A stretch of 64,000 bases of DNA from a virus. A program made the position numbers and the translations under genes. Under the pieces are notes generated by a model. That model did not search any database. It saw only the letters and a list, made by a program, of their open reading frames with translations, and had not been told where the DNA came from. Positions within the stretch are counted from its first letter, which is position 1; the number at the start of each line of letters is the position of its first letter. Shown piece by piece: positions 1 through 64,000 of the stretch. The stretch is taken from IMG/VR virus record IMGVR_UViG_3300030060_008394, positions 11,594-75,593 of that record, one strand, 5' to 3'.

Positions 1-312
1 GATAGAGAAAAATATTTAGATAAATTTAAAGAGTTCTTACTTAACAGTAAGTTAAGCCTTTGCCCGGAAGGCACGGGTCCTTCAACTATAAGATTATATG
101 AATCAATGGCGGTAGGTAGTGTACCAATTGTTTTTAATGATGTAAAAGTTCCTGATGGGTTTGAAAAACATATAATTAGGTTGAGCAGTGTGGAGGAAGT
201 AAATGACTTAACCCCTTCTTCTTATAACAAGCAGAGTAAATCTTTGCATATTGATTATTGGAAGAAAATATCTAACTATAACGTATACAAAATATTACTA
301 AATTATGTGTAG
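1..312 (+). CDS. Exostosin-like (GT47) glycosyltransferase, C-terminal part (5'-truncated by window)
   Basis: Frame is open from base 1: ...SKLSLCPEGTGPSTIRLYESMAVGSVPIV, matching the exostosin motif S.F.LCP.G....RL.EA...G.IPV. Confidence 0.7.
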   Translation, partial: DREKYLDKFKEFLLNSKLSLCPEGTGPSTIRLYESMAVGSVPIVFNDVKVPDGFEKHIIRLSSVEEVNDLTPSSYNKQSKSLHIDYWKKISNYNVYKILLNYV

Positions 313-1618
313 TATACTATTAACAAATAAAAAAGCGCCGAATGTAGAAAGAGCTAATTTCTATTTACAGCGCCGTGGTCCGGATAAAACTACAGTCACG
401 AAAATAGATAACTGGACGTTGGTTCATAATCTCCTATCAATTACTGGTGATTTTACACCACAACCGCTTTCAAAAGATAACGTACATTTAATCTATAATG
501 GTGAAATTTATAATATTCAAAACGAAACTAAAGAATATAAGAGTGATGGTTATTATATTTTAGATGCATACGAAAAATATGGTGATAATTTTTTTAAATA
601 CCTTGATGGTGAATTTGCTATAGCTTTACTAGATTTTGATAACAATAAATTAATATTTGGTGGAGATTTATTTTTAACAAAGCCTCTTTTTATAGGTAAA
701 GACGGGAATGACATATGTGTATCATCATACAAATCTGCCGTAACATTACTCGGATTTGATAAAATTTTAAGAGCAGAGCCTAATTCTTTCTATATTGTTG
801 ATCTGCGTACGTTAAAAGCAGAAAAGAGACAGACGTATGAATGGGATCTCAAACAACATATTGACACATATGATGTATGGGTAGAAAGCTTTTATACAGC
901 TCTTAAAAAAAGAGTGACAGGTATTAAGGATGATTTTTTAGTCCCAGTAAGCAGTGGTCATGATAGTGGTGGAATAATTTGTGGTTTAAAAGAACTTAAT
1001 ATAACTGATTTTATGACCTATTCTTTTACTGCTAATGAAGCCCCGGGTATAATTGAACAGAGAGTTAAACATATAGATAATAAGATTCTTAAAGACGGAA
1101 TCACGGTGCAGGAAAATATTAATATTAATAACTTTAAACAAGAATTTGTCGAGCCGTTCTTTTATGGACCAACACCCTATAGCAAAACACATGAAGGTTT
1201 TGAAGATAAAGGGGGTACAGGACTTTTACATTTACTTAAAGAGTGTAGAGAAAAACATGGCGTTAAAGTGCAATTATCTGGTCAGGGAGCAGATGAAGTT
1301 ATGAGTAATATTCAAACTTACGGGTTCAATTCACCTAATCCATATATATGGCCGGATGATTTGTCTAACGTCTTTCCGTGGGGAAATTTTTATTACGGAG
1401 CTAATTGGAGTTATTTAAATAAAGAAGAGTGTATAGCAGGTAGCGTTGGTATAGAGACTAGATATCCTTTCTTAGATAGAGAAGTTGTTCAAAATTATAT
1501 TAATTTAACGCCGCAATTAAAAAATGAAAATTATAAAGCGCCTTTACACTTTATGCTTTCGAAATGTAACTTTCCATTTGTAGGCGCAAAAAGAGGATTT
1601 GATTTAAAGATATCATGA
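305..1618 (+). CDS. Asparagine synthetase B-like glutamine amidotransferase
   Basis: N-terminal MC (Ntn nucleophile), RGPD, YNGEIYN, LDGEFA, SSGHDS, LSGQGADE, ETRYPFLD. Confidence 0.85.
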   Translation: MCSILLTNKKAPNVERANFYLQRRGPDKTTVTKIDNWTLVHNLLSITGDFTPQPLSKDNVHLIYNGEIYNIQNETKEYKSDGYYILDAYEKYGDNFFKYLDGEFAIALLDFDNNKLIFGGDLFLTKPLFIGKDGNDICVSSYKSAVTLLGFDKILRAEPNSFYIVDLRTLKAEKRQTYEWDLKQHIDTYDVWVESFYTALKKRVTGIKDDFLVPVSSGHDSGGIICGLKELNITDFMTYSFTANEAPGIIEQRVKHIDNKILKDGITVQENININNFKQEFVEPFFYGPTPYSKTHEGFEDKGGTGLLHLLKECREKHGVKVQLSGQGADEVMSNIQTYGFNSPNPYIWPDDLSNVFPWGNFYYGANWSYLNKEECIAGSVGIETRYPFLDREVVQNYINLTPQLKNENYKAPLHFMLSKCNFPFVGAKRGFDLKIS

Positions 1619-2382
1619 GAGTTATAGTTGAATATGACCCATATAATCGTCTAGGTAACAGAATGTTTCAATATGCTTTTGGTATTTTATTAGCAAAAAA
1701 ATATAATTGTAAATTATTTTGTAATGAAGGCTTACCTAACTTTGGTATTGAGTCAGTCCCAACAGTAATATCTAACCCAGTTATACGAGCTAGATCTTTA
1801 GGTGATCAATATTTTGATTACAAAGTTTTAGAAGATTTTGATGGTGACGTTATTATTGATTCGTGGGTTCAGAGAGCTGAATATTATATACCGCATCGAG
1901 ATTTTTTAAGAAAGATTTTTGGTATAAGAGATCTAGATCCAATTAATCAAGATAGTTTAGTACTACATGTAAGGGGTACAGATTATGATACTGTTGGTTA
2001 TTTTCTCGGGTATGATTTTTATAAGAACTTAATAAAAGATTCTCAGTTTACAAACATTAAAATTGTAACTGACGATCCAAATTGTGATACAGTTAAAAGG
2101 CTTATAAATGATGGATGCACTTTAGAAACATTTGGCGAGTCTACATTTAATATTAATGGTGATAGAAGTGCTATGAATGATATGAAGACACTTTTATATA
2201 GCGAAAATATAGCTATATCTCAATCATCTTTTTCATGGTGGCCGGCGTTTTTAGGTTATCATCAAAATATTATATTTCCATATAGTACAACAAAAAAGCA
2301 AATGTGGCCACTTAACCCACAGCAAGATGATATAGACTTGTTTTTTGACTTTAATAATATTAGTCATAAGTATGTATTATGA
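1615..2382 (+). CDS. GT11 (alpha-1,2-fucosyltransferase-like) glycosyltransferase
   Basis: RLGNRMFQYA, LHVRGTDY, SSFSWW motifs; ATGA overlap with upstream gene. Confidence 0.8.
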   Translation: MRVIVEYDPYNRLGNRMFQYAFGILLAKKYNCKLFCNEGLPNFGIESVPTVISNPVIRARSLGDQYFDYKVLEDFDGDVIIDSWVQRAEYYIPHRDFLRKIFGIRDLDPINQDSLVLHVRGTDYDTVGYFLGYDFYKNLIKDSQFTNIKIVTDDPNCDTVKRLINDGCTLETFGESTFNINGDRSAMNDMKTLLYSENIAISQSSFSWWPAFLGYHQNIIFPYSTTKKQMWPLNPQQDDIDLFFDFNNISHKYVL

Positions 2383-3296
2383 ATGTTGTATTGTTTCATA
2401 GAGGTAATTATATTTCACACCGACCAGATTTATCTGGTCTCCCTGGTCATATAAAATATTGTATTAAGCAAATACAGCATACAAATCCAGAAACAAAAAT
2501 ATATTTTTTAACTAATTTAAATATCGAGCAACCTCCAGACAATAATATTGTAATTGTAGATATACGAGAACTTGAAGTGCCAGATATAACAAATTATTTT
2601 GCACATGATATTCCTGAACACGTACAACTATGGCACACGTCAGTTTTACGTATGTTTTATTTAGAAAAATTTCTTGAAAAATATAATATTAGAGACATTA
2701 TACATTTTGATAACGATATAGTATTATATTCTAATCTTAAAAAATTTGAAAATATATTTAAAGAGTTTAATTTTTTAATTACACCGCATTTTGAAACAGA
2801 ATATGTTTTTGGATTTAGTTACATAAAAAATAATAAAGCTTTAATAGATGTAAACAAAAATCTTCTAGAGTTAGTAAGGTTACCGTTTAGTGAGTTACAG
2901 CAAAGAGTTAATCATGAATGTCCTCATGAAATGAGAATGCTTAACTATATTAATACAAGTAATAACATGAATTTAATAGATCATCTACCAGTTGTTCCAA
3001 CTAAAGATGGAAGCGATAATATTAAATTATTTAACACTATTTTTGATCCCTCTACATATGGCAAACATGTTGGAGGATCTCATGAATTAATACCAAAAAA
3101 TAAACATTATGTACCTACTGATAACTGGAACGGTACTGAAATTCATCACTACGCTGGTAAGCAATTATTTGATAAGAGTATTGAAATCGATTTTGTAGAC
3201 AAAATACCATATTTAAGATGTAATAATGGAAAAAAGTATGATATTGTAAATTTACATATACATACAAAGGAACTAGATAAATTTATAACTTATTAG
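2379..3296 (+). CDS. Putative GT-A fold glycosyltransferase
   Basis: IIHFDNDIVLY DxD-type motif; sits inside a GT cluster. Confidence 0.5.
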   Translation: MNVVLFHRGNYISHRPDLSGLPGHIKYCIKQIQHTNPETKIYFLTNLNIEQPPDNNIVIVDIRELEVPDITNYFAHDIPEHVQLWHTSVLRMFYLEKFLEKYNIRDIIHFDNDIVLYSNLKKFENIFKEFNFLITPHFETEYVFGFSYIKNNKALIDVNKNLLELVRLPFSELQQRVNHECPHEMRMLNYINTSNNMNLIDHLPVVPTKDGSDNIKLFNTIFDPSTYGKHVGGSHELIPKNKHYVPTDNWNGTEIHHYAGKQLFDKSIEIDFVDKIPYLRCNNGKKYDIVNLHIHTKELDKFITY

Positions 3297-3297
3297 T

Positions 3298-4128
3298 ATG
3301 TATATATCTGGAGAGAAATTACAAGAGTTAGCTGATTTGACTATAATATTTTCAGATCAGAGACATGAAGGTTTATGGAAAGAACAAATACATAATATTG
3401 ATTGTAAATATATTATATGTAACCCGGGTGATAGTTTACCAGAAGATATTTTTACTGCAGATTCTATTTTTATATATACACACGCATTACCATTATTTTT
3501 TGAAAGGATATTCCCATCATTAACAAAACCAGTAACACTATTATCACATAATTCTGATCACGGGGTAGATAATAACTATTTAAACTTTTTGGAAAGTGAT
3601 AAGATTAATAAATGGTTTTGTCAGAATAGATTAACTAATCACCCAAAATTATTTTCTCTACCAATCGGTATTGCAAATAGTCAATGGGAACATGGCAATC
3701 AAAAACTCTTTAAAAGTATTATTGATAAAAACTTACCAAAAGAATTTCTTGTATATAAAAATTTTGATATTGGTACAAATTCGTATGAACGTAATTTATG
3801 CCATGCTATTACTCAGCGTAATAGAATACCTATGAGTTCAAAGACAACTATTCCAGAGTATTGGGATATGTTAGCAAAAAGTGCCTACGTAATTTCACCT
3901 CCTGGGGGAGGTATAGACTGTCATCGTATATGGGAAGCTCTCTATTTTAATACTATACCTATTGTACAAAATCATGCAAGCTTTTCACAGTTTAAACATC
4001 TACCTATATTGTTTATAGATAATTGGGAAGATATAACAATAAAGTATTTACGTAATGAGTTACATACACGAGATACTAACTGGGATATAGATGAACTTAA
4101 ATTAGACTTTTGGAAAAATAAAATATGA
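3298..4128 (+). CDS. Exostosin/GT47-like glycosyltransferase
   Basis: YVISPPGGGIDCHRIWEALYFNTIPIV motif. Confidence 0.65.
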   Translation: MYISGEKLQELADLTIIFSDQRHEGLWKEQIHNIDCKYIICNPGDSLPEDIFTADSIFIYTHALPLFFERIFPSLTKPVTLLSHNSDHGVDNNYLNFLESDKINKWFCQNRLTNHPKLFSLPIGIANSQWEHGNQKLFKSIIDKNLPKEFLVYKNFDIGTNSYERNLCHAITQRNRIPMSSKTTIPEYWDMLAKSAYVISPPGGGIDCHRIWEALYFNTIPIVQNHASFSQFKHLPILFIDNWEDITIKYLRNELHTRDTNWDIDELKLDFWKNKI

Positions 4129-4934
4129 TAACCATTAATTATATTGGTGAATTTGGAAACAAAATGTTTCAGTATGCTTTTGCAAGATTATTAGCAGAAG
4201 CTAATAACATGAATTTAGAAACAACACTACCTAAGCTCCCCTGTACGGATATAAAAAGGTATAACGAACCTGTAAATAAGAAAGGAACTGTTGTTATAAG
4301 TGATGAAGTTTATAGAGCAAATAACCCTGATAGCAAATTATTACAGTTAAATCCAAACTATGACTATGTAATAAGTGGTTATTTCCAAGATGCTGATTTA
4401 TTCAATAAACATACTAAACAGGTTAAAGGATTTTACAATATTAAATACCCTGAGATATTACTAGATAAGACTCTCGTTACAGTAAGATTAGGAGACTTTG
4501 TTTGGGATGGTCATAATTCTGAAATTATACATTATGATTATTATAATCAAGCTCTTTCGAACATAAAGGGTGAGGTTGATATCTCCGTAGGTGGTAATAG
4601 ATTTGAAACCTCTAAGCTAGCAACAGAAGAGCAAGAAAAAAAATATCTTTCTTATTTTGTTAAGGACTCTCATAATAGAATACCACCTAAAGCAGATTTT
4701 TTAGAAGAGTTTACTTCTAATTTTAACTACAAAACAATGGTGCTTTCAAATAGTACTTGGGCTTGGTGGTCAGGATTCTTAAGCAATAGTTCTGACATAT
4801 ATACTTTTGCTAAAACAGGGTGGTTTACACCCACAAACCACAAATGTCATGGAATTCATATTAAAAATCTCCATAATATACGCAATATATCAAAGCCAAT
4901 AGATGGTGATTTTATAGACATTACTAAGTTATAA
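4125..4934 (+). CDS. GT11-like glycosyltransferase
   Basis: GEFGNKMFQYA, SGYFQ, VTVRLGD, STWAWW. Confidence 0.75.
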   Translation: MITINYIGEFGNKMFQYAFARLLAEANNMNLETTLPKLPCTDIKRYNEPVNKKGTVVISDEVYRANNPDSKLLQLNPNYDYVISGYFQDADLFNKHTKQVKGFYNIKYPEILLDKTLVTVRLGDFVWDGHNSEIIHYDYYNQALSNIKGEVDISVGGNRFETSKLATEEQEKKYLSYFVKDSHNRIPPKADFLEEFTSNFNYKTMVLSNSTWAWWSGFLSNSSDIYTFAKTGWFTPTNHKCHGIHIKNLHNIRNISKPIDGDFIDITKL

Positions 4935-4935
4935 G

Positions 4936-4963
4936 TTGAATAATAGACTTACTATAATATAAT
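4936..4963 (+). promoter_or_regulatory. Sigma70-like (early/middle) promoter TTGAAT-N16-TATAAT
   Basis: TTGAAT 4936-4941, TATAAT 4958-4963, 9 nt before ATG 4973. Confidence 0.65.
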
Positions 4964-4972
4964 CTGTATAAG

Positions 4973-5554
4973 ATGATTATTAAAGAAGGTGTATACGATG
5001 GTAAATTAATTCACGAAAGATTTGCTTATAAGTACTTTAGAAAACAAGTATTACCGTACGGTAATATTGTTGCGTTTAGAGCTCCAATGTATGTAAAAGA
5101 GGAACTTATTGACTTAGAAGACTCATTAAGTAATGATTTTATTCATAGTCAGGATGCTATAAATTTTTGCTGGGAAATTCCTAACTTGTGTCCGTTTGGT
5201 GCGGTTTCATTTCAAAGACTGTTTAATACTGCAATTGCTAATATTTTATCTAATATTATTCAAAAGCCCATTGTGGTAGATGGTGATGATTTGTTAGTTC
5301 AAGATGAGTTTGTAGGTGTTGATAAACAAGTTCGACAGTCTGGTAAAGTAAGTGTTTCGATTACTTACTCGAAAGATAGTGTAGCTGTAGGTCATACCGG
5401 TATCAATATTGTAGCTGGTGATAAAGCTCCTGCGTTTGCTTACTCTTCTAATCTATCTGAGAAAAATGTTGAAGAGTTTATGACTGCTGTAATCGATTAC
5501 TTTAATAATGAAGTTGCTGATCAGTTTGTTGCTACTACAAAAGTAATTGTATGA
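4973..5554 (+). CDS. DUF366-like protein (biotin/lipoate ligase-like fold)
   Basis: GNIVAFRAPM..DLED...QRLF...VDGDDL...KVSVSI...HTGINI pattern recalled for DUF366. Confidence 0.6.
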   Translation: MIIKEGVYDGKLIHERFAYKYFRKQVLPYGNIVAFRAPMYVKEELIDLEDSLSNDFIHSQDAINFCWEIPNLCPFGAVSFQRLFNTAIANILSNIIQKPIVVDGDDLLVQDEFVGVDKQVRQSGKVSVSITYSKDSVAVGHTGINIVAGDKAPAFAYSSNLSEKNVEEFMTAVIDYFNNEVADQFVATTKVIV

Positions 5555-5913
5555 ATTTTTTTCAACTGCAAAATAAATTATTTTATTCTAAGAAAGATAA
5601 AGCGCAAGATTTAGACGCAGAAGGTGAACAAGCATTTGTGCCTTTTTTGTTTAATCGTTGGCTCTCTTTCTATAATAACGATATGTCGGTCTTTACGAAT
5701 GAGACATTGAATAAATTCAGTACTATATTTGAAAATAAACAAGACGCTTATAAATTATATTACTATTTGATTCCACGACTTAAGTTTAAGAGAATAACCT
5801 ACATTAAAAAGGTAAAAAAGGATAAAGAAGAGGAAGAAAATTTAAATTTACTTGCTAAAAATAAAAATATTTCAGTACGTGAATTGAAAAGTTATATAAA
5901 AAATTATGAGTAA
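5551..5913 (+). CDS. gp62: T4 gp62-like clamp loader small subunit
   Basis: FVPFLFNRWLS...Q.AY..YYY.IP..K pattern; 120 aa; T4-like genome context. Confidence 0.55.
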   Translation: MNFFQLQNKLFYSKKDKAQDLDAEGEQAFVPFLFNRWLSFYNNDMSVFTNETLNKFSTIFENKQDAYKLYYYLIPRLKFKRITYIKKVKKDKEEEENLNLLAKNKNISVRELKSYIKNYE

Positions 5914-6913
5914 AACTGCATTAGTATTAGGTGGCGGCGGCTTCATTGGAGGCCATTTAGCAAAAAGATTAAAATCAGAAGGTTTCTGGGTTCGTATCGC
6001 AGATATTAAAGAAAAACACGAATATTGGGATCATAACGATATTTGTGATGAATATGTATCTGGTGATCTGACAGATCCCAATGTGGTAGATAAAGTATTA
6101 ACGTTAGAAGGTGGTTTTGATGAAGTGTATCAATTAGCAGCTGATATGGGAGGTGCTGGTTATATTTTTACCGGTGATAATGATGCAAATGTAATGCATA
6201 ATTCTGCTTTAGTTAATTTAAACGTAGTCCACTATGCAACAAAACATGGAGCTAAGAGGGTATTTTATTCTTCTTCAGCTTGTATGTACCCAGAGCATAA
6301 TCAATTAGATCCTGATAACCCTAATTGCGAAGAGTCTTCAGCCTACCCTGCAAACCCTGATAGTGAATATGGATGGGAAAAGCTTTTTGGTGAGAGATTA
6401 TTTTTAGCTTTTAGTCGAAATTATGGTCTTAATGTTAGAGTAGCAAGATACCACAATATTTTTGGACCGCAGGGTACGTATGACGGAGGTAAGGAAAAGG
6501 CGCCAGCAGCTATGTGTCGAAAAGCTATAGAAGGAGCAACTGAAATAGAAGTATGGGGTGATGGATCACAAACAAGATCCTTTTTATACGTTGAAGAGTG
6601 TGTTGAGGCTACATTAAGACTAATGAGACAAGATAAATTTATTGGACCTGTAAATATTGGATCAGAAGAGATGGTAACTATTAACGAGTTAGCTCAAATC
6701 GCGATTAATCTCTCAGAAAAAGATATTAAAATTAAAAATATTGACGGTCAAGAATTTATTGATAAGTATGGATTTAAATGCCCTTTAGGTGTAAGGGGTA
6801 GAAATTCTGATAATAAGCTTTACAGAGAAAAAATAGGTTGGGAATCAACAGCGACTTTAGAAGAAGGAATGGCGAAAACGTATAAGTGGATTAACGAGCA
6901 AGTAAATGGATAA
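5906..6913 (+). CDS. GDP-mannose 3,5-epimerase-like extended SDR
   Basis: GGGGFIG, QLAADMGGAGYI, YSSSACMYPE, YGWEK, GVRGRNSDN. Confidence 0.85.
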   Translation: MSKTALVLGGGGFIGGHLAKRLKSEGFWVRIADIKEKHEYWDHNDICDEYVSGDLTDPNVVDKVLTLEGGFDEVYQLAADMGGAGYIFTGDNDANVMHNSALVNLNVVHYATKHGAKRVFYSSSACMYPEHNQLDPDNPNCEESSAYPANPDSEYGWEKLFGERLFLAFSRNYGLNVRVARYHNIFGPQGTYDGGKEKAPAAMCRKAIEGATEIEVWGDGSQTRSFLYVEECVEATLRLMRQDKFIGPVNIGSEEMVTINELAQIAINLSEKDIKIKNIDGQEFIDKYGFKCPLGVRGRNSDNKLYREKIGWESTATLEEGMAKTYKWINEQVNG

Positions 6914-8177
6914 GATTAAACAAGAAATATTTAAAAAGGTAGAAGAATACTTTAAGTCAAAAAAAAGCGAGACGGGTCAAAAAATTGGTGTCGCGTACCC
7001 GTGTTTTGATCACAAAGAAGTTAATCAAGCTTTAGATTCTCTCCTGGATGTATGGATATCACAAGGTCCTAAAGTTAAACAATTTGAAAGAGAGTACGCT
7101 GAATATATAGGAACAAAATATGGTTTGGGTTGTAACTCTGGCTCTTCTGCTAATTTACTAGCTTTAACAGCACTACTACAAGCAGGGGTATTAACTCCAG
7201 GTGATGAAGTAATACTACCAGCAGCTACATTTACAACTGTAATGTCACCCATTTTACAGACAGGGCTTGTGCCTGTTTTTGTAGATGTAGAAATGGAAAC
7301 TTATAATAATGATCCAGCAGCAATAGAAAAAGCAATTACAGATAAAACTAAACTCATTATGGTAGTTCATTCACTTGGATGTCCTAGTAACATGGAAGAG
7401 ATAATGAGAATTTCTGAACAATATAATATTCCTGTTCTAGAAGACTGTTGTGAGGCTCATGGGGCTGCAATAAACGGTAAAAAAGTAGGCAGTTTCGGTC
7501 TTATATCTACCTTTAGTTTCTTTGTTGCACATAATATGACCACTGGTGAAGGTGGTATGATTATGACTAATGATAATAATTTATATGATATACTATGCTC
7601 TGTCCGTGAGTTTGGTAGATTAACTAAGTATGAAGAAAATCAGCCTAGATTTTATTATGAGGATAAACATCTAAAAGAATATGACGAGAGGTACGTATTT
7701 ACAAATATTGGTTACAACTTAAGAATGACCGATATTGCTGCATCATTAGGTATTGAACAACTAAAAAAGCTTGATGCGTTTAATGATAAACGAGTAAAAA
7801 TCGCGCAATCATACACTAATAAACTTTCTACCTATAATAAGTGGTTAATTTTACCTTCTGCACCCAACGGTTATTTTAATTCATTTTATGGTTATCCTAT
7901 CGTAATTAAAGAAGGTGCTCCTTTTTCTAGAAAAGAACTAGTAAATCATTTAGAGAAGGATAATATTGAAACTAGAGCTTTTATGGCTGGGGATTTATCT
8001 AGACAACCTGCATATGTAGACACTAATTGGAAAATGCCATTTGATATGCCTAATACAAAAACTCTACTTAATAATGCATTTTTTATCGGGTGCCATCCTT
8101 TTGTCACCTCAAATCAAGAAGAAAAAATTATAAATTCATTTAATGAATTTATGTTAAACGTAGAAGGAAATATTTAA
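6906..8177 (+). CDS. DegT/DnrJ-family PLP/PMP enzyme, NDP-4-keto-6-deoxysugar 3-dehydratase type (ColD/RfbH-like)
   Basis: NSGSSANLL, EDCCEAHG, and SFFVAHNMTTGEGG with His where aminotransferases have the Schiff-base Lys. Confidence 0.75.
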   Translation: MDKIKQEIFKKVEEYFKSKKSETGQKIGVAYPCFDHKEVNQALDSLLDVWISQGPKVKQFEREYAEYIGTKYGLGCNSGSSANLLALTALLQAGVLTPGDEVILPAATFTTVMSPILQTGLVPVFVDVEMETYNNDPAAIEKAITDKTKLIMVVHSLGCPSNMEEIMRISEQYNIPVLEDCCEAHGAAINGKKVGSFGLISTFSFFVAHNMTTGEGGMIMTNDNNLYDILCSVREFGRLTKYEENQPRFYYEDKHLKEYDERYVFTNIGYNLRMTDIAASLGIEQLKKLDAFNDKRVKIAQSYTNKLSTYNKWLILPSAPNGYFNSFYGYPIVIKEGAPFSRKELVNHLEKDNIETRAFMAGDLSRQPAYVDTNWKMPFDMPNTKTLLNNAFFIGCHPFVTSNQEEKIINSFNEFMLNVEGNI

Positions 8178-8981
8178 ATGAGTTATAGTGTCGGTGTTAT
8201 TGGTATAGGTATTGTAGGTGAAGCTGTTAAATACGGAATGGAAAAACTTGGTCATCAAGTTATACCTCATGATATTCGTTATGATACAAAAATAGAAGAT
8301 GTTTTAGGTACAGACGTTTGTTTTATATGTGTACCAACGCCATCAAAAAATAATCTTCAATGTGATACTTCTATTGTTGAAGATGTTGTAGGTGAGTTAT
8401 GTAAACTAAATTATAGTGGAGTAATTGCTATTAAATCAACTGTACCGCCTACTACCACAGAAAAATTACAAACAAAATATAACAATGATGCTATTTGTTT
8501 TGTACCAGAATTTTTACGAGAGCGTTGCGCAATTGCTGATTTTACCGAAAATCACGATGTGTGTATAATTGGTTCTAGTGATAAAAATATTTGTTCATTG
8601 ATAGAATATCTACATGGTAAATATCCAAGACAGTTTAAGCACCTAACACCGACGGAAGCTGAATTTGTAAAGTACTTTAATAATATTTACAATGCTAATT
8701 TAATTATTTTAGCGAATAATTTTTATGAAGTATGTAAAGCTCTAGACATAAATTATAGTGCTGTAAAAGATACTATAGTATGCCGCGATCATATTAATGA
8801 CGTCTATCTTGATTGTAATGAAAACTTTAGAGGATATGCTGGTGCATGTCTACCAAAAGATGTGAGGGCGTTTGTACATCTTGTAGAGGAGCTAAATATA
8901 GAAGCTGGCATTTTCAAATTTTTAGATGAAGAGAATAAAAAATATAAACCAACCGTCTTCCCGGGAATGCGCGATGACTAA
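8178..8981 (+). CDS. UDP-glucose/GDP-mannose dehydrogenase family protein (short form)
   Basis: GIGIVG, FICVPTP, KSTVPP, PEFLRE, EFVKYFNN, GYAGACLPKD. Confidence 0.8.
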   Translation: MSYSVGVIGIGIVGEAVKYGMEKLGHQVIPHDIRYDTKIEDVLGTDVCFICVPTPSKNNLQCDTSIVEDVVGELCKLNYSGVIAIKSTVPPTTTEKLQTKYNNDAICFVPEFLRERCAIADFTENHDVCIIGSSDKNICSLIEYLHGKYPRQFKHLTPTEAEFVKYFNNIYNANLIILANNFYEVCKALDINYSAVKDTIVCRDHINDVYLDCNENFRGYAGACLPKDVRAFVHLVEELNIEAGIFKFLDEENKKYKPTVFPGMRDD

Positions 8982-9960
8982 AATATTAATAACAGGTGGA
9001 GCAGGATTTGTAGGTTATCATTTAGCCTTGAAAGAGGCTAATCTCGGAAACGAAGTAACAGTTATTGATAGCTTTGAAAGACCAAATGAAGACCCCGAGT
9101 TTAATGCATTAGTAGAGCATGAAAACGTCAAATTTTTACAAAAAGATATATCAGATGAAAACACCTTTGAAGTATATCTACCGGTAGACCATTATGATGT
9201 TGTCTACCATTTAGCAGCTTTAAATGGAACATCTAACTTTTATAATTACCCAGCTAAAGTATTAAAGATAGGATGTCTCTCAACAATTTATTTGTTAGAT
9301 TGGATATCTAAACATAAAAAAGGAAAGAGACCAAAAGTAATTTATACTAGTAGTTCAGAAACGTATGCAGGCACCGCTAATATACAAGGAGATAATTTTC
9401 CTATACCTACGCCAGAAGACGTACCATTAACTATTGACGATGTACGTAATGTGAGATGGAGCTATGGCGCTAGTAAACTTATAGGTGAGGTTGCTTTCTT
9501 TTGTTACTCAAAAATGTATGATATTACCGATTTTAATATTATTAGATTGCATAATATTTACGGGCCGAGAATGGGGTTTGAGCATGTTATAAGTCAATTC
9601 ATTAAAAGATTTTTAGACGGTGAAAGACCTTTTAAAATTATGGGAAGTGATCAAACTAGATCTTTTTGTTTTATTGATGATGTATTAGAAGCCTTTGAGA
9701 AGATTACACAATCAAATATGCAGGGCGAAATCATACATGTTGGTAATGATAAAGAAGAAATATTAATTGCTGATTTAGCAAAAATTGTATTTGATATTGG
9801 TCAAGAGGCATATAATTTTGACGAGCAACCCGCACCAGATGGTAGTGTAGGTCGTCGTTGTCCAAATATTGATAAGCTTAAATCTTTAGGTATAAGAGAT
9901 CAAATTGATCTTCGAGAAGGTATTGAAAAAACATTTAAATGGTATAAAGATAAATTATGA
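8974..9960 (+). CDS. NAD-dependent nucleotide-sugar epimerase/dehydratase (UDP-glucuronate decarboxylase-like)
   Basis: ITGGAGFVG, TSSSETY, SYGASK, HNIYGPR; start moved to ATG 8974 (MTKILIT), which overlaps the upstream stop. Confidence 0.8.
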   Translation: MTKILITGGAGFVGYHLALKEANLGNEVTVIDSFERPNEDPEFNALVEHENVKFLQKDISDENTFEVYLPVDHYDVVYHLAALNGTSNFYNYPAKVLKIGCLSTIYLLDWISKHKKGKRPKVIYTSSSETYAGTANIQGDNFPIPTPEDVPLTIDDVRNVRWSYGASKLIGEVAFFCYSKMYDITDFNIIRLHNIYGPRMGFEHVISQFIKRFLDGERPFKIMGSDQTRSFCFIDDVLEAFEKITQSNMQGEIIHVGNDKEEILIADLAKIVFDIGQEAYNFDEQPAPDGSVGRRCPNIDKLKSLGIRDQIDLREGIEKTFKWYKDKL

Positions 9961-10868
9961 ATAAAAGAGCATTAGTAACAGGTGGGGCCGGGTTTATTGG
10001 GTCAAATTTAGTTGATCAGCTTATTGCTGACGGCTACGAAGTAGCAATCATTGATAATGAGAGCTCTACAGTAAATGCGGAGTTTTATTGGAATGATAAA
10101 GCCGAAAAACATCTTATAAATATAACAGATCAAAGAGAATGTAGTAAGATTTTTTCTAAATTTAAACCAGATTATGTATTTCATTTGGCTGCTCATTCGA
10201 GAATACCGGTAGCAATTAAAAACCCTATTCAATCTTGTGATGTTAATGTGGTTGGTACTTGTAATATGTTACAACAAAGCAGAGAGCATGGTGTAAAGAG
10301 ATTTATGTTCTCGTCAACATCTTCTGTTTATGGTTTAGCAAATGAATGCCCATTAAAGGAAGATATGCCTAGAGATTGTCTTAATCCTTACTCTGTATCA
10401 AAAGCTGCGGCGGAAGAATTATGTAAAATGTATTATAATTTATTTGATCTTGAGACAGTTATATTTAGATACTTTAACGTATACGGTGAGCGCCAACCCC
10501 TAAAAGGCCAATATGCACCTCTCATTGGTATTTTTCAGAAACAAAAAGAATCCGGATTGCCAATGACAGTTGTTGGTGATGGTGAACAGCGAAGAGATTT
10601 TACATACGTTAAGGATATTGTAAAAGCTAATATACTAGCTGCAGAAAGTGATAATGTAGATATTATAGGAGAAATATTCAATGTAGGCTCTGGTGTAAAT
10701 CATAGTGTACTCGACGTGGCAAATATTATTGAAGGTGAGACTGAGTTTATTCCTGATAGACCGGGTGAAGCTAGAGAGACATTAGCTGATTTAACAAAGA
10801 GTAGAAAACTTCTTGGTTACGAGCCGAGCGTTAAATTAGAAGATTGGATTAAGTCTTATGAAACTTAA
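9957..10868 (+). CDS. NAD-dependent nucleotide-sugar 4-epimerase (GalE/WbpP-like)
   Basis: VTGGAGFIGS, SSTSSVYG, PYSVSK, RYFNVYG, RDFTYV. Confidence 0.85.
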   Translation: MNKRALVTGGAGFIGSNLVDQLIADGYEVAIIDNESSTVNAEFYWNDKAEKHLINITDQRECSKIFSKFKPDYVFHLAAHSRIPVAIKNPIQSCDVNVVGTCNMLQQSREHGVKRFMFSSTSSVYGLANECPLKEDMPRDCLNPYSVSKAAAEELCKMYYNLFDLETVIFRYFNVYGERQPLKGQYAPLIGIFQKQKESGLPMTVVGDGEQRRDFTYVKDIVKANILAAESDNVDIIGEIFNVGSGVNHSVLDVANIIEGETEFIPDRPGEARETLADLTKSRKLLGYEPSVKLEDWIKSYET

Positions 10869-11682
10869 AGTAGGTATTGTAGGTCATGGCTTTGTAGGCA
10901 AAGCAGTTGATTATGGATTTTCAAATAATGTTAAAAAGAAACTAATTGATCCAAATTATAAAACAACATGTGAGGATTTACTATCTTTTCAACCGGATGT
11001 TGTTTTTATATGCGCTCCTACACCTATGGGAAATGATGGTAGTATTGATGCATCAATAGTAGAGCAATGCTGCGTAGATGTAAACGAATTTACTAATGCA
11101 TTAATTGTTTTAAAGTCAACAGTAACACCGGATATTGCAGGTAGGCTATCAGATAAATTTAAGGAATTTGTTTATAATCCGGAATTCTTAACTGAAAAGA
11201 ATGCTAATGAAGATTTTGTAAATCAATTCATGCTTGTATTGGGTGGTACTGGACATAATACAGAAGAACTTTTAGATATATATAACGAATATAGCATATG
11301 TCGTCCTTGTCCTGTCTTTCATATGTCGGCTACTGAAGCTGCATTTGTAAAATATAGCATTAATACTTTTTTAGCTACAAAGGTTACGTTCTTTAACCAA
11401 ATGTATGATATAGCAAAAGAGCATGGAGCTAATTACAACGCAATTATTAGTGCTGTAGGATCTGATCCGAGAATCACACACTCACATACAACAGTTCCAG
11501 GATTTGATAATAAGCGTGGATTTGGTGGTGCATGCTTTCCAAAAGATACAGCAGCGTTTTCTGCTTTCGCAAAGCATTTTTCTATTCTTAATGAATCTAT
11601 ACAAATTAATAATGAATATAGAAAAAATTATAAGCTTGATAAAAGAGAAAAAGAGCAAAACGTTCATTATAAGCCTGTCTAA
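10858..11682 (+). CDS. Second UDP-glucose dehydrogenase family protein (short form)
   Basis: GHGFVG, FICAPTP, KSTVTP, YNPEFL, FVKYSIN, GFGGACFPKD. Confidence 0.8.
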   Translation: MKLKVGIVGHGFVGKAVDYGFSNNVKKKLIDPNYKTTCEDLLSFQPDVVFICAPTPMGNDGSIDASIVEQCCVDVNEFTNALIVLKSTVTPDIAGRLSDKFKEFVYNPEFLTEKNANEDFVNQFMLVLGGTGHNTEELLDIYNEYSICRPCPVFHMSATEAAFVKYSINTFLATKVTFFNQMYDIAKEHGANYNAIISAVGSDPRITHSHTTVPGFDNKRGFGGACFPKDTAAFSAFAKHFSILNESIQINNEYRKNYKLDKREKEQNVHYKPV

Positions 11683-11706
11683 TATTGATAAAAGGAACTA
11701 CGTAGT

Positions 11707-11712
11707 TAAATA
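11707..11712 (+). promoter_or_regulatory. T4-late-like promoter box TAAATA, 5 nt before ATG
   Basis: TAAATA-gtctt-ATG; one of 15 sites with identical spacing. Confidence 0.65.
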
Positions 11713-11717
11713 GTCTT

Positions 11718-12149
11718 ATGGCAATGGCATCAATAGATAATTTAGCGCCAACAAGGAGTTTGATTGATTTAACAAACTCTGATAAAGGTGATTTCGGACT
11801 TACCGACTACGATTTAACATTTCTTTTCGACGATATTTTGTTAATTGAATATGTTGATTTAGCAGAAAATTTTGATAGTGGAGGTGATACTATCGAACGA
11901 AACGGTATCTTAATTCCGACAAATCAAATTACTATGGCATGGCGAAAGGGTAGGGTTATTTTATCAGGTCCTGATGCTAAATATGCTAAAGAAGGTGACA
12001 TTGTTCTCTTTCCAAACAATATGGGTGTTACTATTTCTGGCGTCTCAGTTCCAGGTAAAGGGACGGTAGAAAAAGGCATCTTCTTGAATGAAGAAAGAAT
12101 GTTTGGTATCTGTAAAGAAAAAGATGATAATACAAAAGGCAGCTCTTGA
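11718..12149 (+). CDS. GroES-like co-chaperonin (T4 gp31 analogue)
   Basis: LFDDILLIE...GILIP...GRVILSGPD...KEGDIVLF...E..MFG GroES pattern. Confidence 0.6.
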   Translation: MAMASIDNLAPTRSLIDLTNSDKGDFGLTDYDLTFLFDDILLIEYVDLAENFDSGGDTIERNGILIPTNQITMAWRKGRVILSGPDAKYAKEGDIVLFPNNMGVTISGVSVPGKGTVEKGIFLNEERMFGICKEKDDNTKGSS

Positions 12150-12501
12150 CGCTCTTTTACTAGACAATGTTTGTGAAATAAGATTTGCTCGTAGAATAAT
12201 AAAACCTGGTCAAGCTCCTACGAGAAGAATGCTTTGTACGAAATCACTATCTTTACTTAATTCTGTTAACGGTAGGATTTCATTAAATTATTTTCCACCA
12301 AAAGGACCGCCAAAAGCTTATTTAGGGCCAGATAGACTAGCAGTTGCGTGGGACATAATTATGCAGGATTATAGAAATATAAACACCCTGCAATGCGATT
12401 TAATACAACAAATACCTGCTAACGACGATTTTTGGGTATATTTTAACGAGAATATATACCCAATGTCACCCGGGCAAAAATTTAATTTTATGAATTCATG
12501 A
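12124..12501 (+). CDS. Conserved T4-like hypothetical protein (DUF2693/WYL_2 SH3-like)
   Basis: NVCEIRFARR...RRMLCT...WDI..QDYRNI pattern; start moved to ATG 12124. Confidence 0.45.
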   Translation: MIIQKAALDALLLDNVCEIRFARRIIKPGQAPTRRMLCTKSLSLLNSVNGRISLNYFPPKGPPKAYLGPDRLAVAWDIIMQDYRNINTLQCDLIQQIPANDDFWVYFNENIYPMSPGQKFNFMNS

Positions 12502-12848
12502 ATGTAAGTTTAGAAAAAGTAACAGATTTTTTAAAGCCATTTTTACTACAAGATATAGTAATAAGAACAGATAAAAAAATATTAAAACGAGGTAAGCTTA
12601 AAATTTTTCAAATTAAGCAATATTATATAAATTTAACTCTAGAGTTTAATGACTCAGTTAAATCTTATGAAATACCATATCCGTTTAAAATGTACCATGA
12701 AGAGGATAGAGGTATCTTAAATTATCATTTAAGCTCCTTTATACCTCAATCACAAATAACTATGGTAAAGTTTTTAGATAGTTCCTCAAAATCAAAGCTT
12801 TACGACAATCTTGTATATATATTGCCTTCTGAAAAAGCTATAGTATAA
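12498..12848 (+). CDS. Hypothetical protein
   Basis: 116-aa ORF, ATGA-coupled to the upstream gene. Confidence 0.6.
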   Translation: MNVSLEKVTDFLKPFLLQDIVIRTDKKILKRGKLKIFQIKQYYINLTLEFNDSVKSYEIPYPFKMYHEEDRGILNYHLSSFIPQSQITMVKFLDSSSKSKLYDNLVYILPSEKAIV

Positions 12849-12849
12849 T
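12822..12849 (+). promoter_or_regulatory. Sigma70-like promoter TTGCCT-N16-TATAAT
   Basis: TTGCCT 12822-12827, TATAAT 12844-12849, 5 nt before GTG 12855. Confidence 0.55.
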
Positions 12850-12854
12850 AAAGT

Positions 12855-14486
12855 GTGTTAGGTGGTTTATTAAAAGGCTTTCCGGAAGGATTTACTCCGA
12901 ACTCCGCGCAAGTTAAATTATTAAAGAATATCGATCAAGCTTTTAGTGATGGTTATAAGTTTGTAGTATGTAATGCACCGACGGGGTCAGGTAAAAGCTT
13001 TATATCAAAGACACTTGCAAACTCTTCAAAAGAACCATCAGAAAATTTTAAAGACCTCATTACGTCATATACTGCTTTTAAAATAGATCAGACTGGATCA
13101 TATACACATGAAGAAGAGTGTGAAGATGAAGATGCAACAGGTACTTTTGCTCTTACTATAACTAAAGCTTTACAAGATCAATATAAAGATCTATTTAATG
13201 ATACAACTATTCTAAAAGGTAAGAGTAACTATATCAGTACAATTGATTCTAATATCGATGTTGAGTTAGAGTCTCTCATTATGCCTAAAAACATATTAGA
13301 GGATCATAGAAGGCGTCATAAATGTCCGTATCATAATGATCGTAGAGATGCTCTTATTAATAAATTTGCTGCATTAAACTATAACATGTTCTTTTCTTTA
13401 CCTAATCATGTAAAGAAGAAACAATACTTAGTATGTGATGAAGCTGCAGAGTTAGAAGATCAGTTGGTTAAAGAGTTTTCTTGTGATATTAATTTTGAAA
13501 TATTAAAGAGAATGGATATTATGGTTCGTCCTTTCTATTCAAAAAATAATGCAAATGTAATAAAGTGGATTAATAATCTTTTACTTGACTTGAGTGATAA
13601 AATAGATCAATTACGCGACTCTATTAGTAATACAAATAACAAAAAATTTATAATAGAGACTCGACGGCAGATTGTAAGCATGAGAAACTTACATTCAAAG
13701 CTTTCGTTAATTATTGATACATGGAATGAAAGCGAGTATCTATTTGAAACAAGTAAAGAGGGAATTACCTTTATGCCCCTTAAAGTAAATAATCTTTCTA
13801 ATCATCTTTTTAAGTATGCTGATAAAGTTATATTAATGTCTGCAACTATTATTGATCCTGTAAATTTTTGTAAAACGTTAGGTATTGATAAGTTTAAATA
13901 TGTTGAAGCTGAATCATCGTTTAGTGCAGATAAAGCTCCAATTTATTGTAATACAAAAATTAAACTTAACTATCATAATTTAAAGCGAAGCTTACCGAAA
14001 ATTATTAAGCAGGTAGAAAGTATTTGCGAGCATCATAAAGAAGATAAAGGTATTATTCATACACATAATAATACTATTACTTCGTTTTTACAAAAAAAAT
14101 TATTTAATGAAAGATTTTTGTTTAGAGAGCCGGGAGTTCGAAATGAAGAAATTTTAGATATACATTTAACTAATGATAAACCAACTGTGTTAATATCTCC
14201 TTCTATGTCTCATGGTGTCGACTTAAAAGATGATCTAGCTAGATTTCAAATTATTATAAAAGCGCCTTATTTACCTACTAAAGATAAAAGGATAGAGAGA
14301 TTAATGAAGGATGATTTTAATTGGTATTCTAATAAAATGCTATGTTCAGTAATTCAGTCCTGTGGTCGTGGTGTACGATCTAAGAAAGATCATTGTATTA
14401 CATATATTTTAGATGGTGCTGTTGTTGAAAGTGTTGTAAATAATAAGCATAAACTACCAAAATATTTCATTGACAGGTTTCTGTAA
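12855..14486 (+). CDS. DinG/XPD-family SF2 helicase
   Basis: APTGSGKS, LVCDEAAE, LMSATI, GIIHT, HGVDL, IIKAPY, QSCGRGVR. Confidence 0.8.
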   Translation: MLGGLLKGFPEGFTPNSAQVKLLKNIDQAFSDGYKFVVCNAPTGSGKSFISKTLANSSKEPSENFKDLITSYTAFKIDQTGSYTHEEECEDEDATGTFALTITKALQDQYKDLFNDTTILKGKSNYISTIDSNIDVELESLIMPKNILEDHRRRHKCPYHNDRRDALINKFAALNYNMFFSLPNHVKKKQYLVCDEAAELEDQLVKEFSCDINFEILKRMDIMVRPFYSKNNANVIKWINNLLLDLSDKIDQLRDSISNTNNKKFIIETRRQIVSMRNLHSKLSLIIDTWNESEYLFETSKEGITFMPLKVNNLSNHLFKYADKVILMSATIIDPVNFCKTLGIDKFKYVEAESSFSADKAPIYCNTKIKLNYHNLKRSLPKIIKQVESICEHHKEDKGIIHTHNNTITSFLQKKLFNERFLFREPGVRNEEILDIHLTNDKPTVLISPSMSHGVDLKDDLARFQIIIKAPYLPTKDKRIERLMKDDFNWYSNKMLCSVIQSCGRGVRSKKDHCITYILDGAVVESVVNNKHKLPKYFIDRFL

Positions 14487-14503
14487 TAAATATATAAGTA
14501 CGC

Positions 14504-15718
14504 ATGAAAAACCGAGCGTTTCATTTCGAAATTAAAGACCTCCTAACACAGTTTATAGCTGCGTTTGATGATACTGTTATTAGTAGATTTAATAAAGATA
14601 GAAATCCCGGAAGCGATATTGAAGTTCGTTATGTATTTGCTCCAAAACAGAGAGTGATGTATGATATTATCAATAAAGCGCAAAATTTAACACTGCCCGT
14701 TGTTGCTGTTAACTTAACCGGTATAACAAGAGATAATGATAGGGTATTTAATAAATTAGCTCCATCATATATACCAGCACAAAAAATAGAAAATCCAAAA
14801 TCCGCTTCGAAGTTCTTAATGCCCGTTCCGGTTAATTTAGAAGTTAGTATGTCAATTCTTGCGAGATATATGCAAGATGTGGATCAGATTGTATCAAACT
14901 TTGTACCGTATAATAACCCATATATTATACTTACTTGGGAAGTCCCAGCTGACTTTGGAGCTCAATATCCGCAAGAAATAAGAAGTGAAGTATTGTGGAG
15001 TGGTAATTTAGCCTATACAACGCCTACAGATACAACTTATAATGAGAAGTTCAGAGTAGTTGTTGATACATCTTTTACAATTAAAGGGTGGTTATTTCCA
15101 GAAGAAAAAAGTACTCAAGGCAGTGTTTATAAAGTTGATAATAACTTTATTGCTGTTGATTTAGCAAATAAAATTTATTCACCTCTTGATCCAACCTTAC
15201 CAGTAAGAGATAACACGTACCAGGAATTAGGTTACTCGAGTCTTTCAAGCTTTAATGCAAATGTACCGACAAATTATACTGAAACAGTAACCGTTTCAGG
15301 CATACCAGAGTTTACCAATATTTTTTATTCAACAACCGGAACTTATTATCCGCTTAACAATTATCCTCAAGGTACTGTTACAAATATTTTATCATGTACA
15401 AATCCAAGCAGTACAAATAATAATTTTATTCTTTATGGTAAAAGATTAGATGCAAATAATAAATTTTATTTAAGCTCTTACGTGACTAACTTCTTTACTA
15501 ATTTTACAGCGATAACTTCAGCTAAGAATCCAACTATTAGTGGATACGAACTTAGTGAAGATTTTTATAAGGTTGTTAATGATAATGTGGTTAATTTCTT
15601 CTTTCCCTTATCTTCTCTCAGCGCTGCTAAGGCTGGTGAGTTTACAATCATCACTGGTAACGAGGCTGGGTGGGCAACTTCCTACCAAGCCAGTAGCTCT
15701 ATCCTTAAATTAACATAA
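14504..15718 (+). CDS. gp15: T4 gp15-like tail completion/sheath stabiliser with C-terminal extension
   Basis: EVRYVFAPKQR, LTLPVVAVNLTGITRDNDR, PVPVNLEVSMSI, FTIKGWLF. Confidence 0.7.
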   Translation: MKNRAFHFEIKDLLTQFIAAFDDTVISRFNKDRNPGSDIEVRYVFAPKQRVMYDIINKAQNLTLPVVAVNLTGITRDNDRVFNKLAPSYIPAQKIENPKSASKFLMPVPVNLEVSMSILARYMQDVDQIVSNFVPYNNPYIILTWEVPADFGAQYPQEIRSEVLWSGNLAYTTPTDTTYNEKFRVVVDTSFTIKGWLFPEEKSTQGSVYKVDNNFIAVDLANKIYSPLDPTLPVRDNTYQELGYSSLSSFNANVPTNYTETVTVSGIPEFTNIFYSTTGTYYPLNNYPQGTVTNILSCTNPSSTNNNFILYGKRLDANNKFYLSSYVTNFFTNFTAITSAKNPTISGYELSEDFYKVVNDNVVNFFFPLSSLSAAKAGEFTIITGNEAGWATSYQASSSILKLT

Positions 15719-15728
15719 ATATATATAA

Positions 15729-17543
15729 ATGCCTGGATCCGGATCATCAACAAGCTCAGACCAAAATCGCTCTTACGTGACAAATGACGGTCGTGCATCA
15801 ACTTTTGGAAGAAGTTTAATACAGTACATCCAAAATAGGCTACCGTATGCTACAGATGGCCGCGGAGAAAATGATGCATTAAACCCAAAATATAAATTCT
15901 TTCAGAAAGCAGGAATGCGTAGAGCAGAGGCGTTAGCTAAAGCCTCTATCTCCTCTTCTAACCCTTATAATAATATACCTATAGGCGATTTTGCTAAAGA
16001 CTCATCTTTTGGTGATGTCATGTATGCTAACATACAGGATGATAAAGCTGGTAGACTTCGTGATTATAGAATAATGGCAGCTTATTCTGAAATCTCCGAC
16101 GCATTAGATGAAATATGCGATGAGATGATTAACCCCGATGAAACTGGGTGGATTACAAATCTAAACTATAAAGATATTGATTTAACAATAGATGAAAAAG
16201 CTGAAGTAGAAAAACAATTTCATAGGTATGTTGAATATTACGATCTTAAAAATAAAGGTTGGCAATATTTTCGACAAATGATGGTTGAAGGGGAGGTTTT
16301 CTTTGAACAAATAATTCATGAAGGTTACGTAAAGGACGGTGTATTAGGTGTTATTAACTTACCAGCTGAAATTATAGACCCAGTGTATAATAATATACAA
16401 AATATGCTTGTTAAGGGGTATATATATAGAAAGCCAATTTTTAGCCCATCACAACCGCAAAAGGTAGAAAAGATTGAGTTTATACCAATGGATCAAAACC
16501 AGATTATGTATGTTAATTCTGGAGTATATAACGAAACAAAAAACTTTATTATACCTTTCTTAGAGAATGCTAGACGACCTTATAGACAATTATCATTAAT
16601 TGAAGATGCAATTGTTATCTATAGATTGGTTAGAGCGCCAGAAAGACTAGTCTTTAACGTTGATGTTGGTAATATGCCTCCGCCAAAAGCTGAAGCATAT
16701 CTTAAAAAATTAATACAACAATATTGGTCAAGGAAGACCTTTGACATGGATCAAGATGATGTTGTTAAAAAGTTTAATCCTCAATCTATGCTTGACGCAT
16801 TTTGGTTTGCCAAAAGGCAAGGTTCAGAGGGTACTGACGTTAGACAGTTAGCCGGTGGTCAAAATTTAGGTGAGTTATCTGATCTAATGTATTTTATTAA
16901 AAAGCTTTATAGAGCTCTTAAAGTACCGACAGCGAGATTAGATCCACAAGATCAAGTTGAAGCTTCTGGAACATCAATCTTAAGAGAGGAACTTAAGTTT
17001 GCGCGATTTGTAATAAGACAACAACAAAGGTTTGCAGCTGGTCTCAAAAAAGGATTTATTACCCATCTCACGCTAATGGGTATTTTTGAAAAATTAGAGC
17101 TTAATGAACAAAATTTAGAGATTGAGTTTAATGTACCTACTAATTTTTACGAGCTTAGAGAAAATCAAAGACTTGAACTTAAGTCTGGAAACTATACTAA
17201 CTTAGCTGGTAATGAATTTGTATCTGCAACATACGCGCAGAAAAAATATCTTGGATGGAAAGATAAGGATATTCTAGCTAACAGGGAATTCTTAAGAAAA
17301 GATGCTGAGCTTCAGTGGGAGTTAGCTCAAATTACTGCTGCTGGCCCTGCATGGAAAGAGCAAGCATTAGCGGGTGAATTAGCTGAAGGTGACGCAGCTG
17401 CTGTCGGCGGTGAAGGAGCTGGTGTAGGTGGAGGCGGTGGTGGTATACCAGAGTTTGGAGGAGGTCCAGCGGATACAGGAGAGGCTGATACAGAGGAAGT
17501 CGCAGAAACTGAAGTTGAAGTAGAAGAGCCGGCGGAAGTTTAA
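15729..17543 (+). CDS. gp20: Portal protein (T4 gp20)
   Basis: EISDALDEI, QLSLIEDAIVIYRLVRAPERLVFNVDVGNMPPPKAE, KKLYRALKVP, ILREELKF. Confidence 0.95.
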   Translation: MPGSGSSTSSDQNRSYVTNDGRASTFGRSLIQYIQNRLPYATDGRGENDALNPKYKFFQKAGMRRAEALAKASISSSNPYNNIPIGDFAKDSSFGDVMYANIQDDKAGRLRDYRIMAAYSEISDALDEICDEMINPDETGWITNLNYKDIDLTIDEKAEVEKQFHRYVEYYDLKNKGWQYFRQMMVEGEVFFEQIIHEGYVKDGVLGVINLPAEIIDPVYNNIQNMLVKGYIYRKPIFSPSQPQKVEKIEFIPMDQNQIMYVNSGVYNETKNFIIPFLENARRPYRQLSLIEDAIVIYRLVRAPERLVFNVDVGNMPPPKAEAYLKKLIQQYWSRKTFDMDQDDVVKKFNPQSMLDAFWFAKRQGSEGTDVRQLAGGQNLGELSDLMYFIKKLYRALKVPTARLDPQDQVEASGTSILREELKFARFVIRQQQRFAAGLKKGFITHLTLMGIFEKLELNEQNLEIEFNVPTNFYELRENQRLELKSGNYTNLAGNEFVSATYAQKKYLGWKDKDILANREFLRKDAELQWELAQITAAGPAWKEQALAGELAEGDAAAVGGEGAGVGGGGGGIPEFGGGPADTGEADTEEVAETEVEVEEPAEV

Positions 17544-17884
17544 CGAGCAGGATTGCTACTAAAAAACTGAGTTCTATAATAAACCATACCGGCGCCTGCA
17601 GCATATGCAGAGACTTGATTAACGTTAGTTAAGCCTCTAAAAGTAAAGGTATCGTTATTGGCAAGTAACAGCCCATGGTCATCTTTGGAAAATTTTTGAT
17701 CGGTTATTGTTAAGTTACCACCGGTTTTATTTACTATAATAACTTCTGAGCAAGGTTGACCGGCTCCATTTTCATCTCCGGATAAACAGGTTAAAGTTGT
17801 AGCTGCAAGGTACATATTAAATGTTCTACATTGATTTATATTGTAATATGTACTTCCCGCATTAGATGTTGGTGTTGTCGCCAT
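17540..17884 (-). CDS. Hypothetical small late protein (possibly structural)
   Basis: 114-aa ORF with TAAATA (17890-17895, minus) 5 nt before its ATG; convergent with the portal gene. Confidence 0.65.
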   Translation of the reverse strand: MATTPTSNAGSTYYNINQCRTFNMYLAATTLTCLSGDENGAGQPCSEVIIVNKTGGNLTITDQKFSKDDHGLLLANNDTFTFRGLTNVNQVSAYAAGAGMVYYRTQFFSSNPAR

Positions 17885-17889
17885 ATATT

Positions 17890-17909
17890 TATTTATGCCT
17901 GAATAAATA
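17890..17909. promoter_or_regulatory. Back-to-back TAAATA late boxes
   Basis: Minus box 17890-17895 (start 17884) and plus box 17904-17909 (start 17915), each 5 nt from its ATG. Confidence 0.7.
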
Positions 17910-17914
17910 ATTTT

Positions 17915-19195
17915 ATGGCACTTGCATGCAATATTAAACCACTTTCTGCATTTTTATCAACAAATTTAAATAGCAAGATTAAAACATACGATCAACTTGG
18001 TGATAGAATTAAAAGATCTCTAGGTTATCCTTTAATAAGTTTAGAAATACACACTGATCAACTTAGACAAAACGTACAAATAGCAATTGAATACTTTACA
18101 AAATACGCTGGTTATACTAGAGAGTATTTAATATTTGATTCAGATATGTATGAAACTAATAAAGGTATTAGATTAGATTTTCTTTATACACTAGCCAATA
18201 CGGATTTAGATACCAAAGTAAAGCAAGTAGCTGGTACTAACCCGCTGGGCCCGGGCCCAGAATTCTATGGATCGCAACCACCAAATCTATTAAGCGGTGC
18301 TAAAGGATCTCAAGGAGCTGGTGGTACGGGTAACCCGCAAACTAATTTACCTTCTGTATATGTTGCAATGTCGTCATTAAGCGCAACTGAGTTTGTTGGC
18401 GCGCCACATGGCGGTGGAATTAATACTTTGTCTGCACTTTTTGCTACTGTAACTGCAGGATCAGTAGCAGAGCCATCAGCTCTTGGCGCAGGTATAGATG
18501 CATTCCAAGTGTTTGATACATCTCTATATCAAGATATAACATCATTTAGACCGGGTCTTAGTGCATTTTTTAAAGCTTCGCCGAAACAAACAATAACCTT
18601 AGAAGGCGTGGAAACTGAAGCTCTCTATTATCAAAATGTATTTGATTACGATGTTATGGAATATAGAAAAGTTGTTGATGTTATAGACTTTGAAGAAGGT
18701 ACAACAACCGGTATCAATACACTATTTACTTTAGAGCAAACACTAGCACAGCAAACATACTTTAGTTATGCCTTAGGAAATTATGGCTTTGATCTTGTAT
18801 CCTGGTATACTCTTAAAGAATGGATAGATACAAGAGAAAAATTATTAGCAATTCGAAGAGACATAAAATTTGATCCTAGAACACAATATATGCAAATGTA
18901 CCCCCAACCCGGTGGTGATAGATTTTATGGAGTACTTGGATGTTATCTCGAAAAACCTATAAGAGACGTTATTATGGAGCAGTGGGTGTATGAATATGCT
19001 CTTGCGCTAAGTATGATAACTATTGGACGTGTTAGAGGTAAGTTCGGTAATGTACAATTATTAGGGGGCGGGGCATTAAACTATGATATGCTTCAAGAAG
19101 GTCTAGATAAAAAAGCTGAACTTGAAAATAAACTACTAGAAGGAGCATCACCTGGACTAGGCGATACGGAACCACCAATGTTCTTTGTAGGATGA
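17915..19195 (+). CDS. gp13: Neck protein (T4 gp13-like) with a large Gly/Ser/Ala-rich insertion
   Basis: RSLGYPLISLEI...QNVQIAIEYF..Y N-terminus; WVYEYALAL..IGRVRGKFGNVQLLGGGALN C-terminus. Confidence 0.8.
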   Translation: MALACNIKPLSAFLSTNLNSKIKTYDQLGDRIKRSLGYPLISLEIHTDQLRQNVQIAIEYFTKYAGYTREYLIFDSDMYETNKGIRLDFLYTLANTDLDTKVKQVAGTNPLGPGPEFYGSQPPNLLSGAKGSQGAGGTGNPQTNLPSVYVAMSSLSATEFVGAPHGGGINTLSALFATVTAGSVAEPSALGAGIDAFQVFDTSLYQDITSFRPGLSAFFKASPKQTITLEGVETEALYYQNVFDYDVMEYRKVVDVIDFEEGTTTGINTLFTLEQTLAQQTYFSYALGNYGFDLVSWYTLKEWIDTREKLLAIRRDIKFDPRTQYMQMYPQPGGDRFYGVLGCYLEKPIRDVIMEQWVYEYALALSMITIGRVRGKFGNVQLLGGGALNYDMLQEGLDKKAELENKLLEGASPGLGDTEPPMFFVG

Positions 19196-19632
19196 GGAAG
19201 AAGTGGCGGCAAGGTGTCTTTACTCCAACTAATTCTGAAAAATTTATTGGCTCAAAAGCAGTATATAGATCGGGATTAGAATTAAAGTTCTTTAGATTTT
19301 GTGATACAAATCCAAATGTTTTAAAATGGGGTAGTGAAAACGTTGTTGTTCCTTATAAAAGCCCTCTTGACAATAGAGTACACAAATATTATGTAGATAA
19401 TTTTGTTTCTATAAAGGAAGGTAATGAGGTAATAAACTATCTTGTTGAAATAAAACCATCAAAACAAACAAAACCACCTCAAACAAAGTATAGAAAGAAG
19501 CAACATTTGATATATGAACAAAAAATGTTTATAACAAATCAAGCAAAATGGAAAGCAGCTCGGGAATATTGTAAAAAATCCGGGTTTACCTTCATAATTA
19601 TTACAGAAAAGGAGCTTTATCGTAAGGGGTGA
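19192..19632 (+). CDS. gp4: Head completion nuclease (T4 gp4-like, TnsA-type PD-(D/E)xK)
   Basis: YRSGLE..F..FCD.NPNVLKWGSE.VVVPY.SP.D..VHKYYVD...EIKP..QT..P. Confidence 0.9.
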   Translation: MRKKWRQGVFTPTNSEKFIGSKAVYRSGLELKFFRFCDTNPNVLKWGSENVVVPYKSPLDNRVHKYYVDNFVSIKEGNEVINYLVEIKPSKQTKPPQTKYRKKQHLIYEQKMFITNQAKWKAAREYCKKSGFTFIIITEKELYRKG

Positions 19633-19644
19633 CTAAATAATAAT

Positions 19645-20310
19645 ATGGCATTAAAACTTAACTTGGTTGTAGAAAAACCTGATGTAAACGATGAATTCGA
19701 ATACATTGAAGAAGAAGTAGATAGAAATTCGCCTTCAAATTTATTCATAAAAGGTCCATATATGATGGCAGAAGGTGTTAATAGGAACAACCGTATGTAT
19801 CCATTAAAAGAATTAGAAAGGGAAACTGCACGCTATATGGAGGAAATGGTTACCCCTGGACGTGCAATGGGTGAGTTAAACCATCCAACTACTGCTGATG
19901 TTGATCTTGAAAGGGCATGCCATATTGTAACTGAGTTAACTCAAGATGGAAATATTTTTTATGGTAAATCTAAAGTTTTAACAACACCATGTGGTCAGAT
20001 AGTTAGGGCTTTAATTAACGATGGTGTAAAAGTTGGTATGTCTTCTCGTGCTTTAGGTACACTTGAAGAAAGCAGCGATCATAGTACAGTAAAAAACATG
20101 AAACTAGTAGCTATTGACTGCGTAGCAGACCCGTCATATCCAAAAGCTTTTGTTAATGGTATCTTAGAATCAAAGCAATGGGTTGTTGTTGGTGATGATA
20201 AATACGAGGAAGTATATGAAAATTTCGAAAAATCACTAAAAAGATTACCTAAAAAGGATGTAGATACCTTTTTACGTGAAAGAATTCTTAGCTTTATTAA
20301 ATCAATCTAA
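19645..20310 (+). CDS. gp21: Prohead protease (T4 gp21)
   Basis: NRNNRMYP, GELNHP, VGMSSRALG, DCVADPS..AFVNGILE; TAAATA at 19634-19639. Confidence 0.93.
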   Translation: MALKLNLVVEKPDVNDEFEYIEEEVDRNSPSNLFIKGPYMMAEGVNRNNRMYPLKELERETARYMEEMVTPGRAMGELNHPTTADVDLERACHIVTELTQDGNIFYGKSKVLTTPCGQIVRALINDGVKVGMSSRALGTLEESSDHSTVKNMKLVAIDCVADPSYPKAFVNGILESKQWVVVGDDKYEEVYENFEKSLKRLPKKDVDTFLRERILSFIKSI

Positions 20311-20321
20311 TAAATAATGTT

Positions 20322-20468
20322 ATGGGCAAAGAAAAATTAAAGATTATTAAGGTCATTGAGCATATTTCTAAGAAAAATTATGCCCAGGCACATAAATATT
20401 TAAAGAGCGTCATCGAAGATAAAATTACAAAAAGAATCGATCGCGCAACAGAAAAACCACTCTTTTAA
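20322..20468 (+). CDS. Small prohead core-like protein (gp67-like), 48 aa, absent from the ORF track
   Basis: Own translation: MGKEKLKIIKVIEHISKKNYAQAHKYLKSVIEDKITKRIDRATEKPLF; TAAATA 20311-20316 lies 5 nt upstream; fills the gp21-gp22 gap. Confidence 0.6.
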   Translation: MGKEKLKIIKVIEHISKKNYAQAHKYLKSVIEDKITKRIDRATEKPLF

Positions 20469-20470
20469 AC

Positions 20471-21322
20471 ATGAAGAAATCAGAAGCATTACCAGAACAG
20501 GCAGCAGGAGTTTTAACAGAAGATTCTGTAAAAGAAATAGAAACTGCTATTGAAGAAAAAATTCAGTTATCAGTTGAAGCTGCTTTAACGAATCAAGATG
20601 AGCTTTATGCAGAAAAACTTGAAGAGTTAGTAGGTGCAATTGATAAAGACCATACAGACAAGCTTAAAAGAGTTGTTGAAGCTGTTGATCATAATAACGC
20701 TAATAAGCTTATCACTGTTGTAAAGCGTTATGAGAGTGAGCTTAACGGTAGAGCTAATAAGTTTAAATCAACTTTAGTTGAAAGTATTTCAGATTATTTA
20801 GAAGAGTATATTGATGAAGCTATTCCAGCTCAAGCTATTGAAGAAGCAACTAAGAATAGAACATCTCGTGAAGTTCTTGCTAACTTAAGAAAAGTTCTTG
20901 CTGTTGATTCTTCTCTTATGTCAGAGTCAGTTAAAGAGGCAGTTGTAGATGGTAAATCGCAAATTGATCAACTGGCGCAGAAAGTTGCAAAGCTTGAGAG
21001 AGAGAACGGACTTCTTAAAGAAGCTTATACCAAGACTAAGGCTGATTTATTGTTAGAGTCGAAGACTTCACACTTAACTGGTAAGAAGAAGGAGTATATG
21101 TTACGTATTCTTAGTGATAAATCACCTAAGTTTATTGAAGAAAATTTCGAATACACTGAGAGACTTTTTGATAAAAAAGAAAAAGAGAGACTTAGTGTTA
21201 TTAAAGAAGAGGCATTTACACAGCGTAAGGTCAAAGCTGATGCCCCACAACCAAAACTTTCAGAGAAGAAAAAAGAGCCTACTAACCCTTATTTACAAGA
21301 GTTAAAAAGATCTCACAAATAA
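20471..21322 (+). CDS. gp22: Prohead scaffolding protein (T4 gp22-like)
   Basis: Acidic coiled-coil 283-aa ORF directly before the MCP; LVESISDYLE pattern. Confidence 0.8.
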   Translation: MKKSEALPEQAAGVLTEDSVKEIETAIEEKIQLSVEAALTNQDELYAEKLEELVGAIDKDHTDKLKRVVEAVDHNNANKLITVVKRYESELNGRANKFKSTLVESISDYLEEYIDEAIPAQAIEEATKNRTSREVLANLRKVLAVDSSLMSESVKEAVVDGKSQIDQLAQKVAKLERENGLLKEAYTKTKADLLLESKTSHLTGKKKEYMLRILSDKSPKFIEENFEYTERLFDKKEKERLSVIKEEAFTQRKVKADAPQPKLSEKKKEPTNPYLQELKRSHK

Positions 21323-21387
21323 TTTCAACCCTGAACAATGAGGTGCTTGTCACCTGAGTAACTTGGGACTAGATCCCATGAGGTAAA

Positions 21388-21394
21388 ATGAAAG
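21388..21394 (+). promoter_or_regulatory. Shine-Dalgarno site of the major capsid gene, preceded by two short hairpins
   Basis: ...atgaaaggaaacgtctaATG; upstream inverted repeats aggtg-cttgt-cacct and tggga-ctaga-tccca. Confidence 0.5.
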
Positions 21395-21404
21395 GAAACG
21401 TCTA

Positions 21405-22958
21405 ATGAATAAACCACAATCATTTATTGATAGAGATAGAGCAGATTCACTTCTTGAGAAGTGGGCACCTGTTCTCGAATACTCTTCCGATAGTGTGGCA
21501 CCCATTGAAGACGATCACACTCGTTTAAACACCGCTATTCTTTTGGAAAACCAAGAGAAGTGGTGTATCGAGGAAGCTAATACTGCTGGCAACGGCGGTT
21601 CTTTCGGAGATGGTGCGTCGATGAATAACATCTACAACCCTCCTGGAACTGTTGGTTCTGGCGACAATTATGCTCCTGGTGATGCTCGTCTTCCTAAAGT
21701 GCTCATCCCAATGATTCGTCGTACGTTCCCTGAGCTTATTACTAACGAGATTGTCGGTGTTCAGCCAATGTCCGGTCCTGTTGGATTGGCATTTGCTCTT
21801 CGCTATGCTTATCAGTCCGATACCCTTGGTAGCGGTATTGATGGCAAAGGAACCCGTCAAACTGGTGCAGATCCTGGATATATTCCAAATAGGGCCACTA
21901 CTACTGGTCCTGGTAATGTTCCTGGTCAGCACCCAAATCTCAGTGGTGGTAACCAGCTGTACTCCGGTGCAGGTGGTCTTCCTGGTGATGAGCTTGGATA
22001 CCAGCTTCTTGATACCCGCTTTACTGGATCGTCTTCGACCCGGTTGAGTGGTACCCCCGATGGGTCCTCTTGGACTTTCGCGGATCAGGATAAAGGTGTT
22101 GCGCAAATTCTTTCCGCTTTCGAGATTACTGGTAACATTCCTCAGGTTGAGGTTAAGTTCGAGAAGACCGCTGTTGAGGCCGGCACACGCCGCCTTGGTG
22201 CACGTTGGTCCGTCGAGCTTGAGCAAGACCTTAAGAACATGAACGGTATCGATATTGATGCTGAGATCACAAACGCTATGTCGTATGAGATTCAGGCTGA
22301 GATCGACCGTGAGATGCTCATGAGAATGATCCAGGCAGCTCTCGGAGCTGGACTGAACAAAGGATTCTCCATCTGGTCACCTGCTTCTGCAGATGGTCGT
22401 TGGATGGTCGAGCGTAACAGGGACTTCTATCAGCGTCTTATCATTGAAGCCAATCGTATTGCTGTACGTAACAGACGTGGAGCTGCTAACTTTATTGTTG
22501 CTACTCCTCGTGTTTGCGCCATCCTTGAGATGCTCCCTGAATTCCAGTGGGTACCTGTACAAGGTGATGTAAACACTCAGCCTGTTGGTATTGCGAAGGT
22601 TGGTTCAGTCGGTGGAAGATTCAACGTTTACCGTGATACCAGAACAGAGGTTCAGAACAATGCAGCCTACAACAACCCGAATGTTAGTGAGTACTCCGGT
22701 GCTACAGCTAACATCGAGTATGCGTTGCTTGGCTATAAGGGTCCTGAATTCTACGATACTGGTATCATTTATTGTCCTTACATTCCTGTCATGGTTCAGA
22801 GAACTATCGGTCCTAACGACTTCGCGCCACGTGTTGGCTTGCTTACTCGTTATGGTGTTGTTGACAACATCTTCGGAGCGGATCTCTACTACCATGTCGT
22901 GCTTGTTCAGGGACTTGGTACTGCGTTTACGCCAGCTTCTCAGTCGGTATACTTCTAA
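21405..22958 (+). CDS. gp23: Major capsid protein (T4 gp23)
   Basis: LENQE, VGVQPMSGPVGLAFALR, WSVELEQDLKNMNG.D...E...EI..EIDRE, YCPYIP, GLLTRYG. Confidence 0.97.
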   Translation: MNKPQSFIDRDRADSLLEKWAPVLEYSSDSVAPIEDDHTRLNTAILLENQEKWCIEEANTAGNGGSFGDGASMNNIYNPPGTVGSGDNYAPGDARLPKVLIPMIRRTFPELITNEIVGVQPMSGPVGLAFALRYAYQSDTLGSGIDGKGTRQTGADPGYIPNRATTTGPGNVPGQHPNLSGGNQLYSGAGGLPGDELGYQLLDTRFTGSSSTRLSGTPDGSSWTFADQDKGVAQILSAFEITGNIPQVEVKFEKTAVEAGTRRLGARWSVELEQDLKNMNGIDIDAEITNAMSYEIQAEIDREMLMRMIQAALGAGLNKGFSIWSPASADGRWMVERNRDFYQRLIIEANRIAVRNRRGAANFIVATPRVCAILEMLPEFQWVPVQGDVNTQPVGIAKVGSVGGRFNVYRDTRTEVQNNAAYNNPNVSEYSGATANIEYALLGYKGPEFYDTGIIYCPYIPVMVQRTIGPNDFAPRVGLLTRYGVVDNIFGADLYYHVVLVQGLGTAFTPASQSVYF

Positions 22959-23001
22959 TAGTACGCCGCTGATTAAGCAGCAGTCGATAGACACAACTTA
23001 T

Positions 23002-23037
23002 AAAAACGGTGGGACGAAAGTTCCACCGTTTTTTTTA
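23002..23037 (+). terminator. Intrinsic terminator after gp23
   Basis: aaaaacggtgggac-GAAA-gttccaccgttttttt: long stem with one G-U pair, GNRA loop, U-tract. Confidence 0.9.
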
Positions 23038-23090
23038 GCTTTATTATGCTTATTTTTCGAAAATAACGACATGTTTTAATAAATATTATT

Positions 23091-23867
23091 ATGGCAGCCA
23101 AAGACAACGCACCAATCATTTCATACGAGCATGGTTTTTATGCATCAAATACTGATCCAAATACCATGGGACCAACAATGGGATCTCCAAAAGTTGATCC
23201 ACCTAACCTTTTAAGTTTTGTACCTCCTGTACCAAATTGTGTTGGTGGTAATATAGCTACAAGATCCGGATTTGATACTTTATCTTCAGGAACGGTTCCT
23301 ACAGATACAGGGTCAGCGATAGTTGGAATTCTTTCATCTGGCTCCTATGGGCAACATTGGGGGTGTCGAGACGTAACAGGATCGCCGTCAATGTCTGCTG
23401 TAGCTGTCTTATGGACACTTCCAGGGGGACAGTCAATGAAAAACAACGCTGGTACTTATGCACAACGCGCTGCATCAGGTATTGCCGGTGTTGTAACTAA
23501 CCAAAACGGCTCTGGTAAAAACTTTGTACCTGGAAAATGTACTCGTAAGGTTCACTTAAGTACTGGATATATCGCGTCAGGTGTACACTCTCATCAACGT
23601 ACAACGACAATTCTAACGCACTTATCTTGCGCTATGGATCTTGCAGTTGTTTATGCTGATGGTACAACAGCAGGTTACTCTTTATCTGCTGATGCTTTAA
23701 TGAGAAATACCACCTTTAGTGGTAATGGTTATACCGGACATAAGGGCTTATCAGCAAGAGGTAAAACAAGGATTACTAATGCCGGTGCCGTAAGTGCTTC
23801 TGGTTATAGAACCTTTGATAACGTAGGACCTAATATCAGACGTTTAGTTGCTTTAGGCTACCGTTAA
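23091..23867 (+). CDS. Gly/Ser/Thr-rich late protein, candidate capsid decoration protein
   Basis: 258-aa ORF after the MCP terminator with its own TAAATA (23080-23085) 5 nt before ATG. Confidence 0.5.
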   Translation: MAAKDNAPIISYEHGFYASNTDPNTMGPTMGSPKVDPPNLLSFVPPVPNCVGGNIATRSGFDTLSSGTVPTDTGSAIVGILSSGSYGQHWGCRDVTGSPSMSAVAVLWTLPGGQSMKNNAGTYAQRAASGIAGVVTNQNGSGKNFVPGKCTRKVHLSTGYIASGVHSHQRTTTILTHLSCAMDLAVVYADGTTAGYSLSADALMRNTTFSGNGYTGHKGLSARGKTRITNAGAVSASGYRTFDNVGPNIRRLVALGYR

Positions 23868-23890
23868 TTGTTTTAGATAATTCCTAAAAT

Positions 23891-26800
23891 CTACTCTGAG
23901 GTATCTTCTTCAGTCTCCTCTGGTATATTATATTCAACACGTACTCTACCGTCTTCATCTGTAGTAGGGTTGTCATACATGTGAGGATCGTGTCTCTCGC
24001 CTAATACCATCCATGATACTGTAGCGGTGGAATCTGCTACACAGCTCTCAACCGTTAGTAGGTTGCCTGATACTGACCCTCTTACCGGATCCCAGTTAGT
24101 TTCATTTGTAGTAAACGTTCTAAAACATCTATTTAATGCGGTTAATGTACCTGAGGTCATACCGTGTTTATTGTCGATATTTACTGTAGCTTTACCAGCA
24201 GTTAATTCTACAACTCCACTATATATATTGTCTGCCTGTGGAGCCTCAACGAATGAGTGTGATAACCGCTTACTAGCAGACAACTCTGGTAATGGGTGCA
24301 CAATATCAAAACACCCGGATGATTTACTCAAAGTACCACATATATTAACACCATAACATGCTATTATAGATGGCGTACCGCAACCACACCCGCATGCACC
24401 TGCCCCACCGATAGTCAAGCAAGCACAGCTACTAGCTGATGTTCCTATACCGGCACAAGAAAAACAAGCTGTCCCACCACACACAGATGTAGTACCGCAT
24501 ACTGCAGGGGATCTTAGACATGTTGTCGCGCAATGAGTACCAGTAGTACATGAACCTCCACTTGTAGTTACAAACTTTTTAGAGTTATTGTGATATAAAT
24601 CAACACTACTGTTGCCACCAAATTTAGCAGCCATTTCGCCGCCTTGTACTTTTATATCGACATCATCAGCCCCTTGTACTACAACATCATCACCAGTACT
24701 GCAAATATATAAATCAGCAGTACCATTAACAATATAACCGTTACTTCCGTCATGGCATATTTTCAGATCATCATCATCACCAAGTCTCAAACAGTTACTA
24801 TCTTTTAAATTTAGATCTCCGTTAATATAAACAACTCCAAGGTTACAGTTACCAATAGAAACTGTATTATTACCGCAACCACAAGTGCAGTAACCTATTA
24901 CTGTTTCGTTTGTTGCCCCTGTAGCTGCAGATCTTGTACAAGCTCCTAAATATGTATTACAATCAGGAGAGCATATGCAACTACTTCCATTATTTTCAAA
25001 TGATCCGGCAGCTAAACCAATAGCAACGTTACAACCACCGTCATCATTATATCTTAAAGCAATTGATCCAACCACTGTATTACATGAACCGGTACTAGCG
25101 GAGTTTCCAGCGCAGGAACCAATATATATATTACAATGACCTGATACATTGCTATTTCCTGCACCGACGCCAATACCAACATTACAGCCTCCACATGTGT
25201 TGTTATAGAGTGCCGATTGACCAAGACCAACGTTATGTGAACCAGTTGTATTTTTTTGCAGTGTTTGATAACCTACAGCAGTACTACCAGATCCTGTTGT
25301 GTTGTCGCAAAGAGTAGCAAAACCTACAGCAACAAGATTGCCTCCGGTCTTACAACCAGATCCCCCTACAGCTTGGTATCCTAATGCAGTTATTCTACAA
25401 GCAAGACATACAAATCTACCTGTTTCCCAACCAATAAATACATTGCAATGTCCACTAGTAGTACAACCTGCACCATAACCTACACCAACGTTTCTAAATC
25501 CAGTCTGACGTGACATTGCATATGAACCTACAGCAGTATTTTCATTAGTTGTGCAATTGCAACATAGAGCTCTATACCCTACAGCTGTATTGCTGATGCC
25601 GGTTTCATTTTGGTTTAACGCACATGCGCCCACTGCAGTGTTACATGGAGCGTTACTCTCATACAAAGCTCTATATCCTACAGCTGTTTGACTAACACCT
25701 GTTATATTTGTAAATAAAGATTGACCACCAACAGCAACGATTTGGTCAGCTGTGGATCCATTATAGCCTGCAGCATAACCAATGCCAACGTTTAGACCAC
25801 AAGTATTATTTCTTAAAGCTGTACGACCTATCGCGACGTTGTAATCACCACATGTATTGCAATATAATGAAAAAGCTCCTATAGCAACGTTACAATCACC
25901 GCCTGCATTTGCATATGCAGCTGCATAACCAAGGGCAGTATTTTGTATACCAGTACTCTGATAAAGAGCATTACTACCTACAGCAGTATTATAAGCATTA
26001 CTAGTATTACAATATAAAGCTGCATACCCAACAGCAGTATTATTACCGTCACCAGTTGAAGCAAACTGCAAAGCACGCGAACCAATAGCAGTATTAGAAT
26101 TAGAAGTACTTGCATTTAACGCGCATATACCAAGAGCTGTATTATCATTATTACATACATTGCTTTGCAAAGCCTTATTACCTACTGCAGTATTACGAAC
26201 ACCGGTTGTATTAGCCGTAGCAGCACAAGATCCTACAGCTAGCAGGTCTCCTACGGTACTACTATACAGTGCTTTTGAACCTATAGCTACGTTAGAGTTA
26301 CCGGTGCAGTTACTATAACCAGCTTGGCAACCTAAAGCAACGTTACAATCACCCGTTGTATTACTATATGCAGCTCCACAACCCACAGCAGTATTACGTA
26401 AGCCTGTTGTATTAGCCCCTAAGGCAGCATTACCTACTGCTACGTTTTGATAACCACTGCAGTTAGCTAGCAGAGCCTGAACTCCCACAGCAACATTTTC
26501 ACCTCCATCAGTAGCAGCATTCAACGCTTGCAGACCGACAGCTGTATTAACAGCGGTGGTTTGTGCTGTTCCAGCCTGATATCCAATAAGAACACTACCA
26601 GTCGAGGTGGTGTTATGACCAGCACAGGTACCTATAGCAACATTACAATTGGCACCGCAACTCTCTTGCATTGCTTGCACACCTACAACAACATTATCAC
26701 TACCGGTAATATCAAGACCTGCATAAAAACCTATACCAATGTTATTATTAGTACACTCTACCTCAAATAAAGCTTGATGACCTAACGCGATATTATAACA

Positions 26801-29800
26801 ACCAGTGCAATTATTACACATTGCATAATAACCTTGAGCTATATTAGATTTACCGGTTGTATTATCTTTTAGTGAATTTTGACCTATAGCAATATTCCAA
26901 TCACCACTAGTATTAGCATTCAAAGCACAAAAACCTAATGCTGTATTATATTCACCTTCTGTATTGTTGCGTAAATTTCTAAAACCTATACCAATATTAC
27001 TATGACCACAGGTATTAGCTTTTAAAGTTTCCAAACCTACTGCAAAATTATAATTTCCTGTAGTATTGCTATTTAGCGTCTGCAGGCCTAGTCCAACATT
27101 ATTACAGCCACTAGTGTAGCCCTGACCTGAGCATAAACCTATACTAATATTACAACCGACTGTCTGTGGGCCGGACCCTGCACAAGCTCCTATCGATACA
27201 CTAAAGTTACCGGTAGTAGTACCACCACCGGCATTATTTCCCATAGCAATGTTTGCAGCCCCGGTAGTTATGCATTGGTTTGCTATACAACCTATACCAA
27301 TATTTTGATTACCGCATAACCCAGCTGCCGCTCCCATGTTAGCTCTATAACCAATACCTATATTATGCTGACCAGTTGATACATATTGAGCGGCTTCCTC
27401 CCCTATACCAATATTATTACATGACCCAGCTATATCTCTTACATTGCTGGAAGCCATCATTAATGCTCTACAACCTATCGCGACATTATTAGAACCAGAT
27501 ACGTTATAATACATACTTTGATAACCCACAGCAACATTCTTAGCACCATCAACATTACATATAAGAGGCTGAGACCCTACGCCCACATTTTTGCTTCCTG
27601 TAGTAGTACTACAATTAGCGCGAAAGCCAACAGCAACATTATCACAACTGGTTGTATTAGAGCAGAGAGAACATGTACCCACGGCAATATTGCAACTACC
27701 AGATGTATTACATAACATAGCAAAAGAACCTAAAGCTGTGTTATGTGCACCACCGGCATTGTTAATATAAAGAGCTGTATACCCTACAGAAGTATTACCT
27801 CCACCTGTTGTACCATAATTCTGAGATGCATAACCAATGGCAGTGTTATAGACACCTGATGTGTTACACGCTGCAGCATATGCTCCGAAGAATGAATTAC
27901 TGTTAGCAGTATTTTTTAGTCCTGCTAAATAACCTACAGCTGTATTATTTTCACAGGTTGTGTTACACATATGTGCTTGTGAACCTATAACAACGTTGTA
28001 GTTTCCTTCTGTATGTGCTAAAGCTGCGTTATAACCTACGGTAACATTCTGATCACCACATGTAGCATTCATTGATGCTTGATAACCTAAAGCTGTATTA
28101 AATCTTCCGGAAGTTATATCCTGTAAAGCGTCAGAACCTATTTTTGTGTTATATGTCTTATTATCACTACAATAACCACCACACTTGCTATGTGAGCTCA
28201 AAGAACCACATACAGTAAGTTTTTGATTTGGAACTGCTACACCTATACCAACATTACCAGCTGCTTCAACATGAATTCTATCAGTATTATCCGTCTTTAT
28301 TATAACATCACAAGCTGTACCAGTATAATTACCTGCTATAACCATGTCTTCATCATAAGATCGAACAACACCGTCATTAACTACAAGACATTTATTAAAA
28401 TAAAATCTACTTCGATCTGTACTAAAATGCATCCAACTACTGTTCTGTGGACCTATTTGAACATACCCATTAGGATTTGTAACTTGAAAAGAAGAACTTG
28501 TACCGTCTTTAAGATATAAACCACACGGGAATCGGAAGCATTGTGTAGCACTTATATCACCTACTACAGTTAGAGTTTCGTTTGGAATGTTTGTATTAAT
28601 ACCGACACATCCATTATGATCAATAACCATTCTTTGAGAAATATTTGACTCTGCAATTCCTGCGCCACTATTAGTTCCAAAAGAAAGTTTACCGTTTGCG
28701 CTTCCTGTTCTTATTGAACGAATCCACGCCCCATTATTGTCATAATTTTGAAATAAAATACCTGCGTTGCTGTTTGTCGTGCTGCTGCAATTAGTAATTT
28801 TGACTCCAGTGGTGTCGGATGTTGAATTATCTGAAGCTTCAACATCAAGTTTATTATCAGGACTTGTAGTTCCTATACCAACATTTGCGGTTCCAGGTAA
28901 TAAACCAATATCTCTATTGGTTGTGCAAATATCAAAATCTGTAGTACCCAAGTAACCTACACAAGCGTACATTGTACCACCATGCCCATAGGTTATCCAC
29001 ATGTCATCTGAATCAGTAGTATCGCATAAATTTAACGCTGCACTAGGACCGCATACTGTAATAGACTCTCCATTAACAACTAAATCATCTGTAATACAAA
29101 TATCCCCACTCGCGCTTATGTTACCTTTTACAGTTAATGCTTCATTTGGTGTGGTGGTATTAATACCTACTCTATTATTTGCTGCATCTGTAGCTAGAAT
29201 CTCATTACCATTATCTGCCATTATATGAACATCGACATCTGCATTGGTATTGTTAAGAACAATCTTACTAGAACTTGCGTCATATTTTAACGCAGACTTA
29301 CCACCAGCAACTAAGTTAACGAGATTTGTATCATATCGAAGATATGTATCACCGTCTCCATTATGATATAGGTACTCATTCATACCTATGTTACCAACAA
29401 CATCCAATGTATAAGTAGGGGTATCAGTACCTATACCAACTCTATCAGTTGATGCATCAGTAAATAACAGATTTGTCTCAGTATCCCCTTCAACTCTAAA
29501 GTCTACATTTGCTCCTTCTTCATTGAAAGTTATTTCACTTACAGTATCTTGAGTAAGGTCTATAAAATTAACACCACCGGCTTGAATATTAATATCGTCG
29601 TCTGTAAAATTAATGTATGTATCAGCATCTCCGTTGTGGTAGATGTATTGGTCAACACCTATATTACCAGCTACATCTAATGTATAATCAGGTCTATTTG
29701 TACCTATACCCACATTACAAGCAAAGTAACTATTCATTTGAGTAGCACTAAGACCACCACAAGCACTAACGTTCCCATGGACAGTGATTCCAGTACTCGT

Positions 29801-32800
29801 TGTCTCAAATTTCTTTACGTTATCGTTAAAAAGCGAAACGGCTCCATTCGCTGCGAATGTTGCCATATCTTCTGAACCATCGGAATTTTCTAACTGGATA
29901 GAACTTGCAGTCCTAATATAAAGACTATTAGCTCCATTGGCAATATAGCTATGTGTTCCATCATTACAGATAGACATATTCATGGCGGTTCCAAATCCGG
30001 CTTTTACATTATCAGCAAACCGAAAATCTTGCTTAACACAAGTATTACTTGCACTACTATCAATTCTTATATACTCAGCAGCAGTACCACTTGAGTTTTC
30101 AGCGCAGAATATTATATCCTCACCATGATCGTAGTTATAGAAAATTATATCACCATTATGACTTTCAATGCAGTTATTAGTACCGTTATGATAAAATCTA
30201 AAATCACCACCAGTTCCAAGTCGAAGACTACAGCTGTCTGCTAAATTTAAAGCTCCATCAGGTCTATTTGTACCTATACCTACATTACCAGCAAAATAGT
30301 TTGTAGCACCGTAAGAACCAGTAGCACTAAGACCACCAGAACTACTTAATCCATGATTAATTATTCGTGCTCTTTGCTTACCTCCAGTACAAACCATTAA
30401 AGCTCTATTAGTATCATTGGCATTATAATCCACGTCGATAACTAACTGATCTGCAGAGCATATATATGCTGCATATGAATCATTAGGAAAAATCAAAGCA
30501 TCACCGCCAATGCATACATCACTAGAAAATCTTCCACACTGCGCGTAAAGAAAGCCGTCAGTGCAAATACTACCACATGCTTCAATTGTACCGCATGCGC
30601 TTATGTTACCCTTTACGGTAAGCCTTTCGTTTGGGGTTGTAGTAGCAATACCTAAACAACCACTACTATCTAACCTCATTTTTGAAGAGGCATTCTGTGT
30701 AAAATCTGTAAATGAACTGCTATTATTAACTCTTAAACCACCACCAATAGCTGCAATATAATGACCACCAACACATACAAAAGCTTCACCCCACCCAGAA
30801 GATTGCATTACAGCATCAGCTCCTGGATGACCAGCTCCATCATCTGCTTGTGATACACATATCTTTGTTACACCACCGCTGTATCCAGCTCCACTTACAT
30901 GTAAGGTTGCAGTTGTTGGGTCTGTACCAATACCAACCGCAGCAGTACAACCTCTGGTGGGTGAAGCAGATATTGCTATACCATATGCTTTAGATGTACC
31001 TATTTGTACACACCCATGACAACCACTAGTAATATTAGTTTCTCCAACATTTGAAACATATTGTGAATCTATTTTTGTAGCAACAACACAACTAGTACCT
31101 CTAACAAGCTTACCCTGTACATTACAGCAAGTAGTACAGATATGACCAAGAGCACTAACGTTTCCGGATACAGTAAGTTTTTCATTTGGTGTTGTTGTAC
31201 CTATACCAACGTCACCGTCACTTAGATCTATATTTAAATTGCTAGCATTTAAAGAATTTTGACCTCCTATATATCCTGTTCCACCAATCGATCCTATAAA
31301 ATAACTATCAGAATTATCTCTAACGCGTAGATAACCATGATTATCAGAAGAATAAAAATCAGCGAGTAGCTCATCAGAACTCTGAACATCAAGAGTATAG
31401 GCCGGCCTACTAGTACCAATACCAACTCTGCATGCAAAATAACTTGGCATTTGCGTAGCACTAAGACCACCACAAGCGCTTATATTACCAGCTACGGTAA
31501 GTCTTTGACCAGGAGCTGTAGTCTTTATACCAACACATCCATTAGCATTAGTAGTTAAGTACTCAACTCCATCAGTTACTATTGAAAGTCTTGTTGGACC
31601 ACTAAAAGCTTTTAAACCATAATAATTACCCCCAGCAGTGTAAAGGTCATGGAATACAAACCCATCTTTATCACCTCCGACGCCAGCTAAAAATCCACCG
31701 TCTTTAGCTATTATATTACCAGCTACTTCTAATTTTTCTGTAGGGTTCGTACACCCTATACCAACATTGCCTCCGTTTTCAATATAAAAAGCAGATGTAC
31801 CATCATCTTGAAAGTCTACTACTGGTTGCGCTCCAGTTTGATTTGCGAGAATCGCCGGCCCTGTACCCGAATTACGAACTTCAATAGCAGATGTTGTACA
31901 TATTTTTGTATCAATACATGTTACTGAACCACGTACAGATAGATCACCTGTCATAGTAGTATTGCCTGTAAACGTCTTATCACCAGCAATTGTTTGCGAA
32001 CCGGTTGTACGTACAACTGTAGAGTTAACAGCTATGGTACCAGACGAAGTTATTGTACCTCCATCTAAACCGTCGCCAGCTGTAATGCTTGTTACTGTTC
32101 CTTCACAATCGTTACCAACAGTACAAAATATAGTATTTAAATCACGACCAGCAGAAACAATACCATTACGGGTATTACAAGCACTTAACCCACCAGTAAC
32201 ACATACGCCTGAATTAGTTGTCTCGAACTTCTTAGCGTCATTAAATCTGAGCTCTACTCTTCCATCTGGAACATACATCAATCCCTTATTGGCATTATGC
32301 CCTATAACGACTGAATCATTACTGTTATTTCTAATAAATAGATCACCAGTAGAATTATCAATATAAGAATTTTCGCCGGAGGAGCAGTGATATATTTGTA
32401 AATCGTTACCGGTACCAAACATCGCTTTAACGTTGTCTGAATGCTTTATTGCATCTGCAGATTCATCAGCCTGAAAATAACCACCGTTATCCATGCATAC
32501 TAGCAAGTCACCGTTATCAATAGTAAGAGCGTATCCAGGTCTGTTTGTACCAATACCTACGTTACCTGAAAAATAATTAGCTTTATTAGCATGAGAATGA
32601 GCGCTAAGCCCACCGCATGCACTAACGTTACCAGATACTGTTAATTTTTGCTCTGCTTCATCGTTACCGATACCAACTTCTCCTGAACTTCTTATACGTA
32701 GCTTTTCACCGCCGTTAGTACGAAGCGCCATATAATCATACTGATGGTTATATATAACAGCTCCTGAATACAGAGAGCTAGCATCAGCCATATAAAGTAT

Positions 32801-33025
32801 ACTGTTATTTGTAGTACTTGAAGATTTTAAAAATAGATAAGAACTACCGCTAGAAGATTCAAATCTTGGACCATCAGAGCCGGTAAAACAAACATGAAAA
32901 GGGGCAGCAGGTCTATTTACACCTATACCAACCTTACAAGCAAAGTAATTATTTACTTGCGTTGAGCTAAGGCCTCCGAGAGCGCTTATACCACCGGTTG
33001 TTGTTATTTTTATAGGTCTTGACAT
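23891..33025 (-). CDS. Giant Cys-rich tail fibre/adhesin-like protein (3044 aa)
   Basis: GNVGIGT..P...L.V.G repeats, long NTA(V/I)G..AL..NT.G adhesin-type repeat array, C-terminal FDIVHP...LSHSFVEAP..NIYSG domain typical of phage fibres. Confidence 0.8.
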   Translation of the reverse strand: MSRPIKITTTGGISALGGLSSTQVNNYFACKVGIGVNRPAAPFHVCFTGSDGPRFESSSGSSYLFLKSSSTTNNSILYMADASSLYSGAVIYNHQYDYMALRTNGGEKLRIRSSGEVGIGNDEAEQKLTVSGNVSACGGLSAHSHANKANYFSGNVGIGTNRPGYALTIDNGDLLVCMDNGGYFQADESADAIKHSDNVKAMFGTGNDLQIYHCSSGENSYIDNSTGDLFIRNNSNDSVVIGHNANKGLMYVPDGRVELRFNDAKKFETTNSGVCVTGGLSACNTRNGIVSAGRDLNTIFCTVGNDCEGTVTSITAGDGLDGGTITSSGTIAVNSTVVRTTGSQTIAGDKTFTGNTTMTGDLSVRGSVTCIDTKICTTSAIEVRNSGTGPAILANQTGAQPVVDFQDDGTSAFYIENGGNVGIGCTNPTEKLEVAGNIIAKDGGFLAGVGGDKDGFVFHDLYTAGGNYYGLKAFSGPTRLSIVTDGVEYLTTNANGCVGIKTTAPGQRLTVAGNISACGGLSATQMPSYFACRVGIGTSRPAYTLDVQSSDELLADFYSSDNHGYLRVRDNSDSYFIGSIGGTGYIGGQNSLNASNLNIDLSDGDVGIGTTTPNEKLTVSGNVSALGHICTTCCNVQGKLVRGTSCVVATKIDSQYVSNVGETNITSGCHGCVQIGTSKAYGIAISASPTRGCTAAVGIGTDPTTATLHVSGAGYSGGVTKICVSQADDGAGHPGADAVMQSSGWGEAFVCVGGHYIAAIGGGLRVNNSSSFTDFTQNASSKMRLDSSGCLGIATTTPNERLTVKGNISACGTIEACGSICTDGFLYAQCGRFSSDVCIGGDALIFPNDSYAAYICSADQLVIDVDYNANDTNRALMVCTGGKQRARIINHGLSSSGGLSATGSYGATNYFAGNVGIGTNRPDGALNLADSCSLRLGTGGDFRFYHNGTNNCIESHNGDIIFYNYDHGEDIIFCAENSSGTAAEYIRIDSSASNTCVKQDFRFADNVKAGFGTAMNMSICNDGTHSYIANGANSLYIRTASSIQLENSDGSEDMATFAANGAVSLFNDNVKKFETTSTGITVHGNVSACGGLSATQMNSYFACNVGIGTNRPDYTLDVAGNIGVDQYIYHNGDADTYINFTDDDINIQAGGVNFIDLTQDTVSEITFNEEGANVDFRVEGDTETNLLFTDASTDRVGIGTDTPTYTLDVVGNIGMNEYLYHNGDGDTYLRYDTNLVNLVAGGKSALKYDASSSKIVLNNTNADVDVHIMADNGNEILATDAANNRVGINTTTPNEALTVKGNISASGDICITDDLVVNGESITVCGPSAALNLCDTTDSDDMWITYGHGGTMYACVGYLGTTDFDICTTNRDIGLLPGTANVGIGTTSPDNKLDVEASDNSTSDTTGVKITNCSSTTNSNAGILFQNYDNNGAWIRSIRTGSANGKLSFGTNSGAGIAESNISQRMVIDHNGCVGINTNIPNETLTVVGDISATQCFRFPCGLYLKDGTSSSFQVTNPNGYVQIGPQNSSWMHFSTDRSRFYFNKCLVVNDGVVRSYDEDMVIAGNYTGTACDVIIKTDNTDRIHVEAAGNVGIGVAVPNQKLTVCGSLSSHSKCGGYCSDNKTYNTKIGSDALQDITSGRFNTALGYQASMNATCGDQNVTVGYNAALAHTEGNYNVVIGSQAHMCNTTCENNTAVGYLAGLKNTANSNSFFGAYAAACNTSGVYNTAIGYASQNYGTTGGGNTSVGYTALYINNAGGAHNTALGSFAMLCNTSGSCNIAVGTCSLCSNTTSCDNVAVGFRANCSTTTGSKNVGVGSQPLICNVDGAKNVAVGYQSMYYNVSGSNNVAIGCRALMMASSNVRDIAGSCNNIGIGEEAAQYVSTGQHNIGIGYRANMGAAAGLCGNQNIGIGCIANQCITTGAANIAMGNNAGGGTTTGNFSVSIGACAGSGPQTVGCNISIGLCSGQGYTSGCNNVGLGLQTLNSNTTGNYNFAVGLETLKANTCGHSNIGIGFRNLRNNTEGEYNTALGFCALNANTSGDWNIAIGQNSLKDNTTGKSNIAQGYYAMCNNCTGCYNIALGHQALFEVECTNNNIGIGFYAGLDITGSDNVVVGVQAMQESCGANCNVAIGTCAGHNTTSTGSVLIGYQAGTAQTTAVNTAVGLQALNAATDGGENVAVGVQALLANCSGYQNVAVGNAALGANTTGLRNTAVGCGAAYSNTTGDCNVALGCQAGYSNCTGNSNVAIGSKALYSSTVGDLLAVGSCAATANTTGVRNTAVGNKALQSNVCNNDNTALGICALNASTSNSNTAIGSRALQFASTGDGNNTAVGYAALYCNTSNAYNTAVGSNALYQSTGIQNTALGYAAAYANAGGDCNVAIGAFSLYCNTCGDYNVAIGRTALRNNTCGLNVGIGYAAGYNGSTADQIVAVGGQSLFTNITGVSQTAVGYRALYESNAPCNTAVGACALNQNETGISNTAVGYRALCCNCTTNENTAVGSYAMSRQTGFRNVGVGYGAGCTTSGHCNVFIGWETGRFVCLACRITALGYQAVGGSGCKTGGNLVAVGFATLCDNTTGSGSTAVGYQTLQKNTTGSHNVGLGQSALYNNTCGGCNVGIGVGAGNSNVSGHCNIYIGSCAGNSASTGSCNTVVGSIALRYNDDGGCNVAIGLAAGSFENNGSSCICSPDCNTYLGACTRSAATGATNETVIGYCTCGCGNNTVSIGNCNLGVVYINGDLNLKDSNCLRLGDDDDLKICHDGSNGYIVNGTADLYICSTGDDVVVQGADDVDIKVQGGEMAAKFGGNSSVDLYHNNSKKFVTTSGGSCTTGTHCATTCLRSPAVCGTTSVCGGTACFSCAGIGTSASSCACLTIGGAGACGCGCGTPSIIACYGVNICGTLSKSSGCFDIVHPLPELSASKRLSHSFVEAPQADNIYSGVVELTAGKATVNIDNKHGMTSGTLTALNRCFRTFTTNETNWDPVRGSVSGNLLTVESCVADSTATVSWMVLGERHDPHMYDNPTTDEDGRVRVEYNIPEETEEDTSE

Positions 33026-36000
33026 TTTATATATATATTTAATTACATTTTGCGAATCATCGCCTTAACTAAGTGTGAATCTCCTGCACCAGCTTCCATA
33101 GATTGAGCTATAACAGAGCCATAAATAGGATTACGCGTTTTTCTACCGTGTCCCGGTTTATCGGATGTAGTTATATAATCACCAATCTTTATGTCTCCAG
33201 TAACTAGAACAGGCTCTGCACCTAAAACTATTGGCTGACATACACCATTCTGCGTTACTCCAAATACTTTTTTATCGTTTTCTCTTGTTGATTGTATTAA
33301 GTCTCCACATTCACCTATAACAACAAGTGTGCCAGTTGGGTAGCAGGCTAATGTGGCATTAGCGGCTTTTTCCTCAAAATAACCACCAGCTATAACACAA
33401 GCAAAATAACCATTACCTGAAGCACTTACACCGCCTCCTACTGTAAGTCTTTCATTTGGTGTGAGAACACAGCCTGTATTATCGTTGCCTATACCAACAA
33501 AACCGCATGCACAACTATCAGTACCTATAGTCATTCTAGGTGTTGTACCAGATACATCTATCTTGATATTACAATCACCTATAACTAGATTGTCAGAACT
33601 ATCCATCTTAACCGCATCAATTACACCGCCACTGGCAGTTTCTGTTTGATATCTTCGGTTATTATCAATTCTTATATCTCCTCCGGCTACATGTAGTAGT
33701 GACTGTGGAGCGCATGTACCAATACCAACACATCCAGTTGCGTCGATACGCATTTTTTCATTAGAATCACCGACATTAGGTGTTTGAAATCTTATTGTAG
33801 TAGCACCTACTGCAAAATTTGTAGAGCCAGCATTAATCTCCATTCGAGATGTCCGGCCTGCAGAAGCACCTGACCCCCAAGCATTTATCCAAGCACTATA
33901 TTCTGAATTTTGTAGTTCAATAGTTGGACCCGTGGTATCATATTTTTGAATATGTAAATTATAGGCTGGTCTATTTGTACCTATACCAACTTTACAACCA
34001 AAGTAACTATTCATTTCAGTAGCACTAAGACCACCACAAGCGCTTATGTTACCAGCTACAGTTAACTGCGTACTACTTTGACAAGCTATGCTGTTACCAA
34101 TTGTATCTGTATCAGACCAAACTGGTAAGAAACAAGCTGTACCGGTACCATCAACGTTACCTGAACTCGTAGCAAAGATGTCTGCTAGATCACGACCAGC
34201 TGAAACAAAACCATTATGTGTAGAGCTTGCAGAAACTCCACGAGTTACAGATGCGCCCCGTGTAACTGTAAGTGCGCGTACGCTAGCATCACCATCAACA
34301 TTTAAATCATTTGTAGCGCATATACTACCAGATGTTTTCGACCCGGTATTTGTTGTTTCAAACTTTTTAGAACCGCCATAGTATAATTCTACACTATTAG
34401 ACTGATTCATGTTTGCTAATAAGTTTCCAACAGCATCTTTAAATATTATATCATTACCACCGCAAATGTATAAATCCCCAGTGCCAGTTTCGTTAATATA
34501 AGAATTTGAACCGTCATGATATAATTTTAAGTCTTCAGAATTACCTAACGTTATACAAGTACTGTCGGGTACTCGAATTGCATCAGCCGCGCTGAGAACC
34601 CCACAAGCGCTTATGTTACCAGCTACAGTTAGAGTTTCATTAGGGACTTCTGTACCGATGCCAAGTTTGCCATCAGCTTGAAGGTTTAAAACTGTACCGC
34701 TTGAATTTTTAGCTTTAAGAATGTCTCTACTATCTGAAGTTGTGGCAGTTTCCAAAAGCAAAACACTTCCAGTAGATGTCGTTCTTATTCTAGCGGTTGG
34801 GGTAACACTACTGTTAGCACCTTGAATACAAAAAGTCTGTTGATCTACACTAGAGTAAATATCGAGACTGGTTTCTGGTCTACATGTACCAATACCAACC
34901 TTACAAGCAAAATAACCAACACCTTTGGTAGCACTAAGACCACCACAAGCACTTATGTTACCTGCTACAGTAAGCTTTTGTTCAGGACCAGCAGTACCAA
35001 TACCAACACAACCGCCATTGTGTGCTAAACAAGTATCACCAGCATCATCTATTTCCAATCTAGTATATTGCGTACCGCCTTCACTTGCGGCTTCTTGTAA
35101 TAAAAACCTTCCACTGGAATCAATACCTTGTTGCCATATTTGCCCTGTTCCTGTTCTTGAAAGTCTAAAGGTTGGTGAACTACTATTAGATACATGTAAT
35201 TGAGCATTTGGAGTTGTTACTCCGACTCCAACACTACAACCAAAGTAACTATTCATTTCAGTAGCACTAAGACCACCGCATGCGCTTATATTACCAGCAA
35301 CAGTAAGTTTTTCATTAGGTGTTGCTGTACCGATACCGACCTTACCCGTATCTCTAGGAATTATTATAACCGGATTATCATCTGACAACGTTGTATTATT
35401 ATCAGCATGAACCCCTAATATTAAATTGTTATCAGCACCGTCATATTGAACATAACCACCCAGCCAGTTTGAACTTCCTTCAATAAGACGAAGTTTTGAT
35501 CCCTCATCATCATTTCCATTACTCTGAATAGCTAATGTGGCTGCACCAGATTGACATATATGAAGGGGGTACTGAGGAGAATTTTCACCTATACCAACAT
35601 ACCCATTACCATCGATGGTCATTTTTCTACCAGCTGATACACCGAACGCCATCTTGTTCTCGGAATGCCTATATTGTACATAACCGACATATGAACCGGT
35701 CCCCGACGTTGCATCAGCAAAATATAAATTAGCATTGTTATTATCTTCAGCAAAGATTGTTATACCTTGTCCTCCTGACCCACTACCAACAACTAGTGAG
35801 TTACCATCGCTACCAAAAGTGCCCGGTCTATTATTACCAATACCTACACTACAAGCAAAATAACTTGGCATTTGTGTAGCACTAAGACCACCACAAGCGC
35901 TTATGTTACCTGCTACAGTAAGTTTTTCATTAGGTGTTATATTGCCAATACCAACACCAGTTTCATCTATTCTAACTCTATTAGTTCCAGTGCCTCCACC

Positions 36001-39000
36001 AGAAGCATCTGTATTTAAGTAAATGTCATTAGCTGCAGCTGCAACTAAATTTTCACCAGAAGATGATATAATAGTGAGATTATCAAAAGAATCATCTCCA
36101 ATAAAATGACCATCACCTAAAGTTAAATTACCGTCTAAACTTACTCCATCATTTACTGCAGAAAGGGGACTATCACCGATTGTATCTGTATCATTCCATT
36201 GTGGTATCTTGAACTTTGTACCGGTACCATCAACGTTACCTGAACTTGTTGCAAAGATGTCTGCTAAGTCTCTACCAGCTGAAACAAAACCATTGCGTGT
36301 GTTACAGGCGCTTAAACCTCCTACAATATCTACACCCGATGCATCTGTACGAAAACGCGTTATGTTATTGTGATACAAATTAACAGCCCCGTCCTCAAAG
36401 GCAGTCATCATTGTCTCGCCATTGTTTGCTGATTTTAATCTATACGCATTTGTACTAACTATTAAATCACCTGTCCCGCTTTCGTCTCGAATGTAAGAAT
36501 TAGAACCATCATGATATAATTTTAAATCTTGTGAATTACCTAATGTTATACATGTACTGTCGGGTACTCGAATTGCATCTGCTGCACTAAGAACCCCACA
36601 AGCACTTATGTTACCTGCTACAGTAAGTTTTTCATTTGGTGCTGCTGTACCTATACCAACATTACCATCACTACTTCCTGTACCACCACGGATTGTCATC
36701 GCAACATTATCCGCCGGCGCAAATTGAATTAAGTTTAAGTCAGTTGAACTTTGATATTGCGTAGATAAAACAAGGGAGTTTTGAGCAGTTTGGTCGAATA
36801 CAATTTTAGCTGTTTGTGTACCACCATCAGCATCTTCAAGAAGTATCTGTGTTGGATCACCAGAAGCATCTTTAATATGTAAATCAGCAGTAGGGGTACT
36901 AATACCAATACCAACTTTACAAGCAAAGTAACTATTCATTTTAGTAGCACTAAGACCGCCGCAAGCGCTTACATTACCTGCTACAGTTAGTTTCTCGTTT
37001 GGTGCTGTATTACCGATACCAACATTACCACCCTTGCAAACATAGAACATGTTGTCGCCGGCTCCTACACTACCACCAGTGTCTATTCTATAATCTCCGC
37101 CTGTAGTAGCTCCTGTCGAAATACAATCACTACCTTGCTGAAAGCGAATTTGTCCTTGATTACTTGACCCGCCAATTGTTACTAACTGAGTACCATTTCT
37201 ATGAAACTGCGATAAAGTACCACCAGCAGCATTAACATGTAGTGGTGCTTCTGGTCTACATGTACCTATACCAACCTTACAATCAAAGTAACTATTCATT
37301 TGTGTAGCACTAAGACCGCCGCAAGCGCTTATGTTACCAGCTACAGTTAACTGTGTACTAGTTTGACAAACTATACTGTTACCAATTGTATCTGTATCAG
37401 ACCAAACTGGTAAGAAACAAGCTATACCAGAGCCATCAACGTTACCTGAGCTTGTTGCAAATATATCTGCTAAGTCACGACCAGCAGAAACAAATCCTCG
37501 ACTTGTGCTGGATGCATTTACATTAGTACCGCTTATAGAGGTGCCTAGTATCGATCCACGAGCACTTAGATTACCACTACAGGTAAGGACGGCTGATTTC
37601 TTCCATCCACTTTCAAACGTACAAAAATTATAATCTCCAGGAAAGCAGAAATTTACATCTGTCCCAGCCGCGGCTGTTGACCTTAAGGTCGTCTCACCTG
37701 TGGTGTCAAACACCACAGTTGGTGCTGTTCCCTTAATACAGACCGAGTCGTTATATACAGTAAGCTCCGTGCCGGTACGTTCACAAAGTGAAATACCACC
37801 TGTATACCTTGAATGTATACAACTACTATAAGGAAACTCAATTTTTGCGCCTGTCGCGCTACCGCTCCCACCATTAAGTAACTTTATAAGAGTAGGAGCA
37901 GTGTTATCTTGTTCACTTCCTGCTGTAAGTCCTCCTACTATAGTAGCTCCTCCACAAGCGCTTACGTTACCTGCTACGGTCACCGTGTTAGTACCACCAC
38001 TCAACAAACTATTCGTTAGAGTGTCTGTATCTGACCATTGCGCTATATAATTTGCTGTACCAGACCCATCAACACTACTCGCGCATGTTTCAAATATATC
38101 TGCTAAGTCGCGACCACCTGATATAAAACCTCCATAAGAACTATTACAAACAGCAACACGCTCTGCACTAAGAGTGCCTGTTGCGCTTATGTTACCAGCT
38201 ACAGTAAGTTTCTCGTTTGGTGTAGTATTACCTATACCAAAATTACCCGCGGGTGTGATTGAAGCGCGGTATGTCGTATTTGTATCATCATATATACCAA
38301 AACTACCATCATTATTAATAATTGAAAAATCAGAATCGTTATTTGTATCTTGTAAAAATATTCTAGGATATGTACTTGTTAATTTTAAATTACCAGCAAC
38401 TGTGAGTTCTTGATCAGGTCTACATGTACCAATACCAACTTTACAAGCAAAGTAACCAACACCTTTAGTAGCACTAAGACCACCACAAGCGCTTACGTTA
38501 CCTGATACAGTAAGCTTTTGACCTGGTGCAGTATTACCGATTCCAACTTTACCAGATGAAGGCATTAACACATCATATGTTAACTGATTAACTCTGAATA
38601 GATCAGTACCGTTTCCAGCCTCTACTCTCAATCCATCGTAGTTACCACTAGCACCACCGCCACAAATTACAACTAGATCTCTATCAATTGTCTTAAGAGC
38701 TGATACTTGCAAGTATGATGTAGGCCAGTTTGTATTAATTCCGACATTACAAGCAAAATAACTCGGCATTTGTGTAGCACTAAGACCACCACAAGCGCTT
38801 ACGTTACCCGCTACAGTTAGTTTTTGACCTGGTGTAGTTGTACCTATACCTACACAACCACTATTTAGGATAGCCATTCTGGTCTGCAGAGTGCCACCGC
38901 TACAAGTATCAAAGAAAATATCACTGCTGTTGTTATTAGCTCCATATATATGGGTATCAGTAGTGCTATCCATTCCTATGATATCAAAAGGAAGTGATCC

Positions 39001-39759
39001 TCCATAATAGCCCCTTAATGCTTTGCCTTGTGGAATTAAAATATTACCGTCGACGTGCAGTGTTTCGGCTGGTCTACATGTACCAATACCAACTTTACAA
39101 TCAAAGTAACTATTCATTTGTGTAGCACTAAGACCGCCGCAAGCGCTTACATTACCTGCTACAGTTAACTGTGTACTAGTTTGACAAGCTATACTATTTT
39201 CAATAGTATTAGAATCAGAAAAAACAGGTAAATAATTAGCAGTACCAGAGCCGTCAATATTTCCGGATGATGTAGCAAATATATCTGCTAAGTCTCTACC
39301 GCCTGATATAAATCCACCGTAAGAACTATTACAAACAGCAACACGTTCTGCACTAAGAGTGCCTGTTGCGCTTATATTACCTGATACAGTTAGCTCTTCA
39401 TTTGGTACTGATATACCGTTGATTCCCACTTTATTTGTATTTGCATCAGTCTTGAATAGCGGGTTACCTTCATTAGCACCGGTACCCTTAATAATAATAT
39501 CTACATTATTACCACCATCATTGAATGTAATATCGTGTGGCTGAGCACCAGCATCGTTTAAATCTATATATGATATACCACCAATATTAAATCTAAGTCT
39601 ATCATTTGTAAGATTAATATATGTGTTAGGATCACCATTATGATAAATGTATTGGTCAACACCTATATCTCCCGCAACATCCAGTGTATAATCTGGCGTG
39701 TTTGTACCAATACCGACATTACAACCAAAGTAACTATTCATTTCAGTAGCACTAAGACC
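29744..39759. repeat. Dispersed intragenic repeats shared by both fibre genes
   Basis: 13 exact copies of AGCACTAAGACC at 29744, 30323, 31457, 34021, 34930, 35263, 35878, 36946, 37306, 38470, 38776, 39124, 39748; identical 48-bp blocks at 34091-34138 and 37376-37423 inside ~200-bp near-duplicates. Confidence 0.9.
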
Positions 39760-41301
39760 ACCGCAAGCGCTTACATTACCTGCTACAGTTAACTGTGTAC
39801 TAGTTTGACAAGCTATGCTATTAGTAAGTGTATTACTGTCAGACCATGAGGGTAAGAAGTTAGCAGTTCCGGAACCATCAACGTTACCAGAAGTCGTTAC
39901 AAAGATGTCTGCTAGGTCTCTCCCAGCGGAAACAATACCTCCATTAGTGGAGTTAGCACTAATAGAGCAAGCTTGAACTGTATTACAAGCGCTTATGTTA
40001 CCTGCTACAGTAAGCTTTTCATTTGGTGTTCTAGTTCCTATACCAACCTTATCAGTTCCGGCATCTGTGTATAACAAGCCATTATCTGTGGTTCCTTCTA
40101 CTCTAAAGTCTACATCCGCGCCAGCTTCATTAAAAGTAATTTCACTTGCAGTATCTTGAGTAATATCTATAAAATTAACACCACCGGCTTGGATATTAAT
40201 ATCATCTTCAGTAAAATAAATGAAAGTATCATCATCACCGTTATGAATAAGACATGCCCCAATACCAACACTACCAGCTACATCGAGCATATAATCCGGT
40301 CTATTTGTATTAATACCAAGCCTTCCCTCCAAGTAATTATAACCATTTTTACCTGAAGCGCTAAGATTACCATTAGAGCTTATGTTACCAGATACAGTAA
40401 GTGCTTCTTCGGGTAAAGCGTTATTATTAGAACCTATAAAGACTTTAGTACCATTACCAAATACTGCTCTATTACCGGTATCATAATCTAACAATAACAT
40501 TTGATTACCATCTGCAACTATTCTAAATGAATCCGCCGCGTGTGATTCAATCCAAGTTGCATGATCATTTTCAAAATATATTCTTTGATCTTCATCTAAA
40601 AATATATCACCTCTTGGATTAACGTTATAACCACTAAGATTACCAGCTGCACTTACATTACCTGATATAGTTGCATTACCAGCTGCACTTAGGTTACTAG
40701 TCGCACTTAAGCTACCATCTATAGTAAATTGCGAGCCAGCCTCTCGTGCTATACTATCAGTTAACTGTGTTGTTCCAGACCATTTTGTTATTCGGCCTGC
40801 TGTTCCAGTTCCACAAACACTACCAGAAGAAGCAGTAGTTGCAAATATATCTGCTAAATCACGACCACCAGATATAAAACCACCATATGATGTATTACAA
40901 ACAGCAACACGTAATGCGCTAAGATTATTTGTTGCGCTTACCTTACCTGATACTGTTAGCTTTTCATTTGGATCTTTAGTATTAATTCCTAAGTTTCCAG
41001 TATCAGCAAAGTATATTACACCACCCTCTTGATCAACAAATTCTGCAATTGGTTGACTAGCTCCCTTTTGTCTTACATATAACGCTGGTCCTGTACCATT
41101 ATTAATAACGGATAAAGCAGAGGTTGACGTTACAATAGTCTTCGTAAATATAGCAGATGATGCTTCAAACTCTGTTGCAGTTAATTTATCAAACGTCGCA
41201 TTAGTCCCGGTAAGTGCGTTCAAGTAAGCATTACCACCCACAGACAAATCCTGCGTGATAGTTGCACCATTCTTTACCTTAAAATCTTTATTTAGCGCCA
41301 T
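33043..41301 (-). CDS. Giant repeat-built tail fibre protein (2752 aa) with C-terminal chaperone/autocleavage-like domain
   Basis: Seven GRDLADIF modules, many VAGNISACGGLSAT..SYF.C.VGIG repeats; C-terminal V.VTGDIKIGDYITTSDKPGHG resembles the peptidase G2/IMC domain. Confidence 0.8.
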   Translation of the reverse strand: MALNKDFKVKNGATITQDLSVGGNAYLNALTGTNATFDKLTATEFEASSAIFTKTIVTSTSALSVINNGTGPALYVRQKGASQPIAEFVDQEGGVIYFADTGNLGINTKDPNEKLTVSGKVSATNNLSALRVAVCNTSYGGFISGGRDLADIFATTASSGSVCGTGTAGRITKWSGTTQLTDSIAREAGSQFTIDGSLSATSNLSAAGNATISGNVSAAGNLSGYNVNPRGDIFLDEDQRIYFENDHATWIESHAADSFRIVADGNQMLLLDYDTGNRAVFGNGTKVFIGSNNNALPEEALTVSGNISSNGNLSASGKNGYNYLEGRLGINTNRPDYMLDVAGSVGIGACLIHNGDDDTFIYFTEDDINIQAGGVNFIDITQDTASEITFNEAGADVDFRVEGTTDNGLLYTDAGTDKVGIGTRTPNEKLTVAGNISACNTVQACSISANSTNGGIVSAGRDLADIFVTTSGNVDGSGTANFLPSWSDSNTLTNSIACQTSTQLTVAGNVSACGGLSATEMNSYFGCNVGIGTNTPDYTLDVAGDIGVDQYIYHNGDPNTYINLTNDRLRFNIGGISYIDLNDAGAQPHDITFNDGGNNVDIIIKGTGANEGNPLFKTDANTNKVGINGISVPNEELTVSGNISATGTLSAERVAVCNSSYGGFISGGRDLADIFATSSGNIDGSGTANYLPVFSDSNTIENSIACQTSTQLTVAGNVSACGGLSATQMNSYFDCKVGIGTCRPAETLHVDGNILIPQGKALRGYYGGSLPFDIIGMDSTTDTHIYGANNNSSDIFFDTCSGGTLQTRMAILNSGCVGIGTTTPGQKLTVAGNVSACGGLSATQMPSYFACNVGINTNWPTSYLQVSALKTIDRDLVVICGGGASGNYDGLRVEAGNGTDLFRVNQLTYDVLMPSSGKVGIGNTAPGQKLTVSGNVSACGGLSATKGVGYFACKVGIGTCRPDQELTVAGNLKLTSTYPRIFLQDTNNDSDFSIINNDGSFGIYDDTNTTYRASITPAGNFGIGNTTPNEKLTVAGNISATGTLSAERVAVCNSSYGGFISGGRDLADIFETCASSVDGSGTANYIAQWSDTDTLTNSLLSGGTNTVTVAGNVSACGGATIVGGLTAGSEQDNTAPTLIKLLNGGSGSATGAKIEFPYSSCIHSRYTGGISLCERTGTELTVYNDSVCIKGTAPTVVFDTTGETTLRSTAAAGTDVNFCFPGDYNFCTFESGWKKSAVLTCSGNLSARGSILGTSISGTNVNASSTSRGFVSAGRDLADIFATSSGNVDGSGIACFLPVWSDTDTIGNSIVCQTSTQLTVAGNISACGGLSATQMNSYFDCKVGIGTCRPEAPLHVNAAGGTLSQFHRNGTQLVTIGGSSNQGQIRFQQGSDCISTGATTGGDYRIDTGGSVGAGDNMFYVCKGGNVGIGNTAPNEKLTVAGNVSACGGLSATKMNSYFACKVGIGISTPTADLHIKDASGDPTQILLEDADGGTQTAKIVFDQTAQNSLVLSTQYQSSTDLNLIQFAPADNVAMTIRGGTGSSDGNVGIGTAAPNEKLTVAGNISACGVLSAADAIRVPDSTCITLGNSQDLKLYHDGSNSYIRDESGTGDLIVSTNAYRLKSANNGETMMTAFEDGAVNLYHNNITRFRTDASGVDIVGGLSACNTRNGFVSAGRDLADIFATSSGNVDGTGTKFKIPQWNDTDTIGDSPLSAVNDGVSLDGNLTLGDGHFIGDDSFDNLTIISSSGENLVAAAANDIYLNTDASGGGTGTNRVRIDETGVGIGNITPNEKLTVAGNISACGGLSATQMPSYFACSVGIGNNRPGTFGSDGNSLVVGSGSGGQGITIFAEDNNNANLYFADATSGTGSYVGYVQYRHSENKMAFGVSAGRKMTIDGNGYVGIGENSPQYPLHICQSGAATLAIQSNGNDDEGSKLRLIEGSSNWLGGYVQYDGADNNLILGVHADNNTTLSDDNPVIIIPRDTGKVGIGTATPNEKLTVAGNISACGGLSATEMNSYFGCSVGVGVTTPNAQLHVSNSSSPTFRLSRTGTGQIWQQGIDSSGRFLLQEAASEGGTQYTRLEIDDAGDTCLAHNGGCVGIGTAGPEQKLTVAGNISACGGLSATKGVGYFACKVGIGTCRPETSLDIYSSVDQQTFCIQGANSSVTPTARIRTTSTGSVLLLETATTSDSRDILKAKNSSGTVLNLQADGKLGIGTEVPNETLTVAGNISACGVLSAADAIRVPDSTCITLGNSEDLKLYHDGSNSYINETGTGDLYICGGNDIIFKDAVGNLLANMNQSNSVELYYGGSKKFETTNTGSKTSGSICATNDLNVDGDASVRALTVTRGASVTRGVSASSTHNGFVSAGRDLADIFATSSGNVDGTGTACFLPVWSDTDTIGNSIACQSSTQLTVAGNISACGGLSATEMNSYFGCKVGIGTNRPAYNLHIQKYDTTGPTIELQNSEYSAWINAWGSGASAGRTSRMEINAGSTNFAVGATTIRFQTPNVGDSNEKMRIDATGCVGIGTCAPQSLLHVAGGDIRIDNNRRYQTETASGGVIDAVKMDSSDNLVIGDCNIKIDVSGTTPRMTIGTDSCACGFVGIGNDNTGCVLTPNERLTVGGGVSASGNGYFACVIAGGYFEEKAANATLACYPTGTLVVIGECGDLIQSTRENDKKVFGVTQNGVCQPIVLGAEPVLVTGDIKIGDYITTSDKPGHGRKTRNPIYGSVIAQSMEAGAGDSHLVKAMIRKM

Positions 41302-41336
41302 ATTTACGAGTTCACTTTCCCCCGTAAATATATTTA
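41300..41336 (-). promoter_or_regulatory. Hairpin covering the start codon of the 2752-aa fibre, overlapped by a TAAATA box
   Basis: Minus strand TAAATA-TATTTACGGGGGAAAGTGAACTCGTAAAT-ATG; ATATTTACG and CGTAAATAT form a perfect 9-bp inverted repeat. Confidence 0.6.
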
Positions 41337-41361
41337 TGTTGCTTTAATTCAATCGAATAAG

Positions 41362-42048
41362 TTAATAATGTGCAACACCATATATTGTTACATTACAATC
41401 AGCTGTAGTTGTTATATCTAGATTAATAAACTCCAACCCAACACTTACTGTGACATCTGATAAAAGTGATGTGGCTTGTGCGTCAACTATACCATATGTT
41501 GTACCATCAGCTGTACTTACACCGTCGTGTGTTACTAATATTTCGAAAGCTGTTCTAGAAGGTGTGTTGTTTGAAAGAGTTACTACATACTTAGCTGTTT
41601 TAAAGTCGCTCTTATTAAATGTTGCTATTGTATTTGCTCCTGTAGTAAGAGGGCCTGTAAATACACTAGTTTTTGTAAACACGATACCTCCAGCAGCATA
41701 TTCAATAATATCTCCTCTAACAATTAAATCACCGTCAATCTCATCATTATTAAAAGTAAACTCATCTCCTTCTTCTACAGAATCCCATGTTACCTTACCA
41801 TCACCTGTTGTTTTTAAAAATAACCCCTTTTCAATTCCTGTTGACTTTATATCAACACCCTCAACATTTACTTGTGAACTGGACAATATATTACCGCTCC
41901 AAGTACCAAAAAAATTATTTGCAGATACACTACCGGATAGTACACTTATATTACCAGCTACTGTAAGCCTCTCGTTAGGTATTATACCCAGACCAACGAT
42001 TCCCTCAAAATAACTTCTACCGTCATATGTTCTTATAGGCTTAGCCAT
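41362..42048 (-). CDS. Fibre-associated structural protein
   Basis: PNERLTVAGNIS repeat shared with the fibres; C-terminal AKYVV...FEILVTHDG...TTYG domain; ATG at 42048, TAAATA 6 nt upstream. Confidence 0.65.
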   Translation of the reverse strand: MAKPIRTYDGRSYFEGIVGLGIIPNERLTVAGNISVLSGSVSANNFFGTWSGNILSSSQVNVEGVDIKSTGIEKGLFLKTTGDGKVTWDSVEEGDEFTFNNDEIDGDLIVRGDIIEYAAGGIVFTKTSVFTGPLTTGANTIATFNKSDFKTAKYVVTLSNNTPSRTAFEILVTHDGVSTADGTTYGIVDAQATSLLSDVTVSVGLEFINLDITTTADCNVTIYGVAHY

Positions 42049-42057
42049 CAAACATAT

Positions 42058-42828
42058 TTAATCTACATATCCACGATATCTAATAAATGTAGCGCAGTTG
42101 TTAGCTTCATCAGCTAGAGGATCGTAACCAGTGGCTTGCCCGCGATCTCGGCTAGCCCAGTGGTATACATAAGATGCTTTATTGATATGTTTTACAGCAG
42201 AATAGTCACCATCTCTCCTCTTTAGAGCAGTGAGTAGAGGCATTGCTAATGCATGATCTGTACCCATTTTGAACCAGTTATTATCCCAATCTAAAAAATT
42301 TGCTATCGGAATTCTTTTTAGTGCCTTTACTTTAAACGTACACATATGACTGGTAATCCATTCTTCTTTATATGGATTCCAATCTTTTGATGGTATAGTT
42401 CTATCTACCGTAGAAGAAGGTCCTTTACCCTCTCCGGGTGCTGATTCACACGAACACCTAAAATTAGTATAAACATATTCAAGCTTTGAATCAGACTTAT
42501 ATGTTTCATTAATCTCTGATAATACATCTTTATTAGCTATCCAATCATCTGTATCTACAACACATATAATATCTTCTAGATCTTTATTAATAGAATTATC
42601 ATAGATATTTTTTAATCTATATTGTCTCTCTGTATTTTGTATAATTGTTAAGTAAGAAATATTTTTATTACTAATTTTATCAAGTAGATCTGGAGTACCA
42701 TCATCTGATATATCATCAATTAGAGTATGTGACTCAGGCTGTAAAGTTTGCCTTTGTACACTTTCAACACAATTAAAAATTGCTTTACTAGGATTTCTCC
42801 CAGTTGAAACTACATGTATTTTGCTCAT
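42058..42828 (-). CDS. GT2-family glycosyltransferase
   Basis: NCVESVQRQT, IDDISDDGT, VVDTDDW (DxD); start overlaps the queF stop (TAATG). Confidence 0.75.
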   Translation of the reverse strand: MSKIHVVSTGRNPSKAIFNCVESVQRQTLQPESHTLIDDISDDGTPDLLDKISNKNISYLTIIQNTERQYRLKNIYDNSINKDLEDIICVVDTDDWIANKDVLSEINETYKSDSKLEYVYTNFRCSCESAPGEGKGPSSTVDRTIPSKDWNPYKEEWITSHMCTFKVKALKRIPIANFLDWDNNWFKMGTDHALAMPLLTALKRRDGDYSAVKHINKASYVYHWASRDRGQATGYDPLADEANNCATFIRYRGYVD

Positions 42829-43763
42829 TATTGCTTCGGAGTCTTAACATGAGGTACATCAACTTGACTTAGAGTATGATGTAGAAGCCTTTCATGAGAT
42901 ACACGTTCAGGGTTAATATCAATACCACCTCTACGAGCATACAAGCAACGAACAGCTAGCTCATCTGGACCAATAGTATCCATTAGTCTTTTATAGATAG
43001 CTTCGCAAATTTCTTCATGAAAATGACATTCATCCCTAAAAGATACAATATACTGCAACAAAGAAATAGGATCTACAGTATTTTTACCTTTCATATAGAT
43101 ATAAACATCGCCCCAATCAGGCTGTGATGTTACCCTGCAGTTTGACTTTAGCAAAGCACTATGATAATAAACTTTTTCCGAAGGAGCATCTTCAATTTCT
43201 TTTAGAAGGTCAGGATCTTCAGCATAAACAGTAAATTCAATATCTTCAATAGGATACTCATCTTCAAGAGTTATATAACTAGGCGTACAATCTTCGCCAT
43301 GCATCCATTCTTTTTTAGCAGTAAAGATATTAGTATCAGATAATACATAAGCATTAGTATGTACTTTAACTTGAACCTTTGTCTCAAGTAGGTTACTTAG
43401 ATCTTGAGAAGCAATATCGCTAATATTTTTAAGAACTTCTTCAGTAGTCTCACCTAAACGAGTCATATTAAAGGAGTTAAAGTATAATTTAATAGACTTA
43501 GACTCAACAATATATTTACTACTGCAAGGGTAAACAATTTTAGCAACACCGACAACAGGAAGACCATTAACAGTCAAAGCAGAAATTTCATACGCATTCC
43601 AAGTATCGTTACCCAAAAAAGGTAAATTATCATCTTTAATACCAAGATGCGTTCTATTAGATTGACGAGGCTCTCTAACTAAAAGAGAGGCATCATACTT
43701 CGATTTATACTTAGACGTCTGTCCAAGATGCTTACTAATATTGCTGTTATCAAGTTTTACCAT
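42828..43763 (-). CDS. queF: NADPH-dependent 7-cyano-7-deazaguanine (preQ0) reductase, two-domain form
   Basis: WNAYEIS, IVESKSIKLYFNSFN, LLKSNCRVTSQPDWG (catalytic Cys), FHEEICE, YARRGGIDINP. Confidence 0.93.
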   Translation of the reverse strand: MVKLDNSNISKHLGQTSKYKSKYDASLLVREPRQSNRTHLGIKDDNLPFLGNDTWNAYEISALTVNGLPVVGVAKIVYPCSSKYIVESKSIKLYFNSFNMTRLGETTEEVLKNISDIASQDLSNLLETKVQVKVHTNAYVLSDTNIFTAKKEWMHGEDCTPSYITLEDEYPIEDIEFTVYAEDPDLLKEIEDAPSEKVYYHSALLKSNCRVTSQPDWGDVYIYMKGKNTVDPISLLQYIVSFRDECHFHEEICEAIYKRLMDTIGPDELAVRCLYARRGGIDINPERVSHERLLHHTLSQVDVPHVKTPKQ

Positions 43764-43764
43764 A

Positions 43765-44358
43765 TTAAATTTTAATTGCTATATTAAGTTTATCAAGAGT
43801 CGACTTAATAGTCTTTAACCTCTCTTTTACTGTACCTTCTAAATGCACTACACGAGGACCTTTTTCGATAATATTATATTGCATATACATATCAAAGAGA
43901 CCAATAATATCTTCACGAAAGATCTTATCAACACTTCTTTCCCCATCGTCTACTAGCTCAACATCCTCATGACTAGTATAAAAAATAACATCATATTTGT
44001 TTATAATCTTTTTATAGATAAGCTCACAAGCATCAAAAGTAGCTCTACCAATTTTTTTATTATCTAAAAGATAATGACTATAAACTATACCATCTAATGC
44101 GCATCGATCAAGTATTTGATGAACACCTCTTACAATATGATCAGCGCGATCTCTAAAAATATTTCTAACATGCTCAGTCATAATAAGCATTTGAGTCAGA
44201 TCGTCTCCGCTTTCGTTAATAGGCATATTATATTCCCTTTTAACTAACCTAGTAACCTCAGGAACAAACACAAACGGATAATCGCCATTTTCTTTATACA
44301 AATGCTTGAGTAGAGTAGTTTTACCCGTACATTGCGCGCCAGTAAACGAAAATATCAT
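43765..44358 (-). CDS. P-loop nucleotide kinase-like protein (AAA_28/NadR-type)
   Basis: FTGAQCTGKTT, PEVTR, LDRCALD, YDVIFY, DDGER. Confidence 0.7.
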   Translation of the reverse strand: MIFSFTGAQCTGKTTLLKHLYKENGDYPFVFVPEVTRLVKREYNMPINESGDDLTQMLIMTEHVRNIFRDRADHIVRGVHQILDRCALDGIVYSHYLLDNKKIGRATFDACELIYKKIINKYDVIFYTSHEDVELVDDGERSVDKIFREDIIGLFDMYMQYNIIEKGPRVVHLEGTVKERLKTIKSTLDKLNIAIKI

Positions 44359-44915
44359 ACCTTATTATATAAATGTTCCTTTAGAAAACTATCCCACGTT
44401 TTTAGAGAGGTAGCTCTTAGTGCATCAAACATTTCAAATAACGTTGTTATGTTAGCAGATGATACTTCAGATTCGGTAGCTATCTCTCCAGCATCCACCT
44501 CTTCGACAACTTTATGTACAACGCTGCCTACAGTATCGTACTTATGAATATTTTTCCATGCTTTATATTGTGGATTATGTCCTTTTAGCTCAGGGTATTT
44601 AGTTATAAGACCAGGATGGCCGTTGTAAATATTATATTTCGTGCATTTATCTGGAGGTATAATTCTCAACCACCCGTTTAAAGTAATTAAGGTATTTTCT
44701 GGATCATCAACAACCTCATCTAATATATCTAACGTTGTATATTCTTCACTCGTAGTTAACCATCGATATTCTACTCCATCAACATAATTCTCAATTAAAC
44801 CCGAGTTATTATTCGAAATAATAAGATCAGGTACTCTATCTACTCGTTTTGTTATATCAATAATTTCTCGACCCGTCTGAGAAAATAAGGCAATCCAATT
44901 TTTAAACTTCATCAT
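44355..44915 (-). CDS. PurN-like formyltransferase, candidate dPreQ1 formyltransferase (DpdN-like)
   Basis: GWLRII, IYNGHPGL, GSVVHKV.EEVDAGEI (N, H, D catalytic pattern); same operon as queF. Confidence 0.75.
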   Translation of the reverse strand: MMKFKNWIALFSQTGREIIDITKRVDRVPDLIISNNNSGLIENYVDGVEYRWLTTSEEYTTLDILDEVVDDPENTLITLNGWLRIIPPDKCTKYNIYNGHPGLITKYPELKGHNPQYKAWKNIHKYDTVGSVVHKVVEEVDAGEIATESEVSSANITTLFEMFDALRATSLKTWDSFLKEHLYNKV

Positions 44916-45295
44916 AGATATGATAATGCCGTCCAGTTAATAAGCAAGTGTATAGTATTGTCACACGCTACTAGGAGCCAGATAGATAACCATTGTGGTA
45001 CATCTTTATGGTAGCCGGTTTCTCTACAATCGTCCCACGCGTTTCTATATTTTTTAGGCTGGAGGACAATATTACGCGCATATACAACATATCTGGCTAG
45101 CCTAAATCTATCAATAAAGAAATGAGTTATACAAATTACTGAAAAAGCTGCTAATGATGGCTCCAGGATAAGAAATGGCAACGAATATGTAATCGCATGC
45201 GCTGCAGCTGCTTTACTACATTTCGTCTTATTGAGTGCCATCCAATCGCTCTGAAGGAGATAGTCACCAATTAAATGGAGTATCAGTTGGAGCAT
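44912..45295 (-). CDS. DUF3307-like membrane protein
   Basis: HLIGDYLLQSDWMA.NK, THFFIDR, DNTIH. Confidence 0.7.
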   Translation of the reverse strand: MLQLILHLIGDYLLQSDWMALNKTKCSKAAAAHAITYSLPFLILEPSLAAFSVICITHFFIDRFRLARYVVYARNIVLQPKKYRNAWDDCRETGYHKDVPQWLSIWLLVACDNTIHLLINWTALSYL

Positions 45296-45302
45296 TATTT
45301 AT

Positions 45303-45345
45303 ATTTTATATCCAAATCCCTATTTTTCAAGTGTTATAATAAATA
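45303..45345. promoter_or_regulatory. Divergent promoter pair: minus TTGAAA-N16-TAAAAT and plus TAAATA
   Basis: Minus -35 at 45325-45330, -10 at 45303-45308 (7 nt to ATG 45295); plus TAAATA 45340-45345, 5 nt to GTG 45351. Confidence 0.6.
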
Positions 45346-45350
45346 ATTTT

Positions 45351-45632
45351 GTGGAAGATTTTTTAAAACTGGTTACTGATGTGGGATTTCCTATAGCTGG
45401 CGCTATTGTATGTGGTACTTTTGTATTTATTATTCTAAAATTTATACTTAGTGAGATAACAGGTGCAGTAAAAGGGCTTGGCGGAATGATAAAATCATTA
45501 GAAAATAGAGTACAAACTATGAATAATGATATTGTTAAGATTGATACATTAGTTTCGTATGCCTTTAACAAGCATCCGAACTTAGATAGATTAGCAGCAA
45601 ACGAAGGGAAGGAGGATGCGAGAAAAGACTAA
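45351..45632 (+). CDS. Small membrane protein A (one TM plus coiled coil)
   Basis: VGFPIAGAIVCGTFVFIILKFIL followed by heptad-like LENRVQTMNNDIVKID. Confidence 0.7.
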   Translation: MEDFLKLVTDVGFPIAGAIVCGTFVFIILKFILSEITGAVKGLGGMIKSLENRVQTMNNDIVKIDTLVSYAFNKHPNLDRLAANEGKEDARKD

Positions 45633-45931
45633 TGGGTGATGAATTAGTACAGGCAATTAATGATTTTGGATTTCCTATTATAGCAGCTTTCGGTTTAGGA
45701 TATTTTGTGTATTATACTTGGAACTGGGTTGTAAAAGAAATAAAACCAGTATTAGATGAATCTACCGGTACATTAATAGGTCTTATCGATAGGATAAGAA
45801 TGTTAGATAACGATATGATCAGACTTAACACAAAAATACAGATGATTCTCCAAGAAAAGGAACAAAAGGAGCAAGAAGAGAGGAAAGAAAATAAAAAAAG
45901 AAATAAACGTATTTTGGATACTAAGCTCTAG
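45632..45931 (+). CDS. Small membrane protein B, paralogue of A
   Basis: FGFPIIAAFGLGYFVYY followed by LIDRIRMLDNDMIRLN; TAATG-coupled to A. Confidence 0.7.
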   Translation: MGDELVQAINDFGFPIIAAFGLGYFVYYTWNWVVKEIKPVLDESTGTLIGLIDRIRMLDNDMIRLNTKIQMILQEKEQKEQEERKENKKRNKRILDTKL

Positions 45932-45961
45932 CATTATATATTAATAGGGGTAAATATGGTT

Positions 45962-46432
45962 ATGAAGTATTTTTGGTTATTATTACTTTTCTGTAGTAGT
46001 GCCTTAGCTGACGAATTAAAGTTTAGGTTTAAATCGCCTTCTTTTAATGGTGTTGGCTATAGCGCGCATAAAATAAATCTAGAGAATATTTCAGCAGCTA
46101 GGAAAAAAATTATTAAGGATGAAATAAAATCTTTAGAAATTCAAGCAAACTTAGCTGCGCAGAGAACGCCTCTGAATGTCTTTATGACTAACTTACAGTC
46201 ACGAATATATTCAGAGCTTTCGAAGCAAGTAACAGAGCAGCTATTTGCCGACACAGGCTCCGATTCAGGGTCATTCGACTTAGATGGTAATACTATTTCA
46301 TGGTATAGATTAGCTGATCAAATTAACTTAACAGTTGCAGATACTGACGGTGATCTAACTACTATCTTAATTCCGATTGGATCGCTCCTCTTACCCGAGC
46401 CTTTGACTAATGAACAAACTTCTACTGAATAG
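45962..46432 (+). CDS. csgF: Curli assembly component CsgF-like
   Basis: Signal peptide, then ELKFRFKSPSFNG and F..NLQSRI..ELS; start moved to ATG 45962 (TAAATA 45951-45956, 5 nt upstream). Confidence 0.75.
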   Translation: MKYFWLLLLFCSSALADELKFRFKSPSFNGVGYSAHKINLENISAARKKIIKDEIKSLEIQANLAAQRTPLNVFMTNLQSRIYSELSKQVTEQLFADTGSDSGSFDLDGNTISWYRLADQINLTVADTDGDLTTILIPIGSLLLPEPLTNEQTSTE

Positions 46433-47297
46433 CCTTATAGGCATTACATTTCTCTTAAGTGGTTGTGCAAGTTTTCAAGATACTGGATCTAATAAACCGC
46501 CTACTGTTGCACCTACTCCTTTATTTGAAAGGCTAAGTAAAATTCCAGAATTAGATGGTGAGCCTATCTACGTAGGTGTTAATAGTTTTAAGGATCTAAC
46601 AGGTGCTAGAAAATCAGTAGATAATTATGCTAGTTTTTCCTCTGCAGTAACCCAAGGTGGAGAAGCCTGGTTAATCGAATCGTTATTAGACTCGAATGGG
46701 TGGTTTAAAGTTTTGGAAAGAGGTGAGCTAGATACGGTAATGAGAGAAAGAGCTCTAGTACAACAAACTAGAGAAGATTTTACAGATGATGATGACACGG
46801 GATTGAAACCTTTATTATTTGCCGGATTACTTATACATGGAGGAATTATTAGTTATGATACAAATGAGGTTTCCGGGGGTATTGGAGCTGCTTACTTAGG
46901 TATTGGAGCTCATGAACAACATAGGAAGGATGTTGTAACTGTTTCTTTAAGATTTGTAAGTACATTAACAAGTGAGATACTTTTATCTTCTACTGTATCA
47001 AAGACTATCTATTCAACAGCTGTAGGCTCAGATGTTTTTAAATTTGTAAATGATGCTCTAGATCCACTAGAAATTGAAATTGGTTTCGCGAAAAATGAAC
47101 TCGTATCAGTAGCAACTAGAGCAGCAATAGACTTAGCTATTATTGAGCTTATTGAAAAAGGCGAAAAGAAAAAAATGTGGAAATTTAAAAAACAACCTAA
47201 AAAAGAAAAACCATCACCAGATCCTCAGCCAAAAAAGGAAAAAACAACCACTAATTCAAAGAAAGATAAGTCTATATTAAGTGGAATAAAAAGGTAG
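46410..47297 (+). CDS. csgG: Curli secretion channel CsgG-like lipoprotein
   Basis: Lipobox LSGC, FKDLTG.RK, FS.AVTQG, WFKVLER..LD.VMRER.L, GGIISYD, DVVTVSLR. Confidence 0.9.
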   Translation: MNKLLLNSLIGITFLLSGCASFQDTGSNKPPTVAPTPLFERLSKIPELDGEPIYVGVNSFKDLTGARKSVDNYASFSSAVTQGGEAWLIESLLDSNGWFKVLERGELDTVMRERALVQQTREDFTDDDDTGLKPLLFAGLLIHGGIISYDTNEVSGGIGAAYLGIGAHEQHRKDVVTVSLRFVSTLTSEILLSSTVSKTIYSTAVGSDVFKFVNDALDPLEIEIGFAKNELVSVATRAAIDLAIIELIEKGEKKKMWKFKKQPKKEKPSPDPQPKKEKTTTNSKKDKSILSGIKR

Positions 47298-47316
47298 ATT
47301 TTACATAAATATTTTT

Positions 47317-48105
47317 ATGAATATAAAATCTATTTTAACAGCTCTGTTACTATCGACAGGTTTACTATTTTCTTCTAATGAGATTTACTTAGATCAAATA
47401 GGAAGTGCTGGTGTTTTTAACATTTCGCAGATAGGGTCAGCTAACAAGTTAGGTGAAGGTACAAATCGCTCGCGTGTTGAAGGTGAGGAAGTAGTATTTA
47501 ACGTAGCTACTATTGGTAATGAAAACCTGGTTGATATTGATTCAATCGGTAACGAAGAAGAGGTAAATCTTCAAGTTGAAGGTGATGCTAATGAATTTAT
47601 TCTAGCATTAGAAGGTGATCAAAATACTGTAAATGCATTTGTTGCAGGTGATTCTAATAATATTCTTATTGCTGGCAATCAAGAAGATACACAAAAAGCT
47701 ACTGTTAATAATGGTTTAATAAATTTAAATGTTGAAGGGTCAACTAACGATATTGAGTTATTATTGTTTGATACATCATATACGTTTACAGATTATTTTA
47801 TTGGTGGTTCTTTAAACACAATTAGCTCTTATCAAGAAGGTCACGGAGGGCTAATTGGTCACTCCCAACTAGTTGATGTTTTCGGAAGTAGTAATAATTT
47901 ATTGATATCTCAAGTAGGTTCTGAAAGTCAGTTTATTGAACTTTCAATTCTTGGAAATGAAAACAACTACCAAATATTCCAAACCGATGGCGGCTTTGAC
48001 CCAACATTCATGCCTGAGCAAATTGGTAACGGGGTTACACCAGTTAATGATTTCTCCAATCCAGATGGTCCTCCGCAAGGTGGCCCTGGTGGTATTAATC
48101 CTTAA
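47317..48105 (+). CDS. Curlin-like (CsgA/CsgB-type) acidic repeat protein
   Basis: Signal peptide, then NEIYLDQIG and repeated (Q/V/I)xGxxN..I units; TAAATA 47306-47311. Confidence 0.7.
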   Translation: MNIKSILTALLLSTGLLFSSNEIYLDQIGSAGVFNISQIGSANKLGEGTNRSRVEGEEVVFNVATIGNENLVDIDSIGNEEEVNLQVEGDANEFILALEGDQNTVNAFVAGDSNNILIAGNQEDTQKATVNNGLINLNVEGSTNDIELLLFDTSYTFTDYFIGGSLNTISSYQEGHGGLIGHSQLVDVFGSSNNLLISQVGSESQFIELSILGNENNYQIFQTDGGFDPTFMPEQIGNGVTPVNDFSNPDGPPQGGPGGINP

Positions 48106-48982
48106 TATATTATCTGTTTCGGTTTATGCGGAAATAGGAAATGTAACATCACAGACTAAAGCAGCTAGAATTACCAGAAAGGGTGATAAAATTTTAACTG
48201 AAGTTAATACTCCAGTTGAAATGAGAGATCTAATAGAGACTCTAAAAGGTAGAACAAATATTAAATTTGTTGATGATACTAAAGTAAGTGTTACTGAGTA
48301 CTCTAAACTTCTAATTGATGAGTTTGTTTATAACCCAGAAAAGAAAACCGGTAAACTCTCTCTTAAAGCCGCACTTGGTACTATTAGATACTCTTCAGGA
48401 AAAATAGCAAAAAATTCTAGACAAAATGTAAAAATAAAATCTCCAACTGCTTCTGTATCTGTAAGAGGTACTGACTTTACGATGAATGTTCAAGAAGATG
48501 GTGCGAGTAGTTTTTTATTGTTACCATCAACAGACGATGCCGGTAAATCATATGTAGGTTCTATAGATGTATCAACTCTCGGGGGTACTGTAACGTTAAA
48601 CAAAGCGTATGAAGCTACTACAGTAACATCAGCAATTGCAGCTCCTACACCACCACAAGTTATAAAGCAAGACGGACCTGCAGTTAAAAAAGAAAAAAAG
48701 GATAAAGACGACTTAGAAAAGGATAATAATGCTGAAGATAACAATGATAAACAAAAGTTAGAAGATATAGAAATAAAGAGAAAAGAAAAACAAATAATGA
48801 ATACATTCTTAAAGATGGATGATGGTAGATATGTTTTCTTTTCGAAAGATAAAGATAATTTGATATCTTTAATAGTAGAAGATGGTGCTAACGTTACTGT
48901 AAATTATGATAACAGTGGTAGTATTATTAATGCAAAAATGAATTCCGGTAATAATGTTCTTTTTAATATAAAACAACAATGA
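48065..48982 (+). CDS. Exported FecR-domain protein
   Basis: Signal peptide MVLRKVALVVLILNILSVSVYA; F.DDTKVSVTEYSKL.IDEFVY, IKSPTASVSVRGTDF; start moved to ATG 48065. Confidence 0.8.
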   Translation: MVLRKVALVVLILNILSVSVYAEIGNVTSQTKAARITRKGDKILTEVNTPVEMRDLIETLKGRTNIKFVDDTKVSVTEYSKLLIDEFVYNPEKKTGKLSLKAALGTIRYSSGKIAKNSRQNVKIKSPTASVSVRGTDFTMNVQEDGASSFLLLPSTDDAGKSYVGSIDVSTLGGTVTLNKAYEATTVTSAIAAPTPPQVIKQDGPAVKKEKKDKDDLEKDNNAEDNNDKQKLEDIEIKRKEKQIMNTFLKMDDGRYVFFSKDKDNLISLIVEDGANVTVNYDNSGSIINAKMNSGNNVLFNIKQQ

Positions 48983-51036
48983 AATTTTTTAACATAAATG
49001 CTTACGCTATTTGTTTAGTAATTACCACAGCTATGGTACTACTAAGAATTTTTGATCCTTTTTTTGTAGAAACTGCTCGTCTTAAAGGTATTGATTACTA
49101 TCAAAACAAACAAGAAAAGGTAATATCTGAAAATATAGCTATAGTAGAAATAGATGAAAATAGTCTAGATGAATATGGTCAATGGCCTTGGGATAGAAGA
49201 TTAATTGCTAGTGGTATAACTAAAGCTTTCGAAAGTGGAGCTCAATTAGTAGTTGTACCTATATTATTTGCAGAAAAAGATAGACTTGGCGGCGACGAAG
49301 ATCTAGTAAATTTATTAAGCGAGGCTCCAGTTATTATAGGTCAATCAGCCAGTACAAAAGGGAAAGGAGAACCTGTCCCAAGAGGTCTAGCTACTATAGG
49401 AGAACCATTAGGGGATTGGCTTTATGATTATCCTGAAGCTATAGGACCTGTAAAGGAGTTGGGTGAAGTAGCTGCTGGTGTAGGTATGATATTAACGGCA
49501 CCAGAGTTAGATGGAGTTGTAAGAAGAATGCCATTAGTTATACAAATTAAAGGAGAAGCATACCCTACAATACCTTTAGAAGTTATAAGATTATTTTCCG
49601 GTGAGCAATCTTATCAAGCTAAAGTTGGATTAGGTGGCGTTGAAGCTATAAGAGTACCAGGATTTGATCCTATAACTACAGATGAAAATTCTAGAGTTTG
49701 GCTTAATTTTAAATATAATTTTAATAAAGTATCTTTTAACGAAGCTGATTGGTCAGTAGTAAAAGATAAAATTGCTGTTATAGGATTAACAGGGGAAGGT
49801 TTAGCTAATACAGTAGCTACACCAACAGGTATAAGTTATGGTCATGAAATAACTAGTCAAGCTCTACAAATGTTAATTGATGAGTCAAGATTACAAAGAC
49901 CTACAGAATCGACTATATTAGAAGTAATTATTACAGCATCATTCTGCTCCCTTCTTATCATTGGGGCTCTTTGGTTATCCTATAAGTTTAGCTTAGTATT
50001 AATACTTGCATCTTTAGCCGCAGGACCGTTTATCGGTAACATGTTATATGATAAGAATGGTTGGTTAATTGATTATACTTGGCCTTTTGCTTGTATATTT
50101 GTTACCTGGGCGTGTGCAACCTTTATTAGATTTATAAACGAAAGTAAATCTAAACTACAAATAAAGAAACAGTTTGAACATTATCTCGCTCCTCCTATAG
50201 TTAAATTACTACAAAAAGATCCTTCGTTATTAAAGTTGGGAGGAGACACCAGAGAGTTGTCTATACTGTTTAGTGATTTAAGAGGCTTCACTTCTATAAG
50301 CGAGCACTTTAAAACTAACCCTCAAGGATTAACAGAATTAGTTAACAGATATTTAACTCCTATGACAGGGTGTGTTATAGACCATAATGGTACAGTAGAT
50401 AAATTTATTGGTGATGCATTAATGGCTTTTTGGAATGCTCCTTTAGATGTTAAAGATCATAGAGAAAAGGCTATACACTGTGGTAGAAAAATGTTTCATT
50501 TATTAGCTAAACTTAATAATGAAGTTATGAGTGAAGGGTTAGAAGAACTTAAAATAGGTGTTGGTATTAATACAGGTGATGTTGTTGTAGGTAATATGGG
50601 ATCTGATCAACGGTTTGATTACACTTGTCTAGGAGATGCTGTAAACTTATCTTCAAGATTAGAAGGACAAACAAAAGAATATAGAGTAGGTATTATTGTA
50701 GGAGAAGAAACTACAAAAGGTATTGAAGAGAGATTTAACTTTGTAGAACTAGATAAAATAGCAGTAAAAGGTAAAAAAGAAGGAGTTAGAATATTTACAA
50801 TTTTAGATGATACCTCGCGATGCGCGAATGGAGGAGACGTTAAACACCATGACACGTTTTTATCTTTCTATAGAAAACAACATTGGAACAGAGCTCTTAA
50901 AATGATTGATTTAAACCAAATTACATATCCTGAGTTAAAGGGATATTATGAAATGATGAGAGAAAGAATAGAAACTCTCAAAGTTAATAGACCTGGTAAA
51001 GGTTGGGATACAATTTATAGAGCTACTTCGAAATAA
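48979..51036 (+). CDS. CHASE2-domain membrane adenylate cyclase (class III)
   Basis: IVEIDENSL..YGQWPWDR, ELDGVVRR, three TM helices, LFSDLRGFT, VDKFIGDA, DYTCLGDAVNLSSRLE. Confidence 0.93.
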   Translation: MKFFNINAYAICLVITTAMVLLRIFDPFFVETARLKGIDYYQNKQEKVISENIAIVEIDENSLDEYGQWPWDRRLIASGITKAFESGAQLVVVPILFAEKDRLGGDEDLVNLLSEAPVIIGQSASTKGKGEPVPRGLATIGEPLGDWLYDYPEAIGPVKELGEVAAGVGMILTAPELDGVVRRMPLVIQIKGEAYPTIPLEVIRLFSGEQSYQAKVGLGGVEAIRVPGFDPITTDENSRVWLNFKYNFNKVSFNEADWSVVKDKIAVIGLTGEGLANTVATPTGISYGHEITSQALQMLIDESRLQRPTESTILEVIITASFCSLLIIGALWLSYKFSLVLILASLAAGPFIGNMLYDKNGWLIDYTWPFACIFVTWACATFIRFINESKSKLQIKKQFEHYLAPPIVKLLQKDPSLLKLGGDTRELSILFSDLRGFTSISEHFKTNPQGLTELVNRYLTPMTGCVIDHNGTVDKFIGDALMAFWNAPLDVKDHREKAIHCGRKMFHLLAKLNNEVMSEGLEELKIGVGINTGDVVVGNMGSDQRFDYTCLGDAVNLSSRLEGQTKEYRVGIIVGEETTKGIEERFNFVELDKIAVKGKKEGVRIFTILDDTSRCANGGDVKHHDTFLSFYRKQHWNRALKMIDLNQITYPELKGYYEMMRERIETLKVNRPGKGWDTIYRATSK

Positions 51037-51193
51037 TAAATGAAGCAAGAGCCCAAGCAGGACCAACCATTAAAGCAGTTCCGGCTATCCACACCAAAAC
51101 ATATAATAAAATTCGCTTAATTGGATTATTTACAAGAGGAAAAAACTCTCTATCGTTTGCACGTGTTATAATCGTCTGGTGACTATCTTTCAC
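51023..51193 (-). CDS. Small membrane protein, 56 aa, absent from the ORF track
   Basis: Own translation from GTG: MKDSHQTIITRANDREFFPLVNNPIKRILLYVLVWIAGTALMVGPAWALASFIISK; TAAATA 6 nt upstream. Confidence 0.5.
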   Translation of the reverse strand: MKDSHQTIITRANDREFFPLVNNPIKRILLYVLVWIAGTALMVGPAWALASFIISK

Positions 51194-51202
51194 TTAATAT
51201 AT

Positions 51203-51994
51203 TTATGATCTAAGCAGGTTTTTGAACTCATCTACATTATAGACAATATCTCTCTCTTGCTCTTCATCTACATTAGAGTTAATAAGATCAGCTAAAAGCG
51301 TTTTAGGTTTATCGAGTAGTCCAATACCCTTATAGTATCTTTTACCAACGATACCAGCTACTACAGGATTTGAAGTATCTACAGACCTAATACTGCTAAT
51401 AAATTTATAGTCTTTAAACTCTTGTGCTAAAGAACAACCTAGCAAATGATGCGGTTTACTATGATCCCATATTCCATCATCAATAAGCATTTTAATCAGA
51501 CGCCTCCTACCTTTCATTTGCTGTTGTAATTTACAACCTACCTTAGAAAAGGTAATAGTTTCGTACCAAGAGTAATCAAAAGAAATAGCAATATAGTCAG
51601 CATGATTAGCCATATACTTATAGCACTCTACCAACTCTTGATACGTTTTACCTTGTACAACTCCTATTTTCAAACCAGGTAAATCAGGATAATTTAAAGT
51701 AAACTTATTAAATGAAGAGCAAGTTTGTTGACTATTTTCTAATACATCAGGTACAACATAGTATGTAGGTTTTAACTCTAAAACATACTCAGCAAATTTC
51801 TTAGCATCAAACGCATGCCCTAATTCAAAGATAGAATTATCTAATAGAACCTCTCTACCTAGAGTTTTAGATACTTTAAAGAAATTATAATATTCAGGCT
51901 CTGTTTCAAACAAATGTACAAGAGCGTAATCATAATCATTATAATTACGTGATTCATCTAACATTGATATAGGAGATTCATGACTTACAAGCAT
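51203..51994 (-). CDS. TGT-like TIM-barrel protein, candidate DNA 7-deazaguanine transglycosylase (DpdA-like)
   Basis: VLLDNSIFE, VVPDV, GVVQG, HHLLG, RSVDTSNP resemble the TGT LDSG, PD, QG, HxLG and S.DS motifs; queF in the same genome. Confidence 0.6.
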   Translation of the reverse strand: MLVSHESPISMLDESRNYNDYDYALVHLFETEPEYYNFFKVSKTLGREVLLDNSIFELGHAFDAKKFAEYVLELKPTYYVVPDVLENSQQTCSSFNKFTLNYPDLPGLKIGVVQGKTYQELVECYKYMANHADYIAISFDYSWYETITFSKVGCKLQQQMKGRRRLIKMLIDDGIWDHSKPHHLLGCSLAQEFKDYKFISSIRSVDTSNPVVAGIVGKRYYKGIGLLDKPKTLLADLINSNVDEEQERDIVYNVDEFKNLLRS

Positions 51995-51999
51995 ACCTT

Positions 52000-52037
52000 A
52001 TTATAGGTACTTGAGTTAAAGATTCAACGATTAAATA
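52000..52037. promoter_or_regulatory. Divergent promoter pair: minus TTGAAT-N16-TATAAT and plus TAAATA
   Basis: Minus -35 at 52022-52027, -10 at 52000-52005 (5 nt to ATG 51994); plus TAAATA 52032-52037, 5 nt to GTG 52043. Confidence 0.65.
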
Positions 52038-52042
52038 TATTT

Positions 52043-52801
52043 GTGAGTGTTTACGTTAGAGGCTCTAATCAAGGAAATGAATACAGAAGAGACGATCAAT
52101 CGTTTTTTAAGGGTATTGTTGTAAAAAATAATGACCCGGAACAATTGCTTCGTGTAAAGGTATATATTCCCGAAGTATCAAATCAACCTTTAGAGAATTG
52201 GCTTCAAGCGTTTGCGGATGATGAAATAAACGTACGTTTTCCTGGTGTAAATAATCCATCTGATAACTGGTCAGATACTAAAATTTTTGAAGATATGGCT
52301 CAATTTATACCTTGGGCTGAGCCTGTTATTCCTATTCTAGGTGAATTTGGACCAATGCGTTATAATGGCCCAGGAGAAATTGGTATAGCTTCAGATACTA
52401 ATTATAAAGAAGGATTTCAAACAAATGATACAAAACCGCCTACTATTGAAGAAGGTTCTTTTGCTCCAGCATTTGCATATGAAAACCTCGAAACAAATAT
52501 TGGAGATGCTTATACTAATCCTACTAACAACTATACTGTTAATAACAACCCCTATGGGCAAGATTTTCAGCCAATTAATTACACAAATGCACCTGCAGGT
52601 AATTTTAGCGTACCGAGAGTTGGTGCGCAAGTATGGATTTTTCATTACCGCGGTGACTTAAACTTTCCTGTATATTTTGGTGGAAGAATGAGTTATAGAG
52701 AAACAGGGCCTATTTTTGCAGACGCGCCTTCAACTGATGAAGGACCAGCTCCAAGTCAAGATTACCCAGATGAATTTGAAAACAAACCAGCAACAGCTTA
52801 A
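52043..52801 (+). CDS. Baseplate hub gp5-like N-terminal OB-fold protein
   Basis: GIVVKNNDPEQLLRVKVYIP, PWAEP, PRVGAQVWIF...GDLNFPVYFG. Confidence 0.8.
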   Translation: MSVYVRGSNQGNEYRRDDQSFFKGIVVKNNDPEQLLRVKVYIPEVSNQPLENWLQAFADDEINVRFPGVNNPSDNWSDTKIFEDMAQFIPWAEPVIPILGEFGPMRYNGPGEIGIASDTNYKEGFQTNDTKPPTIEEGSFAPAFAYENLETNIGDAYTNPTNNYTVNNNPYGQDFQPINYTNAPAGNFSVPRVGAQVWIFHYRGDLNFPVYFGGRMSYRETGPIFADAPSTDEGPAPSQDYPDEFENKPATA

Positions 52802-54615
52802 TGAGTAGACAAGAAGCATCAGAACAAGACTATAAGAATAAATTTGTCTGGAACCAACGTGGTGGGGCAATTGAGATAAACAACTCTACAGATAGAGAAG
52901 CTGTAAATATATCTCATTTCTCTGGCTCAAATGTTAAGCTTAATAATATGGTTAACAGTGAACTTGCAGCTAATAATAAACAAGTTAAGGTTAACAATGA
53001 TAGTTTTGAAACAGTATTAAATGATAAAAATGTTTATACCGGTAAAGACTATATTGAGAGAGTAGTTGAAAATACATACAAATATAAAGGCTTTAATGAT
53101 CAAGATGAAATTGATGCTGCTGAAGAATGGAAAGAATTATATAGACCGATAGCTGAAAAAAATTCTCAATTTGATATTTTAAGAGGGGGTAAGAGTTATC
53201 CAAATGGAGTAGATACACCACAATCTGGCGGTAGGGCTCCAAACTCAACTGAGAGACAAGAACATTATGTTATAAATGATGCTTACCCGGGCTACGGGTT
53301 AACACCTATTGTTGACTTTGGAACAGACGATGTTACAGATTATGTTCCTGTTTCTCCAATAGTTAACCCGGGAGTTTTATTAGGTGTAAATCCATCATTA
53401 GTTGATATCGACACTGGTTCTGGTCCGAGTGGTTACGCTTCAAATGCCGACGGTGTTGTAAAATATGGCCCGGGATTAAATGCAGCTACTGAGGAGGGTG
53501 AATGGGGTATTAATCCAGATAAGGAAGATATACCTGAAGATCTTATAGCGCTACAAGAAGAACTTAATCCCGTCGAACAAAGAATGGGTAATGGGGGCGA
53601 TGAAGAGGAATTTACTTATAGAAATAAACTTGAAGTTGTCGGTGCCGCAACAAATGATTATCCTTCAGTTCGAATAGACCCGGAAGGAAGATCACAGCCG
53701 TCGGAGGTTAATGTTGGTGTAGATACATCATATGTAAATGTAGATAGCGTACCACATGTGGAGGAGGTAGATAATTCTAGTGCTTTCCCTGTAGGTAATT
53801 ATACCTTAAATGTAGGTAATAAATATGATGTTGTTGTTGGTTCTGGTGGTATACAGCTTAAAACTAGCGGCCCTGTTGAGATAGGTGGAACAACTTTAAA
53901 GATGTCAGCTCATAAAATCAATCTACAATCAGCAGCTGGTGTAAATATATCAAGCGAAAATATTGTTGAGCTACAATCTGCAAAAAGTATCGCTTTAAGA
54001 TCAAATAGACAAATTTTAGTTGAACCAGGATTAGGTGTTAAGAATAACGCTATTATTGGCGGTTCAACATATACAGAGGGTGAAACATACTTACACCATG
54101 TTACAGCACCTGCGGAGGTTCAGCAAACAGAAGAAACAATAGTATTTTCAAAGCTTCTTAAAGACTTAAAATTTAAAGCTACTATTAAAGGTTTTAGTCA
54201 ACTAGAAGATCTCTTTACAGGTTCGACAGAGGTAACAATTACGTTGGTAAAGGATAGCAATGAAGGGTTCGTTGAAGCAGCTCCTCACAGTCATCACTTT
54301 AAGAATTTACCTTTAAGATTAACCGACAGTAATATAGCTCTTAGAGAGATAGCGCAAGGAGAAGGTATTAACATAAATGGTTATCAATCAGCTGCACAAG
54401 CAGTAGTACATGAAAAGAAACAACCTACAAATACACCTCAGCCGCCTAGAGCATTAACAGTTGATAGTGCATTTCTTGATCCTCATGATAGAACGAGACT
54501 TGAACCAGATGGTGTAATATTACCAGAGCCGCCAGATGTACCGAAGGATGGAGCTTTACCTGAAAATGAACCGGGCCTTATTGATCGAATTCAGTCCGGA
54601 GAGGAAGACTTTTAA
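52801..54615 (+). CDS. gp5-like C-terminal spike/beta-helix protein
   Basis: NQRGGAIEIN...HFSGSNV.LN, then short beta repeats (YTLNVGNKYDVVVG); TAATG-coupled to the OB-fold gene. Confidence 0.6.
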   Translation: MSRQEASEQDYKNKFVWNQRGGAIEINNSTDREAVNISHFSGSNVKLNNMVNSELAANNKQVKVNNDSFETVLNDKNVYTGKDYIERVVENTYKYKGFNDQDEIDAAEEWKELYRPIAEKNSQFDILRGGKSYPNGVDTPQSGGRAPNSTERQEHYVINDAYPGYGLTPIVDFGTDDVTDYVPVSPIVNPGVLLGVNPSLVDIDTGSGPSGYASNADGVVKYGPGLNAATEEGEWGINPDKEDIPEDLIALQEELNPVEQRMGNGGDEEEFTYRNKLEVVGAATNDYPSVRIDPEGRSQPSEVNVGVDTSYVNVDSVPHVEEVDNSSAFPVGNYTLNVGNKYDVVVGSGGIQLKTSGPVEIGGTTLKMSAHKINLQSAAGVNISSENIVELQSAKSIALRSNRQILVEPGLGVKNNAIIGGSTYTEGETYLHHVTAPAEVQQTEETIVFSKLLKDLKFKATIKGFSQLEDLFTGSTEVTITLVKDSNEGFVEAAPHSHHFKNLPLRLTDSNIALREIAQGEGININGYQSAAQAVVHEKKQPTNTPQPPRALTVDSAFLDPHDRTRLEPDGVILPEPPDVPKDGALPENEPGLIDRIQSGEEDF

Positions 54616-54617
54616 TA

Positions 54618-55247
54618 TTACTTAATTTCGTCAACAAGACCTAATTCCAAACATGTCTTGCTATCAAACCAAAGATCGTGCTGTAAGATCTCGTTTAACT
54701 TTTTCATAGGTACATTAGTATACACTTTATAAATCTCTTTAATTGTACTCATTAAGTGTTTATTGTTTTCCATATCATCCTCAAGCTCGTTGTACTTGCC
54801 ATAAGACCCAGCGCTGAGTTGGTGAATTAACATCTTTGAATACTTACCCATAAATCGTTTGGTACAAGCTACAGAAATAATTGTTGCAGCAGAAGCTGCG
54901 GCTCCTTCAATAATAGAATGAACTTCACATTTTAAGTTACGTATAACATCTACTGTTGCTAATCCCGCAAAAAGTGAACCACCATAAGAGTTAATATGAA
55001 GCTTAATAACAGGGTTAATATCTAGGAATACATTTGTAATTGAAAGCTTTTTATCTAGCTCATATAGGGCAGTATTTAGTTCTAATGCGTTAGCTTCAGT
55101 AATGTCCCCGTAAAAATATATGTTATTTTCTACAATACGTGTCACTGCTCCAGAAGACGCCGGCGCAGCATTAATAATATACTGCGGGCTAGGTTGTTCT
55201 TGATGCTCTTCACATTGCTCCTCTTGATTTAAATATTTCCATTTCAT
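54618..55247 (-). CDS. ClpP/S14-like serine protease
   Basis: INSYGGSLFAG, AASAAT (Ser), MLIHQ (His), HDLWF (Asp), LGLVDEI; start moved to MKWKY at 55247. Confidence 0.8.
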   Translation of the reverse strand: MKWKYLNQEEQCEEHQEQPSPQYIINAAPASSGAVTRIVENNIYFYGDITEANALELNTALYELDKKLSITNVFLDINPVIKLHINSYGGSLFAGLATVDVIRNLKCEVHSIIEGAAASAATIISVACTKRFMGKYSKMLIHQLSAGSYGKYNELEDDMENNKHLMSTIKEIYKVYTNVPMKKLNEILQHDLWFDSKTCLELGLVDEIK

Positions 55248-55251
55248 AATA

Positions 55252-56898
55252 TTAACCCTGGCAAGAAGCACAATTAAGAATATTTCTTGCTAACTCTTGA
55301 GCTGGGTTGGCACTTCTCTGATAGTATAACGACTTAATGCCACTTTGCCAGGCATAAATTAATAATTCATTAACTTCTTTCGGTTTCGTCTCTGGCGGTA
55401 TCATTACATTTAAAGACTGGCCTTGATCAATATACTTTTGTCTCATTGCAGCTTGTATAATAATCTCTTTTTGAGATATCTCTCCAAAAGTTTTAAATAC
55501 ATCTTTTTCTTCTTCAGATAAAAATTTTAAATGTTGTACACTCCCACCATGCGTTAAAATACTTTTCCAAGTAGTAGGAGTATCTTTATCCTTTTCCTTT
55601 AGAAGCTTTACTAAGTGCGGGTTACGAAAAGTAAATTTTCCTTTTGCTAAATCCTTTACAAAGTAGTTTGAGTTTAAAGGTTCAATAGAAGGAGATATTT
55701 GGCCTAAGATAAAAGAGCTGCTCGTTGTTGGAGCAATAGCCATAGTAGTAGCATTTCTAATACCATAACCTTTACAAAGCTCAGGCTCTCCAAACTGTTC
55801 AGCTAACTCTGCAGTAGCTTTATCGCAACGCTCTTTCATAAGCACGAATATTTCTTGATTAATACCTTTAGCCATCAATGACTCAAAAGCAATCATTTTA
55901 GATTGTAGATATGAGTGCCAGCCTAGAACACCAACACCTAACGCTCTTTGTCTTACTGCAAAGTTATGCGGTGCTTCCATATACTTAACACCTTCCGTCT
56001 TTTTAATAAATTCTGACATTACAGCGTCAAGAAAATAAACTAATGTTTCTATTGCATCAGTCTCTTTTAACTCGTCCCATTTTGCTAGATTAATTGAAGA
56101 TAAATCACAAACAAATGATTCATCTTCATCTGTAGATAAAAATATTTCTGTACAAAGATTACTTGCATGTATTTTTTTACCTTTATCTTTATAAACCTGT
56201 GGCGCGTTATTATTAGCAGTATCTGTCCAAAAGATATAAGGATAGCCAGTCTCATACCTTTTCTTAATAATACTAGCCCAAAGCTTACGTTTAACCTTAT
56301 CACCATCCACCACATCCTGCATCCACTCATCGGTAATACAAACGCCAAAAGATAAATCCTGAATAGGATCTCCTTCCGATCTTATTCTCATAAATTCTTC
56401 AATGTCCGGATGATCTACCGGTAGGTATGCTGCAAAAGAGCCACGTCTAACATTACTCTGTGATACATAATTTATAAGAGCGTCAAATACTGTTAACTGA
56501 TGATGCACACCGGTTGCAGCCCCTCCTGATGAAATAGGAGCTCCTCTATGCCTAACAGCACCAAAGTAAGCTGAAGTCCCGCCACCAACCTTAGACATAG
56601 TACCAACCTCTGATACTTTTGTTAAAATCTTCTCCATATCATCGGGAATAAAACTACCAAAACACGAAATAGGTAAACCTCTCCCTTTACCAAAATTAGA
56701 CCATATAGGAGAAGAGAGGGAATAATACCCCTTCGACATATAGTCTGTAAACTTATCAGCGAACCCCTTTATACCAAGATACTTTTCTGCTGTTTTTGCT
56801 ATAGTTTCTATTCTTTCTTCTGCAGTTTCATCTCTTTCTAAATAACCTCGTTTAAGAAATTTTCTCGAATCAGCGTTTAGCCAGCTATAATTTTTCAT
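55252..56898 (-). CDS. nrdA: Class I ribonucleotide reductase alpha subunit (short, no ATP cone)
   Basis: GLPISCF, SNLCTEI, CDLSSINL, APTTSSS, KSLYY, C-terminal CASC. Confidence 0.95.
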   Translation of the reverse strand: MKNYSWLNADSRKFLKRGYLERDETAEERIETIAKTAEKYLGIKGFADKFTDYMSKGYYSLSSPIWSNFGKGRGLPISCFGSFIPDDMEKILTKVSEVGTMSKVGGGTSAYFGAVRHRGAPISSGGAATGVHHQLTVFDALINYVSQSNVRRGSFAAYLPVDHPDIEEFMRIRSEGDPIQDLSFGVCITDEWMQDVVDGDKVKRKLWASIIKKRYETGYPYIFWTDTANNNAPQVYKDKGKKIHASNLCTEIFLSTDEDESFVCDLSSINLAKWDELKETDAIETLVYFLDAVMSEFIKKTEGVKYMEAPHNFAVRQRALGVGVLGWHSYLQSKMIAFESLMAKGINQEIFVLMKERCDKATAELAEQFGEPELCKGYGIRNATTMAIAPTTSSSFILGQISPSIEPLNSNYFVKDLAKGKFTFRNPHLVKLLKEKDKDTPTTWKSILTHGGSVQHLKFLSEEEKDVFKTFGEISQKEIIIQAAMRQKYIDQGQSLNVMIPPETKPKEVNELLIYAWQSGIKSLYYQRSANPAQELARNILNCASCQG

Positions 56899-56900
56899 AT

Positions 56901-57884
56901 TTAAAATAAGTCCTCTTCATCAAATGATTGGTTTTTCTTAGAGTATTCTGTAGGTCTAGTATGGAAGAAATCTGCCATATTATTACCCATCAACTCCTCT
57001 TCAAACCACATTGTAGCCTCTAAAGCATCATTATCAATATCAAACGGCGCTTTAAATCCTATTTGATCAAGAGAACTAATAATCCGATTTTTTATGAAGC
57101 CTTTTAAAAGAGCCGCATTCAATCCTGATTCCTGATAACCATTTACCATCCAATCGACTATCTTACTCTCCGCCTCTAGAGCCTCTTCTGCTTCGTGAAG
57201 AATTCTTTCTTCAAGCTCATCATCAAATAACTCCGGGCTCTCTTCTCTTATAGTGTTAATAATTTTTATACCTACTAGTGCGTGAATATTCTCTTCGTTT
57301 CTTGTATACTTTACTTGTTGGTCTGTGTCTTTAAGAACATTTTTATTTCTAGCAAACCAATTAATAATATAAAACTGTGAAAATAAAGATACATTTTCTA
57401 CAAAAAGAGTAAACAAAATAAGAGCGTATAAGTATTGCTTTTTACTATTTTTATAAAATTTATGAGTATACTTTCGTAGATAATTTACTCTTCCTTGTAT
57501 CCATTCTAACTTAAGATTTTCTTCAAAAATATCTTCTAGTCCGAGTATACTAATAAGTCTTTCATATGCGTTATTATGTATAACTTCAACATTAGCCATT
57601 ACATAACCGAGATCAGATAAAGAAGGGTGAGGTAAATTCTCACCCAACTTAGCCCAAAACGTCTTTACTGCTACCTCAATCTGACCAATAGCAGATAAAG
57701 TTCGTACAATAATTTCTCTCTCTTGATCTGAAAGTTCAACTTTAAATTGTTGAATATCTGATTTAAATGAAAATTCTTTATCAGTCCAAAATCCATTATG
57801 CATTGCTTCTATGAACTGTTCCGTCCATGGGTAGCGATTTGGTTTTCTTGATACTTGCTCTGTAAATATAGTACTCCCGTCCAT
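56901..57884 (-). CDS. nrdB: Class I ribonucleotide reductase beta subunit, class Id-like
   Basis: Ligands E70, E100, H103, E163, E198, H201 plus K74 and Y107 (own count). Confidence 0.9.
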   Translation of the reverse strand: MDGSTIFTEQVSRKPNRYPWTEQFIEAMHNGFWTDKEFSFKSDIQQFKVELSDQEREIIVRTLSAIGQIEVAVKTFWAKLGENLPHPSLSDLGYVMANVEVIHNNAYERLISILGLEDIFEENLKLEWIQGRVNYLRKYTHKFYKNSKKQYLYALILFTLFVENVSLFSQFYIINWFARNKNVLKDTDQQVKYTRNEENIHALVGIKIINTIREESPELFDDELEERILHEAEEALEAESKIVDWMVNGYQESGLNAALLKGFIKNRIISSLDQIGFKAPFDIDNDALEATMWFEEELMGNNMADFFHTRPTEYSKKNQSFDEEDLF

Positions 57885-57907
57885 TCCTTATTTCTATGTA
57901 TTGAAGG

Positions 57908-58141
57908 TTAAACGGGTACTGTTGTCTTAAGACCACCACCAGGGAGAGAAAATGTTTTTACTTGTTTCTTACCATTAGTACTCTCCACTGTAACTGTCAT
58001 AAGGTTACCTGACATATATGGTTGTGAAACAATATTACCCCCAACAGTAATAACTCTATATAATTGTCCTGTACCTGCTTCAAATATTTTTACTGTACTA
58101 CTTGAGCCCTGTTGCGCGATAAATTGTTTAGTCTTGTTCAT
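57908..58141 (-). CDS. Hypothetical protein
   Basis: 77-aa ORF within the PRTase-nrd transcription unit. Confidence 0.6.
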   Translation of the reverse strand: MNKTKQFIAQQGSSSTVKIFEAGTGQLYRVITVGGNIVSQPYMSGNLMTVTVESTNGKKQVKTFSLPGGGLKTTVPV

Positions 58142-58496
58142 AGTTTCTGATATTATTTATGAAAGCAGATACTTCAGGATCAGATTTATGTGTAGCAAAG
58201 TTTAAAGTATTTGAAATCTTTTTTGCAGTTTGCGATGCTTGAACTTTATGAAATTCAATAAGTTCTACTACCTGCTGAGAATCCGACTCAGGTAAACCTT
58301 CTGTATCAACATTTAATATATTTCTTATCTCTTGAATAGAGTATCCTTTATTTAAATAGTTCTTTGCTTTCTGAGTTATAAAATATTTTTTTAAGTTAGC
58401 TTCATCAACATAGTCAGCTACTTTTTTGTCATAGTAATCTTGACCATATGTATAGCTTTTCCCGGTAATTAAACATGTAATCTTTCTGCTAGCCAT
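58128..58496 (-). CDS. Hypothetical protein
   Basis: 122-aa ORF; upstream TTGTTT-N16-TAAAAT-like element (58504-58531). Confidence 0.6.
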   Translation of the reverse strand: MASRKITCLITGKSYTYGQDYYDKKVADYVDEANLKKYFITQKAKNYLNKGYSIQEIRNILNVDTEGLPESDSQQVVELIEFHKVQASQTAKKISNTLNFATHKSDPEVSAFINNIRNYEQD

Positions 58497-58511
58497 CGTT
58501 TATATTTTAAT

Positions 58512-58958
58512 CTACTCCCACGGAAAAACAATCCACTTATCATCTGGTACTACCATTCCATAATGATCTAACTGATCAGTATGTTTTTCTTTAGTATAAA
58601 TGCATGCTGTAGTATAATTAATAGCACCTAACCCTAACCGTGTAGTAATCTCTTTCATAGTATCGCCTGTATCACATATATCATCAACAACGAGAATATG
58701 TAAATCATCATTGTTTTCAGATAGTTCATAAAAATTTATAGCCTGCGTCAAATGGAAATTTTCTGTTTTCTTCGTTCCTTCATACGAACTAATACCATAA
58801 GACAGAAGAGGTTTATCTAATGCATAACTAATTACCGTTGCTGGTATTAACCCACCTCTCGCAAGTCCAACGACATGAGTAACGTTATCCTTTAACCTCT
58901 TTGTGATTATTCGCGCGTAAAAATTAATTTCATCATATGAAACATTATGCTCTTCCAT
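58512..58958 (-). CDS. Purine phosphoribosyltransferase (Gpt/Hpt-like)
   Basis: VVGLARGGLIPA, ILVVDDICDTGDT (PRPP-binding loop), WIVFPWE. Confidence 0.88.
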   Translation of the reverse strand: MEEHNVSYDEINFYARIITKRLKDNVTHVVGLARGGLIPATVISYALDKPLLSYGISSYEGTKKTENFHLTQAINFYELSENNDDLHILVVDDICDTGDTMKEITTRLGLGAINYTTACIYTKEKHTDQLDHYGMVVPDDKWIVFPWE

Positions 58959-58964
58959 ATATGA

Positions 58965-59008
58965 ATTATATTATTAACCTTTTATTTTTCAATCGTTTGT
59001 AATAAATA
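58965..59008. promoter_or_regulatory. Divergent promoter pair: minus TTGAAA-N16-TATAAT and plus TAAATA
   Basis: Minus -35 at 58987-58992, -10 at 58965-58970 (6 nt to ATG 58958); plus TAAATA 59003-59008, 5 nt to GTG 59014. Confidence 0.65.
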
Positions 59009-59013
59009 TATAC

Positions 59014-59409
59014 GTGAGTAACGACTTTGAAAAGATACAAAAGATTTATGAGGAAGGCTTTCGAGGTCAACACGCCATATTGAGGAGTTATGGTCCTAAT
59101 ATGAAGTATACACCTGGTAAAGCGCCTCCTGGATACACCCTATCTAATACACCAGGTCATCTCCCACTTGCAAGTCCCGATACAGGAAAACAACGACCGG
59201 TGGGAGGTGAAGGTGCAATGCAAGGATTAACGGTACCTATAGATGAAGAGGGTGCCATAGAGAAAGCTTCCATCATCAATCATGATGTTCTTGACAAAGT
59301 AGATGAGCTTCTAGATGAGGCCGAAAAAGATGAAATGGAATATGCTATTTTACAGTTGTCGAGATTAAGAGAACATGTCATTTCTCTTTCTCAGGGTAAA
59401 CGCGATTAA
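59014..59409 (+). CDS. Hypothetical late protein
   Basis: 131-aa ORF with TAAATA-N5-GTG. Confidence 0.6.
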   Translation: MSNDFEKIQKIYEEGFRGQHAILRSYGPNMKYTPGKAPPGYTLSNTPGHLPLASPDTGKQRPVGGEGAMQGLTVPIDEEGAIEKASIINHDVLDKVDELLDEAEKDEMEYAILQLSRLREHVISLSQGKRD

Positions 59410-59665
59410 GCAATAAGTAGTTTGCTAGATAGATAAGATAGCAAGTACCACTGCTATACAAAGCAAAAAGAATATTATTGTAACTGCTAGCATAAGTACC
59501 GATTAAAAGCCCGGTCCAGAAGCCTGTACAAAGAGAACAATTAAGTAAATCTTTAAAAAATTTTATTTTTGTAATTTTGTCTCTAGCAAAATTTAAAATT
59601 TTTGCCTCCATTAATATATAACAGAGGCCATATGAAGCAAAAGTATAAAATAATAAATCAGCCAT
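59378..59665 (-). CDS. DUF1360-like membrane protein
   Basis: Hydrophobic, FFKDLLNCSLCTGFWTG (CxxC..FW). Confidence 0.6.
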   Translation of the reverse strand: MADLLFYTFASYGLCYILMEAKILNFARDKITKIKFFKDLLNCSLCTGFWTGLLIGTYASSYNNILFALYSSGTCYLIYLANYLLLNRVYPEKEK

Positions 59666-59858
59666 TTAAGAGCTGTTGATCGTCGTCAATGGTATTGACT
59701 GCATCACCCATAAGCTTGAGCTCTTCCTTTTTCACAACAATAGCATTACCATCATCATCAGTCACCTTATAATGGTCGTCGTCAATTTTTTCAACAACCG
59801 GGCAACCAGACTTCCCGCAACATACTCTTACACTACTTTCTGTGAGTCTTTTAATCAT
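59658..59858 (-). CDS. Small Cys-containing hypothetical protein
   Basis: CCGKSGCP motif; TAAATA (59864-59869, minus) 5 nt before ATG. Confidence 0.6.
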   Translation of the reverse strand: MIKRLTESSVRVCCGKSGCPVVEKIDDDHYKVTDDDGNAIVVKKEELKLMGDAVNTIDDDQQLLNG

Positions 59859-59862
59859 ATAA

Positions 59863-60603
59863 TTATTTATTAAAAGCGGCTTCTAATGCACTCTTTATTT
59901 TATCTTCTGCACGAGAATCTACATCATCTTTTCTCCCTGGAGAAATTTCTCTATGTGTAGTTACGGTGGATAAATCTTTCGGCCAACCCCACTTTTCGAA
60001 TCTAGGAACCAGCCACTCAACAGCTGAAGCTACTTCATCATCTGTAAGTTCTCTCGCATTAGTATTACCACTAAAAGATAAGCCAAGTAGAAATCCATTA
60101 CAATTCGTTCTACCATTAAAGTTAGATTTTCCAGCATGCCAACATCTACGATCATCATCCGCGAAAATAGTTCTTTCTCCATTTGTATCGATAATACAAT
60201 GATACGACACTTGTGATTTAGATTGACATATCCAGCTTACTGAACCAGCATATGATCCAGAAGAATGATGTAATACTACACCCTCAGGTCTAATTCTTGA
60301 AGAAGAAACATTTGGTGAAGGTTTACTTACTTCTGGATAGGACCCATCAACAGCACTGGATGTTACTTTAGCCGTAGTGGGTTTATTACCCAATCCTAAT
60401 GCTTCTAAAATAGTTTTTGCTGTGTTCGGTCCGTAAGCTCCATCCGTAAGAGAGTTTGTTTTCTTTTGAATAATTTTAGTTAACTCTTCTTTAGTAAATC
60501 CTAACTTACCAATAATTTTTAAAGCAGTGTTCTTACCATAAACACCATCTGCCGTTGCTCCAACAGCCTCTTGTATCTTCTTTGTTGTATCTTTAAGTGC
60601 CAT
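59863..60603 (-). CDS. Endolysin: peptidoglycan-binding repeats plus N-acetylmuramoyl-L-alanine amidase (Amidase_2)
   Basis: ADGVYGKNT and TDGAYGPNT repeats; VVLHHS, SYHCII, CWHAG, TTHREISPGRKDD; start moved to ATG 60603 (TAAATA 60609-60614). Confidence 0.88.
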   Translation of the reverse strand: MALKDTTKKIQEAVGATADGVYGKNTALKIIGKLGFTKEELTKIIQKKTNSLTDGAYGPNTAKTILEALGLGNKPTTAKVTSSAVDGSYPEVSKPSPNVSSSRIRPEGVVLHHSSGSYAGSVSWICQSKSQVSYHCIIDTNGERTIFADDDRRCWHAGKSNFNGRTNCNGFLLGLSFSGNTNARELTDDEVASAVEWLVPRFEKWGWPKDLSTVTTHREISPGRKDDVDSRAEDKIKSALEAAFNK

Positions 60604-60656
60604 GAAAGTATTTATATAAAATGTTGTAAAATGAACTAGCACGGATAAATACTTTT

Positions 60657-60923
60657 ATGGATATGATACTTGAATTCATTAGTGACAAACCTTGGTTTGG
60701 TCTAGTAGCTGCAATTATTGCTGCAGCAGCTGCTTTTTGTGCAGCAACTCCAACTCCTAAAGAGGGTACATGGATTTCTAAAGCTTATAAAGCTATAGAA
60801 TTTCTTGCTCTTAATATTGGTAAAGCAAAAGCAAAAGCTGTTGTTGAAGAAAAAGTTGAAGAGACTGTAAAAGATGCTGTTGCTGATGTAGTTGCCAAAG
60901 CTACAAAAAAAGCCAAGAAGTAA
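60657..60923 (+). CDS. Holin-like small membrane protein
   Basis: N-terminal TM (WFGLVAAIIAAAAAFCAA), ATPTPK motif, basic C-terminal tail; divergent from the endolysin; TAAATA 60646-60651. Confidence 0.5.
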   Translation: MDMILEFISDKPWFGLVAAIIAAAAAFCAATPTPKEGTWISKAYKAIEFLALNIGKAKAKAVVEEKVEETVKDAVADVVAKATKKAKK

Positions 60924-60931
60924 CTAATACC

Positions 60932-61204
60932 ATGGCTGGTGGGTTAATAAAAGGTGTTTTAAGAGCTCTTGTAGCTTATTTAGAGCTTCGAAATAAAACA
61001 CACTATCACCGTGTAGTTACTGAGTCAAGAGATAAACAAAAGAAATTAATAAATGAAATTGAAACATTACGCACTACTGGCGACGTCGATTCTAATGATC
61101 GGGCTGACATCTTGCGGGACGAGCTCCTCGACGAAAAGCGGCACCTTGAACATCTATCAGCCTTCTACCTTAAATCTGTCGAAGGGAGTACCGATTCAAA
61201 GTAA
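60932..61204 (+). CDS. Putative inner-membrane spanin (Rz-like)
   Basis: Short apolar N-terminus, helical charged body; overlaps a lipoprotein gene; lysis-gene context. Confidence 0.4.
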   Translation: MAGGLIKGVLRALVAYLELRNKTHYHRVVTESRDKQKKLINEIETLRTTGDVDSNDRADILRDELLDEKRHLEHLSAFYLKSVEGSTDSK

Positions 61205-61307
61205 AGAAGGGGTATATACACCGCAGACAGATGAAGTTTGGCATTCTGATGCTCGCTTTAGAAAGCTTGAAAGACAGCTTTACTTTAAGCCTACCTCTGG
61301 CAAGTAG
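61053..61307 (+). CDS. Lipoprotein, putative outer-membrane spanin (Rz1-like)
   Basis: MKLKHYALLATSILMIGLTS-C lipobox; 152-nt overlap with the preceding gene in another frame. Confidence 0.55.
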   Translation: MKLKHYALLATSILMIGLTSCGTSSSTKSGTLNIYQPSTLNLSKGVPIQSKEGVYTPQTDEVWHSDARFRKLERQLYFKPTSGK

Positions 61308-61335
61308 TTGAATCTCTACATGTATATAGTATAAT
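61308..61335 (+). promoter_or_regulatory. Sigma70-like promoter TTGAAT-N16-TATAAT
   Basis: TTGAAT 61308-61313, TATAAT 61330-61335, 7 nt before ATG 61343. Confidence 0.65.
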
Positions 61336-61342
61336 ATATGCT

Positions 61343-61555
61343 ATGAGTAAGGGAGATAAACCACGACCACTTTCTATATCCTATCAACAATATAGCGATA
61401 ACTACGAAGCTATATTTGGAAAAAAAGATACACAACAAGCTCTCTATGATGGGCTAACAGATGAAGAGATAGTGGAGGCAGAAAAACGTATCGATATTAT
61501 TGGTCAAAATGGTAATGATGGTCTTCATTATGATGAAGTAGATGGAGAATCTTGA
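61343..61555 (+). CDS. Small hypothetical protein
   Basis: 70 aa, MSKGDKPRP N-terminus; directly behind a promoter. Confidence 0.65.
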   Translation: MSKGDKPRPLSISYQQYSDNYEAIFGKKDTQQALYDGLTDEEIVEAEKRIDIIGQNGNDGLHYDEVDGES

Positions 61556-61745
61556 ATATATATTTCCCCAAGATCTCAAGATGTGGGCAAAAAGCGCTGG
61601 TCGGAAATTTTTAGAAGCGCAAGACAAAATTAAAACTCTATCTACTAATAATATTTCTGCGAGCGCTTATTGGGATGAAGATAGTAATGTTGCAATTGTG
61701 ACTGAAGAGGGTAAAATATTTACATATGGCAAAAAAGACAAATAG
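61542..61745 (+). CDS. Small hypothetical protein
   Basis: 67-aa ORF overlapping both neighbours. Confidence 0.55.
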   Translation: MENLEYIFPQDLKMWAKSAGRKFLEAQDKIKTLSTNNISASAYWDEDSNVAIVTEEGKIFTYGKKDK

Positions 61746-61866
61746 TACAACTTGGAAAGTAAGTGATCGTAAACCTAAAAAAACCAGACAAGGTATTTCT
61801 AGAAACTCTAAAGGTCATAAAAAATATCGCGGTCAGGGAGGACCATGTAAGAGGAGAAAGAAATAA
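61726..61866 (+). CDS. Small basic protein, 46 aa, absent from the ORF track
   Basis: Own translation: MAKKTNSTTWKVSDRKPKKTRQGISRNSKGHKKYRGQGGPCKRRKK; fills the gap exactly. Confidence 0.6.
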   Translation: MAKKTNSTTWKVSDRKPKKTRQGISRNSKGHKKYRGQGGPCKRRKK

Positions 61867-61868
61867 CT

Positions 61869-62657
61869 GTGATTGGGTTTAATAAACTTGGTAATAATGG
61901 CCATGTTGGAAACCAAATGTTTCAATATGCGTCTTTGATGGGTATTGCATCACATAATAACTATGAGTGGGCTATTGCTCCTCATGAGTGTTTTGGAAAA
62001 GATTATGCAGAGTTAAGAAGTAGTATATATGATTGTTTTAAAATACCTTCTGCGAAAAATCAATTACTAATAGACGGGCCAGAGGTTCTTGAACCGACAC
62101 CACATTTCAATGAAGAATTTTTTAACAACTGCCCAGATAATATTACAATACAAGGGTATCTTCAAGATGAAAAATATTTTAAGCATATAAAGGAAGATAT
62201 ATTAAAAGAGTTTACCTTTATTGATAGTATACAAGCAGAAGCTGAATCTTTTATAAAACAATACGATAGACAAAAAGTATCTGTACATGTTAGAAGAACA
62301 GATTATATTGATGGACCTGCTTCGACAAATCGATCATTAACACCATTAGATTATTATAAACGCGCTTTAAGCTTATTTAAAAAGACAACTTTTTTTATTT
62401 TTTCTGATGATGTAGAATGGTGTAGAAAAGTGTTTCAAGGCGATAATGCCGTATTCCCGGATCGTAATGCTTACGTAGATTTATGTATAATGTCACTTTG
62501 TGATCATAATATAATTACTAATAGCTCTTATAGTTGGTGGGCATCATATATAAATAAAAACCCTAATAAGCAAGTTATTGCTCCTCCAAGTAGTAGTTGG
62601 TTAGACTATAGAGATGCGAGTCATATGTATCTAGATAACTGGACTATTATAGATTAA
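61869..62657 (+). CDS. GT11 (alpha-1,2-fucosyltransferase-like) glycosyltransferase, third copy
   Basis: GHVGNQMFQYA, QGYLQ, VHVRRTDY, FSDD.EWC, NSSYSWW. Confidence 0.85.
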   Translation: MIGFNKLGNNGHVGNQMFQYASLMGIASHNNYEWAIAPHECFGKDYAELRSSIYDCFKIPSAKNQLLIDGPEVLEPTPHFNEEFFNNCPDNITIQGYLQDEKYFKHIKEDILKEFTFIDSIQAEAESFIKQYDRQKVSVHVRRTDYIDGPASTNRSLTPLDYYKRALSLFKKTTFFIFSDDVEWCRKVFQGDNAVFPDRNAYVDLCIMSLCDHNIITNSSYSWWASYINKNPNKQVIAPPSSSWLDYRDASHMYLDNWTIID

Positions 62658-62660
62658 ATT

Positions 62661-62676
62661 ACGTAGTTTTCTACGT
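62661..62676 (+). terminator. Weak hairpin after GT11
   Basis: acgtag-tttt-ctacgt 6-bp stem in the intergenic gap; no clear U-tract. Confidence 0.3.
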
Positions 62677-62697
62677 TAAAGTCGTATAAATATTGTT

Positions 62698-64000
62698 ATG
62701 GTTAAAACTATAACAATTTTTTTATGTCTACTTTGCTCTAATATTTTAGCAAATCAAACTGTTGATCATAGTAAAGAGATAGATAGAATTATTGCTAATG
62801 ATTTAAGGAATAAAAGAATAGAATTACCTGTTGTTGTTAACCCTTATATATTTGTTAGAAGAGCATATATTGATATCGCTGGTAGAATACCAACGTATGA
62901 AGAATGGAAGTCGTTTATAAAAAGACCAGATCGTAAAAAATTAATTAACGATCTACAAAACTCTAAAGGTTATACAGAGAGTATGTTTAACTTTTATGCT
63001 GATCTTCTTAGAATAAAGAGACGCCTTTCTAATAATATAGACGGTGATACTTATATCTCTTGGGTCAGACAAGAGATAGAAAACAATACTCCATATGACG
63101 AGTTTATTAAAAAGATTTTAACAGCACAGGGTAACATATGGGAAAATCCAGAAGTTGGATATTTCTTAAGAGATGAAGGAATGTTACTTGATAATGTAAG
63201 TAATACATTTCAAGCTTTTGCAGGTATGAATATTAGTTGTGCTCAATGTCATGATCATCCATTTGATGATTGGACACAGATGGATTACTATAACATGACA
63301 GCATTTTTTACTCAGTTAAATACAAGAGGTGATAAGGAAGATAGAAAAGAATTTCAACGATTAAGAAAAGAAGCAGAAGAGTTAGACAAATCCGGAAAGC
63401 AAAAAGGTTCAACAAATAGGATAGGACAATTTTATAGACATGGTTATCAACATACAATAGTACAGGATCAAGATAAAAAATTAAAGCTTCCAGATGATTA
63501 TAAGTATAGAGATGCTGAACCTGGAGAAGTAGTAAAAGCTGAAACTGCTGTAGGGGATAGAGTTAAAGAGAAGCGCAAAAGAGAAGGGTTAAGAGATAGT
63601 TTCGCAAATTGGTTAGCTAATGATACACATCCAACATTTGCTGCTAATATTGTAAACCGGTTATGGGATAGATCGTTTGGCTTTCCATTGATAGATAATT
63701 TAAATGAAGTAGCTTTGTTTGATGAAATAAAGGATGGTCGTAACACTCGATTAATAGAATACTTAGTAAGGGTTATGAAAGAAGTTGATTATGATTTAAA
63801 GAAGTTTAATAATATTTTATATAACACTAAGTTCTATCAAGCTAAAATTGATCCTGATAACGAGTTTAAAGGGCCTGTTTTAAGGAGAATGACAAGTGCA
63901 CAATTGTGGGATTCTATAGTAACACTTTATCAAGGTGACCCGGACATGTGGCAGCCCAAGGATAGAAAGCAGGATTATATAGATCTCTTTACTGGACTAC
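62698..64000 (+). CDS. DUF1549/DUF1553-like exported CxxCH protein (3'-truncated, absent from the ORF track)
   Basis: Own translation: signal peptide MVKTITIFLCLLCSNILA, FVRRAYIDIAGRIPT, WVRQEIENNTPYDEF, CAQCHDHPFDDWTQ.DYY..AFF, FAANIVNRLW, RRMTSAQLWDSI; TATAAATA 5 nt before ATG. Confidence 0.85.
   Translation, partial: MVKTITIFLCLLCSNILANQTVDHSKEIDRIIANDLRNKRIELPVVVNPYIFVRRAYIDIAGRIPTYEEWKSFIKRPDRKKLINDLQNSKGYTESMFNFYADLLRIKRRLSNNIDGDTYISWVRQEIENNTPYDEFIKKILTAQGNIWENPEVGYFLRDEGMLLDNVSNTFQAFAGMNISCAQCHDHPFDDWTQMDYYNMTAFFTQLNTRGDKEDRKEFQRLRKEAEELDKSGKQKGSTNRIGQFYRHGYQHTIVQDQDKKLKLPDDYKYRDAEPGEVVKAETAVGDRVKEKRKREGLRDSFANWLANDTHPTFAANIVNRLWDRSFGFPLIDNLNEVALFDEIKDGRNTRLIEYLVRVMKEVDYDLKKFNNILYNTKFYQAKIDPDNEFKGPVLRRMTSAQLWDSIVTLYQGDPDMWQPKDRKQDYIDLFTGL

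Follow-up and report, generated by a model that had tools for sequence, protein, structure and literature searches.

Seven tightly packed genes at positions 45351-51036 of the 64,000-nucleotide window (the whole stretch of viral DNA analysed here), all on the + strand, almost certainly make up a further example of the viral type VIII secretion system (T8SS, 'curli') module already in the literature, carried by a divergent T4-like marine myovirus and lacking a second curlin gene. Our preferred reading of the module as a whole, to which we give roughly even odds (about 0.5), is that a curlin fibre is exported, that a FecR-domain protein links this export to an adenylate cyclase read-out, and that the FecR-cyclase pair has its ancestry in type I secretion system (T1SS) loci of bacteria.

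Organization of the gene block

ORF calls and Pfam searches give the order as two small paralogous membrane proteins, CsgF, CsgG, a curlin-like beta-solenoid, a FecR-domain protein and a CHASE2 cyclase (Table 1). CsgF and CsgG overlap by 23 nt, a 19-nt gap separates CsgG from the curlin-like gene, which in turn overlaps the FecR gene by about 41 nt, and the FecR and cyclase genes share a 4-nt overlap (ATGA). The ORFs, Pfam matches and tight junctions confirm the contiguous csgF-csgG-curlin-like-FecR-CHASE2/cyclase run described in the initial annotation, whose gene identities also proved correct by Pfam, PHROG and structure matches. The export signals that it listed were likewise found by inspection and a hydropathy scan, with signal peptides on CsgF, the curlin-like protein and FecR, a lipobox on CsgG and transmembrane (TM) helices in the cyclase.

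Table 1. Positions of the genes and promoter-like boxes of the block within the window.
Feature	Position	Strand	Details
ATAAATA late-type box 1	45339..45345	+	12 nt before start codon of the block's first gene
Small membrane protein 1	45351..45632	+	93 aa; N-terminal TM helix, then coiled coil; phrog_18771 E 5e-28
Small membrane protein 2	45632..45931	+	99 aa; paralogue of protein 1; phrog_18771 E 2e-32
CsgF homologue, signal peptide	45956..46432	+	Pfam CsgF E 7e-17, profile positions 7-132 of 132; phrog_35372
CsgG outer-membrane channel lipoprotein	46410..47297	+	Pfam CsgG E 9e-47; lipobox LSGC
ATAAATA box 2	47305..47311	+	12 nt before curlin start codon
Curlin-like secreted beta-solenoid	47317..48105	+	262 aa; signal peptide; about nine QxGxxN / GxxN turns
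Periplasmic FecR-domain protein	48065..48982	+	305 aa; Pfam FecR E 9e-9
Receptor adenylate cyclase	48979..51036	+	CHASE2 E 1.5e-37; Guanylate_cyc E 1.9e-21; phrog_35576 E 1e-204

The block had also been described as lying under late boxes, a claim that stands for one motif and not for the other. ATAAATA precedes two of the genes and recurs at the same 12-nt spacing before the gene that follows the portal gene (start 17915), before 23091, and before further genes in the structural region and elsewhere; of its 27 copies, 11 fall in the 40 nt preceding an ORF start, against an expectation of about 2%. The canonical TATAAATA, however, is not enriched (5 found, 15.7 expected) and has no copy on the + strand of the block. 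Judged by the ATAAATA motif, these genes may be expressed late.

Conservation among phages

Wittmers et al. 2022 (PMC9599517) grouped CsgF, CsgG, CsgA/B, FecR and adenylate cyclase of pelagiphage myo- and podoviruses into a single conserved viral module and termed FecR and the cyclase 'putatively regulatory', so the combination of csg genes with FecR and a cyclase is not new. CsgE is missing from all phage modules in that survey, and a search of the present record also failed to find it. Annotated copies exist in Pelagibacter phage HTVC008M (KC465899) and Methylophilales phage Melnitz (MZ577097). The window shares with this viral system the gene set and order, the one or two small membrane proteins, the lack of CsgE, CsgC and CsgD, and a cyclase belonging to the single viral clade. 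It differs from HTVC008M and Melnitz in that its proteins are only 39-45% identical to theirs at the amino-acid level, FecR and the cyclase have no second curlin gene between them, FecR itself is shorter and carries a C-terminal Ig-like domain, and the phage backbone belongs to a more distant T4-like lineage.

Gene order is kept in 14/14 IMG/VR relatives, down to about 50% amino-acid identity, in HTVC008M and Melnitz at about 40%, and in a 236-kb ENA contig that retains CsgF-CsgG-curlin-FecR-cyclase. All 17 of these other phage-type loci thus keep the order, one of the IMG/VR loci ending before FecR and another locus lacking the small pair, and wherever a phage-type locus extends to FecR and the cyclase (17 loci), these two genes are neighbours. 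This constancy bears out the proposal that pore, fibre, FecR and cyclase belong together. The synteny holds across phages but does not extend to bacteria, where none of the 77 closest alphaproteobacterial cyclase homologues has csg neighbours.

The backbone of the window is that of a divergent T4-like myovirus, with a gp23 about 33% identical to those of cyanomyophages, and the genomes of its nearest relatives measure about 170-200 kb. The earlier label 'probable PVC-infecting phage' had a single PSCyt2/PSD1 gene as its only basis and is not upheld; the closest cultured phages that carry the module have SAR11 and OM43 as hosts.

Channel, curlin-like protein and small membrane proteins

Phage and E. 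coli CsgG share 35% identity over 269 aa (E 2e-45), and the phage protein ends in a Lys/Pro-rich tail. For CsgF, a second ATG at 45962, the start used in the initial annotation, is an alternative to that in Table 1. The curlin-like protein of the window has no Pfam match, and 6 of 16 orthologues match Curlin_rpt; its periodic G..N and Q.G columns are invariant. Its AlphaFold2 (AF2) model (pLDDT 77.8, 17 strands) is closest, among 48,161 chains, to Pontibacter CsgA (8c50, Z 19.1, 24% identity), and the top two PDB sequence matches of the family profile are both curlins (8c50, E 0.007; 8enq, E 0.9). Against E. coli CsgA, hhalign gave a probability of 73%. The E. coli and Salmonella curli systems (CsgBAC, CsgDEFG) share with the phage the CsgG lipoprotein channel, CsgF and a subunit with QxGxxN repeats. 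Unlike them, the phage lacks CsgE, CsgC and CsgD, has one curlin gene only, adds FecR, the cyclase and the small TM pair, and has one operon where they have two divergent ones.

All but one of the 17 other phage-type loci keep small membrane protein 1 at this position. Wittmers et al. 2022 labelled the small membrane proteins of the module 'HK' (PMC9599517); neither Pfam nor NCBIfam found a histidine-kinase domain in protein 1. The nearest atlas clusters of protein 2 are all viral, one of them automatically named 'Holin family', and it is holin-like by this cluster name only.

FecR-domain protein and receptor cyclase

The start of the FecR gene is uncertain, as the ORF opens at 47936 and ATG codons occur at 48047 and 48065. 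The protein consists of a signal peptide, a FecR beta domain (residues 24-200), a disordered K/E/D linker and the Ig-like domain. Its AF2 model (pLDDT 85.9) matches the cell-surface signalling domain of PupR (6ovk, Z 15.6), and residues 21-115 superpose on the MpIBP/LapA-type anchoring domain 5ix9 (rmsd 2.0 A over 73/76 residues) with a middling Z of 7.6. The 5ix9 structure has served as template for the periplasmic retention module of LapA (bioRxiv 10.1101/198937). Both LapA/MpIBP-type T1SS adhesins and the phage module would tie a second messenger to display of a surface adhesin; the phage, however, has neither LapD nor LapG and would use cAMP rather than c-di-GMP, and the resemblance is one of fold and logic alone. 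According to the published survey, FecR is present in every phage module, while the cyclase and the second curlin vary and some modules have FecR without a cyclase (PMC9599517), so the main partner of FecR may be the export apparatus and not the cyclase.

The cyclase comprises TM1, a periplasmic CHASE2 domain, three TM helices and a cytoplasmic class IIIb cyclase domain. Alignment to the solved CyaB (3r5g) and Cya2 (2w01) structures recovered all of the catalytic residues that had been claimed, namely the metal-binding D433 and D479, the adenine-specifying K475 and T549, and N556 and R560. Viral cyclases group as a single clade (SH-aLRT 100), which a long branch separates from their alphaproteobacterial homologues, suggesting a single acquisition by viruses.

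Proposed working of the module and alternatives

In the reading that we favour, the block would be transcribed together with the structural genes. The CsgG lipoprotein would build an outer-membrane channel capped by CsgF, and the curlin-like solenoid, once exported by Sec, would pass through it and assemble on the infected cell into a fibre or coat. The FecR-domain protein, retained in the periplasm, would link this export route to the CHASE2 domain of the inner-membrane cyclase, which has an intact ATP-specific active site and would report envelope or fibre status to the cytoplasm as cAMP, a direction of signalling that we infer. No cNMP-binding domain or cAMP receptor was found in this 86-kb record (CheckV about 40% complete) or in five relatives, comprising the complete genomes of HTVC008M and Melnitz and three genomes 81-93% complete; the cAMP therefore probably acts on cNMP-binding proteins of the host.

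The initial annotation went further, proposing that an external cue (superinfection or cell contact) is relayed through curlin and pore to FecR and the cyclase, and that cAMP then sets lysis timing, exclusion or aggregation. The topology would permit this, with an outer-membrane pore, a periplasmic FecR and an inner-membrane cyclase with intact active site, and a holin-like cluster name attaches to the adjoining TM pair. There is also a precedent in Sinorhizobium meliloti, where the CHASE2 receptor cyclases CyaD1, CyaD2 and CyaK raise cAMP in answer to an external plant protein signal perceived via the outer-membrane protein NsrA, and where cyaD1 adjoins a FecR-domain gene, SMc02177. However, NsrA is a beta-barrel and not a CsgG, the output is the CRP-type regulator Clr, and SMc02177 is a Clr target that is dispensable for signal perception. 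The window yielded no cue, lysis gene or cAMP receptor, and in those bacterial relatives whose HlyD has a cNMP-binding domain, cAMP seems to feed into secretion instead of reporting on the outside. We consider such an outside-in relay unlikely.

It is likewise doubtful that two separate functions merely travel together, with curli clumping hosts ('sibling capture') or shielding them from other phages, the cyclase independently reprogramming host metabolism via cAMP, and FecR acting as a periplasmic adaptor or gate in place of CsgE. The missing CsgE, the constancy of FecR beside a variable cyclase and second curlin, and the occurrence of cyclases in phages that have no curli genes (an Acinetobacter phage, for instance) fit this view. 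Against it stand the 4-nt FecR/cyclase overlap, the unbroken adjacency of these two genes in phages, the earlier occurrence of their pairing in bacteria, and the lack of clumping in Melnitz cultures (PMC9004378).

Published proposals that CsgG/CsgF is a gated secretin or pinholin by which the envelope is depolarised or opened as infection ends (Buchholz et al. 2022), or an ungated uptake channel for nutrients or iron chelates (Zaragoza-Solas 2020; Wittmers 2022), agree with the missing CsgE gate and the adjoining holin-like proteins but seem improbable, as a conserved curlin cargo gene with a signal peptide directly after csgG argues for export rather than an empty pore, an outer-membrane channel cannot depolarise the inner membrane, and the FecR protein lacks an anti-sigma part while the record contains neither an STN-domain transducer nor an ECF sigma factor, so that no iron-citrate type circuit is present.

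Relationship to bacterial type I secretion loci

To place the FecR-cyclase pair we turn, again in favour of the linked export and read-out, to the 77 closest alphaproteobacterial cyclase homologues and their 8-kb flanks. Neither csgG nor csgF lies within 8 kb in any of the 77. A T1SS ABC transporter and/or HlyD does so in 39/77, in most cases right next to the cyclase (26 of the 45 loci whose flanks are complete). A FecR ORF is present in at least 22/77, a lower bound obtained with a profile built on viral sequences, in keeping with FecR and CHASE2 being a recurring bacterial pair. Among cultured isolates, Pfam gives the order FecR+cadherin (1433 aa), ABC, HlyD, CHASE2 cyclase in Afipia birgiae, and cyclase, TolC-like OEP, ABC, HlyD, FecR+Big_9/cadherin in Mesorhizobium sp. 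KR9-304, and the FecR proteins of Bradyrhizobium have C-terminal RTX and serralysin regions. At five marine SAG/MAG loci, HlyD has an N-terminal cNMP-binding domain, its gene abuts or overlaps that of the cyclase, and one or two small cNMP-binding proteins follow.

These clusters (A. birgiae, Mesorhizobium sp. KR9-304, Bradyrhizobium spp. and marine SAGs) resemble the phage module in their full-length CHASE2 class III cyclase (33-37% identical to that of the phage), in a FecR domain that is 35% identical (E 5e-24 for one FecR-RTX protein), and in sharing their locus with the genes that export a repeat-rich surface protein. In contrast to the phages, they have ABC, HlyD and TolC-like OEP components instead of CsgG/CsgF, some carry the cNMP-binding HlyD and small proteins, and FecR is part of a giant cadherin/RTX protein, close to its N terminus, in which no Sec signal is obvious, whereas the phage FecR is separate and Sec-exported.

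In the library searched, we found no paper linking CHASE2 with type I secretion. The pairing of FecR with CHASE2 is older than the phage module, as it is found in bacteria, and what appears to be new here is that the phage pair derives from bacterial type I secretion adhesin loci. The pair would have been inherited from alphaproteobacterial loci that combine a cyclase, a T1SS and a giant adhesin with a FecR domain near its N terminus; the export route would have been swapped, from T1SS and RTX/cadherin adhesin to T8SS and curlin, and the sensor kept. With half of its 77 closest alphaproteobacterial cyclase homologues in type I secretion operons alongside giant FecR-cadherin/RTX adhesins, and none of them beside csgG or csgF, the phage appears to have re-plumbed a circuit of 'secreted fibre plus FecR plus CHASE2 cyclase' from type I to type VIII secretion.

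Organization of the gene block

The initial annotation described a contiguous run of curli, FecR and cyclase genes, and our analysis confirmed this arrangement as seven close-packed genes in which the CsgF, CsgG, FecR, CHASE2 and Guanylate_cyc domains are all backed by Pfam. The two small genes overlap by 1 nt, and 24 nt separate the second of them from csgF; csgF and csgG overlap by 23 nt, 19 nt lie between csgG and the curlin-like gene, the curlin-like and FecR genes overlap by ~41 nt, and FecR and the cyclase share a 4-nt ATGA. Every product except the repeat protein could be assigned to a PHROG family. Export signals were assessed by eye and with a hydropathy scan. As had been claimed, signal peptides are present in CsgF, the curlin-like repeat protein and the FecR-domain protein, CsgG carries a lipobox (LSGC), and the cyclase has transmembrane (TM) helices. 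The sequencing runs listed for the block, and for csgG with the curlin gene, are marine metagenome DNA only.

Features of the phage window and of the loci compared with it (positions in L-numbered loci are those of the locus itself)
Feature	Sequence	Position	Strand	Details
Small protein 1	window	45351-45632	+	93 aa; paralogue of small protein 2
Small protein 2	window	45632-45931	+	99 aa; paralogue of small protein 1
CsgF	window	45956-46432	+	Pfam PF10614, E 7e-17, profile positions 7-132 of 132
CsgG	window	46410-47297	+	Pfam PF03783, E 9e-47
Curlin-like repeat protein	window	47317-48105	+	262 aa; no Pfam match for the window copy
FecR-domain protein	window	ORF opens 47936, likely ATG 48065, ends 48982	+	Pfam PF04773, E 9e-9
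CHASE2 + class III cyclase	window	48979-51036	+	685 aa; CHASE2 E 1.5e-37, Guanylate_cyc E 1.9e-21
ATAAATA copies upstream of gene starts (examples)	window	14486, 15715, 17903, 23079, 45339, 47305, 59002, 62686
DUF3307 gene	window	44912-45295	-	divergent from the module
Two giant ORFs	window	23891-41301	-	3044 and 2752 aa; sole Pfam signal, a BppL_N motif
PSCyt2/PSD1 ORF	window	62698-63999, open at window end		PSCyt2 (DUF1549, E 1e-39), PSD1 (DUF1553, E 2e-12)
Module on a 236-kb ENA contig	L018	5841-12058		CsgF-CsgG-curlin-FecR-cyclase
Afipia birgiae (cultured)	L057	276-10145		FecR + cadherin protein (1433 aa), ABC, HlyD, CHASE2 cyclase (Pfam)
Mesorhizobium sp. KR9-304 (cultured)	L045	7305-18137		cyclase, TolC-like OEP, ABC, HlyD, FecR + Big_9/cadherin protein (Pfam)
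Bradyrhizobium centrosematis	L097	2748-10178		giant FecR adhesin-like protein beside T1SS genes and CHASE2 cyclase
Alphaproteobacterial SAG AG-349-G20 (marine)	L027	1670-12460		TolC-like OEP, 290-aa unknown protein, C39-type ABC exporter, cNMP-HlyD, CHASE2 adenylate cyclase, two small cNMP-binding proteins, DUF1538

Curli components

The phage CsgG is 35% identical to the E. coli channel protein (E 2e-45), and this, together with the lipobox read from its sequence, places it among the CsgG channels. CsgF combines a full-length Pfam domain with its signal peptide; BLAST against E. coli CsgF was marginal (E 0.19), yet the N-terminal F-x-F motif aligned.

Curlins are built from QxGxxN strand-turn-strand repeats that form a beta-solenoid, and they carry a Sec signal. 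Curlin_rpt was matched by 6 of 16 orthologues of the repeat protein (best E 8.6e-5), and their alignment contains invariant Q.G and G..N columns spaced 11-30 residues apart. The AlphaFold model of the protein (pLDDT 77.8) consists of 17 stacked strands, and an exhaustive structural search against 48,161 chains returned Pontibacter CsgA (8c50) as its top match (Z 19.1, 197 residues aligned, 24% identity). Foldseek searches of PDB and Swiss-Prot gave weak beta-helix rows only, CsgA emerging solely from the exhaustive search. When the family profile was used to search PDB sequences, the best two matches were both curlins, 8c50 (E 0.007) and E. coli CsgA 8enq (E 0.9), and hhalign of the family against E. 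coli CsgA gave a probability of 73%. Based on these sequence and model comparisons, we accept the repeat protein as a curlin-type subunit, with putative amyloid formation.

The phage block differs from a canonical curli operon in its accessory genes, as csgE, csgC and csgD are all absent from it. CsgE, the periplasmic gate of the curli system, also had no match elsewhere in the 86-kb source record, which is about 40% complete.

The FecR-domain protein

Regulators of the FecR/PupR type have a cytoplasmic anti-sigma domain and a TM helix, and they work with an ECF sigma partner and a TonB-dependent transducer bearing an STN domain. The phage protein is built differently. Its likeliest start codon yields a classic, cleavable-looking signal peptide; the FecR domain comes straight after it, and no cytoplasmic anti-sigma part is present. 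In the structural model (pLDDT 85.9) the signal helix leads into a beta domain modelled with very high confidence (residues 24-200); residues ~205-245 are a disordered linker rich in K/E/D, and 247-304 make up a small Ig-like domain at the C terminus. The beta domain resembles the periplasmic cell-surface signalling domain (CCSSD) of PupR (6ovk, Z 15.6) and a Bacteroides anti-sigma factor (4m0n, Z 14.3), so that Pfam and the model both place the protein in the periplasmic FecR fold. Neither STN nor Sigma70_r2 (ECF sigma factor) was matched in the record, which is about 40% complete. With the anti-sigma part missing and neither an STN transducer nor an ECF sigma factor found in that record, we reject a FecR/PupR-type anti-sigma identity and refer to a FecR-domain protein rather than a FecR-type regulator.

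The first half of the beta domain (residues 21-115) also superposes on structure 5ix9, a Marinomonas ice-binding adhesin's 'cell surface anchoring domain' (73/76 residues at rmsd 2.0 A, Z 7.6, Foldseek probability 1.00), a resemblance of fold only. The same structure served as the template for the LapA periplasmic retention module (bioRxiv 10.1101/198937). Retention modules of the LapA/MpIBP type are N-terminal anchoring domains of adhesins exported by type I secretion (T1SS). The phage protein is Sec-exported and is no RTX adhesin. Complex prediction between FecR residues 23-305 and the periplasmic part of CHASE2 (28-312) gave a score of 0.00 in a run without controls and is uninformative in either direction.

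The adenylate cyclase

The cyclase has the architecture of a CHASE2 receptor, in which one TM helix (~6-31, by hydropathy) is followed by a periplasmic CHASE2 domain (17-327, Pfam), three TM helices between ~310 and 386, and a cytoplasmic cyclase domain (Guanylate_cyc 425-601, Pfam). Alignment to CyaB (3r5g) and Cya2 (2w01) bore out the kinds of catalytic residue claimed in the initial annotation and located them: D433 and D479 are the metal-binding aspartates, K475 and T549 select adenine, and N556 and R560 are the transition-state pair. All six are invariant across 20 viral homologues. The residue set is the class IIIb pattern for ATP, and the enzyme is predicted to be active.

The protein spans its PHROG family over its full length (E 1e-204), and close copies are thus already present in cultured phage genomes. 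A homologue search gave more than 7,500 matches among the 8,000 candidates scored. In the phylogeny the viral cyclases form a single clade (SH-aLRT 100) on a long branch; since the tree is unrooted, no specific bacterial donor can be named.

Conservation of the module among phages

Gene order is kept in all 14 IMG/VR loci found with the CsgG of the window (one contig ends just before FecR), at 50-93% amino-acid identity, and in the cultured phages HTVC008M and Melnitz the block is found with matching order and annotation. Unlike the window's clade, both have a second curlin gene, placed after FecR and before the cyclase. On the 236-kb ENA contig, another large-phage setting, the five genes from CsgF to the cyclase are kept and the small pair is absent; this contig also has a cREC_REC receiver-domain gene just upstream of the module, and an RNA ligase and an ART-PolyVal gene nearby. 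A viral-type module or viral-clade cyclase was also found in three metagenome-assembled genomes (MAGs), labelled Bacteroidetes (L020, a 46.6-kb contig), Saprospiraceae (L098, 3.3 kb) and Rhizobiaceae (L032, 2.2 kb). These are probably mis-binned phage contigs, which makes them unreliable as host evidence.

Taken as a whole, the initial interpretation finds partial support. The analysis establishes what the parts are and how they are arranged in the envelope, that the active site of the cyclase is intact and that the genes stay linked across phages. The module had already been published. Zaragoza-Solas 2020 reported csgF and csgG with unknown genes and proposed 'sibling capture', and Buchholz et al. 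2022 (PMC9004378) suggested a pore for lysis timing and saw no clumping. Wittmers et al. 2022 (PMC9599517) described a single conserved unit of podo- and myoviruses made up of HK, CsgF, CsgG, CsgA/B, FecR, a second CsgA/B and adenylate cyclase, noted that bacterial curli operons include neither FecR nor the cyclase, and inferred an alphaproteobacterial origin. They found the module at every one of the 65 GOV2 stations as well as in metatranscriptomes, and estimated it at ~0.1% of assembled viral proteins. The window therefore adds merely another, more divergent carrier.

The label HK, for histidine kinase, was given in PMC9599517 to the small upstream genes. We reject it: neither Pfam (E up to 0.1) nor NCBIfam (E up to 0.01) returned a kinase domain, and at 93 and 99 aa the proteins are too short for HisKA/DHp plus HATPase_c. 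In both, a single N-terminal TM helix, which opens with a shared GFP(I/V) motif, precedes a coiled coil. Their nearest protein-atlas clusters are all viral, one being auto-named 'Holin family'. As they were found in 16 of 17 other phage-type loci, the small proteins belong to the module.

Gene-start motif and phage background

The block had been described as lying under late boxes, a description that holds in part. The canonical T4 late promoter TATAAATA is under-represented in the window (5 found, 15.7 expected) and absent from the + strand of the block, and scans for sigma-70 promoters and terminators gave chance-level results. Two genes of the block, the first small gene and the curlin gene, have the heptamer ATAAATA exactly 12 nt ahead of their start codons (at 45339 and 47305). 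The same distance recurs in the structural region, among others at the gene that follows the portal gene (start 17915), and it is 14-18 nt for the portal and sheath-stabiliser genes. Of its 27 copies, 11 are found no more than 40 nt ahead of an ORF start, against ~2% expected. ATAAATA is a genuine gene-start motif of this phage and, by analogy with T4-like phages, may mark late transcription. Its spacing leaves almost no leader, nor room for a Shine-Dalgarno site.

A DUF3307 gene keeps its position beside the module in 14/14 IMG/VR relatives (54-90% identity), and its divergent orientation makes 45296-45350 a promoter region common to the module and a queF-type operon. The two giant ORFs of the minus strand presumably encode fibre or adhesin proteins.

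Portal, gp23 and sheath-stabiliser genes identify the phage as T4-like, and a gp23 about 33% identical to that of Kyanoviridae points to a distant lineage. Near relatives of the 86-kb record are 170-197 kb long. PSCyt2 and PSD1 domains are typical of Planctomycetota and Verrucomicrobiota, and the single gene encoding them at the end of the window is the only hint of the PVC host suggested in the initial annotation. No tRNAs were found in the window, and they thus offer no host clue.

Bacterial FecR-cyclase loci

The closest non-phage-like genome matches of the cyclase are 77 alphaproteobacterial loci, aligned over full length at 33-37% identity. The co-occurrence of cyclase and FecR with csg genes noted in the initial annotation did not extend to these bacteria, as none of the 77 has csgG or csgF within 8 kb of the cyclase. 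A T1SS-type ABC exporter and/or HlyD was found within the same distance in 39 loci, mostly directly beside the cyclase, and in 26 of the 45 loci with full flanks. At least 22 of the 77 contain a FecR ORF. Typical orders are a FecR giant, ABC, HlyD and cyclase; a cyclase, OEP, ABC, HlyD and FecR giant; or a FecR giant followed by the cyclase, and cultured strains are among the carriers (see table). These loci establish a bacterial linkage, separate from that in phages, of FecR domain and CHASE2 cyclase with machinery that secretes repeat-rich surface proteins.

In the giant adhesin-like proteins of the Afipia, Mesorhizobium and Bradyrhizobium loci, the FecR domain is close to the N terminus and cadherin, Big_9 or RTX repeats come after it. 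Those of Bradyrhizobium measure 1,700-1,900 aa; their C-terminal regions are of the cadherin, Big_9, RTX and serralysin types, and they show no obvious Sec signal. Judged by sequence, this is the make-up of T1SS adhesins, which suggests that FecR domains can serve as N-terminal modules of such adhesins.

In five marine SAG or MAG loci (L027, L031, L034, L044 and L074), HlyD has a cNMP-binding domain at its N terminus, and the HlyD and cyclase genes abut or overlap. One or two small cNMP-binding proteins follow, and a FecR-RTX protein lies nearby in three of the five; the phage FecR is 35% identical (E 5e-24) to the FecR domain of one of these FecR-RTX proteins. From its gene content this operon looks like a cAMP-gated type I secretion system; we found no paper describing a T1SS of this kind, nor one pairing CHASE2 with type I secretion, and PMC9599517 is without any mention of T1SS, RTX or HlyD. 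The T1SS adhesin context of the bacterial FecR-cyclase pair is what is new here.

Discussion

Our main reading of these comparisons is that FecR would be the periplasmic partner of CHASE2, that the pair would sense the state of the exported fibre or of its route, and that the phage may have exchanged T1SS and RTX adhesin for type VIII secretion (T8SS) and curlin. The cAMP produced may act on host receptors, given that a cNMP-binding domain was found neither in the 86-kb record (about 40% complete) nor in HTVC008M, Melnitz and three near-complete IMG/VR relatives. Aggregation, exclusion, lysis timing and host reprogramming are candidate benefits to the phage. A bolder reading, to which we give about one chance in four, takes the phage cassette to be a T8SS-rewired version of an alphaproteobacterial circuit for which there is as yet no description. 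There the FecR domain of a secreted adhesin, retained in the periplasm, would act as the ligand of the CHASE2 cyclase, and cAMP would feed back on secretion through the cNMP-binding HlyD.

The link to T1SS adhesin loci and cNMP-HlyD provides a concrete hypothesis for the input of CHASE2, a long-standing question, and one that is testable in culturable Afipia, Bradyrhizobium and Mesorhizobium as well as in the cultured pairs HTVC008M/SAR11 and Melnitz/OM43. The module is very common in ocean viromes and, judging from its genes, gives hosts without curli genes a complete new envelope organelle and a second-messenger enzyme. If the bolder reading is correct, CHASE2/FecR pairs would generally report whether a surface fibre is in place, and infected cells would use phage-made cAMP to drive the cNMP-dependent proteins of the host.
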